Source: Alloascoidea hylecoeti (Eukaryota). Taken from it: a stretch of 64,000 nucleotides of DNA. Below are positions 1-64,000 of the stretch, piece by piece (position 1 is the first letter of the stretch; each line of letters opens with the position of its first letter). The stretch lies in assembly GCA_001600815.1 (NCBI GenBank), contig BCKZ01000015.1, positions 310,001 through 374,000 on the forward strand, read 5' to 3'. The position numbers and the translations under genes were made by a program. The notes below the pieces were generated by a model. That model was given only the letters and a program-made list of their open reading frames with translations. It was not told the origin of the DNA and did not search any database.

Positions 1-1224
1 GGAGCTCCTGCAAAGGCATCTAAATCTGCAGAACCTGAAAAATCTGAGGATAAAGCTGAAGCTGCCATTCCCAAAGAAACTGCACAAGCTGCCGAGCCTG
101 CTGGTGAACCACAGGTAGTCAAAGTTCCTGATATGGCCGAGTCTATTACAGAAGGCACTCTTAGATCTTTTGAAAAAGAAATTGGAGAGTTTGTTGAAGT
201 AGATGAGGAAGTCGCAACTATTGAAACCGATAAGATTGACGTCCCAGTCTTGGCCCCATTCTCGGGAACAGTTAAGGAGTTCTTAGCTAAACCTGAAGAT
301 GCTGTTACTGTTGGTCAAGATTTGTTTGTCTTGGTCCCTGGTGGAAGCCCATCTCCAAAAGCTGCTACACCCGCACCAACATCTGCTTCTCCATCATCTG
401 ATGCAACACCGGCTCCCAAGACAGAAGCTCCAAAGAAGGAAGCCCCAAAGAAAGAAGCTTCAAAGAAGAAGGAAACCGCTGCTCCTCCTCCTGCAGAAGC
501 TTCAAAAGCTTTCGCCAGATCTGAAACCAAGGTTAAGATGAACAGAATGAGATTAAGAATTGCTGAACGTCTTAAGGAATCCCAAAACACTTCAGCATCT
601 TTGACTACTTTTAATGAGGTCGATATGTCAAATCTTATGGATTTACGAAAATCATATAAGGATGCCGTTTTGGAAAAGACTGGCATTAAGTTTGGTTTCA
701 TGGGTGCTTTCTCAAAAGCTTGTACTTTAGCCATGAAAGATATTCCAACTGTAAATGCTGCCATTGAAGGTCCAAATGGTGGTGATACTATTGTTTATAA
801 AGACTATGTGGATATTTCTGTTGCAGTTGCTACTCCAAAAGGTTTAGTTACTCCTGTTGTTCGTAATGCTGAATCCCAATCTATTATCGAAATTGAAAAA
901 TCAATCAGTGATCTTGGTAAGAAAGCCCGTGATGGTAAGCTCACTCTAGAAGATATGGCAGGTGGAACTTTCACTATTTCAAATGGTGGTGTTTTTGGTT
1001 CATTATACGGAACACCTATCATTAATATCCCACAAACTGCTGTATTGGGATTACATGGTATAAAAGAACGTGCTGTTGTTGTTGATGGAAAAGTTGTAGC
1101 TAGACCAATGATGTATTTGGCTTTGACATATGATCATCGTTTATTAGATGGAAGAGAAGCCGTCACTTTCTTGAAGACTGTTAAAGAATTAATAGAAGAT
1201 CCAAGAAGGATGCTCCTTTATTAG
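1..1224 (+). CDS. KGD2: Dihydrolipoamide succinyltransferase (E2 of 2-oxoglutarate dehydrogenase), 5' end outside window
   Basis: Frame is open from base 1. Lipoyl domain [13 protein letters not shown]...IETDKIDV, an Ala/Pro/Lys/Glu linker, and a catalytic domain with [14 protein letters not shown] and [15 protein letters not shown]. Confidence 0.96.
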
Positions 1225-2410
1225 ATATTGGAGTGTTAGTTTAGTGAATAATATTATATAGAGTATTAGTTACTAGGCCTAAAATTAATCTGATTTTTAC
1301 CGTTTAGTTTGACCATATATGTTGATAATACACATGTAATACATGTATTTTACATTGCTTGCGAAAAGTGATCAAAAGTTTTTGGGGGAATTGAAGTGAA
1401 AGCTAGTGGTCGACATTCTCAATCAAAAAACTAAACTTAATTATAATATATAAAAATGTTATAAAAACCCTTCTATGTATAAGAAAGTGAATAAGTATTT
1501 TGGAATCTAGGAATTAACTTCCAACACCCAATATAAGTTATAAATTTATAATATATCTATAAATGAATAATTTATATTATAAAGATCTGAAGAGCCAAAA
1601 AAAAGTTACAAAAGCATTAAAAAATATAAAAAGTTAAGAGAGAATTATAAAATAGCCTTACCAAGGAGATAAAGAACTATATCTTCATCATCATCATCAT
1701 CATTATCATAAATAATACTGTAGTGTGTGGTGTGTAAAGCAAATCAAATAAAAATTGAAATATTCTTATTTCAATTTATAGATTATTGATAAATATGGCC
1801 ATAATTTCACACATATTGTAGAAGTATTTTTTAGTTGTTTATACATGTAATCAACTGAGACAGTGAAGATAATGTTACAATTGGGAGCTTCCGAGGCAGC
1901 TCCAAATGAGAGAGAATATTTTTAGAAAGCACAGAAATCTTTTGAGAAACTCTATTTATCCCAATTTTTTACTGGTGATTATTGATCTTAATTTGGAGAT
2001 CCATATCTATTATAAATATAACTAGCTATATAAATGTAATATAATTAAACATAGTGTTGAAATGTGATAAAATTTGTTAAATAAGAGATAAAAATCCTAA
2101 AATCTATAAAAATGATAGAGTAGAAAAACTGCCAAATGATTTATAATTTTAATAATTAAACAGGTGAAAAGAATCCTCTTTTGTAAATGGCCTTTAATTT
2201 TATTAATTAGAAGCATTGGAAATATTCCAAAAGGAAATATGTATGTAGGTTACAGTTAAAACTTTCATAAATTTTTCGTGTTAAATTACAAAATACTAAC
2301 AGAGATTGAAACCTTACTTTATCAAAACGAAAAATATAAATGCTTATCCATTCCTCTTCTAACAATAGATTTTATGCATGTTTTGCAATTGAAACTATTC
2401 TTTGATGGAA

Positions 2411-2462
2411 ATATGTCAACCTTATGCATGAGCTCGATATGTCAATCTTATGTATGAGCTCG
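2411..2462. repeat. Two tandem copies of a 26-bp unit (ATATGTCAAYCTTATGYATGAGCTCG)
   Basis: Directly visible; two mismatches between copies. Confidence 0.85.
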
Positions 2463-2809
2463 AGGTCAACATAATCCAGCTTCAATTGGATATAAATAGC
2501 GGTTGTAGCTACAATTAATTCTAGTGATATAGATTGAAATAAAGAGGCTCTATATTCCTTGTAATTTGAACTTGGGTTTAATTAACGGTATATGAGGTAA
2601 GTGTGTGACTGTTAGAAATTGGACTAAATGGTTCCTGTACGCATATACCCTAAACGGCAATTGCGTATTCGTGTATCAGCAAATTTTTTCTGTTAGACTA
2701 TAATCCTCAGTTAGGAAATTCCAATTACAGATATTGCTTTGAAACTTGGGGAATATATAAGAAAGATTTTTAACTTTGTACTCACTTCAATTTTAACAAC
2801 TCTCGCAAT

Positions 2810-4093
2810 ATGTCAGCAAGCAATAATCACAGACCTGTGTCAACGTTACTTGATCATGAGAGTATCATTAATAATTCTAATTCTACTGAAGATAAACCTG
2901 AATATCATGTAAATAACTGCAGTGTTACTTTAATTTTATATAGAGATAACTCTACTTCAGTTATTGTTACTGAAAATGAAAATAAGGAGGCAAAACATAA
3001 TAATATAAATCATCGTGATACAAATATAAAATCCCCTTTGATTAATGATATTCAAACATGTGCTGCTGCAACTGAAGTAGAATATAATGCAAGTCATAAC
3101 TTTAAGCCTGATGAGAATGAATCAATTAATATTTCAGTTGAAAATTACCCCGATTCACCACCGTCTCGTTCTGATGTTTTACAAGCGACGAGTACAATAT
3201 ATCAATCTCTTTCTAGGACTAGGAGTATTGATAGTTCCCCAGATAATAATCATATGACTGATATGAATGAAATTCCTATAACTAACGGGTCATATACTCA
3301 AAAATCTGAAGAAATTAAAGAGTACAAAATTCGTCTTTCAAAATTGTTTAACCAATTTCTTACTTCTTGGATAGAAATCCTCTACAATTCAGAACAATTT
3401 TTGTTTGATATTAGAGCATATTATTACAAAATCGACTGTGACTCATTAAAAGATAATGGCTTACTGGTAAATATTTCAACTATCGATTTGTCATTAAATG
3501 ATGATTATACGAAGTATACAACTCTTTTAGGTAATCATGGGTCTATTATACGTGATTATCACCAACAATTAATGAATTTCTCAATCTCCATCGCAGCCGA
3601 TGATATCATCTATCAACTAACCTTTAACACAATTACTGATAAATTCGAATTATTATTAGCACAGTATTTTTCACTGATTGCAAATTATTATTTCATTTTT
3701 GCTGCATTCTATAGTAACAATAAAAGGGATAACTATAAAGCATATTCTAAATACGTCAAATACACACTTTTGATATCTGAGTTTCGTCGATCTATAATTA
3801 ATATTTTATCAACTGATAAATTAAAAATAAACTTCAGAGACACACCAACAATGTGTAATATTGGGAAGTACGATCAAGATATTCATTCTAACCAGTTCAT
3901 ACCATTTACCTATTGTCATCCGGCCCTAGATCCAAAATTCCTATACTACTTATATCAGAAGGAAAAAAATGATTTGAAAGGTGGACAATTACAATCATTA
4001 TACAAAGATATCGTTAATATAAATGAACGTTATCTACCAGCATTAAACTTACCGCCCTACACACCACATACATCTAAATATACAGCGCTATAG
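2810..4093 (+). CDS. Hypothetical 427-aa protein, no recognised family
   Basis: Long ATG-initiated ORF in very AT-rich DNA, with TATATAA about 55 bp upstream. N-terminus is Asn/Ser-rich; C-terminal half looks helical. Confidence 0.7.
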   Translation: MSASNNHRPVSTLLDHESIINNSNSTEDKPEYHVNNCSVTLILYRDNSTSVIVTENENKEAKHNNINHRDTNIKSPLINDIQTCAAATEVEYNASHNFKPDENESINISVENYPDSPPSRSDVLQATSTIYQSLSRTRSIDSSPDNNHMTDMNEIPITNGSYTQKSEEIKEYKIRLSKLFNQFLTSWIEILYNSEQFLFDIRAYYYKIDCDSLKDNGLLVNISTIDLSLNDDYTKYTTLLGNHGSIIRDYHQQLMNFSISIAADDIIYQLTFNTITDKFELLLAQYFSLIANYYFIFAAFYSNNKRDNYKAYSKYVKYTLLISEFRRSIINILSTDKLKINFRDTPTMCNIGKYDQDIHSNQFIPFTYCHPALDPKFLYYLYQKEKNDLKGGQLQSLYKDIVNINERYLPALNLPPYTPHTSKYTAL

Positions 4094-6194
4094 CTATACC
4101 AATTGCAATTTTGCTATGTAACGTCATGATCAACCGAGGTAATGAAGCTTAAGTTTGTACTTTCTGAGACCACTCCAACTTATATTTAGATTATATCTTT
4201 CCGCTCCGCTAGTTCTTTTCATTTAGAAAAGGCCACAAATATTCACGCGTTGTTTAGAAGAGTTCTTAAGTTTATATACTTCTATCACAACGTCAGAACA
4301 TAAGCATTGGCGAAGCTATCAGCGGGTCACAACAATTTGGAGCAGTGAGATGTACTGATATTCATTAGGAATATTATTCTACCCCTTAGTTTGAATTGAA
4401 TCTGGATAATGAATCTATTTCAGTTGAGCAGTATTCATTTTATTCTTCGAGAATATCTTCAGCTACGTTTCCAATCGGGGAAGTAAGAATTGGGATTAAA
4501 AATAGGGATTGTCCTTCGGATTAAGTTATTTCAACTATAATTTGATTACAATTATGAATGTCAAGAATATCGTTATCCATGTCAACATTGTCATAGAATA
4601 TGTATAAGGTAATAATTATAGATAGACATTATTTTTCCAACTGCAGATTTCCATTCTTTCTTTATTTTTCTGTATATTTACAGTTCACCTATGTATATTC
4701 TACTAATTTAATTAGAGAGATGGTGAATACTCGATTGCAATTGAAAACTTTTCCAGAACTTTTTTTAAAAACATCTAATTGGTTAGAAATTTCAATCAGT
4801 GATAGTCTTTTTTTGTATTTCCACCGTGGAGCAATTGCAAAGAGATTTTTTAATGGAAAAGGGGTTCTAACTTCTAATTATAACATTCTAATGTATATTT
4901 GACATATCCTGAAAGAACTTTAAAATAAGCGCCTATATCTAAACCAGTTGGTCATATTTCTACGAATTTCTACAAATTTCTACAACAGTGCCCTCTTAAC
5001 TTCCCAACTGTTTTTTCCAATTAAGCTTTTTATACCGACATCCGAAAAAAATAATATCTATCCATAAACCATGTCCAACGGGATGTCAGGGAAGAGAAAA
5101 TTTCATCAACATTATACTTAGCTGCGGCTGTAACATATTTTACCTTGTAAATCTGCAGGTATCATAATGCTTAAGTTATAAATGTGTTAACGTTTCTATG
5201 TTTCTACGATAGTTATATAATATTAAATGGTTTAAATCTCATGATCATTAATCAATAATAATCATACTTATATTAAGTTATATGTAATATTAATGTAACA
5301 ATTACAATTTCTGATGCTGATATGTAACTGTAAACTTATATAAACATAATTGATACTTGTCCATCTACGTAGGATGTCAACAAGATCTAAACAAAAATAT
5401 GTCACGAGATAAAGAGAGATAACATTAACAATAACAATAACGAATTAGAATTAAAAGTTAGATTTAAACCATATCCAAGTGGAAGGATGCTAGTGTTTTG
5501 AAAAAATGAGTCTAATTATATTACAGCAATTACAAGATAAAGCTAAAAGCCGTTCGCAAAAGAATCGTAATTGAGATGGTTAACCAACTATGTTATAAAA
5601 AATGTTAGATATGAAAAGCACTTTATAATTATAAAATGAGAGCAAATGGCAAAAAACACTATAAAATAATATCAATGGAGTCTTTAAATACACATAAGTT
5701 ATATCTAAAACATTTCCGCATAATTAAATGTTGGGCCTATCCAAAAATAAATGAGATATATATCAAAGAGATAAAAGGATTTCTTTACCATTCGGATATT
5801 CATACATAAGCATAGATGTTAGTACATCAACCCGAAAGTGGCATAAAAAATACATCTAAATCTAAAAAAGCCGGGGTAAGATCAAGGTTTATGCTGTACG
5901 TGTATAACCATAAATTTAAATGTGTATGAATTTCGTAATATAGTGAAGGAAGTAAGTTACGCTAAAGTGACAGGTCCTTGCAATTATTCGGAGAAGAGTA
6001 AAATATTTTTCCTTTTTACCTTTGACTACAATGATGAAAGTAAATCTACAAAGTATATAAGACAAGGTCCTGCCCATAATTTTATTATATAACAATATAC
6101 TAATATAATAATCATTTACAATCGATATTTGAAAACAAGATCACAACTGAAGTTATTCTTATCGAAGTTATCACTACAATTACACTTATTCTTT

Positions 6195-7910
6195 ATGATG
6201 CTAAAGTTAACCTCCAGATCTAGTTCTGTTTCGAGATCACAATCACAAAAGTCAAGTGATAATGCATCCACTAATTCATTATCCACGACGGACGATACAA
6301 CTCCAATTCCTTTCCCAAATGAAGTACAAGATAAAGATTTAGAAGTCCAAAATCTACAGAGCTCGAGTAACGTTGCGTCGCTACATGAACAGGATGTTTT
6401 ATCCAGAATCTTATCGGGTATTGATTCCAGGAATACTGATTCTACTAAGCCAATCCCAGAAATGGGGTTTGGGAAGGATTATCCACCCCAATTACCAGAT
6501 CAGGATATATATACTGTTGATTTTACAGGACCAGATGATCCACTACATCCAAATAATTGGCCACTGAAAAAAAAATTATTAGGAGCTTTTGCGCTTGGTT
6601 CAATGTCGTTTGTTGCTTCATGGGGATCAAGTATTTTTTCTTCCGGTATTCAGTCAATTTCTCAGCAATTTCATGTTGCACCAGTTGTTGGAACTCTTGG
6701 TGTGTCTCTTTATGTTCTTGGTTTTGCATCTGGTCCTTGTGTTTGGGCACCATTCTCTGAATTATATGGCAGAAAACCTGTACTTGTAATATCATGCTTT
6801 CTTTTTACTGTTTTTCAATTTGCTGTCGCAGTTGCCAAAGATTTACAAACTATTTTAATATGTCGATTTTTTGGTGGGTTTTTTGGAGCTTCTCCAATGG
6901 TTGTTGTTGCTGCTGCATTTTCAGATATGTTTGGAAATCGTACAAGAGGTATAGCAATTTCTATTTTTGCTTCAACAGTATTCGTTGGACCTAATATTGC
7001 ACCACTTGCGGGATCATTTATTTCTGACTCCTATCTAGGTTGGAGATGGACAGAGTATATTACTGGTATCATGGGAGCGGTGGTACTCTTATTAGTTACT
7101 TTTTGTTATTCTGAGTCATATCATCCTATAGTACTATGTGGTAAAGCTGAAGATCTTAGAAGGAGAACAGGAAACTGGGGTATAAGGGCTAAACACGAAA
7201 GCTTTACATTGAGTATCAAAGAAATTGTTACTAATAATTTAACAAGACCTATGCGTATGCTATTCACGGAACCAATTATTTTTTTAATCTCAATTTATAA
7301 TGCTTTTGTTTATGGTATTTTATATCTATTATTCACTGCTTACCCTTATGTTTATGCCAAAAAGTATCACTGGAAAGGTGGTCTGGTCGATATAGCTTTT
7401 ATTGGTCTAGCCATCGGTCAAATATTTGGTGGTTTGGGCTGTCTTTTATATGAACCAAGATATAACAAAACTCTTGATGCCAACGGTGGTAAACCAGTTC
7501 CAGAAGCAAGATTACCCCCAATGATGGTTGGTTGTTTTTTATTTCCAATTGGTTTAATGTGGTTTATGTGGACAGGTAATTATCCCGACAAAGTACATTG
7601 GGTAGTTCCAATGGTTTCTGGTATATTCACTGGTGCTGGATTAATTACAATTTTCTTACCATCTATGAATTATATAGTAGATTCATATTTGATGTTTGCA
7701 GCATCTGCTTTAGCCGCAAATACAATGTTACGTTCCTTTTGTGGATCGATTTTCCCATTATTTGCAACATTTATGCTAGATGGTATGGGAGTTAATTGGG
7801 CTGGATTATTACTTGGCTTGCTTGGATTTATACTGTGTCCTGTTCCATTTTTATTCTACAAGTATGGTAAACGAATTAGAAGAAGATCTAAGTTTGCTCC
7901 AGATCTATAG
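6195..7910 (+). CDS. MFS drug:H+ antiporter (DHA1 family, Tpo1/Flr1/Mdr1-like)
   Basis: VDFTGPDDPLHPNNW, WAPFSELYGRK, GWRWTEY and PEARLP motifs with about 12 hydrophobic segments. First in-frame ATG is at 6195 (the ORF track starts at a TTG). Confidence 0.93.
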   Translation: MMLKLTSRSSSVSRSQSQKSSDNASTNSLSTTDDTTPIPFPNEVQDKDLEVQNLQSSSNVASLHEQDVLSRILSGIDSRNTDSTKPIPEMGFGKDYPPQLPDQDIYTVDFTGPDDPLHPNNWPLKKKLLGAFALGSMSFVASWGSSIFSSGIQSISQQFHVAPVVGTLGVSLYVLGFASGPCVWAPFSELYGRKPVLVISCFLFTVFQFAVAVAKDLQTILICRFFGGFFGASPMVVVAAAFSDMFGNRTRGIAISIFASTVFVGPNIAPLAGSFISDSYLGWRWTEYITGIMGAVVLLLVTFCYSESYHPIVLCGKAEDLRRRTGNWGIRAKHESFTLSIKEIVTNNLTRPMRMLFTEPIIFLISIYNAFVYGILYLLFTAYPYVYAKKYHWKGGLVDIAFIGLAIGQIFGGLGCLLYEPRYNKTLDANGGKPVPEARLPPMMVGCFLFPIGLMWFMWTGNYPDKVHWVVPMVSGIFTGAGLITIFLPSMNYIVDSYLMFAASALAANTMLRSFCGSIFPLFATFMLDGMGVNWAGLLLGLLGFILCPVPFLFYKYGKRIRRRSKFAPDL

Positions 7911-8135
7911 CTAACTGTATAGACAACTTCCGTATATCATCATCATAAATAATCTAATGCATTTGTACCAATATGAATATTAATATGGTAGTCATTATAT
8001 GCATGTTATCATATAATGCTATATACTCAACTCTAATATATTGCTCCCGGTTTAGTTACTAAAAGTACTTGTATTTATAATTATAAGTATAGTTATTAAA
8101 TCCTTTAAAGCCGAGAAGGTCACTTGAAGACAAAA

Positions 8136-8177
8136 AATCTTTAACCGTACCTAACCAATCTTTAACCGTACCTAACC
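8136..8177. repeat. Perfect 21-bp tandem duplication AATCTTTAACCGTACCTAACC x2
   Basis: Directly visible. Confidence 0.9.
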
Positions 8178-8734
8178 ATTGTGTTCGGAATGGCTCATTA
8201 GTTTATAATTAGTCTTTAGACTATTTAGCGTAGTTTATAAATTATTTCCATAATGCCTTGACCATATATATATATATATATAAAATTCCATATAAAGCTT
8301 TACAGTAAATTCAGTAAATAGTAAATAGTAAGTAGTAAGTATGGTGTGGAAATAAAAAGGAACTAGTCTTGTAGTGAGGGTAACATAACTCGCTCATTCT
8401 TACAATTTGCTTGGATATGTTCATTAATTGCCTGCTCATTTACTAAAAAGAAAAGTAATGTTTTCCCATCCCGCACGATCAAAAATTCTACTTTAATAGA
8501 GCAGCAAGTGACATACAGATTTTACATGGTTAGCGCTTATGATTTTGTCCGCTAATGTTGCATAATACAATGCATATTTAATTAACTTTTAGGTCGAAAA
8601 AGGCAACCATAGATTAGCAGGGGAACACATTCATCACAATAAGATTTCAATTATTAATAATCTGCAATTGAGATTAATAATCCTCCTTTTAATGTAAGAG
8701 TAGTCTCAAAGGTCCTGCACACCCTTATCCAAAA

Positions 8735-8845
8735 CGTAAACCCCGTAGTCTATTTCACTACTCCACAACCAACAATGGTGAAATCAAAAAGAAACCCCGA
8801 GAGCTCTTGCATCAAGAGATAAGGGAGTGAGAGTAGTCAAAGCAT
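8735..8845 (+). mobile_element. Relic of the 5' end of the pogo/Fot1-like element seen at 29.44-29.8 kb
   Basis: CGTAAACCCCG..TATTT..CT.CTCCACAACC..ATGG.. aligns by eye with 29441-29550. Residual translation ALASRDKGVRVVK vs PLDSRGKEARIEK. Confidence 0.6.
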
Positions 8846-9773
8846 GACAATATGGTGGCTGGAAAAGAACTAGTTTTTAGTTTCTTACTTCATAACCAGG
8901 ACGTGGTGAGCATCTGTACCCTACCAAAAAAAAAACCACTACTAGCCATGTGAGTGATATTGGTCTGTGCGAAATCTTTGTGAGTACGGCTATAAGTAAT
9001 TAAATCTTCTCCACTATTTTTACAACAATGAATCATAGCTAATTAACCTACAGCTGCCAATAAATCTCTAATTGTGGGGTGCTACATTAATTGCTCGCAT
9101 TATATCACTATAGTTATATTGCAATCAGAAAATGAAGCAGCAAACTAAATTGTAAAGGTATAAATAATTTTTAAAATATAGAATATTTTATCTCATTTTC
9201 TTTAGATTATTTTAATTTTTTCTTAATATCAGTATTAAAAAAAATAATGAATACATTAAGCGGTAGTTTTACAACAATCTATGGATCTTCTATATATCGA
9301 TAGATATCTGAACTGGAGTACTATTTTATTGATACCTATAGGCGTTTAAAATATTCACATCATCTGTCTATTGATTTTGAATGCTATTGAAGTTCATTCA
9401 AATATCTTACATTGAATGATGTATCAATAATTATAAGTTATACAATGATTATACATATAAGGTATAAGGGGCGTTATATGAGAAGAATCCAAAGAGTTTT
9501 CATCCCGTGGAACTAATTAATACAAGGCTCCCAAAAAGATAAAATGATTATGAGATCTAGTTCGAAAGCCTTATATGGCTAAAGGTAGCCGAAAACTAGT
9601 TATGGTGAAACCGATAATTAATAACCAACATGGCCTGATATTTAGCTCAACTGGTGACAGAAATTGGAATCATTGTACGCCGAAAAACAGTCGCGTGATC
9701 ATAGAGAAGTAACGCTGATCAAGAGATTATAAAATGTATTAATATCTATTAAATTCTATTTGTATGATTTTAA

Positions 9774-10427
9774 CTAGTGATTTTCGGCTTCTGAAATAAG
9801 CGAATCAAGACGTCTTTTTGCTCTGATTCCTTCAATCAATGAAGAGACATACCAATAATAATTGACAGGAGAAGGGATTCTATACTTGCGGATCTTCTTG
9901 GATAAAATGACGGTTTCTAGAGCATGGATAGCTAAAACAGTCCCAATGGCATGAGCACTGTATTTATTCAAGAAAGAAGTGGTAGCTGTACCGAGAATGG
10001 GAGCTAATTTCAGCAAAATATTGTTTCTGAGGGCGGGTGGAGCCAATGCAAGTCCTAATGTCCCTAAGACTCCTACCAAGGTAGGTAGATCTAAAGACAA
10101 GAGATTTGGCCAAACGAATTTGTCAACTTGCGAAGTTGATAAACCACGCTTATTTGCAGCATTCCTTGCCATTGACACCAAAACAGAGCGAGCATCGTTT
10201 AAGGATTCCAAAGGAGGATCAAAGTTGATTTGCTTGGAGACGGCTTTAGTATCTGGGGTTGAGTAAGAAATGATCATGTGTGTAAGAGTGATATCCTCCA
10301 GCTGAGGGTTGACAATTGAAGCGACAGGCACTTCTCCGTAAACCACCAAATAATCCTCGAGGGATAACGCGTGGTCCGCATTCATGTGGGTCAAAATTCT
10401 TCCTTTTCCATCCATTCTTGTAGACAT
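9774..10427 (-). CDS. DUF2470-domain membrane protein
   Basis: N-terminal RILTHMNADHALSLEDYL and ..FDPPL...DARSVLVSMA motifs followed by hydrophobic segments. Confidence 0.75.
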   Translation of the reverse strand: MSTRMDGKGRILTHMNADHALSLEDYLVVYGEVPVASIVNPQLEDITLTHMIISYSTPDTKAVSKQINFDPPLESLNDARSVLVSMARNAANKRGLSTSQVDKFVWPNLLSLDLPTLVGVLGTLGLALAPPALRNNILLKLAPILGTATTSFLNKYSAHAIGTVLAIHALETVILSKKIRKYRIPSPVNYYWYVSSLIEGIRAKRRLDSLISEAENH

Positions 10428-10700
10428 AAATATATTCCGTACACGTTATATAACTTATAATTATATTATATGCCGGGTAACTGAATGGAACCCCCCCCCC
10501 CTGCACCCGTACACCCGTCTTTAAAAGCAGATTTGTTTTCTGACCTCTTCAACTTTACAAAATAGAAATATCAGTTTCTTTTGTTTGACGTTTTAAACCT
10601 CCATTTGTTTTGGTTCGTTAAAAATCCACCTTCCTGTTTATTTTGGATTAAGTCTATCCATTACTCAGCCTGTGTTCTATTCTGTTGGTCACGTCCGAAC

Positions 10701-10765
10701 CCCTTTTTGGTAAATCTCCCCTTTCTTGACGCGTTTGTTACCCCGATTATTGTCGGTTTCGCGAC
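10701..10765. promoter_or_regulatory. Cell-cycle elements upstream of the B-cyclin: Mcm1-like CC(N6)GG-TAAA (10701-10714), MCB ACGCGT (10729-10734), SCB-like TTTCGCG (~10757)
   Basis: Motif matches clustered in the divergent promoter of a mitotic cyclin; function is inferred. Confidence 0.45.
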
Positions 10766-10989
10766 TTTGAATGGAATCCGAAAGGTACGAATGTTCTGTA
10801 TAATTAATTTTTGCTCAATGCCACGGCATTTTCATTTTTAATTTCTTCACGTCCATTTTTTTTTTTTCATGCTGTTACGTTACTGGTGTTACGTTACTGC
10901 TTTTATTTTCAAGGTAGTCAGTCTAACAAACATATAGATCCAACTGAATAAAGAAAGAATTCCTCATCAATTTCTCTACTATATTGAAT

Positions 10990-12874
10990 ATGAGAACTAA
11001 AGTATGTTTTGTTTTGATTTATTCATTTATTCACATAAATTTATTCGTTCTCATGTTCATTTGAAAATTATATTGTCGGGTAAACAATGCTTGTTGACAA
11101 TTTCATTTGTTTATAATTTACACACCTCCTTATTAAATTTAGATCCTAACATTATTAATTTTAGAGAACAACCACCACTAGAAACGCATCAAGACAACGT
11201 GACGAAAATGCCGATGCTATCTCAAGATTAACTCGTTCAAAAGCTGCCGCGTTGACAACAGATGTTAATGAAAAAAATACTTTAACTAATGGTAATACGA
11301 AAAGATCCGCCCTTGGCGATGTTAGTAATGCAAGAAAGACATTGACATCTTCTAAAAATCAAAAGGCTAGTATAACAACAAATAATAAAATACATTCAAA
11401 TACAAATGATACAAATATAAATAAAAGAGATGCTTTAAAAGCAAAAGCCACTAAAATTACTAAAAAGAATAATAATGCTACAAATACAAGACTTCGATCT
11501 AAAAAAATTTCTGTAAAAGTAGAAGTTGACGAAGCAAAATTGAAAAAAGTTCAAGCTCAATCTATTCAAGCTCAATCTCAAGCTAAAGTCAAATCTCAAG
11601 CTAAATCTCAAGTTGAAGATAATGTTGATGTTCAACCGAAAGTTCAGCTCAAAGATATTCTTGAAGTTAAAGATGAATCTAGTGACTCACTGACTAAAGT
11701 TCAAGCTCAAACCCAAACTAGTGAAATTGAACCTGAAACAGATAATATCGAAAAGAAAGAATTAGAAAAGAAAGAACCATTATCTAAACCTAAACCAAAA
11801 ACAAAATCACAAAAACAAAAGCAAAAACAAAAAATTGCTGTTCGTGTTGATGAAGATAAAAATGATAACAAAGAAAATGATGAAAATATTCCTCCTCCTG
11901 TTGCTCAATATAAAAAACGTCCAAGTGATGTCCTTGTTGAAGAAGAAACTTTAAAATTACAGTTACTTGAACAACAAGAACAAGATTTACAGTTAATGAA
12001 GAAGGCAAAATTTGAAGAAACAATAGATTGGGATGATCTTGATGAAGAAGATGCTGATGATCCTTTAATGGTATCAGAATATGTTGTTGATGTTTTCGAA
12101 TATTTACGTGAATTGGAGAAAAAAACTGTACCTGATCCAAGTTACTTAATTTTTCAGAAAACAATTAAACCAGAAATGAGATCAATTTTGGTTGATTGGG
12201 TTGTTGAAGTACATTCACGTTTTCGATTATTACCCGAAACACTATTCTTAACGGTTAATATTATGGATAGATTTATGTCAAAAGAAATGATTGAAGTTGA
12301 TAAATTACAATTGTTAGCTATATCTTCAATGTTCGTTGCTGCTAAATATGAAGAGGTCTTTTCTCCTTCAATTCAATCCTATGTTATAGTTTCTGATAAT
12401 ACTTATTCTGAGGCTGAAATTTTAGAAGCTGAAAAGTTCGTATTACAAGTTTTAGACTTTAATATGTCCTATCCAAATCCGATGAATTTCTTAAGAAGAA
12501 TCTCAAAAGCAGATAATTATGATGTTCAAACAAGAACCTTAGGTAAATATTTGCTGGAAATTTCATTGGTTGATCATCGTTTTATTGGGATGTACCCTTC
12601 ATTAATTTCTGCTGCTGCAATGTATTTATCAAGAAAAATTTTAAATAGAGGTACATGGGATGCAAATTTAATTCATTATTCTGGCGGTTATGATGTTGAT
12701 GATATAATTGTTGTTTGTGAGATGATGATGGATTATTTGGTGCAGCCAATTACTCATGAAGCTTTTTTCAAAAAATATGCTTCAAAAAGATTTATGAAGG
12801 CTTCAATAATTGCAAGGCAATGGGCTAAAAAAGCAATTATTAAAGGATTGGATTTGGCTGATAATTCAGACTAA
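10990..12874 (+). CDS. B-type (mitotic) cyclin, Clb2/Cdc13/NimE-like; exons 10990-11001 and 11165-12874
   Basis: ATG AGA ACT AAA|GTATGT intron with CCTAAC branch (~11145) and TAG acceptor (11164) splices in frame to give MRTKRTTTTR..RLTRSKAAAL. D-box RSALGDVSN; cyclin box MRSILVDWVVEVH..AAKYEEV..FLRRISKAD. Confidence 0.94.
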
Positions 12875-13919
12875 TTTTGCAATTATCATTCTATCATTTT
12901 GCCATATTATCATTATCACTTTTCTTATTGATTTTTTGATTTTCTGATTTTTGTGTTCTCTATATCTCTCTATACATTACCAGTATTACTGTCCTTTTTT
13001 TATTGTCATTGATTTCTTTGAGTTTACTTTTTATCTTTCATTTTCATTTTCATGTTAACTATATGTTATTTATGAATACAATGTCATTTATCCATCCTAT
13101 AAAAAGAGCAAAGAAAATTATAATAATAATAGAATATATCTTTAGTTCATATTATATGGTATACGATACGATATAATGCGTACATTTTAAAAATTAAACA
13201 ATACATTTGTCTTGTGATGTTACTTTTGAAATAAATACTCGGATATATATTATAATAGATATATTGTCATTATTCATATCTCCTCAAATTGTCTACGAAA
13301 TGAATATATTTTGTTTTGCACTATTTTTTTTATAAGAGACAACTATAAGATTTTATATATATTATATAAACAATTGCAAATAATAATAAATGAGTGAATA
13401 AAAAAAAGAGCGTCAACCAACTGACACCTAAGGAAAGGTGTATTACATAATCCACGCAACACATACACACCCCACAAACACTCACCACAACACGCACCTC
13501 ATACCACCATGTTCACCCTCTGAATCTACGTACACCCTAAACAGATGCATAGAATGCGATTGGCGAACAAAAGCGATCATTTTCTCTCAAAAATGGAATA
13601 GATATGCACGTGAATTCACGTGCGGTTTCCTAGGGTAATTTGTCAATTGGTCTTTTACTCTAAAAAAATTATAAAACTATACCTATTTAGTAGCTATGGA
13701 AATCGTAATATAAAAAGACAGAATCTGGATATATGGGTTGCTTTGTGATGGAACAATAAATCTTATAACGGTACACTTTTGCAATAAGTAACCTACAATG
13801 ACTAGCTAGAATACCAGGTACATAATATTTAGAAAACACCCCATAAATCAATTCACATTAAGCCTATAAATATATCATATTTAAGAAAAAAACAATTTCA
13901 AAATACATTATTATTATTA

Positions 13920-15902
13920 TCAAGCTTTGTAGTTAGATATCTCATCTGAGACTTGTCTAACAATAATACTTTTCCACCTATTTTCATCATCCATTAATTT
14001 GTCACCATAGTCATTATTATTATTACAATCATTATTAAGCCCCTCCTCTAACAATTTGTATAGTTTTCTACTAATCTTCTTGTTAATATTAGTATAATTT
14101 ATTTTATCGATAACTTTATCTCTGTAAAATGGTCTTAACTCATCCCGTACCCAAGATTGTAAAATATTTTTCTCTCTTAATGATAACTCCCTATCACTGG
14201 TGCTTTCACTCGTTCCAATATTAATATTACAACCGAGTGGTGATTGTGATACAGGTGAAGATAATAGTGGTGATTCAATATTAGGTGTAGACCTGTCATT
14301 TGTACTTCCCGGTGGCGTTAATTGAGAAATGTCCGATGTAGATGTAGTGCATTCACAACTAGGGCCTATAGTTGTAGAAACTATTCCAGGTCTATGGGAT
14401 CTATTCGTATAAACTTGTAAAGGTGATGTGATATTCCTCATTATAGCATCCGAGGCTGATGAAGAGATTATTGATAATGGAGGTTCATTGTTAATATTAG
14501 CATTTCTCATCTTTCGTAATAACGTTTCTAGAGTACTAACATAGGGAGCATTATTGGTAGTAGTTGATGCAGTACTTGTGGTACACGCGCTTAAACTTCC
14601 ACTTTGACAAGGTTGTGATAGTTCTTGTGTTTTGTTTAAATCAGGTGTATTATTGTCTAAATGTCTAGGCGATCGGTGGCACCTTGATGGCCTTTTTAAT
14701 TTACGTGGTGGTTCATTATAAGAGCTATCAGAAGTTGTATTTGAAAATGAATTTGAAGTTGAAAATTGATTTGGAACTGGAATTAGAACTGGATTTGGAA
14801 CTGGATTTGGATTTGAAGTTGGATTTGAAGTTGGATTTGAAGTTGGATTTGAAGTTGGATTTGAAGTTGGATTTGAAATCGGAACTGAAGTTGGAATTGA
14901 AGTTGCAGTAGAATTTATTTTTAAAGGTGAGATTGAGGTTGAAGTTGAAGTTAATATAACTACATTTTCATTTCTGTTTCTTTCATTACTGCTGCTTCCA
15001 TTCTCATCATTATCATGTAAAGCATGTTCTAATTGTCTCCAAGATTCTGTAATTTCAAGAGGCAAATCTGTAGTTAAGTTTCCGGGTTCAGTATTTTGTG
15101 GTCGTTGATTTTCAGTTATTCGCGTTCTTGTCCCGTTATCAAACCTACTTCTTTGTTGCCTTCTTCTTTGGGGGTCAACCCGAGAATATTGTTCGGAACT
15201 TACAGCTGGAATAATCAACCCACCGTATGGACTTGATCGTATCTGTCGTGGCGCGCGTTGTCTTCTGAGAGCATTATTACCTAATCTCACTCTTAAAGTA
15301 GATTGACTAGAATCGCACAACGGGCAAACCCAATGATTTGAAGAAATTATCGTTGATCGATTCATTCCTAAACAATTTGGATGATAAATACCAGAACATT
15401 GATCACAAATAGCCATACCTGTTCTTCCATTCAATCTTGAATCACATAAAGAGCATATACCCATAAAAGTAATATCAATTGGAATTACTGGCAATTCTTC
15501 AGAACTTGGTCGTATATCTGTATCTTCAGATTTATATGATAAGATTTTATCTGCAACATCATAAGATGTATGGATGCTATCGATATCATTAATGTTGTTG
15601 TTTGGACTAGCATTTAATTTTATAACATCAACTTTATTGAATTTTCCTCGACATTTAGGACAAGTATTTGATCGTTCGGCCCATGATCTAATACACCAAT
15701 CATGATAGACATGATGACATGGATTAATTCTTGCAACCAATGTTTTAAGCTGATCATTTTTCACATTTTGTAAAGCAGAAGGTGGTAATGATAAAGAACC
15801 GTCAACATCCAAATTTAGTGGATCTAAGCAAATGGTACAGGACTCAAATTCATTTTCGATATCATTTTCTTCAACACACTTCCCATTATTTCTATTGGAC
15901 AT
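13920..15902 (-). CDS. ASR1: RING-H2/PHD ubiquitin ligase with C-terminal Pol II CTD-binding region (Asr1/PHRF1-like)
   Basis: N-terminal RING (CTIC..CHHVYHDWC..CPKC), PHD (CSLC..CDQC..YHPNC..WVCPLC) and C-terminal VRDELRPFY..YTNINKKISRKLY. Lies next to RDS3 and SYT1 as in S. cerevisiae. Confidence 0.85.
   Translation of the reverse strand: MSNRNNGKCVEENDIENEFESCTICLDPLNLDVDGSLSLPPSALQNVKNDQLKTLVARINPCHHVYHDWCIRSWAERSNTCPKCRGKFNKVDVIKLNASPNNNINDIDSIHTSYDVADKILSYKSEDTDIRPSSEELPVIPIDITFMGICSLCDSRLNGRTGMAICDQCSGIYHPNCLGMNRSTIISSNHWVCPLCDSSQSTLRVRLGNNALRRQRAPRQIRSSPYGGLIIPAVSSEQYSRVDPQRRRQQRSRFDNGTRTRITENQRPQNTEPGNLTTDLPLEITESWRQLEHALHDNDENGSSSNERNRNENVVILTSTSTSISPLKINSTATSIPTSVPISNPTSNPTSNPTSNPTSNPTSNPNPVPNPVLIPVPNQFSTSNSFSNTTSDSSYNEPPRKLKRPSRCHRSPRHLDNNTPDLNKTQELSQPCQSGSLSACTTSTASTTTNNAPYVSTLETLLRKMRNANINNEPPLSIISSSASDAIMRNITSPLQVYTNRSHRPGIVSTTIGPSCECTTSTSDISQLTPPGSTNDRSTPNIESPLLSSPVSQSPLGCNINIGTSESTSDRELSLREKNILQSWVRDELRPFYRDKVIDKINYTNINKKISRKLYKLLEEGLNNDCNNNNDYGDKLMDDENRWKSIIVRQVSDEISNYKA
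14806..14877. repeat. Coding minisatellite of ~6 x 12 bp (TTGGATTTGAAG) encoding (SNPT)n in ASR1
   Basis: Directly visible. Confidence 0.9.
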
Positions 15903-17667
15903 CTTTTAGTACACTATGGAATGGTCTTATTTAAATATTATCATTCATTAAATATCAAAAAGAAACAGGGAGAGAGAAAGAAGGGAAAGGGAAAAAGGCA
16001 GCAGGAACACCATTCTTATATAGTCAATGCTAGTCACGTGAAAATAACTCCCAATATTAATACTCCTCTTCAATAATTATAAGATCGATGTTAAATTATC
16101 TTACTTCCGCGTTTTTCACAAATATAATGATAAGCTATCTTCCTGAAATTATAGCATATAAATCCATAAATAAATAAATATAGATTTAAATTTGCCCACA
16201 GAATCCTTGTTGCTGATATTGTAAAGAAGTTAAGAAAACCCAGTTTTTATTTGCTCCCCAATTTCCCACAATGCATAATTATAGTTAATCAAATGATATT
16301 ATGAAATAAACTATATGGTTTAAAGCTCCCGAAGTTCAATGGCGTTCACAATTAATTATAAATTCATGCTCATTATCCTATATAATCTTCTACAAAACTA
16401 ATAGTAAAGCTATTTTAATACTCTTCAGCGCAAATATTCAACGCAGCCAAACCCTTTAATTTATACAAACTGTCTCCAATTGGAGGTAGTATCTATTATA
16501 CACGAATGTTTGGGTTATGAAGTCAGTTTAAAACTTCTAGATAGTTTTCTACTCTGAATTCGCCCTATAGGAAGAAGATTTTTCTCACTTTAATGTACGT
16601 ATTATAAAGATATGGGAAAATAAAATTTTGTTTATAGAGTGACAAAATATTTCGATATTTGGCTTCATTCATATGCTTGACATTTAGGGGCAAATGTATG
16701 GATATAGTTTCACCATTTTATAGAGTAAATTGTTCGATGTTCAGAGGATAAAGTTCGCTATTTGGTTTCATTTATGTCTTTAGTCATAACCTTTGAAATA
16801 CATTTAGCACTATGATCAATATATATTTTCAGCTGAGGAGAAAGAAGTATTACACCATAGGAATAGTTATAGCACCAAGCTTGAGCTCGAGAGTATTGAA
16901 ACTCCAAAAACTATTTCTTCTGGAAATTAAACTTCTCTTGAAATATTTTACCTTGCCTGTAAAAGAGATGATGATGAAGTATACGTAGTTAATAATCATT
17001 AATATTTTAGCAGAAGTCAATCAAAAGTTATCATCAATTTCAACACATTTAACACTATTTGATTTCAGAATATCACCATTTTAAATTTGTAGAGAAAGAA
17101 AAAGCGAATAAAAAAGCAGAAGGCTTAAGGAACTGTATTTAAGTGTCCCATAAGAATGAGAGATTATAATTTATACTCATACAAAGGATAACTATCGTCA
17201 AATATAATAAGATTAAGCAAATATGTTTATTTGAACTGATTTTTCCTCTAAGTCATATTCATACATATATTACCCAAAATTTTAATCCTTAATTTGCACT
17301 TTACCTTGGCTAAGTAGAGAGAGCGTGTTAGTAAATAAAATTTAAATCTTGGATGTTCAAGAAATTGATCTCTCAGTTTTTTGAAGATTGAAAGTTCTCA
17401 TAATTTAGGCTATTCCAAGGGTTCAGATGTTCTTATCCTCATCATAATTAATTACACTACCGGTATATATTGAACTTGTATGTTCCTATAAATTGTATAG
17501 CCATAATTACCTGGGTTATAAGCTCCATTGAAATCAGTTTCATGATCAAACATATCCGTCCAACTTGTTCATTCACTCTTTCCACTAACTATAGCAATTT
17601 CATGACAAATGATCCAAATTATAAGAATTATTGTTTTCATCTATATTACACAAAATTTTTAATCGTG

Positions 17668-18189
17668 TTATATTTGTTGCCTAATGTCTTGATTTTCCAA
17701 TTCCCGCCCTCGTCTTAATCTCTCCAATGATTGAAGTTCTAACAATTCCAATTCCCTACGGTACATTTCAAGTGACCTAGGATGGGTAAGTTCATAGTTA
17801 GTGTTATAGGTAGTATCAGGTCTGATATTAAATCTAGTGTCGCAGCAAGTATCAAATGGTATTATTCTTGTCGAATATATCTTACCATTTCTTTTTGGAT
17901 CAGGATACAGTTTTACAACATCAAACTGCTCGAATTTACCTCGGCATTTAGGACAAGTATTTGATAGTTTGGACCATGATTTAATACACCAATGATGATA
18001 AACATGAAGACATGGATCAATTCTTCCAACAAGTGCTTTATCATCGGCTATAGAAATTCCTTCAGCATCGACATATAGGGGATCCAAGCAGATAGAGCAA
18101 GGATCAACTTCATTATTGTTATCACTGCTTGAATTGATATCATTAACTGGTTCAATCACAGCGCATTTTTTATTATTTTGATTTGACAT
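17668..18189 (-). CDS. RING-only tandem paralog of ASR1 (173 aa), possibly a truncated pseudogene
   Basis: MSNQNNKKC..CSICLDPL..GRIDPCLHVYHHWCIKSWSKLSNTCPKCRGKF is near-identical in motif to the ASR1 N-terminus. No PHD or C-terminal domain. Confidence 0.75.
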   Translation of the reverse strand: MSNQNNKKCAVIEPVNDINSSSDNNNEVDPCSICLDPLYVDAEGISIADDKALVGRIDPCLHVYHHWCIKSWSKLSNTCPKCRGKFEQFDVVKLYPDPKRNGKIYSTRIIPFDTCCDTRFNIRPDTTYNTNYELTHPRSLEMYRRELELLELQSLERLRRGRELENQDIRQQI

Positions 18190-18548
18190 CCTTAAATTCG
18201 TTGCGTGTTTTATTATTATTTAATTTGAATAGCAACCACAGAAACAAAAAAAAAAAAGGAGAAAAAGCATTAATTTAATATTTTCCATATACAGTTATTC
18301 CACTTAATTTAGGCTACCTTTTGAAGAATAATTCGTCCATTGCGTTGCCGATTTGTCGCCATATAACTTATGCATTGCTAAAAATATAGCAGTCGGCCTC
18401 AATTAAACTTTACGGTTACTTTTTCTAGGGACCTGCAAAAAGCCCTGATAATGGTTTAAACTCTTCTTCAGATTATCCGTAAACTCTAGAGATTCTTTTA
18501 GTCTATATAAAATGACATTTTAAGTTTAGTATTTAGTGTTGAGATTCC

Positions 18549-18910
18549 CTAATTAACATAAACGGCTGCTATTCTAGGAGGATTGGAGTCAATAAGATTA
18601 TTAATGATATCATGGTTCGAAAGAGACTCAAATGATTGAACTTTTTTTACTTCTACACCATGTGGAAGACTCATAATCGTAATTCCTGCATTGCGATGCA
18701 CTTTGTAGAGGAGATTACACATGTGCTCAATCCGATTTGGGTTTGTTATTCTGCCTGAATATAAGACCAATTGAAGCAAAGTTCCATTCGAGAAGTTTTG
18801 TGCCGGTGGTTGTTTCTACTATTAGTATTCACCACTCTATATTATTCTAGGCCTACAATGAAGTACGACTTCCTTTCCAAATTCCAGCCGATACCATTAC
18901 ACTTGCATTT
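18549..18910 (-). mobile_element. Degenerate Tc1/mariner transposase fragment
   Basis: Broken frames give ASVMVSAGIWKGSRTSL, TTGTKLLE..GLIFRQNNKP, IEHMCNLL and INNLIDSNPPRIAAVY. These match Tc1 DDE motifs and the relic at 34.3-34.8 kb. Confidence 0.7.
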
Positions 18911-20197
18911 TCTCTTTAGAATTACAATTACCTAAGGGTATATTTAAAAATATGCACATATGGGTTTTATTAGAGGTGTCCACCAAGAACCTGTAACTAT
19001 AAGATTAATCGGGACCAGCTGTATATATAAGCATATACATATGATATTAAAGGATATACACCTATCGCGATTAGACATGATTAGCTGATTCCACTTAAAT
19101 TCAGCCACATGATGCTTAATTATAGGCCCACATATTTCGCCATCTCTATATGCATATACCTTTATATAAACAATTCATATTGCGGCTGAAAATTAGGGCA
19201 TATTACTGCATATGTATCATCTTGTGGGAGTTAAGTGAAAGTCTGTAACCCTAGGTATGGTTCCAATATTAGTTTTAATTGCTTATTATAAAACCAGTGT
19301 AACTTATAACAACTCGTAAAGGAAAATAATAAAAAGTATATTCTTAAACTTAGCTTATAGAAAGTAAAGTTTATATTGAGAAGTGAAAATTGAATAGAAT
19401 AAACATAGCGACGACTTTCCGAAACCGTAAATTACAGAATAGTTATATCATAAATCTTAAAGAATTCATAAAGACTCACTAGAAGGCCAAAAGTAGTATT
19501 GAATCAGTTAGTTATAACCCGTATTGTTTAAATTAAATATTTTGTTTTATTGGAATAATTAGTTAAACTTAAAACAACTCTCTTATAGTGCACTTAGTTA
19601 CAGCAATATTAGAAAACTATTACCAGTGCCACCTTAATTAATAAATAAAGGTCACCACCCAAATCAGCAGGGTGGGTTGCCAAATCTTGGATAACCTCTC
19701 TTCTTTGGCAAATAACAATTGGTCTAACTTAATATTTTTTACTATGCATTTTCTCTTCCTCCATTCACATCCATATACAAAATGTTCCGATGAAACCTCC
19801 CCTCTACTCACACGGGATGGCAGCTTTAGTACCATAATGTTTAGATAGATGATGGCTCTTTTAATACCGAAAATTCTAACTGCCAGATCTATCCAATGCC
19901 TTTCGGTATTGTAACTTTTGGTTTTGATTGAGGTACTTCAACACTACTTTCTGTACATGACTTTCTAGATCTTCTTGCCAAACCAGCACAGTCTTGTACT
20001 TTATGTAATTTGTTTCAAATAGAATATCTCTAGATGTACACCTTACCGCGGATTAAACTATGTACTGTTGCACGAAATATTTATTGCTTATTCACGAAGG
20101 TTTCTAGAGGTCACGTGTGGATAATCCATCTCTACACCACATCGAAATATAAATTATTAAGCTTAACCTTCTTCATTATTTTCTATTCGATTCAATC

Positions 20198-20612
20198 ATG
20201 TCAAGACACCATCCAGATTTGGTGATGTGTATGAAACAACCAGGCACAACGATAGGTAAACTGTGTGATAAATGTGATGGTAAATGTCCCGCTTGTGATA
20301 GTTATGTACGACCAACATATCCAGTGAGAATTTGTGATGAGTGTGCTTTTGGAAATAATGCTGGAAAATGTATTTCATGTGGTTCACCAGTAAGTTTTTA
20401 ACTTATACATAATATACATGTATACTAAACTAATTGATATTTTCATACTAATTTTATTTTTTTTCTTATTCGTTTTTTAGGGAGTTGCTGATGCTTATTA
20501 TTGTTTTGAATGTGTCCGTACTGAAAAACATTTTGATGGATGCCCAAAAATTATAAATTTAGGATCAAGTAAAAGTGATTTATGGTATGAACGACGAAAA
20601 TTTAAAAATTAA
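20198..20612 (+). CDS. RDS3: SF3b subunit Rds3/PHF5A; exons 20198-20389 and 20481-20612
   Basis: [39 protein letters not shown]...TACTAAT...TAG intron joins in frame to [27 protein letters not shown]. Confidence 0.96.
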
Positions 20613-20963
20613 TTAAAAGAAATTAATAAATAAGTTAAAAACAAACCAAAACAAAACAAAGACAAAGTTAAAACTGAAAGAAAAAAAAAGTATAGACTAT
20701 TAATAATTGTTAACGCTTAAATGAATGAATGATTTAAAATCAAATGTTAAAAACTTCATAAACCAAAGAAGAAGAAAAAAAAAGTATAAACTAATAACAA
20801 AAAAGACAAATAAATTAAAACAAATGTATTCTTATTGTTAAATATATATAATTATTGTCATCAAAAACTAAACAATAAATATTAAGCATCCTTTTGCATA
20901 TTGCACATTTCACATTTCACATTGATATATAACATTATCATCATATCGTAATACCATATTTGA

Positions 20964-23900
20964 TTACGGTAATCTAATAACAATTTCACTTTCATAATTA
21001 GTTGAATTTGAAGAATTATGATTAATATAAATATTTGGTGATGTTGTTTGTAATGGTTGAGAATCAGCACTTTTAAAATCATCATCATCTGAATTATCAT
21101 CATCATTATAATTGTTATTGTTATTGTCGAAGTTATTATTTGAGTTTGTTGGATTGATTGTTAATTCTAATTCGCTATAACTATCATTTTCATTATCATT
21201 ATCACTATCATTTTCTTTAATTAATCTCATACTTTTTCCGATTCCAATTTCATTATTATTATCATTTATATTTCTAATTTCATCTTCATCTTCATCTTCT
21301 TCATCATCATTTAATTCTTGTGTTGAAGAAATTTCTTTAACATCATTGTATATTATTCCCTTTTCATAATTTAAAACTAATCTATATGATTCATTTCTTG
21401 AAATTGCCATCCATAATAATTTTAATTTAAATATTAAAGTTTTTGAAATAATACTTAATGAATCTCTTGTTTTTTGTTGTAATGGTGTTAAAATTTTTAA
21501 TTGTGAAACAGATTTAAAATATTCTTGTAATAATTTTTGTTGAGCTAAATGTTCATTTTTTAAAATTATTAATTCTTTATTTATTGAATTTAATCTAGCT
21601 ATTTGAGTTTCATTTTGACATTTTAATTGAGATTTAAATTTTTTAATTATTGATGATGTTGATGATGATGGTTTTGTTGGTTGTGGTGTTGGTATTGAAG
21701 AAGGTGATTGAATTGGAATTAAACCTAGATCATTTTCTTCTAAAAATGAATCATTAGGTTTTGAATATATAGATATATTTGGTGGTGGTATATTATCAGT
21801 TTCATTTTCATTTAATTTTGATGTTCCATTTATCGTTTTTAATGTATCATCATCCGTTATTCTTGTTATATTAGAATCAGGTAAAGTAATAAATGATGAT
21901 TGGATTGATTCTTTTTTAGAATTTAAATTTGAAGTTGATTGAGTATAAGAATTTGATTCTAAATTTCTGTAAATTTCAGCAGATCTTCTGATTTCAAAAG
22001 ATCTTGAACTGCTGCCAGAACCTGAGCCAGAACCTAAATTTGAATTTGAACCTGAACTATTTGAATTTAAATTTAAATTTAAAGATTTTGAAGATCTTGT
22101 TCTTGAATGAGAATGAGAACCACCGGCACCATTTGAAATAGAATATGACTGTGAATGTAAATAATTTATTGATCTATTAAAACCTAAAGATCTAATTTCT
22201 TCAGATAAATCAATATTACAAGTATTTAAGGTTGAAATATAATTTATTGCATTTATCCATAAAATCATATCATTAAAATTTTCAGAAATTAATAATTGAT
22301 TTGTACCATCATTATTATAAATATAAAAAGATTTTTCATTTTCATTATTATTATTTTCTGAAAATTCATTTGTTTGTGGATGTGATGAAGATTGTTGTCG
22401 TAAAGCAATTAACTTTTTAGTTGTAATTGATAATAATGGAGTAAAATCATCAATTGATATACTTATTGTTGCATCTTTAACTAAATTAGTTGAGTTTTCA
22501 AAAGAGTTTTCAAAAGTATTTGATTCTTGTGATGAAGGTGATTGAACAGGAGTATTTGAATTTGAATTTGAATATGAATATGAATTTGAATGTAAATGTA
22601 AATGTGATGGAGATTCATTAAGATTTAAATTTTCTAATTGATTTGACCACCAAGAGTCTTTGAAAAAATATAAATTTGATAAAGTTAATATAACATCAAA
22701 TTGTTTAAAAGGTGCACCACTATTTTTAATATTTGAATTGGTGTTAGAAGATCTTGGTTGTTTACGATTACGTAATAAGTCTTTTACATTTAAATTTGTA
22801 ATTAATTTACCAAATTTGATAACTTTAATATCAACAGAACCTGGTTGTGATAAATCAATATTAACATCATCTTCTTCTTCATCAATATTATTATTGAATG
22901 CCTGTTGTTGTGATTGAGATGGAGATTTATAAATTGAAAAAGAACCAGTTCTTGATCTCATTGAACATAATCTCAGGAAAGGTTGTTGTAAAATTAATAT
23001 TCTAGTTTCAATGAATTCTTCAACGCTTAAATAATGAATTTTAAAAGCATTTTTAGTATTTAATTGATTTGTTATAATTGTAGGTCTTACAGAATCAATT
23101 ATACCTTCATTAATTAAATAATAGGGATCAATATTTAAATTTGAATTTGAGTTATTACCCCAGCTTGGAAAAGTATTTGATTTTTTATTAACAATTTTAG
23201 AAGTTGTTGATGAAGATAATGAAAGATTTGGAGAATGTAATTGAACAGATTGTATAAAATGATCATCAGAATGAATAAAAGGGGTAAAAGTAATATTATC
23301 ATAAAAACATTCAAGTGTAAAATTTTCAATATTATTTGTTGAACCAGTTAAATTTTTTAAAAATTCATATTTTGACATTTTTTTTTTATTATTTTTATTG
23401 AAAAAATCAGTATGTAACATGATTAATGAATAAGTTAATATATAACAATCTTCATAATTTTCAAATATTTTTAAATTTGAATTGCATTGATAATACCTTT
23501 TTGAAAAGATTTCTAAAACTCGATCAATTTGTTGAGATTCTTTTGGTAATTCTGATATTAAAAGGAACTTTCTTAAAGATAAATCTAAAGGTTCATCATT
23601 GAAATCGAATTCTTGCAAGTATAAAGACATTGTTTGTTGATTAAAATCATCATTTTTATGTGACAGAAAGCAGTTTATGTATCTTTCGAAATGTAAGGAT
23701 TTCATTCTTGAAATGTATTGTTTTGGAGTTTCATTTTCCAAAGGAGGGATATTTGGAGGATCACTGATATTTATGAAGGATGGAGAACTGAGAGACACCT
23801 TTGAAGAAGATGACGGGGTATTTGAGGCGGAATTTGAAGATAACATACTATTTAAAGTAGATACGAAATTGGTGCCATTTCGCTTCTTAGCTTCTTGGTC

Positions 23901-24413
23901 AAGAGAACCCAAAGTTTTGCTACGTCTCCTTCTGACCTCAACGGAAGATTTCTTTTTAACGGGGGTTTCAGTGGCAGCTGAGTGGATTGAGTGTTGGGAT
24001 TGTATGGACAAGGAACGTGCTCTCAAGGAGACTGGGGGAGGCGAGGGGGCGGCCAGGGTCTGGGTCTGAGCCTGGGCCTGGTTCTCTTGGAAGAACATGG
24101 AGAGGGTCTTCCTTCGCAAACGGGAGAAAGGACGTCGTTTGGTGGACGGAGGGACGGGAGGGGCCGTGAGGGTGGATCTGAGGGACGCGGAGGATGCGTT
24201 TCTGTGCAGTGGGGGAGGGGACATGCGTGGGGACAGCCGTGCGGATTGGGTGTGGGAGGGTAGATCCAGCGACGGCCGCTTGTGTTGGGCTCTGCGTCCC
24301 AGAAACCGGTGGATTCCCGGGAGTCTGTGGGGAACACTTTTGGGATCGGCCTGAGGATCGGCCTGAGGATCGGTCTGAGGATCACTTAGTGGGTGTGTCA
24401 TTGTGCAGGGCAT
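20964..24413 (-). CDS. SYT1: Sec7-domain Arf GEF with a PH-like region (Syt1-like); start ATG at 24413 or 24401
   Basis: Sec7 motifs LRKFL..LPKESQQIDRVLEIF, YILTYSLIMLHTD and FYDNITFTPF; later WINAINY; syntenic with RDS3. Confidence 0.85.
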   Translation of the reverse strand: MPCTMTHPLSDPQTDPQADPQADPKSVPHRLPGIHRFLGRRAQHKRPSLDLPSHTQSARLSPRMSPPPLHRNASSASLRSTLTAPPVPPSTKRRPFSRLRRKTLSMFFQENQAQAQTQTLAAPSPPPVSLRARSLSIQSQHSIHSAATETPVKKKSSVEVRRRRSKTLGSLDQEAKKRNGTNFVSTLNSMLSSNSASNTPSSSSKVSLSSPSFINISDPPNIPPLENETPKQYISRMKSLHFERYINCFLSHKNDDFNQQTMSLYLQEFDFNDEPLDLSLRKFLLISELPKESQQIDRVLEIFSKRYYQCNSNLKIFENYEDCYILTYSLIMLHTDFFNKNNKKKMSKYEFLKNLTGSTNNIENFTLECFYDNITFTPFIHSDDHFIQSVQLHSPNLSLSSSTTSKIVNKKSNTFPSWGNNSNSNLNIDPYYLINEGIIDSVRPTIITNQLNTKNAFKIHYLSVEEFIETRILILQQPFLRLCSMRSRTGSFSIYKSPSQSQQQAFNNNIDEEEDDVNIDLSQPGSVDIKVIKFGKLITNLNVKDLLRNRKQPRSSNTNSNIKNSGAPFKQFDVILTLSNLYFFKDSWWSNQLENLNLNESPSHLHLHSNSYSYSNSNSNTPVQSPSSQESNTFENSFENSTNLVKDATISISIDDFTPLLSITTKKLIALRQQSSSHPQTNEFSENNNNENEKSFYIYNNDGTNQLLISENFNDMILWINAINYISTLNTCNIDLSEEIRSLGFNRSINYLHSQSYSISNGAGGSHSHSRTRSSKSLNLNLNSNSSGSNSNLGSGSGSGSSSRSFEIRRSAEIYRNLESNSYTQSTSNLNSKKESIQSSFITLPDSNITRITDDDTLKTINGTSKLNENETDNIPPPNISIYSKPNDSFLEENDLGLIPIQSPSSIPTPQPTKPSSSTSSIIKKFKSQLKCQNETQIARLNSINKELIILKNEHLAQQKLLQEYFKSVSQLKILTPLQQKTRDSLSIISKTLIFKLKLLWMAISRNESYRLVLNYEKGIIYNDVKEISSTQELNDDEEDEDEDEIRNINDNNNEIGIGKSMRLIKENDSDNDNENDSYSELELTINPTNSNNNFDNNNNNYNDDDNSDDDDFKSADSQPLQTTSPNIYINHNSSNSTNYESEIVIRLP

Positions 24414-24569
24414 CCCACCATCAATCAATCAACCAACAATAATAAAACAGCAGCAGAATGTAACGAAGCCTGCCGTTTACCCGGACTTCTCCAACACGTT
24501 TCCTCTCTCCGAGCCAAGAGGGCAAAAGCCAAACGGCCAAAGCCAAACGGCAGAACCAAAAAGCCAACA

Positions 24570-25124
24570 ATGCAAAGGTACCAACCCTACGTGAAACGTA
24601 CAGCCGTCCCTACAACCCCTGCTGTCCCCACGGACCCCAAGACAGACGAGGAGTACCGTTTGGCCATCGCAACACAACAGAGTGCCTACTCTTCCGCAAA
24701 CACCCAAGCACATGCTCCCAGCAATCCAAAATTAACCGTGAAACGGCAAGGAGGAGGGAAGACCTGGGATGATCCTTCCCTATTAGAATGGGACCCTTCT
24801 CACTTCCGTCTGTTTGTTGGTAATCTTGGTGCTGATGTAACTGATGACACTCTGATAAATGCTTTTAAAATATATCCTTCTTTTGTAAAAGCAAGAGTTA
24901 TCATCGATAAAAAAACTGCTGCCAACAAAGGTTACGGCTTTGTTTCTTTTAAAAATCCTGACGATTATTTTAAAGCTTTCAAAGAAAAAAATAATAAATA
25001 TATAGGTTCCCATCCTATACAATTAAAAAGAGCAAATACTGATATTAAACCTTCAAATATTTCAAAAAAGAATAAAAAAAATAATAATCATAAAAATTCT
25101 TATAAGAAAAGAGCTCCCAGATAA
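24570..25124 (+). CDS. RRM protein, RBM42-like
   Basis: GGGKTWDDPSLLEWDPSHFRLFVGNLG..KGYGFVSF..KYIGSHPIQLK. First ATG at 24570. Confidence 0.9.
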   Translation: MQRYQPYVKRTAVPTTPAVPTDPKTDEEYRLAIATQQSAYSSANTQAHAPSNPKLTVKRQGGGKTWDDPSLLEWDPSHFRLFVGNLGADVTDDTLINAFKIYPSFVKARVIIDKKTAANKGYGFVSFKNPDDYFKAFKEKNNKYIGSHPIQLKRANTDIKPSNISKKNKKNNNHKNSYKKRAPR

Positions 25125-25628
25125 TTATTTATTCATTTTTATTTCAATTATTACAAGTGTAATATACTTCATGCATTCAACCATTGTATCTTAACTAAAT
25201 AGCTAACTAATATTATTAGAAATTCATTTTACTCCTACTACTAAATTTATTTGTAAACAATATTGTAGGATGTTGTATTCTGAATACAACTTTTTCCAAA
25301 ATTTTGACAATCAATTGAGTGTATTTTCCTGAATTTGCAAATGGAATCATAATCAAGTTTGACCATTGAGGCGTCTTGTTTATATAATTATTCTCCTAAA
25401 ACTATGATGAAGCTCTAAAATACATCAGCTGAAGAGTAACCACTTGAAGTATAAATTGATTGATAATTTGCCATAAAGTTCAAGTAGTGAATTGTAAGGA
25501 TTCTCTACTTCACTTTGAACCATTTTAAAAGTGGCATCCTAACCGTATGATTGTATGACTCGGTAATATATTCAGATATATATTTAATACCCTTCCGATA
25601 TAATTGAAGAAGTTAGTGACAAATCCCA

Positions 25629-26095
25629 CCAACTACCGACCTCAAAAATTATTTCATTAAAATATACCAGAAGACAAGCGCTGAAGCAATAACCCCTAAA
25701 TATATTTATTTGGGCTTTTGAACAACAAGAATTCATCCTTTAAATCCTCAAAGGATATCAACAGAGTTAGAAGAGGTTTTGGTAGGCGAAAAAGAGGTAG
25801 AAGTAACTAAAAAAATTGAGAAAAAATTCATGGATTTACCTGAACAATGTAATTACACAGAGTTTAGAAAAAAAGCTTAGGAAGCGTGGTTGGAGGTTTT
25901 GAAACATAATGTTATGATATATGTGCAACGCAAGAGACTTTATCTCAAATTTCCACCACTGTATCCACGACTGTGCTTGAAGATCCTCTAAAACTATTCT
26001 AAGTGAATTCAGACTTCTAAGAAGGAAATACACCAGTGACACACAATTATCTGGAGATAACAAAGAGATACGTGAGTCGGAAGCTTGGAGATAGG
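25629..26095 (+). mobile_element. Degenerate pogo/Fot1-type transposase C-terminal relic
   Basis: FIKIYQKTSAEAITPKYIYLGF*TTRIHPLNP resembles the A.T..NI.S.F..TGI.P.NP block of pogo transposases. Inverted homolog at 33430-33905. Confidence 0.65.
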
Positions 26096-27497
26096 CTCAA
26101 TATGTTAAATCATAGAAGAATGGTCACACCACAACAAAAATATTAACAAAAAAATATCGTATATCAGAATTATGAGATCAGTTAGAGTTTAGTTTTGCAA
26201 TTAGCTATAGTGTTTTAAATGTAACAAATTTTAGTGACCGGAATCTATTTTTGCCGGTTAGCCATATATACGGTATGACGGTATAAATTATATCTACAAG
26301 TACATGTATACTGTATAGTACCTATCACCAAACTTTTGATAAAACGAATGAATTCGTTTATATAAGCATTATCAAGTTAAAAACTACTGTAATACCTCTA
26401 CCAGTTAAACTTCCAATCTACTACACGATACAACGTTTGCTATTCTATAAATCGTATCCTATTCTAACCCATGACAGCCATTCCTAATGCACTAGCTACT
26501 ATCCTTTCTCATAGCATAAATAGCACGTTTGGGACCTAATGTCTTCATTTTTTACAGAACAGTTTGCAATTTCACTGGAAGTAATCCATCGAATGCCATC
26601 ATATACGCCAGTAAATGCTCATTTATAGCCCACTCCTGGCCACGGGCATAGGCTCAACTCTCTTCCCTACCGAACAGCTTCAACTAAATGCATCCATATT
26701 CAGAATTTGCGTCTGTCACCAATTCACTATATATTTATCCTTTGAGAACATAACTTCACTTTAGGGGTAAGTCCCTTTTAGTAATTGCTTTTCCTTGCTT
26801 TCTTTCTTAGCTTAAGTTCTTGGGTTTTAGTTTTATAATATTATTAGTTGCTATTCTTGATATCGCTTTAATATTACCAGTCAGTATACTGTATATGTTT
26901 CAACACATTTAATATAACTTTCACCGTGCTTTTATAATTCCTTTTACAGTTGAAATATGTTATTTATACCGGTACAAGACGTCAAAGCTTCAATCAAAGC
27001 TTATGCATACACGTAGCATGCATCTGTGCATAAGTTCATCACTTTCTTTCCTTACATGTAATGGGGTTTTTAATAGCGCTATATGATACTATTCTCACTC
27101 TCACACTTCTTGTTTTTTTATGGACATAGTCCTATCATCTCAAACATGCTTACGACCATTCATACTTGTATAAGATTAATGTAAGTAACGTATAGCTCTA
27201 GATCCGGGGCTTCCCTTATACAGTTAGTTTATATAGGCCTCCCTTGATAAATATTAATCTTGCTTCTTCCACACAAAAATAGTCTGGAATTTAACCAAAA
27301 GACTTAATCAAAACCATACATTTCATATAAGAACAGCAAACCAGTTACTACATATAAACTAATCATACAGTGAATATAAGGTAAACTCTTTGCTCATATT
27401 GTTTTCTGTCACATTGTCACATTAATTATGTATCCTATACAATAGTATACATATGCGACTTCTTTACACAATTGGAGATCTCATAGAATAAACATCA

Positions 27498-28439
27498 TTA
27501 ATGAAATATATCAATATAGGGTATACTTATTATAATTATAGCTACAAATATAGCTAAATAACAGAGTTTGTAAAAAATACGATGTCTTTCACATCTTTCT
27601 GCACTAATCCTTTCACTAGGGTCATAAGCTAATAGGTTGTCGAATAAATTGATGCTATCTTCATCCAACATTGGAACAATAGTCTTCAAATCTTTCTTCT
27701 TCAATTTAGGAAAGTAGTTTCTCTGAAACCATCTAAAGCAGTAATACTGGGCCAGATTTCTTCAGTGAGTGTTCCCCTTACTCTAAAAATTCGAAATATT
27801 TCTTCAAATACAGACAGACCTTCTGGCGAACAAAACTTCCCTGTTGACCATTTCTGCAAATAATAATTACTTACTGACCACATATCAACACCTGTGTCGT
27901 ATTGCCTTCCTCCACATAACAATTCGGGAACCCTGTACCATAATGTAACAACCTCATATGTAGATGGACCCCAATTGCCCGTGCGAGTCCAAAATCCCCA
28001 AGCTTCAAGTTTCCTTCTTTATCCATTAACAAATTCTGAGGCTTTAAATCACGGTGCATGATACTAAGTGAGTGTGGGCAATACAACGTCCCTTGCAAAA
28101 TCTGGATCATAAACTTCTTATTGATATCTGCTCCCCAAGGAACGTGTGGTACCGTCTCCATGTACTTTTTCAGGTCGATACCAACAAATTCAAAAACAAG
28201 TGTCATCTTTGAAGTTTCGGAAACGATAACATCGTATAACATGATGATGTATTCGTTCTTAATCTCGCAAAGTGTAGAGATATCTTATTGTGGAAGGACC
28301 CTTCATCTTCGTCATCAAATCTGATCTGCTTGAGCGCAACTAGCCTGTTATTATCCCTACGATTGTTGGCTTTATAGACAACTCCATAAGTACCTTCTCC
28401 GGCTCTTTCCAATTTGTGAAAATCTGAGAGTTTTGCCAT
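27498..28439 (-). pseudogene. CDC28: CDC28/CDK1 paralog pseudogene with at least 3 frameshifts
   Basis: GEGTYGVVYKA..VALKQIR, then a PSTAIRE region broken by small indels. [42 protein letters not shown] and YDPSERISA are spread over several frame segments. Confidence 0.88.
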
Positions 28440-28995
28440 TTTTACTATTATATTAATATTTCAATTGATATTAAGTTAGCATTGATATGTAGTATAGGCA
28501 TATATGATAAAAATAAGTGTTCCCAACCAATGGATATAATTAATTCCAACTCCTCAATTCACAATTGCAATTGATATAATATTTTGTTCATTAAGTAACC
28601 TTGATTTTAACTTTATTATATGGATGAAAATAGTTAGTTGTGAAAGATGAAATACTATTGAACTTTTGATCAGAGTTGGTACATGCATTTAAACCTAGGC
28701 TTATAACAAAGCAAAGATTTAGACTATAATCAAAACCAAGACGTAATTTTTAGCAGGTGCAATATACCAATAACTAGATATAAAATTGTATTTAAATATG
28801 TATAGATTAACATCTGTAGATATATGCTATGGTTTATTAATATTCGAATAACATAATTAGACACATGAACCTGCATGCATGTGGTATAACTATGCAATAA
28901 TATTTAAAGAAATATATATAATAAACAAACTTTACATTTCTAGTTAAGTTTTTTATTCTCCTTCAAGTGGAACTATCAAAAAGCTAGTACAAAAT

Positions 28996-30450
28996 ACACG
29001 AATGTTTGAAGAATTCTCCTTTAGATTTAATTTGGGAGCCATGTATGTATATGTAGCTATTATAGATAAGTTTTATTCCATATCTTGAGCCCGAGACTAC
29101 TACTTCAATATTCATTAATATTCAATTGTGAATTTCACATAGTATATTTATTCGAAGTTTAAACACAATCGCGACCAATACGTATCCAACTGACAGCTAT
29201 GGATGGTATTGGTAGAGGTAGCTATGGAGCATATCTAGTAACTTAGCTTATCCTATCCGTTTAAGGTATAATTGACATAATTAAATTAAATTAATACATC
29301 TATATAAATATCCAATTACATATCTATATTATACATACTAAGGTATTAATATTACAATTAGTTATAAGTTAATATATAAGGTAGTTCACATTGATTCCGT
29401 GATCCACACATGGTCGACGTCCGTGAAGACCAATTGAATCCGTAAACCCCGCGTATTTTTCCTCCTCTCCACAACCCCTGAAGATGGGAATAAACAAAAA
29501 CTTACGACCTCTTGATTCAAGGGGCAAGGAAGCCAGAATCGAAAAATGCCTTTTGCAATTGGCACGCACACTGAATGCTATCATTTCAAAAGTCGCCAGA
29601 GTTAACGGGGTGCCCCGCTCAACATTAGTAGATCGAATAAATGGTTCAACCTCTTCAGCGCCGTCAACTCAAAAATTCCAAAATACTTACAGAATTAGAG
29701 GAGAATCGGCTTACAGATGGTCTAATTTATTGTGCGCGAATGGGAATTGGGAAGGATATGTCATCCTGTTTTGATATGGTAGATGAGATAATTGACTGGA
29801 AGTATGAATTTCACATGTGAATTGATGATTTTATCAAATAAAAAACTTAATATTTTATTGGAAAAGGAACGACGACAATTTTTTACCGGTAGTTAGATAC
29901 CTTGAGCTCGATATTTGGGGAATTTTCTTATGTATTGTTGATACTATTATATATAACTAAAAGATCACAATAATTAATTTCGAAATATCTTTTTATTCGT
30001 CAGCTACAGTTAATATTTTAGCAGGCTATATATGTATATAATACCAACAGATGTGAACACAATATGGGTACGGATAAATTCCAATTGAATGCTATAGAAA
30101 AATTTTACGGTTACAGTTTGACCCAACACGATTGATAAATGAATATATATATATATATATATATATATCAATATTTAAAAAAGAGGGGTGCCCAAATTTC
30201 ATTGCACACTTATCATCGAACCTTTCTCATGTCCAATTCACACAATTATAACTAATCATACAGATTCTTAAATACAATTGGAATGAATTTGTGAAATGTG
30301 ATTATGCCATATAATTTTGAAGGTGAAATTTTAGGATTTCCATTCAGGTCGCGTCATATATTTCCTAATACGGCTAATGACTGGTAAATAATTCCATTCT
30401 TTTCCAACAGCATTGCTTCTAAGAATTCGATCTTATTATATACTTCTGAT
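28996..30450 (+). repeat. Left arm of a long degenerate inverted repeat
   Basis: Reverse complement aligns collinearly with 31760-33192, e.g. GAATTCTCCTTTAGATTTAATTTGG vs CCAAATTAAATCTAAAGGAGAATTC, and GTGCCCAAATTTCATTGCACACT vs AGTGCGCAATGAAATTTGGACAC. Block ~29340-29800 does not match. Confidence 0.88.
29484..29805 (+). mobile_element. pogo/Fot1 (CENP-B-like) transposase N-terminal relic: psq-type HTH plus start of second HTH, frameshifted
   Basis: VARVNGVPRSTLVDRING, then after a frameshift KILTELEENRLTDGLIYCARMG..MVDEII. Confidence 0.75.
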
Positions 30451-31759
30451 AGTATATGATTACATTTTTGATAGCATTAATGTGACCAGATTGTTGTTAG
30501 GAGTATTATAAGATGTGTTATATCTCTGAAAGAATTGCAGAATTAATTCACATCAAATCCTTATAATTAATATCAACCATGATTAGTAGCAGCATAAAAA
30601 GAATATCTGTTGTTGTTATATCTTTTTTCTTTTTTAGCTCAAATTCACTATTGGAGATAACACACAGAGTTTAATTAATATGGCACAACCATTACACTTC
30701 GGCCACTTGGAGGACTAAATATTCAGTAACAACAAGCACTAATATTCAGCCATTATGCTTAATAATTATTGGCTATGTGATAAACAATATTCGCTTATTT
30801 TCAAATTAATTTTCGGTCATTATGATGAATAAATATAGGCCATATACAGTTTTTTCACTTAATTTCAGACACTTGGAGGACTAATTATACGGACATCACT
30901 AAATCAGCGCTGTAGCATATTCACCATCCGTCACCTACTATATGAGGAACCCAGTTTATACTACTCTCTTGAGTTGGTCTTCTAATATTGATATTAAATT
31001 CGTCAATGATTTTGTGCCGGCGCCTAATGATAAAACAAGTTTGAGATTAATAATTAGGATATTTATTATTATTATTAGAAGATTTTTCAAGTTTTGTCTG
31101 TTTGGAAAATGATAATTGAAGATTTAACTTATGATATAGGTGAAATGTATATGTAAAATCTTCTGAGGATCAAAAGGTCATCACCACGGTAAACCAATTC
31201 TAATTTCAAAAACCTACTTTTTCTCTTTGATCGATACTTTGTAAAATCATATTTCGTTAATTTAAAGCTAAAGTCAGAGCAAGCCTAATTGAGCATTGAC
31301 ATTTAATATACAAGTATAATTATATCACTTCCAAATGATAGTGTAGCAAAAGGTTAAATATATCAAATGGGGTTTGAAATTTGAAATTATTAAAAGTTCA
31401 AATGCTAATAATATAAAGGTTAATATATAAAACAAAATATAAAGTAGAAATTAACTAATTTGTATCTGAAATTATATGTAATTGTTAACGCATTTTTAAA
31501 CATAAAACAGATAATTTTATATGACATATTTCATCTACCTTTTTGGTTAAGACCTTCGTTTACATTTTTTACATTTTCTGTATAATTGTTAAGAAAAGTA
31601 AATCAGTTTAAAGAGGAAGAAAAAAGAGAACCATACCAAGCCAATATTAATGGATGTAGCTAGAAACTTATTACTTTAATAATATAATCATATTATATTG
31701 AATATTGATATATTGCAACAATGCCATTGTTTATATAACATCATAGTTCAATTTACCAT

Positions 31760-33192
31760 TTCAGAAATATATAATAAGCTCAAGATTGAATTTTAAGAAG
31801 CAATATGATTGGAAAATAGTTGGAATTATTTACAATTAATATGCCATATTAAGAAATATTCATTATTATACAAATGATCATAAGATCTTATATTTGGAAT
31901 CTCTAAATCTTCGCCTTTAAATTTATATATGGCATGAAAATCAAAATACACAAATTCATGCCAATTTTATTTAAGAATCTAGATGATTGGTTATAATTGG
32001 GAAAATTGGATACTAGTATCATGGGGAAGGCTTGATAATAAGTGCGCAATGAAATTTGGACACTAGTACCCCTTTTTTAAAATTATATTTCTGTTTTTAT
32101 CGTTATTGGGTCAAACTGTAACTATAACTTTTTCTAGTATTCAATTGGACGTTATACCTCCATTTTGTGTTCATATATCTGTTAGTATTCTGGACGGTAC
32201 TGCCAAAGCCGACGAATAAACAGATATTACGAAATTAATTATTGCGATTGTTTAATTAAATGAAAATTTCTCAGCCTTGTTTATTACAGTTTCAAACATT
32301 GAGCTCAAGGTATTCCTAACGACGATTATTACATAAAAAATGATCGTCGCGCCTCTTCAGGTAAAATATTAAGTTTTTTATTTGATATATAAAATCATCA
32401 ATTCAGATTTGAAATTTAATATCTCTTTTGCTCATTATTAACATATGTAGATATCTCAGAATATTTCAATTGCTACTATTTCATTTCTCTAACGATATCA
32501 ACGAAGAGGAGTAAGACAGACCCTATATATTAAGTTGTAATTGCTAAACTTAACTGTAAATCTAATTTTTATGATTTTAAAGTTTTCAAATTGGAGAGCT
32601 ATAGCATTGTACACAATAGAACAAATATAGCTAATTGTTTATATCGATTAAAAGCCGCGAAAATTGATAATGTTTAAGATATACTATGCTCCATCATCTT
32701 ATTTAAGTTATGTAATCATAAACGAAAAAAAAAAGTTATGACTATAGATTAAATACAAATCTACTGATATATACAACTTAATTATAGTTATTATCGTTTC
32801 ATGACAATCAAGTCAAATAATTTCCAATAGTTCTAGTAGCTATAGATAGGTCTAGAAATATATTAGCGATCTAAATATGTAAGTGGATATTACTATGAAT
32901 TAATTACTAAAATTGTATAGGTATTCGTAATTTGTACCTTGAATTGATAGGATAAGACAAAATTACCATTCTATTTCTACAAATACCATCTATAGTTATC
33001 AGTTGGATATGGATTGTTCGCGATTGTGTTTAAGTTTCGAATAAAGATACTATGTGAATTTTCAATTGAATATTAATGAATATTGAAGAAGCGGAAGTCC
33101 CGATTTCATGGAATAAAGCTTATTTATATATATACCATATTATGCGTGTCCTCCAAATTAAATCTAAAGGAGAATTCGTCAAACATTCGTTT
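31760..33192 (-). repeat. Right arm of the long degenerate inverted repeat
   Basis: See left arm; block ~32420-32860 has no counterpart there. Confidence 0.88.
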
Positions 33193-33429
33193 ACTGTATG
33201 TTATAATATCATTAGATTTATACTAGTCAGGAAACGTTACCGGAATGCTTAAAATTGTTACATCTCAACCACGAATTACAAAACCGGCAACAAATATAAA
33301 TTATTGAATATAGTATTAGTAAACTCTACCTATTCTTATAATTCTGATGATATACCGTATATGCGATATTTTTTTGTGAATCTTTTTGTTGTGGTATGAG
33401 CATTCTTCTGCGACTTAGCGTAACGCTCA

Positions 33430-33970
33430 CTAGTTCCAAGCTTCTGACACACGTATCTCTTTGTCATATCTAAATAATTGTATGTAATTAATATCTTTTC
33501 TCTCTCAGAAGTCTGAATTCACTTCGAGCATTATGGTAGAAATTTGAGATAACAAAGTATCCTGCATCCCCTTATTTGTCCAAATACATAAATCATCATC
33601 AGTTATCTCATGTTTTCAATTTTCTAGCCGCACTTCTTGAGCTTCTTTCACAAACTCGGTTGATTTACATCTTTCAGATAAATCCTCATATAAGATCAAT
33701 TTTTCCTCAATTTTTTTTTTGGTAACTTCTACCTCCTTCTCGCCTACCCAATTTTGTCGGAACTTGATTATATCCTCTAGGGATTAAAAAGATATATTTC
33801 CGTTGTTACACAACGCGATTTAATATTTTTAGGGGTTACAGCTTTAGTGCCTGCCTTCTGGTATATTTCAATGAAATTTCCTTTTTTTGAGGCCAGTGGT
33901 TGGAGGAAGTCGTTACCTAGCTTTTCGTCGTAGAAGAACTCAGACCCCCAGTCTCCAACAAGATTCACAT
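33430..33970 (-). mobile_element. Degenerate pogo/Fot1-type transposase C-terminal relic (inverted homolog of 25629-26095)
   Basis: FLQPLAS..FIEIYQKAGTKAVTPKNIKS..TTEIYLFNP. Shares GGTAGGCGA.AA.GAGGTAGAAGT, AAGTGAATTCAGACTTCT and ACAAAGAGATACGTG.GTC.GAAGCTTGGA with the 25.6-26.1 kb copy. Confidence 0.72.
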
Positions 33971-34346
33971 TATCGTATACCAGTATGCCATCAGAATTAT
34001 GAGATTAAGTAAAGTTCAGTTCAGTAGTACTACATTCGATAATTTATATTTGTCAGTGATTTTCAATTTGTGGTTGAGATGTAACAATTTTGAGCATCCC
34101 AGGAGCCTTTCCCAACGGTACAAGTTATAAATTACGGCCTTAAAGTTGCTAGACGTTTTTGGATGCTACTACTCGATCCAAAAAAAACCAAAAAAGTCAA
34201 TGTTATATAGCCAGCCGCTGAATACTCCATAGTATCCATAATATTTAATGTATTCATGGAAGGACTGTTCTTAAAACAATGCATAATGTCCCGTGGATAA
34301 TAGAGAATATATTAGTGTGCATGAACTGAAATGTTAAATCTGGTAT

Positions 34347-34780
34347 TTAGTTTGGTGGTCCCTTAACACTATAAACGTCGGCCACTCTACGAAGCATGGA
34401 GTTATTCAGATACTCAACGATATAATTATCCATGGGTGACATTGGGGTCCCAATATTTTGAAAGAGACTCAAAAAATGGATCTTTCCTTCATTTCTACAC
34501 CATGTGAAAGTGCTCACAATTGCAACTCCTACATTCTGATGCATGTTTTTGAAGAGATTCTAAATGCGCCCATATGGATTCGCGTCCGGTGAATAAGGCT
34601 GATACCCCAATACCTCTATCTTCTTTTCACGAAAGCAATTCATCGTGGTTTCAGCTTGACGAAAATGTGAGTTATCCTGCATTAAAATAAGACCCTCGGG
34701 AATCTCATCAAAGGCCGCTTTCCAGGAGTTTCATGTAGGAAGGTCCGGTAGTTATAGCTCCTGTTAATGATATAATGAAA
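34347..34780 (-). mobile_element. Degenerate Tc1-type (DD34E) transposase C-terminal fragment
   Basis: GLILMQDNSHFRQAETTMNCFREKKIEVLGYQPYSPDANPYGRI*NL..NSMLRRVADVYSVKG. There are 34 residues between the QDN Asp and the expected Glu, which now reads GGG (Gly); the following Trp position is TAG. Confidence 0.85.
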
Positions 34781-35526
34781 TAATTTAATTAACTAATATT
34801 CAGTTATAAGTCTGACTTAAAATTATAACAGAGTCAAAACAGACATTTACAGTTTGATAGCCAATTTCCATTATGAAATAGACACCTGAGATTTAAGTTG
34901 ACAGCAAAGTAGTTTATTTTTTTGTTAGACTTAAACTAATGCAAACATTATGTTTATCTCACAGCTAATAACTATTAATTTATATAAGCTAGTATCGTCT
35001 TCAGAAAATATATAGATATATCCACCATAGGTTATTAATTGCACAGGGGAATATTATAGTAAAAAAATAGTGGGGATATTTCCCCAAGCTTAACCAACAG
35101 GTACATACACTAACTATACTAAGATTAAGATTTGATCATCAGCAAATATGCGGCTTTATGTAAGGGATTGGGCCTGGAGTGGAAGTTACACAGCTTCCCA
35201 CTGACGGATAAGTGGTCAAAATCCTCATTCAAGTTCGGTAACCGCGACGACTTGGGTGAACGCGAAGAATCTAATATGAATAAACAGCCCAAACAAGTAA
35301 TTTCGGATCTATGCATAGTAGCTTAAAATCTTTACCTATTTTGACTGAACACCAAAAAGGAAACTACCTAGTCTGTGAAATATAAGATGTATATCCAACT
35401 ATTAAAGAGATCCAGATCTGTTCCAAAATACCTCTTTAACTTTCAGAATTATCTGTCTTTCCTATTCCTTCTTTCCTTCGGGGTTATTACACAATATAAA
35501 CACTTTTCTAGTTAGCAATCTTCTAA

Positions 35527-36957
35527 ATGTCTTCAATGAACCAAAACCAAAATCTGATTTCCGAGACAGCTTCTTGGCTAGATGAGATGGGCCCTCCAAT
35601 TCCCCCTAAGTCAGATAAATATCCTATCATCCTGGATAAACATGAAAAAGAAGTTGCAATTACCGTATTAGATGAATATAAAGAAGAGATCGCATCACAT
35701 TTATCATCAATGGAACATCTTTCTATCATTGACGTTCATTTGATTAACATGCAGCCAGAAATCAAATGGCATATGAGACCATATCTTTTGGACTTTATTA
35801 TTGAATCCCATTTAGCATTGGAGTTAATACAGAAAACTTTATTCCTCGCATGTAATATTATTGACAGGTATTGTGGAAAAAGAATGGTTTTTAAACAACA
35901 TTACCAACTTGTTGGATCTACTGCATTATGGATAGCCTCAAAATATGAAGATAAAAAATCTTCAGTACCAACATTACTTGAATTGCAACGCATCTGCCAG
36001 GATGCTTATAAAGTGGATATGTTTATTCAAATGGAGTGTCATATTTTAACAACACTAGAATGGATGATGAACCCACCGACTATTGAAGATTTTTTACAAT
36101 TTTCAATTGGGTTAACTGAATGCCCGGAATCATCTCCAGATTTTATTAACATTCATAGACAAGCTTGTCAGATTTCTCCCTGTAAAACTGTCCAAGCAAT
36201 TACTGGCATATCAAGCTACTTTTGTGAAATATCCCTCTACCATCGATCATTTTTTGCCTTCTCTGCTTCAACCATTGCTATAGCTTCGCATATCCTAACA
36301 AGTCAAATTTTAATGCTATCAATTAAACCTAAGACAACAATACCTGGAATGAGAGAGAACCCAGATTCCGAAGCTCAAATATCAGAGTGTATCTCATTGA
36401 TGATGAATCTAGCCCCTACTTCTTCTCCATATGTCCAGGCCAAATATGCTGAATTTAGTGACATTGTCAGGAACTTTTTCACAAACTCTACCGGCTCCTT
36501 TAGTGGTCCCTCTTTTAATGTTATAAACCAAAGAAGACCTATTGTGAGACCATTAAATAATTCTTTAGTGTCAAACATTAATTTTAAAACATCTACCAAG
36601 ACAATTAAAGATAATCCCGAAGCTCAACATCAATATTCGATCCCCACTCCAACAACACCTCCATGCTCATCCAGATCAAGATCCTTTACGTTTTCATCTA
36701 AAAGTAGTCTAGTCCTCTCTCCACGATACATTGACTCGCCCTCTTCTTCTATTAGTAGCCCTATTGAAAGTTATGCAAATAAAAGATGCAAATTGAACTC
36801 AGATTCCAAGTATAGAAACTCCTCTGTGTCTTCCCTAAACCTTAAGATTAAACCATTGGTACTAGTACCGAGTAGGGAGAATTCAAAAGTTTCAGATAAT
36901 AATAATTACACTACTGAACCCCAAACAGTTGATAGTGATGAAGAAAATGAAGAGTAA
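35527..36957 (+). CDS. G1 cyclin (Cln/Ccn1/Puc1-type)
   Basis: QPEIKWHMRPYLLDFIIESH..IDRYCGKRMVFKQHYQLVGSTALWIASKYEDKK and a Ser/Pro/Thr-rich PEST-like tail. Confidence 0.92.
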   Translation: MSSMNQNQNLISETASWLDEMGPPIPPKSDKYPIILDKHEKEVAITVLDEYKEEIASHLSSMEHLSIIDVHLINMQPEIKWHMRPYLLDFIIESHLALELIQKTLFLACNIIDRYCGKRMVFKQHYQLVGSTALWIASKYEDKKSSVPTLLELQRICQDAYKVDMFIQMECHILTTLEWMMNPPTIEDFLQFSIGLTECPESSPDFINIHRQACQISPCKTVQAITGISSYFCEISLYHRSFFAFSASTIAIASHILTSQILMLSIKPKTTIPGMRENPDSEAQISECISLMMNLAPTSSPYVQAKYAEFSDIVRNFFTNSTGSFSGPSFNVINQRRPIVRPLNNSLVSNINFKTSTKTIKDNPEAQHQYSIPTPTTPPCSSRSRSFTFSSKSSLVLSPRYIDSPSSSISSPIESYANKRCKLNSDSKYRNSSVSSLNLKIKPLVLVPSRENSKVSDNNNYTTEPQTVDSDEENEE

Positions 36958-38093
36958 ACTTCCAAGGACTAGCTGTTGAAGATTTTTGTTATTAGGATCA
37001 CTACCCACTTTCTAAGGGTGATCCTACTGTAATCGGTTAGACTAGGGAAACCGGTTACTATTATATTCACCAGAAGATAACTTGGTTAAACTCCATTAAA
37101 AATTGGGAAGAGGGGATTCCAAAAAAGATGAGCTGTGAAATTTTTACGAAAAGTCACTTCTTTTAGAAAGAAAAAGGGTTGAACCCCACAATATGCGGAG
37201 CCCACGTTAGATGCTTAATTCTTGTGGAGCTAGCAATAATCAGTTCAATTGGAACCATTAACTACCAGGAATTTCTTGAAGACAATTACTTAAAGGTGGA
37301 AAATGAAAGGCAAATATGTTCAGAGACCCATATGTATATTATGATGAGATAAAAAGCAAATGAGTAGGTCTAGTATGTTCATAGACTCAAGTTAATGATA
37401 ATTGACATTACCAAATAGGCTATAGGTATCATTCATTATTGTTATATATATATATATATATATATATATAGCTAATATTTTAGATTATTTAGATAGTAAT
37501 TAAAAATTTTGTTTACCACAAAAAGGGAGAACGGTTTGTGTATCATAAGAATTTATATATCAAACTTGTTGAGCGGAATAATTTAGACTCGTTGAAATAT
37601 TTTAGGTTGCTTTGTTTATAGATATAGATATTATGAAATATTAATAGCATATACTTGAAGCGCATAGTATATGCATTGTAACTCTAACAAAAATAAGCAA
37701 AAATGAAATATAGGATCATACATATAAGCTGAATACCTACAACTGCTACTAACCTGTTATATACGTTCCTTTAGGTGCCGGGAAAGTTGGGTTACCTAAT
37801 AATCTCGCGTGTCCTGACTCCTGGGTTGTAAGTCGACCGAAATTTTGAGGGAGAAAGATTGTATGCATTGGTGGTTAACGTATAAGTTATAACTACTGTA
37901 GTTATAGGGAGGCCTCAGATCAGCTATAAATTTATCCTAGGCATTTCTCAGTCGAGTAACTTACATTTCCAAAAGGAATTATAATAAATATATTGGTTCT
38001 CATTCCATTCATGATAAGCTGTAGGAAAAAAATAAAAAACATTCATATCAAAAACTTAAGATAAATACTAGGTGGTTATTACTATGTACAATT

Positions 38094-39311
38094 TTAACGT
38101 AATTTTTTACCTTTATATTTACTCTTACTTTTCTTCTTGACTTCAATTGGTTTAGGTTTCTCATCTCTTTTCAGCATCTTCTTTACATCCTTAATATCAT
38201 CTTTAACAATTTCTTTCATCAACTTAACATGCCAAAGCCTTCCATTCTTTTCCCTCAACTCATTCTTCTTATCTGCCAATTTCTTCATCTCGATCCCTAA
38301 TTGTTGATCATAACTAACACCTCTTTGTGCTTCTTTAATACTCTCTTTTCCAAATAAAAAATCAAACACTCGTCCATCTCCCCAAAAAAACCCTTTTCTA
38401 TCAACAATCCATGGTAATCTTTTGCCTTTTTCCCGTAACATGAAGAAAAAAGTTGACCTATCTGCTGTTCCGTAAAACCCATTACCTGTCCATACTTTAG
38501 TCTTTTTTCCACGTACTAAATTATCCAAGGGAATTGTATAAATTGGCGTTGCTCTTCCAGGAATTATAGGATGTGTTGAAAATTGTATAAAAACTTTATT
38601 ATTCAAATTAGGAACATAAACAATCTTTCGAATCAATCGACTTGGAATAATTGTACAAAGCCAACAACAAAACCCAGGGATCAAAAAAATTAATAATGAT
38701 ATTGAAACACGACCACCGAATAGTAAACCATTATGGAAAGGAATTAAATTATTTGAATTTTCAAGATATATATTATATGATTCATGCAATGACCAATCTA
38801 AAAATGTTAATCCATAGACACCAAATATAAATCCTAAACATCCACAAATTAAGAAATATAATCGATGTGGCTCACTTTCATAAATTACTTCTGGTTCAGT
38901 TTTAGTTTGTAATATATTGATTAGTTTGGAGAAAGTTAAATGAGGACCAACTCTGGGGACGTTAGGTCGTGGTAATATAGTAGGAATGTTTTCCTTTGAT
39001 AAAGGAAATTTGGGGATACGGGATGTCAGAGTATTTGAAGATAGGTCTTGAGTTGCATAGAAGGATTTATGTTCAATTATATCGGAATTTGGTTGTTCAA
39101 TTTCCATATTTTTATTCAAATTCACATCAACTGTATTTGATTTTTGAGTTTTGATTTTATTTTTAATTTCATTTTTGGAAGTTTTAGTTATATCATTATG
39201 GTTATACCGTGTTTGGATTGTATTAACTTGAATCATTTTCATAATTGAGCGAGGTTTTAATTTCAAAATTGAAATTGGTGCTCTGTGCACTAATATCCCA
39301 TTCAGAATCAT
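38094..39311 (-). CDS. Probable mitochondrial two-TM membrane protein (possibly TMEM223-like)
   Basis: 405-aa ORF with a basic presequence-like N-terminus and two hydrophobic segments after IYESEPHRLYF. Family call is tentative. Confidence 0.7.
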   Translation of the reverse strand: MILNGILVHRAPISILKLKPRSIMKMIQVNTIQTRYNHNDITKTSKNEIKNKIKTQKSNTVDVNLNKNMEIEQPNSDIIEHKSFYATQDLSSNTLTSRIPKFPLSKENIPTILPRPNVPRVGPHLTFSKLINILQTKTEPEVIYESEPHRLYFLICGCLGFIFGVYGLTFLDWSLHESYNIYLENSNNLIPFHNGLLFGGRVSISLLIFLIPGFCCWLCTIIPSRLIRKIVYVPNLNNKVFIQFSTHPIIPGRATPIYTIPLDNLVRGKKTKVWTGNGFYGTADRSTFFFMLREKGKRLPWIVDRKGFFWGDGRVFDFLFGKESIKEAQRGVSYDQQLGIEMKKLADKKNELREKNGRLWHVKLMKEIVKDDIKDVKKMLKRDEKPKPIEVKKKSKSKYKGKKLR

Positions 39312-39401
39312 TATTATACCATTAATATTAGTGGAGGATCTAGGAGGTTTGGTTTTAGAAATTTTTCTTTCAACCTTCCATCTCTGATTTTCTCATCACT
39401 A

Positions 39402-39872
39402 ATGCAACATCACGAAAATACAAATAATATGAATAATGGCCATGCCATAGATCCCACCACAAGAACAGTACATGAAACTGAAATAACTACAACTTCAACA
39501 GAAGAACGAACAGCAAGAGAAGATACAACACCGATACCAAAATTAAATGTCAATGAAAATCCCGATTATATAGCGTTAAAATCAACATTGTCCCTTCTTG
39601 AATCCCAAAGGAAGCAATCGACGAAAGATATTTTAAAATTGGATTTATTAAAAACTGAAGCTTTATCAAATCCTCAAATGTTTATCAATAATTTACAAAC
39701 AAATTCACATAAAATTCCGGTAATGCAGAAAATTGTCCAGGTTCCAAAAATTGATATGAAGAAATATCCAGTGGGGAATTCCAATGTTGTTAATGATGAA
39801 GATGGGAATGAGGAAAAGGATCCGATGTTCAAGGAAACTAGATTGTTTGATCAACAACAAGAAAAAGAGTGA
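39402..39872 (+). CDS. Small protein resembling the ZZZ3/Ahc2-type HAT-complex module
   Basis: NPDYIALKSTLSLLESQRKQSTKDILKL..EALSNPQMFINNL..QKIVQVPKID pattern recalled from ZZZ3-like proteins; not verified by search. Confidence 0.6.
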   Translation: MQHHENTNNMNNGHAIDPTTRTVHETEITTTSTEERTAREDTTPIPKLNVNENPDYIALKSTLSLLESQRKQSTKDILKLDLLKTEALSNPQMFINNLQTNSHKIPVMQKIVQVPKIDMKKYPVGNSNVVNDEDGNEEKDPMFKETRLFDQQQEKE

Positions 39873-40447
39873 TTTATATGCATGATGTTTAATGTTATTT
39901 AGTTAACCGGATAGGAGTGTATACAATCATCTTATTGCTATTACATGGAAAACATATTATAATGCATACACAACTAGTGGTTGTAATATTCACAACATAA
40001 GAGTATAGGCTTAAATTATTTATCAAAAGGCAAGCACAGTATCTAAAAAGTTGACAGAGTAAACAAACGGTGTATCTACAGAAAGGCTAAATAATATACG
40101 GTACATTTAAATAAACCTGGTACTATACTATTAATTACTTTACTCTCAATTCCTTCAATATTAACTATGCACTCATTTGGAGCTTTAAGCAAAGTATTTC
40201 CCTTACATCTGTACATTAATAAGAATTAATGCTATATAAGTTTCAGTATGGATTTTAATATTACATGAGCGGTGTAAGAGTTCCACCTCAAGAGTTATGG
40301 TTAACGTTTTTAGATTTCAAAAGTAATGTAATGCATGGCCTTATTACTAATTTATAGATATAAAACATCATGAAATAATGGCTATTCAAAATATCTAAAA
40401 GGATTAAAATTATGTACTCCCATATACAATATCGATGATATATTTAT

Positions 40448-42535
40448 CTATTTCTTACTACAACAAGAACTTGTTTCTGTAAAAGCCAATCTTGATGCAG
40501 AATCAGTCATACTCTGAATGGGTCCTTTCATTGCTCGCGCTTGGCTGGTAGTAGCAGCATGAGAAGGAATAATATCCAACCCAGGACATTGTAAAAAGAA
40601 ATGACGGGGTCTCAATATTAATGACATTGGTTCTGCTGGCATAATTGGAAAATCCTCCGGTGCTGGAATATGTGTGATTCCAAATGTATGATAAACAATA
40701 ATATCAGTATTTTCAATTGAGTCGGACCCATCTCCTACCCATTCTGGCAAACCTTTTGAAGGTTCTCCTGAAGTTTGTGGAACATATTTACCAGCTGGAA
40801 AAATCCTATCTTCCTTATACGGAACAACACACATATGCTGACGAGCGAATCCTGCCCTCTTCCAGACAAGACCTCCTGGTTTACACATCAAGGGTGGACA
40901 TTCTCTAGAAACAAGTTTATAAGAAGGTGGTTTACCAGAATATTGATTGGCTTTATTAGGATTAAATATATCCCAAGTTCTTCCTGTACTACTCTCATAA
41001 TTTGTTATTGATTCCTTAACTGTTTTAAAATTTGTCTTTTTGGCAAAAAATGCGTTCCCATACTTGTTTTCTTTCGACCCAACTGGTGCTTCTGGTCTCG
41101 CACCATCAACTACACCAACTGAATTACCATCTCCGTCAATTCTTGGATGTAATCGTAATGAGAATAAATGTTGATGATTATGGGCATTAACATTAGGATA
41201 AACAATACATCCATATGGCTCTGCTGATTCTCCTTTACCAAGTGAATATGTATTTAGCATACCTGTTAATTTCAACTCAAGTTGAATTGTACCATCTTGG
41301 TGGAATTTCCAATATACCATATACTCATAATTTGCTGCTGTAAATATCTGAGAGACAATCAATATTGTCGCACGTGTAACAATACTGGTCGCAAAATGAT
41401 CTCTAAAATCTGAATGTTTGAACAGTATACCATTATCTTCTTCATGTATACATATAGCATGAGGGACAGTGATTGCCTCACCTTCTCTATCACAAAAATG
41501 TGCATCAAGATAATGAATAACTCCTTTACAATCACAGCCGAGAGTAAGTGGATTTGTTAAATATCCTGCTCCATATTCACCAAGGTCAAAAGCATGCTTT
41601 CTCTGATGAGGAAATTCAGGATTACCGTACGGAACAACCATTTCAGCAATTGACATTCTATGAAATAACGGTCGAACGTTACCATGATCATTATAAGACA
41701 TGTTGCTCAAAACAATACCTTCATGATAATTAAATCCAATGTGGAACTTGAAATTTGACCATTCCATAATGTTCCCTGTCATCTTGAACGATACCCCTTC
41801 TGGCTGTGTAACATTAATAGGCTTGGCATCGGTTCTATATCCAAATGTTTTTTCAATATCAGGTGGATTAAAATTTGAATGAGCTGCTTTAGAAAGTGGC
41901 CTTCTAACTAAAGGAATGTCGATGAATATAACTTCTTTTGTTGCAATATCAACAATAGGACAGAAATCCAAAGGATGACAATATTGAGAATCATCTTCAT
42001 TAGCTCTATAATACATCAAAGCTTGTTGTAAACGTTTTGAAGTACCCCATCTTTCATCATAACCAATAGTCCATGAATCACAATAAACTTTATGCATTTC
42101 ATTAGCATTAACACCAGATAAAACACATTGCTTAATAACATTTGTATCTTTTCTGATAATTTCTTCTGTATCTCTTAGATCATCTGGTGTTAATGTTGGC
42201 TGAACACCCGTTACTTTCTTACTTGTAATAAACTTTCTCTCATCCAAATTTACAAAACCTTCAATTACACCATTATATCCCATTTCCAAAATAACAAACG
42301 ATGCCTCGCGTGCCGGTCTTTTAACAGTACTTGGATTTTCATCCCATGCTAAAAATGCTTCTTTTGATGGTTCTTTTAAGGTAAGAACATTAAATGAAAT
42401 ATCATGACCTTTGAAATGTTCCTTAATGATCTTAACAGCTACTGATATTTCAGATGCAGAGAGGGGATCAATTGGATATTGGGCGGTAACATAGGCACCA
42501 GTGGTCTGGGCTGACAGTTGTGATAATCTTTCCAT
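40448..42535 (-). CDS. AMO1: Copper (TPQ) amine oxidase, peroxisomal methylamine-oxidase type
   Basis: AANYEY cofactor motif, HNHQH copper ligands, THIPAPEDFPIMP and PTS2-like N-terminus MERLSQLSAQT. First ATG at 42535. Confidence 0.93.
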   Translation of the reverse strand: MERLSQLSAQTTGAYVTAQYPIDPLSASEISVAVKIIKEHFKGHDISFNVLTLKEPSKEAFLAWDENPSTVKRPAREASFVILEMGYNGVIEGFVNLDERKFITSKKVTGVQPTLTPDDLRDTEEIIRKDTNVIKQCVLSGVNANEMHKVYCDSWTIGYDERWGTSKRLQQALMYYRANEDDSQYCHPLDFCPIVDIATKEVIFIDIPLVRRPLSKAAHSNFNPPDIEKTFGYRTDAKPINVTQPEGVSFKMTGNIMEWSNFKFHIGFNYHEGIVLSNMSYNDHGNVRPLFHRMSIAEMVVPYGNPEFPHQRKHAFDLGEYGAGYLTNPLTLGCDCKGVIHYLDAHFCDREGEAITVPHAICIHEEDNGILFKHSDFRDHFATSIVTRATILIVSQIFTAANYEYMVYWKFHQDGTIQLELKLTGMLNTYSLGKGESAEPYGCIVYPNVNAHNHQHLFSLRLHPRIDGDGNSVGVVDGARPEAPVGSKENKYGNAFFAKKTNFKTVKESITNYESSTGRTWDIFNPNKANQYSGKPPSYKLVSRECPPLMCKPGGLVWKRAGFARQHMCVVPYKEDRIFPAGKYVPQTSGEPSKGLPEWVGDGSDSIENTDIIVYHTFGITHIPAPEDFPIMPAEPMSLILRPRHFFLQCPGLDIIPSHAATTSQARAMKGPIQSMTDSASRLAFTETSSCCSKK

Positions 42536-43932
42536 AATAAATATTTGCTGTTTCAATTGTGTTGATAATGATTTTTATGGAACGATAATGGAAATATATA
42601 AGTTAAATTATTCAAAGTGTTACTATCGTAACTTATTACTATCGATAGATAGATAGATCGATATATTTACATTTTAGGAAGTTTTACACTGTTTGCAATT
42701 GATAACGGGATTTCGATTATAACGGTTGATAAAAGCGTACGGATCTAGATCGGAAATTGGAAAAGTTGCAATTGGTTGATATTACTTAGATCATTTTTAA
42801 TTTATATTTTTGTTATTGTTGTCTTATTTATAAATAATAGAGTCTTTAATTTGTTAAGAGAGGTTGAAAAGTCACGCCATTCTTAACATTTCGTTAATAA
42901 ATTCCTATTACAGATTTTCAATTGACCTAGGGAAACAATTTCCTTTATCGATAACTATAATTAAAACTTTCAAAAGCCCTAAAATTTATACGATGGTGAA
43001 GAACTGGTTATAATTCCATATATTTTGGTTTTACAACCTCCGGTTTTCAACTGCAAACATATTAATATTGCGTAAACACTTTCCTAATTCGGTTGGTCTC
43101 TGTTGTCAAACCCGTGATCTATAGATAACTAATATTGGAAATTAAGACATAACAAATCTGAAGTACTAAAATCCGTTTAAAATTTAAACATAAAGATATA
43201 TTAATATCGGTACCGGAGGAAAAAACAAGTCTATATAAAAGGTGTTACGTAAGATGTTTTTTACAATTATTAAGCTATTGCTTATGCATATAAGACTTAT
43301 AAACTTGGGTTTTGTGAAGATGAATACATACAAGCTCGCGATTGGCCAAAAAAATTTTATTTTATTTTTTATACCTGATCGGATTAATACATGTAGTGTA
43401 TCTTTACTATTAATTAAAACAATATATATATTTAGCTGAAAATATTGATTCTCTTATGTAATCGGCATTTTCAAATCTTACTAACTGTAATTTCTATTTA
43501 TATGAAGGACTTGGGGTTATACCATATAGATTATACATGTTGAGTAGAAATTGCTTATTGTTAATGTATAAATTTTGAAGGGCGCGGCGTTTTTCTCTAG
43601 CCACATCAATTGTGACTTCCCTGCATAACGCAGGTTCTCTTTCAGTATTTGAAATTTGAATCAAATTTTCATATTATAAATAAATATTATAATTGTAGAT
43701 TCTTGTCCATATGCGAACTTATTATTACGAAGCCTCAGATAATTATCCTTGAATCAAACACAATTCATGGTCAGTTCACAATATATACAAACTGTTTTTT
43801 CAATCTATTAAAATTACAATCTTTTCCTAAGGACAAGTGCTACTCATAAATTTTTTAATCTTCAATTTTCACCCTTCAATCTTTAATCTTCACATCACAA
43901 TCAGTATAAGTTTCAATAAATCGTAAAAGTAA

Positions 43933-45714
43933 ATGTCGAGTCGAAGTGATACTGATCAAGAGAGTTATTTGAAATCGGATGATGCTCCGAAAATATCAAC
44001 CAGTACACTAGAACAAGGGAAAACAAATAATCGAAATGCAGATGATGATTCACAAGACAAAGTTGGCCATTGGCAGTCTTTTAAGGACTCATTTAAGCCT
44101 TTTCAAATGGAAGAACTTGACCCAAACTTAACCGACGAAGAAAAAAAGAGAGCTGTCGCTGCAAGGGCTCCCTTGTCAAAGACACTTAAAAATCGGCATA
44201 TTCAAATGATTGCTATCGCAAGTTGTATTGGTACTGGGTTGTTTGTTGGTTCAGGTACTGCTTTGAAAACTGGAGGTCCTCTTGGTCTTGTTCTTGGTTG
44301 GAGCATAATTGGGTCTGCCGTATTTTGTACGATTCATTCACTTGGAGAGCTTTGTGTTGCCTATCCATTACCTGGTACTTTCATCACACAATGTATGAAA
44401 TTTATCGATCCATCCTGGGCTTTTTCAGTCGGGTGGTGCTATGCAATTAGTAACTTTACTACTCTACCATTACAATTGGTTGCTGCCTCAATAACTATTC
44501 AATATTGGAATGATACTATTAATTCTGCTGCATTTGTTGGTATATTCTATGTACTAATTGTGGTGATTAATATATTTGGAGTAAAAGGATATGGCGAAGC
44601 CGAATTCGTGTTTTCCTTAATTAAAGTTGTGACCATTATTGGGTTTTTTATATTAGCATTAGTATTGATATGTGGTGGAGGGCCCCAAGGGGGTTACATC
44701 GGAGCAAAATATTGGCATGATCCTGGATGTTTAGCCAATGGGTTCAAAGGCGTTTGTAGCGTTTTTGTTACTGCTGCTTTTTCATATATGGGGACTGAAT
44801 TAGTTGGAATCACAGCTGCAGAAACGGGCAATCCAAGAAAAACAATTCCAGCCGCTACCAAGCAGGTTTTTTGGCGTTGTGTCTTTTTTTATTTAACAAC
44901 GTTGATTATGGTTGGATTCTTGGTTCCTTACACAGAGAAGCGATTGATGAGTTCAAGCAGTTCTGATGCATCATCTTCACCATTTGTTTTAGCCATCGCG
45001 AATGCTGGGATTAAAGGTTTGCCATCAGTAATTAATGCTGTTATCATGATAGCAGTAATTTCGGTTGCTAATTCTGTTACTTATGGTTGTTCAAGAACTT
45101 TACAAGGCATGGCTGATCTAAAATTGGCACCAAATTTTCTTGCCTATATCGATAGAAGCGGGAGGCCACTTGGGAGTTTAATTGTAACTTTAATTTTTGG
45201 TCTCATTTCGTTCATTTGTGCGTCTCCAAAGCAAAGTGAAATATTTGCTTGGTTAATGGCAATTGCTGGTTTGGCTGGTATATTGGTTTGGCTGACAATA
45301 GGTGTATGCCATATTAGATTTAGAGCAGCAATGAAAAAGCAAAATAGAAGTCTTGAAGAATTGGCATTTGTTGCGCAAACAGGTATTTTTGGTTCTTATT
45401 ACTGTATTCTTATAAATTGTTTGGTTTTAATTTCACAATTTTGGATTGCCTTATACCCGGTAGGTTCAGGTAAACCCGATGCACAAACTTTCTTTCAAGC
45501 TTACTTAACAATTCCAATTACATTGGTTTGTTATTTTGGCCATAAAATTTATACTAAAAATTGGAAAATTTTCATACCTTTAGATCAAATTGATCTTGAT
45601 GAAGGAAGAAGAAATTATGATATTGATATGCTGAAACAAGAGATAGAAGAAGATAAAGAGCACATCAAATCTAAACCTTTATACTACAAAATTTATAGAT
45701 TTTTGTGGAATTGA
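43933..45714 (+). CDS. Amino-acid permease (YAT family, Gap1-like), copy 1
   Basis: LKNRHIQMIAIASCIGTGLFVGSG, GYGEAEF, AAETGNP motifs; about 12 TM segments. Confidence 0.94.
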   Translation: MSSRSDTDQESYLKSDDAPKISTSTLEQGKTNNRNADDDSQDKVGHWQSFKDSFKPFQMEELDPNLTDEEKKRAVAARAPLSKTLKNRHIQMIAIASCIGTGLFVGSGTALKTGGPLGLVLGWSIIGSAVFCTIHSLGELCVAYPLPGTFITQCMKFIDPSWAFSVGWCYAISNFTTLPLQLVAASITIQYWNDTINSAAFVGIFYVLIVVINIFGVKGYGEAEFVFSLIKVVTIIGFFILALVLICGGGPQGGYIGAKYWHDPGCLANGFKGVCSVFVTAAFSYMGTELVGITAAETGNPRKTIPAATKQVFWRCVFFYLTTLIMVGFLVPYTEKRLMSSSSSDASSSPFVLAIANAGIKGLPSVINAVIMIAVISVANSVTYGCSRTLQGMADLKLAPNFLAYIDRSGRPLGSLIVTLIFGLISFICASPKQSEIFAWLMAIAGLAGILVWLTIGVCHIRFRAAMKKQNRSLEELAFVAQTGIFGSYYCILINCLVLISQFWIALYPVGSGKPDAQTFFQAYLTIPITLVCYFGHKIYTKNWKIFIPLDQIDLDEGRRNYDIDMLKQEIEEDKEHIKSKPLYYKIYRFLWN

Positions 45715-47806
45715 GTAGTATTATTAATATTTAACCTAAGGAGAAAAAAATAAGACTATGCATTGTGTCTGCCATTAATTTGAACTCTAGTCTAGTTAAA
45801 TAATATATGATACAATAAGTTAGTGATGATCATATAAACTAAAATATAAGGATATTTAGAATTTATGTATGGTGGGGTTAAGTCTAAAGTTGCGCGCTTT
45901 TCTGGCTTACAACTCAAAATAAATATGACAATTAATATTATAGCCAGCTATTGAGTAGCAATGAGCGCTCTACATGACCTTAAACTGTTTTTTAAATCAC
46001 ACATAATGATCTGTAAATGCTAGATATTTTATTTATTATTTGAAATTTATAATTAGTATTTACTGTTAAGCATATACTTTCCCGAATCCAGATCCTGTAA
46101 TGACCGAACATTCATCACTGAATACAGCACCATCCCAAATATCCTGAAACTAGTCCACTCTATTTCACACAATAAACTTCCTTTGGTTCTTTTCATCCGG
46201 AAAATGCCTTTTATATGTCGAAAATGTTCCATATTCATGTTTTCTTAGAAGGCCTAGGGATAGGGTAGTCTTTGGAATGATATCTGAAAACAAAGTACTA
46301 GCTAGTACTAGTATTCTTTAGACTTGGCTTTATATTGAGTGAACATATATATATATATTAGGAGCCACAACCTCAATATGCGCCGAGGTAGCTAATACTT
46401 GTATTAAGGTATACGTATAATGCCATTAATTGTCTGTATATAATTACATGTTATATATAGTCATTGCAACTGCATTGTAAACATAAAGCTTAAGCTTAGA
46501 TATGATATGAACTTAATTGAAGGGTTAAAGTGGCTTGATTTGAAATTGGACCGCTATGTATGTTACAATACCAATGCTACACTGAATGACTACGTATCCT
46601 GCTATTTCAAATCATGTTGTCGATTATGCTCATCATCCTAATGCTTTTCATTTTGGCGAGTCACCTGTTGATTATTCCTGCAGTTGGTTAATGTATGCAG
46701 GCATGGTATAAGATCTTACAAATTATATGTTTCGGATTCCTCTACATTAAATATTAATAGTGGCTAATGACCAAGCCTCATTTTGGAGTAATTAAATGCC
46801 CCACGCATTATCCCAAGTATTATTATACATGGCCTTACATGCATTTTATAGAATATAAGTAAGATGGCCCTCGGCCAAAGTAATTAAGCTCTATAAATTT
46901 TCAATTGAATTCCCCTACGCTCGGAGATAAGTTGATAAATAATGTGGCTATATGTATATAGAGGGACAAAATCATCATTTAATAGGTAATATAAGAAGTC
47001 ATTTATAAAAATATATCAAATTTACCGGAAAGCTTATAATTTATACCATATACTACGGGTATATATATTCTGGCATTAGCCTAAATTAACACTAATTATA
47101 AGTTACCCACGCGTATCTGTTCTGCCGATTATTATTTCACTTTCAATTTCAAATTTATGATTTTACATTAAAAAACGAATGTTTTACAATTTTAAGTTTA
47201 AAAGAACAATTAAGTTCTTAAAATTATATAATTATGTACTGTTAAACAACGGCGTAAACGTGAGGGATTACACGGCGCACTGGCCGCAGGTACGGCGCAG
47301 ACCTTATTTTTGCGGAATAACCAACAAGATTTCAAATTTCAATTTACGAGCGGAACAATAATAAAATATGCATTTGGCACCGATGGCGATGCCTTTCTAC
47401 ATGATGATGAAGCATATTTTTATAGTAAGCAATGCTGAGCATGATGTTAATTTTTTTCTACTCCCCGAGGAGCATAATAAAAATTTTAAACACTCACAAA
47501 AGCCAATTATACATCGTTACTGTACTATTCCCCCGCGGTGCTTTCACTAATATAAGAAGTTTTTTTCAATTCTTATAATAATTCTATTACGAGCACTACG
47601 ATAGGATATGCATTCTTGGTTCTAATCTATACTTAGGTATACTTTTAGATGATGTAATATGTAATTATATTCTTTTTCTGGATATTGGATTAGTATTAAT
47701 ACACGCTGATTTCCTGTTTCTTTTCGAAATTTCACTACTATCATTTAACTTTAAAAAAGATCAATTACAAGTTTTAAGTCATAATTAATAAAAAATAAAA
47801 CATACA

Positions 47807-49591
47807 ATGTCATCTACAGACCCAGAGAAAGGTATCAATGATATCGATCCTGTTGCTATTGATAGCAAAAAGTCTCGCAGAGTTTCTGTTGAGGAGCCCA
47901 AATCAGAGCAAATGTATAATGTCTATACAGATAATGCTGGTGGTTCTAGATGGGAAAATTTTAAAGATTCATTTAGGAGGTTTGAGACAGAAGCTCTGGA
48001 TCCAAATCTAACTGAAGAAGAAAAGAAAATGGTTATTACAGCCTCAGCGCCATTATCAAAATCGTTAAAAAGTAGGCATATTCAAATGATTGCTATTGGA
48101 AGTTGTATAGGTACTGGTTTATTTGTTGGTTCAGGAACAGCTTTGAAAACAGGTGGCCCATTAGGGGTCATTCTTGGATGGAGTATTATAGGGTCAGCAG
48201 TATTTTGTACTATTCAATCCTTGGGTGAATTGGCAGTTGCTTATCCCATGCCAGGTGCTTTTACAACACTAAGTAATAAATTTATTGATTCTTCATGGGC
48301 TTTTGCCCTTGGATGGATTTATTCTATACAATGGTTGGCAACTTTACCATTAGAATTGGTAGCATCTTCTATCACTATTAAATATTGGGAGAAGGACATT
48401 AGTTCAGCAGCATTTGTTGTTATTTTCTATGTGCTAATTGTGGTCATTAATTTATTTGGAGCTAAAGGTTATGGTGAAGCTGAATTTTGGTTTTCATTAA
48501 CTAAAGTCGTCACATTGTTGGGGTTTTTCATCTTAGCTATTGTTTTAATATGTGGTGGTGGACCAAGTCAAGGCTATATTGGAGCTAAATACTGGCACGA
48601 TCCTGGATGTTTAGCTGCTGGCTTTAAAGGTGTTTGTAGTGTTTTTGTAACTTCGGCATTCTCATACATTGGCACTGAAATGGTTGGTATAACGGCAGCA
48701 GAAACAGGTAATCCCCAGAAGACAATTCCAGCTGCTACTAAACAGGTATTTTGGCGTATTATATTTTTTTACATTACGTCGTTATTAATGGTTGGATTTT
48801 TGGTTCCTTATACACAGAAAGAGTTGTTATCTTCCAGTAGTGCAGATGCATCTGCTTCGCCATTTGTTTTAGCCATTGTTAATGCAGGAATTAAAGGTTT
48901 ACCATCAGTTATTAATGCTGTTATTATGATCGCTGTGGTGTCCGTTGCAAATTCTTCCGTATATGCCTGTTCCAGAACGTTACAGGGAATGGCAGACTTG
49001 GGGTTTGCACCCAAGATACTTGGCTACGTCGACAAGAAGGGACGGCCACTGACGAGTTTGATATTGACGTTATTTATTGGGCTATTGTGCTTTGTTTGTG
49101 CATCGCCACAAGAGGGAGAAGTGTTCGCCTGGATGATGGGAATCGCGGGTCTTGCTGGGATTTTAGTTTGGATGTCGATTTCCATCTGTCACATAAGGTT
49201 CCGTGCAGCTTTGAAGAGACAGGGCCGTGGTACGGCAGAATTGGCATTTGTATCGAAGACCGGAATATGGGGGTCTGCCTACTCGGTACTTATCAATGTC
49301 CTGATGCTAGTTGCACAATTTTGGGTCGCTTTGTACCCAATTGGAGAGCAGCCGGATGCGGCTGTGTTTTTCAAGGCATATCTGACGATTCCAGTAACGT
49401 TGGTTTGCTACTTTGGACATAAGATATACACTAAGAACTGGAAATTTCTCATTCCAATTTCTGATATCGATCTTGATATCGGCCGGAAGCAGTTTGATTT
49501 AGATGTTTTGAAGCAGGAACTTGAGGATGACAGAGCTTATATCCGATCTAAGCCCTTTTATTATAAATTGTACCGCTTATTGTGGAATTAA
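47807..49591 (+). CDS. Amino-acid permease (YAT family, Gap1-like), copy 2 (tandem paralog)
   Basis: Same motifs; collinear with copy 1 through to the C-terminal LWN. Confidence 0.94.
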   Translation: MSSTDPEKGINDIDPVAIDSKKSRRVSVEEPKSEQMYNVYTDNAGGSRWENFKDSFRRFETEALDPNLTEEEKKMVITASAPLSKSLKSRHIQMIAIGSCIGTGLFVGSGTALKTGGPLGVILGWSIIGSAVFCTIQSLGELAVAYPMPGAFTTLSNKFIDSSWAFALGWIYSIQWLATLPLELVASSITIKYWEKDISSAAFVVIFYVLIVVINLFGAKGYGEAEFWFSLTKVVTLLGFFILAIVLICGGGPSQGYIGAKYWHDPGCLAAGFKGVCSVFVTSAFSYIGTEMVGITAAETGNPQKTIPAATKQVFWRIIFFYITSLLMVGFLVPYTQKELLSSSSADASASPFVLAIVNAGIKGLPSVINAVIMIAVVSVANSSVYACSRTLQGMADLGFAPKILGYVDKKGRPLTSLILTLFIGLLCFVCASPQEGEVFAWMMGIAGLAGILVWMSISICHIRFRAALKRQGRGTAELAFVSKTGIWGSAYSVLINVLMLVAQFWVALYPIGEQPDAAVFFKAYLTIPVTLVCYFGHKIYTKNWKFLIPISDIDLDIGRKQFDLDVLKQELEDDRAYIRSKPFYYKLYRLLWN

Positions 49592-49802
49592 TCTGTATGT
49601 TTATGTTAAATTTTATATAATGAATATAAATAAGTTCTAATGAATTCTTTGTGTCTTGACAATAAGAAAATTACGTATACCTGAGATAAGACACGTGCAC
49701 CTGTCATTGAATTCAGTCAAACCTTAACAGTTATAAATGCCCACCTTCCCCTTTTTTACTTCTTTTCTTTTCTGATTTACTATCTGGTTCTTCTCTCGCA
49801 AT

Positions 49803-52656
49803 ATGGTCTTCAATAAACTAGCAAAGTCGGTTTTGGGTCTTGTTCCGGATGCAGTCTCAACACAAGCTGATCGTTATTTCAACGCCAATCATCGCCATGA
49901 TGAAGCACATGAAATTGAAGCTGATAATAAGCGTGAAGCTGAGAAAATGAGCCACAGATTTGTGTATGTTCTTTATAATCAATAATTGCAATTGCGTTTA
50001 TATAATTAATTGTCTGTCATCTAGCTATCTAACTTAAATTTTCTTTGCAGATCTTTTTCCCCTGTGACAGAAAGAAATTCAGCAAAGTGGTATGTGGGTG
50101 GTAAGTAATAAATCGATCATCCTTCCAATTACAGTGATTCCGGCGTTTTAGAACTGGTAACCAATGTTTTTGTCCACAAGATTTACTTTTATTTCGCCAC
50201 GATCATGGTCATTGATGTGTACATACAAAATAAGGTTTCGATCTCAAACTAACCATTCTCAATGACATAGGCCATGATTATATGGGTGCCGTTGCTGATG
50301 CCATCGAAAGTGCCGAGTCCGAAATTCTAATTTTAGATTGGTGGTTGTCTCCTGAACTAGTACGTCTTATTTTTATTTGTAATTACTCCTTCAAAGAACT
50401 AGCTAACATATTTAAAAGTATATGAAAAGACCACCAGCTGAAAATGAACAATGGCGTCTTGATAGAACTTTACTGAGAGCAGCTGAACGTGGTGTGAAGA
50501 TTTATATTAGTGTATATAAAGAAGTTCAACAAGCGTTACCATTACAATCAATCCATACAAAACACTTGTTAGAGGCTTTACATAAAAATATAGTTGTTAT
50601 GCGTCATCCAAATCATACTGTTCTTGAGGGTGTTAATATCACTTTATATTGGGCACATCATGAAAAATTATGTGTTATTGATCGTACATTGGGATTTGTT
50701 GGTGGGTTAGATTTATGTTATGGTAGATGGGATTTACATCATCATCCAATTGCTGATTATCATCCTGATGAACCTGAATTGGAAGTTTTCAAAGGTCAAG
50801 ATTATAATAATGCGAGAATTTCAGACTTTACAAATGTTGATAAACCATATGAAACCCAAACAATTGATAGAAGATTATATCCAAGAATGGGATGGCAAGA
50901 TCTTTCATTTGAAGTCCATGGTGAAGTTGTTGATTATTTGGTAAGACATTTTGTTGAAAGATGGGAATTCTTGAGAGTTTTTAAATATTCAAGTAGAAAA
51001 AAGTACGGTGCTTTATCTGCAAAGGATAAATTTGATGATAAAACTGCAAGAGCTCAAGAAAAATTAAGAAGAAAAATGCATTCATTAAAATTAAAAGGTC
51101 AAGATTATTATGACAAATATGTTGATGATGATGATGATACTCATAATAAGCATAAACATCAGCGACAGCAAGAGGAGGAAGATGAGGAAGCAAGACAGGT
51201 TATATCTGATGATGAAGATGACGACATTAGGAATGCTGGGCAACGAAAATTATTTGATGATTTATCCGATCATGAGAATGATTCTTCTTCTTCTTCTTCA
51301 AGTGATGAGGAAGGAGCAAGAGGTAAGCGTGTGGCTCATAATGTTAAAAAAGATTGGGGTACTGCAAAGATTCAAGTTTGTAGATCGATTAGTGATTGGT
51401 CCCATGGATTTTTAACAGAGAAATCAATTCAAAATGCTTATGTTGAATTATTTGCAAAAGCAAAACATTCAATCTATTTAGAAAATCAATTCTTCATTGC
51501 TGGTACAAAAGAACATAATGATGATTTACCTTTTCAAAATTTAATTGGTGATGCAATTGTACAAAGAATTTTAATTGCTGCAAGATCAGATGAAAAATTT
51601 AAAGTAATCATTGTCATACCTGCAATCCCAGGTTTTGCTGGTGATTTAATGTTACCTGAAGCTGAAGGTACTCGTGTTATAATGAGTTTCCAATATAGTT
51701 CAATTTGTCGTGGTGGTTCTTCGATTATTGAAAGAATTAGAAAAGCTGGTTATAATCCTGATAATTATATTAAGTTCTTTTGTTTAAGATCTGTTGATAG
51801 AATTAAATATAGTGGATCACCCAAAGATGTTAAATTTTCAAAACCAAATGATAATACTGCTGTAATTCCTGAAGATGTTAAAGAACCTGTTGCAATGAAA
51901 GATTCTGATCGACTCCCACCATCTGTATCATCAACTGTTTTGGTCGATGGCCCAGATTTAGAAAATCTTGATTGGAGAGGTGAAGAAGATTCTGGTGTAT
52001 TTGGGTTTGTTTCTGAACAACTTTATATTCATTCAAAACTGATGATCGTTGATGATACAACAATTATCTGTGGTAGTGCAAATATCAATGACCGCTCACA
52101 ATTAGGTGATCACGATTCTGAAATAGCAATTGTTATTGAAGATCAAAAAGATACAATTAATGCAACCATTGATGGTGAAACAAGAAGAGTTAGTAGATTA
52201 GCAGCTAGTTTAAGAAGATTCTTGATTAGAAAACATCTGGGATTGATTGCACCACAAGATCCTCATTATACTGCGGATCCAATTTCTCAATTAAATTATG
52301 ATTATGGTTCACAAGCTGATTTATTAGTTGAAGATCCTGTTTCTGAAGAATTATGGGGGTACATTGATAGAGTTTCAAAATCAAATGAAAAAGTATTTGA
52401 AAAATTATTCCATACTGTTCCGTCAAATAGAGTTAAGAATTGGGAACAATACAGAGATTGGACTAGTCAAGTCGAAGTTTATAATCATGTTATAAAATCT
52501 TTAAATGATGACGATTGGAAAGATACAGTTTATAATGAAGTTTCAAAAATCCAAGGATTCATTGTCCCATTTCCTTATGATTTCTTACGTGAAGAACCTG
52601 AAATTGCTGCAAAGAGTATTTCTTATAATGAGATGACTGCTGCTGTTTATGCTTAA
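49803..52656 (+). CDS. Phospholipase D with two HKD motifs and no PX/PH domains; exons 49803-49963, 50051-50100, 50271-50359, 50419-52656
   Basis: Three introns (GTATGT..CAG, GTAAGT..TAG, GTACGT..AAG, each with CTAAC) splice to HRFVSFSP..KWYVGGHDY..ILDWWLSPELYMKRPP. Catalytic motifs HHEKLCVID and YIHSKLMIVDD..GSANINDRS. Confidence 0.92.
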
Positions 52657-52988
52657 GCGCTATCATATGTTCGTATTTTGGGAATTGGTATATAATATTA
52701 GTATAATTTATATAGTAGTGATTATTATTTCATGATGAATCTGACTTTCTCTTTTCTTGAGCTTCATAGATACATGCAATTTCGCTTTGTATTTAATTAC
52801 AAATGTCATACGTACACAATTGATAGTGAAGGGAAAGTATGAATTAAATTATATCAAAATTTAAAATAAACCTTTCGCTATAAATTATAATTTATCTGCA
52901 ACTAAACGACCCTTCCATTTTATATCTTATAGTTAATTACAAGGTAATGACATGAATAGGCATTTTCATTAAAGACTTTTGACGGTAT

Positions 52989-53453
52989 TTACTTCTTCTT
53001 TGGACCACCTAATGGTTGGCCAATTGCCTTTCCTCGTAATTTAACGCCCAAAACTCTCTCCAGTTTACCTAATAATTGTTGATTTGGAACAACTCTACCC
53101 ATTTCGTAATCATTAATAACATTTGCCTTTTCATTAACCCTAACAGCTAAATCTTTCTGCGTTAATTTTTTCTCGGATCTGGCGGCGGAGATAACTTTAC
53201 CAACACTCATGTCCAATTTTGCAGGAGGTGCAACTTCATTATCTCTATCAACTTTTGCAAGTCTTTGACCTTCAGTGTCTACATTTTGCTTATTACCAGT
53301 TTGATATTTCTTTTCAACTGCCACCACATTACCAGATCTTCTCGCTGTATTGATTGCCGAGTTTGATTTAGCAACAGTAGCACGAGGACCGCCACCGCCG
53401 ACTTTTGCACGTGAGCCAATAATTGTAACGGAATCCCAATCTTGATTACTCAT
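52989..53453 (-). CDS. MBF1: Multiprotein bridging factor 1
   Basis: DWDSVTIIG..EGQRLAKVDR..TQKDLA..VNEK..NDYE.G...PNQQLLGKLERVLGVKLRG. Confidence 0.96.
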   Translation of the reverse strand: MSNQDWDSVTIIGSRAKVGGGGPRATVAKSNSAINTARRSGNVVAVEKKYQTGNKQNVDTEGQRLAKVDRDNEVAPPAKLDMSVGKVISAARSEKKLTQKDLAVRVNEKANVINDYEMGRVVPNQQLLGKLERVLGVKLRGKAIGQPLGGPKKK

Positions 53454-53742
53454 TGTTTATATTCTTGATATGATGTTTGGTTTGTGGGTTGTTGTTGTTC
53501 TTTCTGTATGTGTAACACGGTTAATGCCTTAAATCGCTGTGAAGTAGAACGAAATAAACGAAGAAAGTTGTGATTTGTGAAGAAGAGATCAAAAGACGAT
53601 CGTCGAAGAATAAATATGAAATTTTTACCCGGCCGAATGAGTAATTATGAGTAGTTGCTGACTAATGCAGTGGATCCGGGTAAACTGTCTATTTGGCTGA
53701 TGATATTAATATTGAACATGTTATCGGATAGACATATATATA

Positions 53743-54767
53743 ATGAAGAAACTGCAATTGAGGACCACCACCCATATAATTGACTATTATCCGGCTGACT
53801 CCCTGAATCCTCCGTTCTATTCCATCTCACTCTCCACGGAACCTGAATACGCTGTCATTCAACCACTCACATCTGAGTGTACCATTGTTCCAAAACCAGT
53901 CCTTGAAGATACAGCTGACCATGGGGGAATTCTTCTACAAATAAACAATAATCCCCTGGGACTCGTCAGGAATCCAGATATAGAATTTGCCACATTTCTA
54001 GCGAGGTGGCGTGATGGTCTAGCCTACTTGGAAGACAGAGAAATGTCAGACCAAAACCAGGATGAAAAGGAACACCAATTGCAAGAGAATAGGGTCAATA
54101 ATAAAATCCCTAGGGGATCACATGCCCATCCTCTATTACCTGCAATGTTGAATGAGAACAAAGCAAAGTTTCTAACTAATACTGATGTTACAATGAGGAT
54201 TATTTCTTGGAACATAGGGGGTGTTTTACCACCTGATCATCTAAGTCTAAAATCCCTACTAAATAATCTCAATGAGGATCATGATTATGATATTTACGTT
54301 ATTGGTTTACAAGAAACAATTCCTTTAAATGCTAAAAACCTTTACTCATCACCAAAATTAGTTGAACAGTGGTCCCATTTAATCCTTCATAATCTTTCAA
54401 CTCCTGAAAAATATAAACTTATTGCCTCAAATAGATTGTTAGGTTTATCTACCATTATAATTGCATCTGATAGGATTTCTTCTCAAATCTCGGATATCAG
54501 AACGGATACTGTCGGTACGGGTTTATTTGGTCTATGGGGTAACAAAGGAGCAATTGCAATTAAATTTCAAATTGCGAAGGATGAAAATGCAATGATTGAA
54601 GGGACTAATGTTATCTTGTTAAATATGCATCTTGCTGCTGGCGAAGGTGCTGAATCCATATTACAACGAAGACGGGAATTGGAAACAATACAGGAGAGAT
54701 TTCTTTCAGGGAGCTTTCCTACCGGGGAAATCAAATTATTCGATACTGCCCCGAATGATTTAGTTGT

Positions 54768-54809
<42 letters not shown>

Positions 54810-56574
54810 CGATGATGATGACGATGATGAAAATATTCAAATGGAGGATGCTGTCAGTTTGGGAAGAACACCTATCATTTCTCGATCTACCACTTTCAAC
54901 TCAACCTTTTCCGGAGCTACTGCTGTTAATAATAATAATACCAATAATACCAATAATATCAATAATATCAATAATACTGTTACTAATATTGATGTCAACC
55001 CACAAGTAATAAGTGAGGGGGACTTCCAATCTCCTGTAAATAAACCTGGCGGTAACAGTTCAATAACAAACAATAAAACCAATATTAAGTACATTCAAAA
55101 ACAAGCAGTTATAAATCCACATCTTTTTGTATTTGGCGATCTAAATTATCGAATTGGTCTTGATTCTCAAACAACAAGAAATTTATTATTTCAAAAAGAT
55201 TATCAAACAATATTGAAATTTGATCAATTAACAAGAGAGAAAAACTCTCAAACGATTTTCTTAGGTTTAAAAGAAGGAGATATTACTTTTCCTCCTTCTT
55301 ATAAATATGATATTGGAACAAGTAATTTTGATTCTTCTGAGAAGTTTAGAGTGCCCTCATATACTGATAGGATTCTATATTCAGATACGCATAAAAATAA
55401 TAACACTGACGATGATGATGATAATAATAATAATGGGATTGTTTGTAATTATTATGGAATTAATTCCGAGTTTAATATTTCCGATCATAAACCTATATTT
55501 GGAGATTTTAAATTTAATATGGACATAATTGATAATGATAAAAGGCAAATATTATTAAAAGAATTATTAAGAAAAATCGATTATCAAGAGAATTTAATGA
55601 GACCATCTGTTGAAGCAGAGCCAATTGAAGATCGAGTTAATGATGCAAAAATCTTATGTCAATCTCATTCACAATTAAAACTTATAAACACTGGTCCATC
55701 TCTAATTAATTGGGAAGTTATTGATTTCGATAATTTACTTCTTCAAGAAGAAGATGATGATAATAATACCTATAAAGATGATGATATATTTAAAATTGAA
55801 CCAACTAGTGGAATTTTACCAATAGAAGCACATTCATATATTCATATATATAGTACTCCACCACTATCATCAGCTGATCAATTACTTTCCAAAACATTTA
55901 TTTTAAGAATTAAGGATTCACAAGACATTTTTATTACTAGAGATTTTAAAGTATTGCCATCTTGTTTTGGTTTATCATTAAGCGAACTATCCCTTTACCC
56001 AAATGGTGTTCGAAATGGTTTACCCAGTCCTAGTGCTGAGGGTAAACCGCAATTGCAACATGCACAAGGTAGTAGCATTCCTAAAGAAATTTGGAAATGT
56101 GTTGATTTTCTATGGTCAAGGAGTTCACCAAGTTTATTTAATAATAGAGAATCTGATACACGATTGGAAGCTGAAATACGTGAACAATTAGATTCAGGAA
56201 AAGATTTTGATATTGAAAGACTAGAAGCAATAAATAAAGCAAATTTTAATAGAGCTTCAAGAGCAGTATTATCAACACTTTTATTATTATTAAAAAATAT
56301 AGATGGTGGAATTATTGGCCCTGAACATTATGATACTGTATTATTAGGTACTACTGGTGGTGATACAATACTTGAAGTACTACCAAATGTAAATGCAAAT
56401 GTTTTAATATATCTTTGTTCATTCATAAGAATGAATATTGAAAATAAAGGTGTTCCAAAAGAATTGATTTATAGAATCTTCAGAAAGGCTATACTGAGGA
56501 AACCAATGGGGATTAAGGAACCGGTTAAGGATAAAGTTAAACAAGATGAGTTTTTTGAAGAACTGTTTATGTAA
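53743..56574 (+). CDS. Inositol polyphosphate 5-phosphatase with C-terminal ASH/RhoGAP-like region (OCRL/INPP5B-like)
   Basis: ISWN, IGLQE, WGNKGA, GDLNYRI, PSYTDRILY and SDHKPI motifs, then D.FI..PSCFG.SL..L and SIPKEIWKCVDFL. Confidence 0.87.
54772..54828 (+). repeat. (GAT/GAC)n coding repeat giving poly-Asp
   Basis: Directly visible; an Asn-rich AAT tract follows at ~54928-54975. Confidence 0.9.
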
Positions 56575-57770
56575 AAATTAGTGATACTAATATTTGTTTT
56601 TTTTATCATGATCAATCAGCGTTTATAATAATCAAGCTTGAGATAAAGTAATGTCATGATCATGATCATGATCATGTATTTAATGTTACACTTATATCAA
56701 ATTAAAATTATTATTCCCTTAAAAATTAATTAATCTATTGATATTGAATTTGCATTTAAATGTTTTTAAAACTATGTAACTCGGAATCACATATAATTAT
56801 TAACAGGTTTAATGTTTTAAGACAGCATTAATTAATGAACATACTAAACGCCCTCAATTATACGTGTTCACGTGCCCATTGGAATTTCCAACATTAATAA
56901 TGGTCTAGGAGTTATAATTAAGCTGATGTTGTCGTAAGATTAAGTAAAAAAGAATAGTTACTCCAAGTTTATAAAGAGGGGTAATGATACCTGACAGTTA
57001 CAATCAAGTATGATTTGCTATCGAAATCGGCGATTTATTCTACGGGTGAGAAGTATCCTCTTTTATTATAGGTAAAAACAGAGACTTGTTTATATGTAGG
57101 TTATATTTGTTTTTGATCGTATATTCACGAAATCCGTAATTTGGCACTTATTTTTTAAAATGACCTTGAAATGGTAGTAATGACATGATTAGCTATATGT
57201 ACAGACACCACTGTCACACCAGTATAGTTGCAACAGTTGCAAATATAATCAGCTGCATATCCGTATATTAAATCTCCTGAAGCCTTTGATCATTCTTTCT
57301 CGATAATAAGTTATTAATCACAGAAATAACTAATGTTAGCGCATATATATACAGGTCTATAAATATTATTTCTTCATATATTCCCTAGAAAATCAATTAT
57401 AAAAATATGTGTGTCTCAAGTAAATGATACATAGACATGCATATACCCTTTTTGGTATCAGATCAAAAAAATATTTATAAATTTCTGTTGATAAGCTATA
57501 TTTTTTGATCTATTTTGGGAATAATAAATTAGAATCATTCTTATGAAGCTTTGATTGCGTGAATAATTAACAAATAATATTAGTGATCTTGGATGATCCT
57601 TCGTTATTGTTATTTCAAATCATATTTTACTATAAAATGAGTAGAAAATCACCTTCTTTTCAAATTCCTTATAGTTATCTTTGAAGTCATTCATAAATCA
57701 GTCTTTAATTTTTAACATTCGTTTCCTTCGCTTATTAATTCTAATTTTTAAATCTACAACATCATTAAAA

Positions 57771-58292
57771 ATGAAATTTTCTGTTGCTACTCTTGCTCTT
57801 GTTGGTGCCGCTTCTGCCATCGTATCTAATGAAACTGTCTCAACTGTTACTTACACCTCAGTTATTGACACAGTCGTCACCAAGTTCACTACTTATTGTC
57901 CAGCAGCTACTCAAATTGTTGTTAACAATAAGACTATCACAGTCACAAGTGAGACTTTATTAACTATCACTGACTGTCCATGCACCATCCAGAAGACAAC
58001 TGCTATCACTACTACGGTTCCATGCTCCACTAGCATCTCAGTTCCAGTCACAAGTGAAACTACAGCTCATGTATCTACTCCTAGTGTTACTCCTGTCAAG
58101 AACAGTACTGTCTCAGTAGTAGAATCCACTACTGCTGCTACTACACCTGTTACAATTACTAGTAGTGAAGCTGTTTCTACACCTGTTGAAACCACATCAG
58201 CCCCATCGGTTCCCGTTGCTACAGGTGCTGCTAATAAGGTTGGCTACGCAGGTTTAGCTGGTGCTTTGGCTATTGCTGCATACTTCTTATAA
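57771..58292 (+). CDS. GPI-anchored Ser/Thr-rich cell-wall protein (Ccw12/Sed1-like)
   Basis: Signal peptide MKFSVATLALVGAASA, TTYCP..LTITDCPCT motif, and GAANKV plus hydrophobic GPI tail. ATG at 57771. Confidence 0.9.
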   Translation: MKFSVATLALVGAASAIVSNETVSTVTYTSVIDTVVTKFTTYCPAATQIVVNNKTITVTSETLLTITDCPCTIQKTTAITTTVPCSTSISVPVTSETTAHVSTPSVTPVKNSTVSVVESTTAATTPVTITSSEAVSTPVETTSAPSVPVATGAANKVGYAGLAGALAIAAYFL

Positions 58293-58948
58293 GTTTGATC
58301 ATTTGATAATGAGATTCAAATGTGATTGGTTCTAATTAATTTCTCAATTCTTAATGTTTATAAAGACGATACGAGAGTTTTACGTTTCTCTTTTCTCTTT
58401 TGCTTCTTTAACTTCAAGATCAAATTCTTGCATTGTTTAAACTGTTTTGATTTCGAATCAGTTAATTTGTTCAAATGCTAATGCTGTGTGATATTGTTAT
58501 ATTACTAATGATTTTTTTGTGCTAATTCTTGTTCACGTTTTACTTTGTTGTAATTTGCTATTTTGTTTCTAAGTGAATATAAATTTAATATTTCAATTTA
58601 TATATGTTTAATAATAATAATTAATCAATAATAATATTAGTTACAGAAGTTCAGAGTAGACATTACGTACGTTTAATTATATGTTTGATTTGTAAACATT
58701 ATTATATATCGATATAAGGTTTATACGTATGGCACTGTGTGCACTGCTAATGAAAAGTCCGTTATACAGTATATATATATATATATATGGTATTACCTTT
58801 AGCGTTTATATATAAGCTTTATTGTATATATATTATATAGTGTATCCGGCAATTTTCGCTATTTGGATGTGGATCAAACCTTTCGTTAAATTAGAGACAA
58901 ACAACTATCGCCAAAATAATTCTAATATATATCAGATGATGTGACAGC

Positions 58949-59992
58949 TCAAAGTTTGGATACTTGAGTGATTAACTTCCCAGTATTGACACCTCTAAAT
59001 AAACCAGTCCAAACTTCGGGAACTTTAGCAAAATCATCACTAATATCTACTAAGGTAGAGCTATTTTCAATTTTAATTTTTCCTGCTTTAATAAAAGTCA
59101 CAAGTTCTGAAATACCGGTCACAAAATCTTTAAAGAAATCACTAACAATAAAACCATGAATATGTAAACGGTTTGTCGTAACAAACCCCCAGTTTTTAAT
59201 GTACGATTCATTTGTATTATTATATCCTGATATTGAACCACATGCAACAACGGTTCCTCCAACAGCCATCAAAGTGAAACCTAAATCAAGAATTTTACCA
59301 CCAATGTTATCAAAGAAAAGGTCGATTTTATCCTCACCTAAAGCCTTTTTGAGATCCTTAGCAAATGTGGAAGATTTATAATCAATAGCATAATCGGCAC
59401 CCAAAGATTTGACATAATCTGCTTTAGCTGATCCACCAGCGATTCCAATAACTTTTTTGGCTCCTATCACGTGCTTAGCCAATTGCACAACTACCGATCC
59501 TGTTGCACCAGCAGCAGCCGAAACAAGGATAACTGTGCCCTTTTTAGCACCACCAACTCTGGTAAGACCAAAATAAGCAGTTAGTCCTGTCATACCAGCA
59601 ATACCAAGATATGCTGTTAAAGGTAATTCATCTGAAACCTTTCGTAAAGAATCTGTATCGGCAAAAATGGAGTACTGAGACCATCCAATCATACCAACGA
59701 TATAATCCCCAACAGAATATTTAGAAGATTTGGATTCAACAACTTTGGCAATTCCCTGAGCTTTCATCACATCCCCCTCATAAACTGGAGCAGTATACTT
59801 TGCTTTTCCCGGTGCGATCCAACTTCTCTGTGCTGGATCGTTTGAAATATATACAGTTTTCACAAGAATTTGACCTTCTTTTAATGGTGCTAATTCTGTC
59901 TCAACATATTTAAACGTAGCATCCGGAGAGTTATTAAGGACGACATCGCCAAAATGACGTCGGTTGAGAAGATATTGCTTTGTTTTAGTCAT
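58949..59992 (-). CDS. NADP-dependent alkenal/prostaglandin reductase-like MDR (YML131W-like)
   Basis: SNDPAQRSW, GMTGLTAYFG, VSAAAGATGS, FFDNIGG, CGSISGYN and GVNTGKL motifs. Confidence 0.9.
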   Translation of the reverse strand: MTKTKQYLLNRRHFGDVVLNNSPDATFKYVETELAPLKEGQILVKTVYISNDPAQRSWIAPGKAKYTAPVYEGDVMKAQGIAKVVESKSSKYSVGDYIVGMIGWSQYSIFADTDSLRKVSDELPLTAYLGIAGMTGLTAYFGLTRVGGAKKGTVILVSAAAGATGSVVVQLAKHVIGAKKVIGIAGGSAKADYVKSLGADYAIDYKSSTFAKDLKKALGEDKIDLFFDNIGGKILDLGFTLMAVGGTVVACGSISGYNNTNESYIKNWGFVTTNRLHIHGFIVSDFFKDFVTGISELVTFIKAGKIKIENSSTLVDISDDFAKVPEVWTGLFRGVNTGKLITQVSKL

Positions 59993-62493
59993 ATTAAGTA
60001 ATGGTTCTTATAAATGTATTAGGAAAATGTTATTATTGTCAAAAGACACAAAAATAAATAACACTATATTAAAGCCAGTTAGAAACCTACTCGTTAGGTG
60101 ATATAATTTATATAAACCCTGCTCAGGTTAAAGAATAAAATGACACAAGTGAGGAGTAAAAGGATTTCATTAATATTACTTTCATGTGTAATCACGCTTA
60201 ATTAATGTGTTCAATTCTTTGTTAAGATTTTTAGTATCAAATTATATGTTAACCAATACATACCTATCAATACATCCTATGCAATGCTTTTGGAAAATTT
60301 AAACTTTAATTTTATATAATTACCATTCTACTATTTCTAGTTATTGTTAAAATTAGTAATTTATTTAATATATTAATAAGAGTGTGAAAGATCTGAACAA
60401 AGATGATCGAGGTGAAACATACGAGGACCTACCCGTAGAGATTGAGGGACGGATTTATGAAAGCTTTTAGCTGCAGCTATAAAAGGGGATAATCGTGAGG
60501 TTACTGAGGTACAACCTGCAGGGTGATTAAAAAGGGATAAAAAGTATATAGCCAGACTGTTATCAAGTTCAAAATTGCTTTTACGTTCATCAGAAAAAAA
60601 CTACTACTAGTATTCAATATAGTGTTATTGTACTTATCAACTGAGTTACTTGTACCACATAAGCATAATAAGCCGAATCAAATTCAAATATAGCTATTTA
60701 AGATTTACGGCAACTCCACATTTTTGGTGTTGACTACAATTATGATCGATCAATGGAAGCATTTACTCATCAAACGGGAAGTTTGATAACCATTTTAGTT
60801 GAATTTTTACCACTCTTTATATAACACAGTTTCCAGTAAAATATGAAGACATTCCTTTTTCCGATATTCCACAAATCTCATCGAGATCCAAACCTATAGA
60901 AACAGATCTGATTTAAAATTTCCACCACTAATACTATAATATACCTTGCTCGAATTATAGAAATATATGAGATATAGGCTTATATAATTTCCTGTAACTC
61001 TTTTATACTTTAGCTTCAATATTGAATACTAAGCTCCTGACTTTAAATATTAGTAGCAGTTGATTGCCAAAAAGTATCTCAAATACTAATACTCAAGCAC
61101 TATATTTTTAAATGTAGGCACATAGGCTTATTGTAAGTTATACAAGATGCAATATCTGCTAATTGTTGTGGATTTTCTTCCTCTATCAACTTGGGATATT
61201 CGTATTTATTTCACCTTTCACATAATTTCAATTAACACTTCTAACTAGAAACTATCTAATTGAGGAAATCACTCATAGAGTGAAAACCCTCTAAAATCTG
61301 CATATTAAATCTTCATATAAAAAATTTCTTCCTTTTCTGACAAGACTATCTAACCACCATCAATTTTTTTTTCTCATGGATTCACATATTAAAATTCCCC
61401 AGACCCTACATATATTATACTCTTTCTTAATTCCAATCCTTTTTCTATAAATTGGCTGTTCTTTTCTATATTGTCAATGCATCGATTCTTGGCTTGTCAG
61501 ATCCTAGCATCTTTCTCTTCAGTATTCTTATGGTCATATATATATATATATATATACTTACATAAACTACACTTTGTGCCACAACATCTTTGCGATTCTG
61601 ATTAGATCATATAGACAACATATCCTAAGCTAAACAAATAAATCTATTGTGTTTCCTCTGGGTTCTTCTTGTATGCATTCTTCAATATATTTCACCAATT
61701 CTTCTACTCTTCATTTTCGAATTCTGGGTATTCCATCATCTATTCGGTTATAGAATTATTTTAGCTTCTCGTACATCATTTGACTGACAGATTTTAAGGA
61801 CAGTTTGGTGGTTTCTTTGGAATCTAAATCCTTCATGTTTTTCATTGTTCTTTTTGGAACAGGATCTTTAATAAACTTATTCGTTTCTTTCTTCATAATT
61901 GGATTCTTAGTATCCATCATACCTATATTTTTTTCGGTAGTACTCCATGACTTCAATATTGTATCGATCTCCCGTTGGGGTATTTATTTTCTTTATTTGT
62001 ATTGTGTATTGGAATCATAATTAAATTTGGGATCAACATTGACTATTGAGTCCTCTGTTAAAATGTTAACGCTGTGAAAGCTCATATGATACTTGTAAAT
62101 TTTTACTTTTTCTCTCTTGTTTTTTTTTTGATTGTTGCATGTTACCTTTTCAGATACTTAGATAATAATATACACCAGTGAATATCTGATAATATATAAC
62201 ATTTTTGGTGATGTTCCAGCGTATAAGATCTTTACTATAATGTTTAAATTAGCCCTTCTAGATGGATGCAGGACCGGGCACTAGGTATTAATTATATAAA
62301 GCGCTATATATAGCTATAAAATTAATTATAGCCATTAAAAATAGGAACGTAAAATAACAGTAAAATGGCCAAAGTTTATATATTTATACCATAAACGTTA
62401 TCATACTTCTAAATACAATAAATGATATCGCAAGGGGTTGAATGAAAGAACAATTTGAATTATATAATGGTGTCTCACAAGCTCTTATAGAGA

Positions 62494-62594
62494 CTCCTGG
62501 TGGCCCAGTTGGCTAAGGCGCGAGACTGTAATGGATTCTGTCAAAGAAGTAAAAGTTGATCTTGAGATCGGGTGTTCGATTCACCCCCAGGAGA
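62494..62594 (+). tRNA. tRNA-Tyr(GTA) with a 27-nt intron (62532-62558)
   Basis: Acceptor stem CTCCTGG/CCAGGAG+A, A-box TGGCCCAGTTGG, anticodon arm CGAGA-CTGTAA^A-TCTTG, T-loop GTTCGATTC, and a T-run terminator at 62596. Confidence 0.95.
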
Positions 62595-63438
62595 ATTTTT
62601 TCACATTCATTTTGCCAAAAATAAAAATCTTGGAAAAAAAAAACAATCAAATGGTAAGTTAGACAAATGTATGAAGATTCTCGGTTTATAAAACACATAA
62701 TAAGCCTTACTGTAGAGGTAATATGGAATATACGGGTCCTTAGACGCTTTAGTTTCTATTGATTTAACATTGGAGTCCTCTTCAGTTTGCCAAAATGGAA
62801 AACGTAAATTAATTCTGGAATACAAATAAAGTATCATATTAGATATGATATCAGACTTGGTTTTACCGCACAGGTATTTAAACCTTTGTTATATAAACTT
62901 ATTCAATAATTCTTTTTATCCTCTTATAGATTAGCAAGTATAATTTATAATAAAATGATTAGGTAAAAAAAACTAGTAAGGATTCCTTCAAAAAATCAAT
63001 TGAAATTATAAATTCAATCAATGTAAAATAAAGATGATTATAATAATATTTGAACATTTTATGGGAAAAGATTATCGATTAAATGAAATGATTTGTGATT
63101 CCACAAGATACACAAATGAATTAATTCAAATCAACAATATAAGAAAAGCAATTAGAAACCTAAGAAACAAAAGAAGATTTGGAACGACCACATTAGAGTC
63201 GACAAACAAAGAACTTTTAACTGCAGTGAAAGCTGACGTTAAAAGAAGAGTAACGCTTGGATTTAGATTTATAAAATATGTATGTATAATTATTCTGAGA
63301 TGTACGCACATATGTGTATATTTGAGTATCCAAATTTTAAAAAATGTTTCACCTCCACCAACAAAAGTAGTGACGTTGCTCATCTACCATCACCGAAACG
63401 TTTAATTATATCACGAAGGGGAATTCTTTTTGTTTGCG

Positions 63439-64000
63439 ATGCTGGGAAAAGTAAATTGTATCGAGAGGGCTGCAACGGCTACTTCTAATGCTACTGTCAA
63501 TGGAATCTCCAGATTAGTACAGATCAATCAAGTTCGGTTTAAAGGAAGCAGAAGTGTGGCTTATCCCGCAAGAGGGATGAGATTCCGAACATATTCCCCA
63601 TCCGAGCGTAAATACAAATCTTTAATGCGATTGCAAATGAAAGACTGGCTAGGCCCTAAGAACTACAAGGGAGAATATTTACATAATATATACTATGCTC
63701 CACCAAAACATCACCAGCCCAATTATATCAATGATAGACTCGGAGCTAATGTTCTTTTGAAGAAAGATAAAAAGGGGAATATCGTTAGTGATCCGCGAGA
63801 ATCTGATGGCCGCAAACCCTCGTTTAATCGATCTAATCTTAGTCCCTTCCCAAATAATCCAGCCACAGTCACAAATAAAGTGATTGAAGAAAGTCTAAAG
63901 GAAACAGTGATAAATGATATGAAAAGAGGAATTAGTTTAATGGATATCAGTATAAATACTGGTATAAAGATTCCTAGATTACAAGGATTATTGAAATTAG
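63439..64000 (+). CDS. MRPS35: Mitochondrial small-subunit ribosomal protein mS45, runs off the window
   Basis: Open frame from ATG 63439 to the end: MLGK..QVRFKGSRSVAYP..WLGPKNYKGEY..PFPNNP..TN..GIKIPRLQGLLKL. Missing from the ORF track because it has no stop in the window. Confidence 0.8.
   Translation, partial: MLGKVNCIERAATATSNATVNGISRLVQINQVRFKGSRSVAYPARGMRFRTYSPSERKYKSLMRLQMKDWLGPKNYKGEYLHNIYYAPPKHHQPNYINDRLGANVLLKKDKKGNIVSDPRESDGRKPSFNRSNLSPFPNNPATVTNKVIEESLKETVINDMKRGISLMDISINTGIKIPRLQGLLKL

Follow-up and report, generated by a model that had tools for sequence, protein, structure and literature searches.

Does a long gene-free interval with an inverted repeat (IR) inside it mark the centromere of a yeast chromosome, or is it a patch of intergenic DNA in which old sequence has been left to decay? 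The question arises from a 64 kb window (the whole stretch of DNA analysed, 64,000 nucleotides), in which the largest gap between genes measures 10,402 bp, in agreement with an earlier reading made from the letters alone (hereafter the sequence-only reading) that had described ~10 kb with no intact gene; among the other 21 gaps listed the median is ~1.4 kb, and none exceeds 3,041 bp. The only ATG-initiated open reading frame (ORF) of at least 100 aa in the interval is one piece of a kinase pseudogene, and a six-frame Pfam search of the interval at E ≤ 0.1 found protein kinase fragments only, with no relics of reverse transcriptase, integrase or gag. A tRNA scan of the interval found none, an Rfam scan found no family, and promoter and terminator predictions were at shuffle level, the models being bacterial and the host a yeast. 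All four non-trivial inverted pairs that self-BLASTN finds in the 64 kb window fall inside this interval, as does, within 22-40 kb, all extra contig depth bar that of a cyclin paralogue and one low-complexity run.

The repeat consists of collinear mirror-image arms at 28995-30455 and 31757-33193 (1,461 and 1,437 bp), which flank a 1.3 kb core in a unit of 4.2 kb, as found by repeat scan, self-BLASTN and alignment. It is real and far above chance: inverted seeds are collinear and spread over both arms in the repeat scan, and self-BLASTN recovers an inner pair (29807-30449 versus 32416-31761; E = 5e-68, with 68% identity across 703 columns, gaps counted) and an outer pair (28995-29329 versus 33193-32869; 75%, E = 1e-56). 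Homology amounts to ~1 kb per arm, in two blocks. By alignment, block 1 (28995-29345 versus 33193-32860) is identical at 77% of 326 ungapped columns (K2P 0.28) and block 2 (29800-30455 versus 32425-31757) at 73% of 613 (K2P 0.34), while the intervening ~450 bp (arm A 29345-29800, arm B 32425-32860) show no mutual homology. The sequence-only reading, which had described two collinear inverted arms of ~1.45 kb that were 75-80% identical by eye, was right about the layout, but not about continuous homology. The arm pair is old and no longer matching, and the near-identity (homogenisation) that marks most described IR centromeres was sought in the arms and not found, given their 73-77% identity and unrelated middles. 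The arms share perfect runs (26 and 25 nt; 26 and 17 nt) longer than column shuffles give, and the sum of runs of at least 15 nt was reached by none of 2,000 column shuffles in either block; such runs could reflect patchy conversion or constraint, with uneven alignment quality as the other possible cause. The outer limits of homology are sharp and carry the same ~40 nt terminus at both ends, of which a 38-nt pattern, with three mismatches allowed, has only two matches in the window, the arm ends themselves.

Table 1 Features of the gene-free interval and its flanks (positions are those of the window)
Feature	Position	Strand	Remarks
RRM-domain protein, left flank	24570-25124	+	ORF of 184 aa; Pfam RRM_1 E 6.6e-17
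Gene-free interval	25125-35526	.	10,402 bp, largest in the 64 kb window
E'	25610-26260	-	truncated, decayed copy of element E, inverted relative to E
Cyclin-dependent kinase (CDK) pseudogene (Pho85/Cdc28-like)	27498-28460	-	at least four reading-frame pieces
Arm A block 1 (outer)	28995-29345	+	single-copy depth at ≥80% identity
Arm A middle	29346-29799	+	insert without arm B counterpart; G+C 0.408
Arm A block 2 (inner)	29800-30455	+	alignment; (AT)13 run at 30143-30168
Core	30456-31756	.	1,301 bp, non-coding, G+C 0.271
Arm B block 2 (inner)	31757-32425	-	BLASTN, alignment
Arm B middle	32426-32859	-	A+T-rich, 26% G+C; unrelated to arm A middle
Arm B block 1 (outer)	32860-33193	-	BLASTN, alignment, 38-nt end pattern
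Repeat element E	33230-34112	.	883 bp, ~185 bp terminal inverted repeats (TIRs)
Weak Tc1/mariner-like transposase C-terminal relic	34347-34730	-	DDE_3 E 0.03-0.05, below Pfam cut-off
G1 cyclin (CLN/CCN1-like), right flank	35527-36957	+	Cyclin_N, Cyclin_C

Copy number was taken as the summed depth of contigs matching at ≥80% identity in three runs (two samples) of the same organism, a comparison to which copies below 80% identity, such as any as old as the arms, are invisible. The homologous arm blocks stand at 1x depth in all three runs and are therefore no young dispersed element at ≥80% identity, which answers the concern that the arms might prove to be a dispersed high-copy element. Contigs span 22131-29403, 29529-30128 and 30181-35723 with 0 differences; an assembly artefact was ruled out on the agreement of the three runs with the window, although the runs are possibly its source and the agreement is then not independent.

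The insert in the middle of arm A is a member of a small repeat family (depth 2.7x, with contigs breaking at 29403-29529) and contains an ORF of 115 aa at 29427-29774, for which phmmer found 0 relatives among 1.84 billion representatives; a pogo-type helix-turn-helix (HTH) assignment of this ORF was dropped, the Pfam match to HTH_psq having an E of only 0.024. The six-frame Pfam search of the core, with stops read as X, found nothing credible and no ORF relic. Part of the core has look-alikes elsewhere, since its depth is ~1.7x baseline (summed contigs, three runs of the same organism), so that of the ~1.3 kb non-coding unique core of the sequence-only reading the length and the lack of coding hold and the uniqueness does not. 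Base composition is ordinary: the G+C of the core falls inside the intergenic range of 0.256-0.348, core and arms together lie at 27-29%, and there is no G+C trough. In searches for enriched motifs and arrays, no k-mer of 10-12 nt recurred as often as four times, and tandem arrays were absent.

Around the repeat lies dead DNA of several kinds. Four ORF pieces of the CDK pseudogene match Pkinase, with E values from 1.5e-21 to 0.057, and the best solved relatives of the pseudogene are Pho85 (1e-29) and CDK1 (8e-27). Element E begins 37 bp outside arm B and is bounded by TIRs that are 73% identical (33230-33414 versus 34112-33927); a short stretch in its left TIR occurs on ~30 contigs of the same genome, with an alternative base at 33286 on 27-30 contigs per run. 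E matches no protein family, and no longer relatives of its ORF at 33777-34004 were found. Its copy E' lacks the right terminal repeat and is 68% identical to E by BLASTN (25610-26222 versus 33923-33290), as confirmed by alignment; with a depth of ~4x baseline at 25606-26206 (summed contigs), E and E' are multi-copy in the genome. The Tc1-like relic is represented by ~7 contigs at 34478, and the repeat scan found no direct repeat families. Copies of the arm A insert, E and this relic are few, at ~2 to 7 extra contigs each. The relics are DNA-transposon-like because they have terminal inverted repeats, and assignment of E, E' and 34347-34730 to Tc1/mariner-pogo would draw on TIRs and multi-copy occurrence for E and, as regards a transposase, on sub-threshold DDE_3 only. 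The many transposon relics of the sequence-only reading are thus borne out as multi-copy sequence for E, E' and the arm A insert, but the protein evidence is weak (HTH_psq E 0.024, DDE_3 E 0.03-0.05).

A 116 bp fragment related to the Tc1-like relic also lies outside the desert (34457-34572 versus 18616-18729, 75%) and counts against centromere-specific clustering. DNA transposons tend to re-insert nearby, and clustering of relics is for that reason possible without any centromere.

We tentatively favour, as the leading single reading of these data, that the desert is the chromosome's candidate small regional centromere with a decaying inverted repeat. Dead DNA has gathered in the interval, which contains the CDK pseudogene, decayed repeats of at least three kinds and the old inverted duplication. 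Under the leading reading the centromere would be propagated epigenetically by CENP-A/Cse4, and the inverted repeat would be the decaying remnant of an IR-mid-IR architecture like that of K. phaffii. The arms would no longer be held alike by gene conversion, their middles having later been broken by insertion or replacement, and the repeats and pseudogene may persist thanks to a lack of transcription and a low rate of recombination in the region; kinetochore function at the locus is likewise something that we infer only. It is possible, though on the whole doubtful, that this is a working centromere of an isolated, possibly early-branching budding yeast, with a K. phaffii-like layout whose arms have drifted to ~75%. 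Against a centromere stand arms that are only 73-77% identical, and in blocks, together with ordinary G+C and the absence from the interval of a motif, a tandem array, reverse transcriptase or integrase.

Comparison with known yeast centromeres shows where the likeness holds and where it ends. In the extracts of Coughlan et al. 2016 (PMC5010909), CEN1 of K. phaffii has an IR of 2,012 bp and a mid of 1,330 bp in a total of 5,354 bp, its centromeres sit in untranscribed regions of 6-9 kb, and the arms show ~1 difference per 2-2.7 kb. Both systems have kilobase inverted arms, a mid of ~1.3 kb, a gene-free region of several kilobases, unexceptional base composition and sequence unique to the locus (here the arm blocks at ≥80% identity, the core having look-alikes in part). 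The structural analogy to K. phaffii drawn in the sequence-only reading is therefore sound, function aside, arm, core and desert being alike in size. IR-type small regional centromeres have inverted arms on either side of a mid of ~1-10 kb, a layout that the locus shows. However, the K. phaffii arms are near-identical, whereas those described here are 73-77% identical and interrupted; the same extracts describe K. phaffii as without known transposons, whereas the surroundings here are full of repeat relics; and the K. phaffii centromeres were shown to bind Cse4, to replicate early and to be untranscribed, whereas the present locus is a candidate.

Imperfect repeats occur at other centromeres. 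For example, the extracts of Ola et al. 2020 (PMC7263194) give >75% identity as the criterion by which IRs were drawn and predicted at the centromeres of the C. parapsilosis group, and C. parapsilosis, C. orthopsilosis and C. metapsilosis share with the present locus a mostly unique mid between imperfect IRs; confirmation by Cse4 ChIP-seq and IR sequence partly common to several chromosomes are features of that group. On this comparison imperfect repeats do not disqualify a centromere, and 73-77% is borderline against the >75% criterion. An intact IR is no guarantee of activity either, because in one C. parapsilosis strain the IR of CEN5 is intact, yet neither allele binds Cse4 (PMC7263194, extracts). 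In Wickerhamomyces and Barnettozyma, the extracts of Hession et al. 2025 (PMC12711049) place every Hi-C centromere peak on a long intergenic region; Barnettozyma resembles the present locus in having IRs of 0.5-4.3 kb in such regions and differs in that its IR pairs are 99-100% identical, with no decayed IR of ~75% described in those extracts. IR and IR-less centromeres coexist in the genus and are read there as a structural transition under way. Centromeres built on Ty5-like clusters (Debaryomyces, Scheffersomyces, Ogataea, Cyberlindnera) are, in published extracts, alike in that copies of dead mobile elements are concentrated in a single long gap between genes, but the relics here bear TIRs and include no reverse transcriptase, integrase or gag.

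These readings bear on the open question of how repeat-based centromeres gave way to point or featureless ones in budding yeasts. Coughlan et al. considered the IR form possibly ancestral, with epigenetic and Ty5-cluster forms as degenerated IR centromeres (PMC5010909, extracts), and Hession et al. argued for replacement of centromere structures in situ (PMC12711049, extracts). If the locus is a working centromere, the proposed degeneration of an ancestral IR centromere to a featureless, epigenetic form would have been caught part-way, and IR centromeres would extend to a lineage far from Pichiales, Serinales and Phaffomycetales; if the site is in use with visibly decayed arms, it would be a direct intermediate in centromere evolution. 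If it is not a centromere, the interval amounts to decaying repeats of an ordinary kind, of little interest.

That last outcome would follow if the unit were non-centromeric junk, an old local inverted segmental duplication in an intergenic region that also took in transposon fragments and a dead CDK gene, drifting neutrally and without function, which might have originated, for example, by template switching or by repair between nearby repeats. We regard this as a possible but less than probable explanation. K2P distances of 0.28-0.34, many indels and unrelated middles are what neutral decay gives, composition is ordinary with no enriched motif, and the duplication of the neighbouring cyclin region (breakpoint ~34950) suggests a rearrangement-prone spot. 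E' and E also lie outside arms A and B in collinear inverted order, which fits a larger duplication with a 2.7 kb interruption in arm A. However, nothing significantly similar to the 37 bp that separate E from arm B is present beside E' (13 of 200 shuffles score as high), and a single larger inverted duplication that takes in E' and E was rejected on this count. The perfect runs between the arms, exceeding what column shuffles give, also sit poorly with neutral drift, and a simple duplication leaves unexplained why dead DNA of varied origins gathers in one gap.

Foldback and other long-TIR DNA transposons have long inverted termini, a short non-coding middle and sharp outer ends. The locus shares all three, and the whole of 28995-33193 (4.2 kb) could be one dead foldback-like element that inserted at a TA site and whose ends have since diverged, although we consider this unlikely. 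In its favour are the terminus common to both ends, a TA readable by eye on both outer flanks of the alignment, and the tendency of the interval to collect TIR-type elements (E, E' and the Tc1-like relic). However, the three runs gave no second arm-block copy at ≥80% identity (copies as old as the arms would fall below 80% and hence be missed), no convincing target-site duplication was found, a two-base TA match being near chance in DNA of 30% G+C, and the six-frame Pfam search gave no trace of a transposase in either the core or the arms. The arm ends are also unlike the termini of E, and no family member was found in the window.

A former IR-type centromere, inactivated by repositioning nearby or by chromosome fusion and now decaying in place, is a distinctly improbable explanation: loss of homogenisation is expected after loss of function, and precedents include disused but intact IR sites in C. 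parapsilosis with new centromeres within 30 kb (PMC7263194, extracts) and the described move of Barnettozyma away from IR centromeres (PMC12711049, extracts), but the 64 kb window contains no sign of fusion and no second centromere candidate, and the features at the locus are indistinguishable from those of an active centromere or of neutral decay. A MAT-locus flip-flop inverted repeat was rejected, as six-frame Pfam found no homeodomain, alpha-box or HMG in the core or interval.

Of the genes that border the candidate centromere, the RRM gene has its 3' end pointing toward the desert, and we know of no flanking gene here that adjoins an S. cerevisiae centromere. The named relatives of the cyclin all belong to the G1/S cyclins, and it shares 70% identity with one unnamed protein. 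The best named relatives of the G1 cyclin (~42-49%) and of KGD2 (~65-72%, full length) are scattered over many ascomycete orders, and an early-diverging yeast lineage seems plausible. The region upstream of the cyclin, from ~34950, also occurs at a paralogous locus of this genome: at 85-90% identity, a second contig aligns to 35119-35425 and to 35619-35723, and a further one covers 36258-36919.

The sequence-only reading had proposed, as a candidate regional centromere, two collinear inverted arms around a unique core, and a large inverted repeat (IR) is indeed present, recovered by repeat search, self-BLASTN and global alignment alike, though its details required correction. Six of the 11 inverted pairs found by the repeat search in 25000-37000 (I2, I3, I6, I7, I8 and I10) are collinear seeds of this single repeat, and self-BLASTN of the whole window paired 29807-30449 with 32416-31761 (E 5e-68) and 28995-29329 with 33193-32869 (E 1e-56), both inverted and both seen again with short words. 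A 38-nt pattern from the outer end, with 3 mismatches permitted, matched the window at the two arm ends only. Collinearity held for two homologous blocks per arm, the outer with 251 of 326 ungapped columns identical (77%, K2P divergence 0.28) and the inner with 447 of 613 (73%, K2P 0.34), but not for the ~450 bp between them, which are unalignable and unrelated. Contigs show no difference from the window across 22131-29403, 29529-30128 and 30181-35723, so an assembly artefact is ruled out, albeit by runs that may be the window's own source.

Features of the gene-free interval and summed contig depth in run X1 (baseline 23.4)
Feature	Position	Orientation	Depth	Details
Outer homologous block	28995-29345 vs 33193-32860	inverted		global alignment
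Inner homologous block	29800-30455 vs 32425-31757	inverted		global alignment
Core	30456-31756			between inner blocks; global alignment
Arm A middle	29345-29800			41% G+C; no alignment to arm B middle
Arm B middle	32425-32860			26% G+C; no alignment to arm A middle
Open frame in arm A insert	29427-29774	+		115 aa; insert 41% G+C, repeated elsewhere in genome
Cyclin-dependent kinase pseudogene (Pho85/Cdc28-like)	27498-28460	-		at least 4 frame pieces; ~7 kb from intact G1 cyclin gene
Element E	33230-34112			883 bp; terminal inverted repeats (TIRs) ~185 bp; begins 37 bp beyond arm B
Element E'	25610-26260	opposite to E		truncated E copy, 2.7 kb beyond arm A
Tc1/mariner transposase-end-like stretch	34347-34730	-		DDE_3 E 0.03-0.05, under Pfam cut-off
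E', bin	25606-26206		98	
Arm A outer block, bin	28611-29211		23.4	
Arm A insert, bin	29212-29812		64	
Arm A inner block, bin	29813-30413		18.4	
Core, bins	30414-31615		38-40	
Arm B inner block, bin	31616-32216		23.1	
Arm B inner block and middle, bin	32217-32817		22.8	
E left end, bin	32818-33418		108	
Remainder of E and Tc1-like relic, bins	33419-35221		46-62	
Cyclin gene, with paralogue, bins	35222-37024		41-49	

The repeat lies in a 10,402 bp interval (25125-35526) bounded by an RRM-protein gene and the G1 cyclin gene; the remaining gaps between ORFs of at least 120 aa reach 3,041 bp at most, around a median of ~1.4 kb. Its sole clear protein relic is the kinase pseudogene (closest solved relatives Pho85, 1e-29, and CDK1, 8e-27), and searches there for tRNA genes, Rfam families, tandem arrays and reverse transcriptase or integrase relics found none. 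An active centromere with a decaying inverted repeat is the leading, though tentative, reading of this locus, favoured by the layout, by the window's exceptional gene desert and the dead gene within it, and by the confinement to one gap of all non-trivial inverted pairs that self-BLASTN found in the window and of the extra-copy DNA of 22-40 kb, the cyclin paralogue and a low-complexity run excepted. Against it stand the lack of arm homogenisation, ordinary composition and the absence of a shared motif. A rough prior, inferred from contigs totalling ~24-26 Mb and from assumed numbers of a few chromosomes and a few tens of similar deserts, places it near even odds at best.

CEN1 of Komagataella phaffii, 5,354 bp in all, consists of two 2,012 bp arms that show a single difference and a 1,330 bp mid region between them. 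Each chromosome of that species has one untranscribed region of 6-9 kb, and CEN1 lies within such a region; every centromere has a sequence of its own, with nothing unusual in composition (PMC5010909). In layout the present locus resembles CEN1 strikingly, whereas its arms are only 73-77% identical. Barnettozyma likewise has IR pairs of 99-100% identity, with IR and IR-less centromeres mixed in the genus, and all Hi-C peaks of Wickerhamomyces and Barnettozyma within long intergenic regions (PMC12711049), while in the Candida parapsilosis group IRs were drawn and predicted by a >75% identity criterion (PMC7263194). Near-identical arms are among the features that define the IR-centromere family and those found here are 77% and 73% identical, so the locus is not classed as a member; at most it may be a degenerate derivative functioning in the same way. 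If a centromere, it would be a useful intermediate in centromere evolution; if not, it is a patch of junk DNA.

An old inverted duplication unconnected with a centromere, which the diverged arms would also fit, is somewhat less likely, and a dead long-TIR transposon less likely again. Copy number was assessed by aligning contigs of three runs of one organism (X1, X3 and X4; two samples) and one wood-decay metagenome (X5), all containing the stretch, to 22000-40000 at ≥80% identity. The homologous arm parts are single-copy at ≥80% identity, the pattern of X1 being repeated in X3 and X4, and the arms are thus not a young dispersed element, which counts for a centromere; copies below 80% are invisible to this alignment, and copies as old as the arms are expected to fall there. 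The core is not unique as had been supposed, its depth of 38-40 against a baseline of 23.4 indicating that it is partly repeated elsewhere in the genome. The arm A middle, one of a small family of repeats, entered the arm later than the duplication, by insertion or replacement. Its open frame had no relatives among 1.84 billion representative proteins and a protein search returned no longer relatives for the ORF of E, so the transposon superfamily is assigned tentatively, from structure and weak motifs; self-BLASTN also found a 116 bp relative of the Tc1-like stretch at 18616-18729. DNA-transposon-like elements can cluster through local hopping, and such clustering of these relics is conceivable, which weakens the centromere reading.

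A former centromere, or anything else, takes the small remaining probability; in C. parapsilosis, one strain has a CEN5 site that has lost Cse4 binding despite an intact IR (PMC7263194).

Within the left terminal repeat of E, ~40-60 nt (33267-33330) occur on ~30 genome contigs with few variable positions (an alternative base at 33286 on ~30 contigs), and may represent a miniature derivative family; the remainder of E has only few extra copies. Two scans of a metagenome contig collection, one with this ~30-contig piece and with the pattern verified on the window, gave no match at all, the window's own locus included, and the organism is therefore absent from that collection. In X5, a second wood-decay metagenome sample, short contigs match 26949-27153, 31733-31981, 33398-33621 and 37649-37812 with no differences at depth 2, and the same organism seems present at low abundance.

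The window's genes are long and uninterrupted. The full-length named yeast relatives of KGD2 (Geotrichum, Blastobotrys, Wickerhamomyces, Hanseniaspora) are ~65-72% identical, with filamentous ascomycetes at similar values, and the G1 cyclin matches its own record, then one unnamed 70% relative, then none above 49%; this fits an isolated, possibly early-diverging, budding-yeast lineage. The cyclin gene and ~580 bp upstream (34950-36957) have a genomic paralogue, 85-90% identical at the nucleotide level in aligned parts, whose similarity ends near the desert's right edge, and the unnamed 70% database protein may be this paralogue. Elsewhere, two amino-acid permease genes (43933-45714 and 47807-49591) form a tandem pair with 71% DNA identity across 1.6 kb, and a 147 bp direct repeat (15601-15747 and 17894-18040; 82%) common to two adjacent RING-finger genes suggests partial gene duplication. 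The low-complexity stretch at 22554-22591, within a Sec7-domain gene, is a simple-sequence motif frequent in the genome (~45-52 contigs per run; summed depth ~400x baseline).
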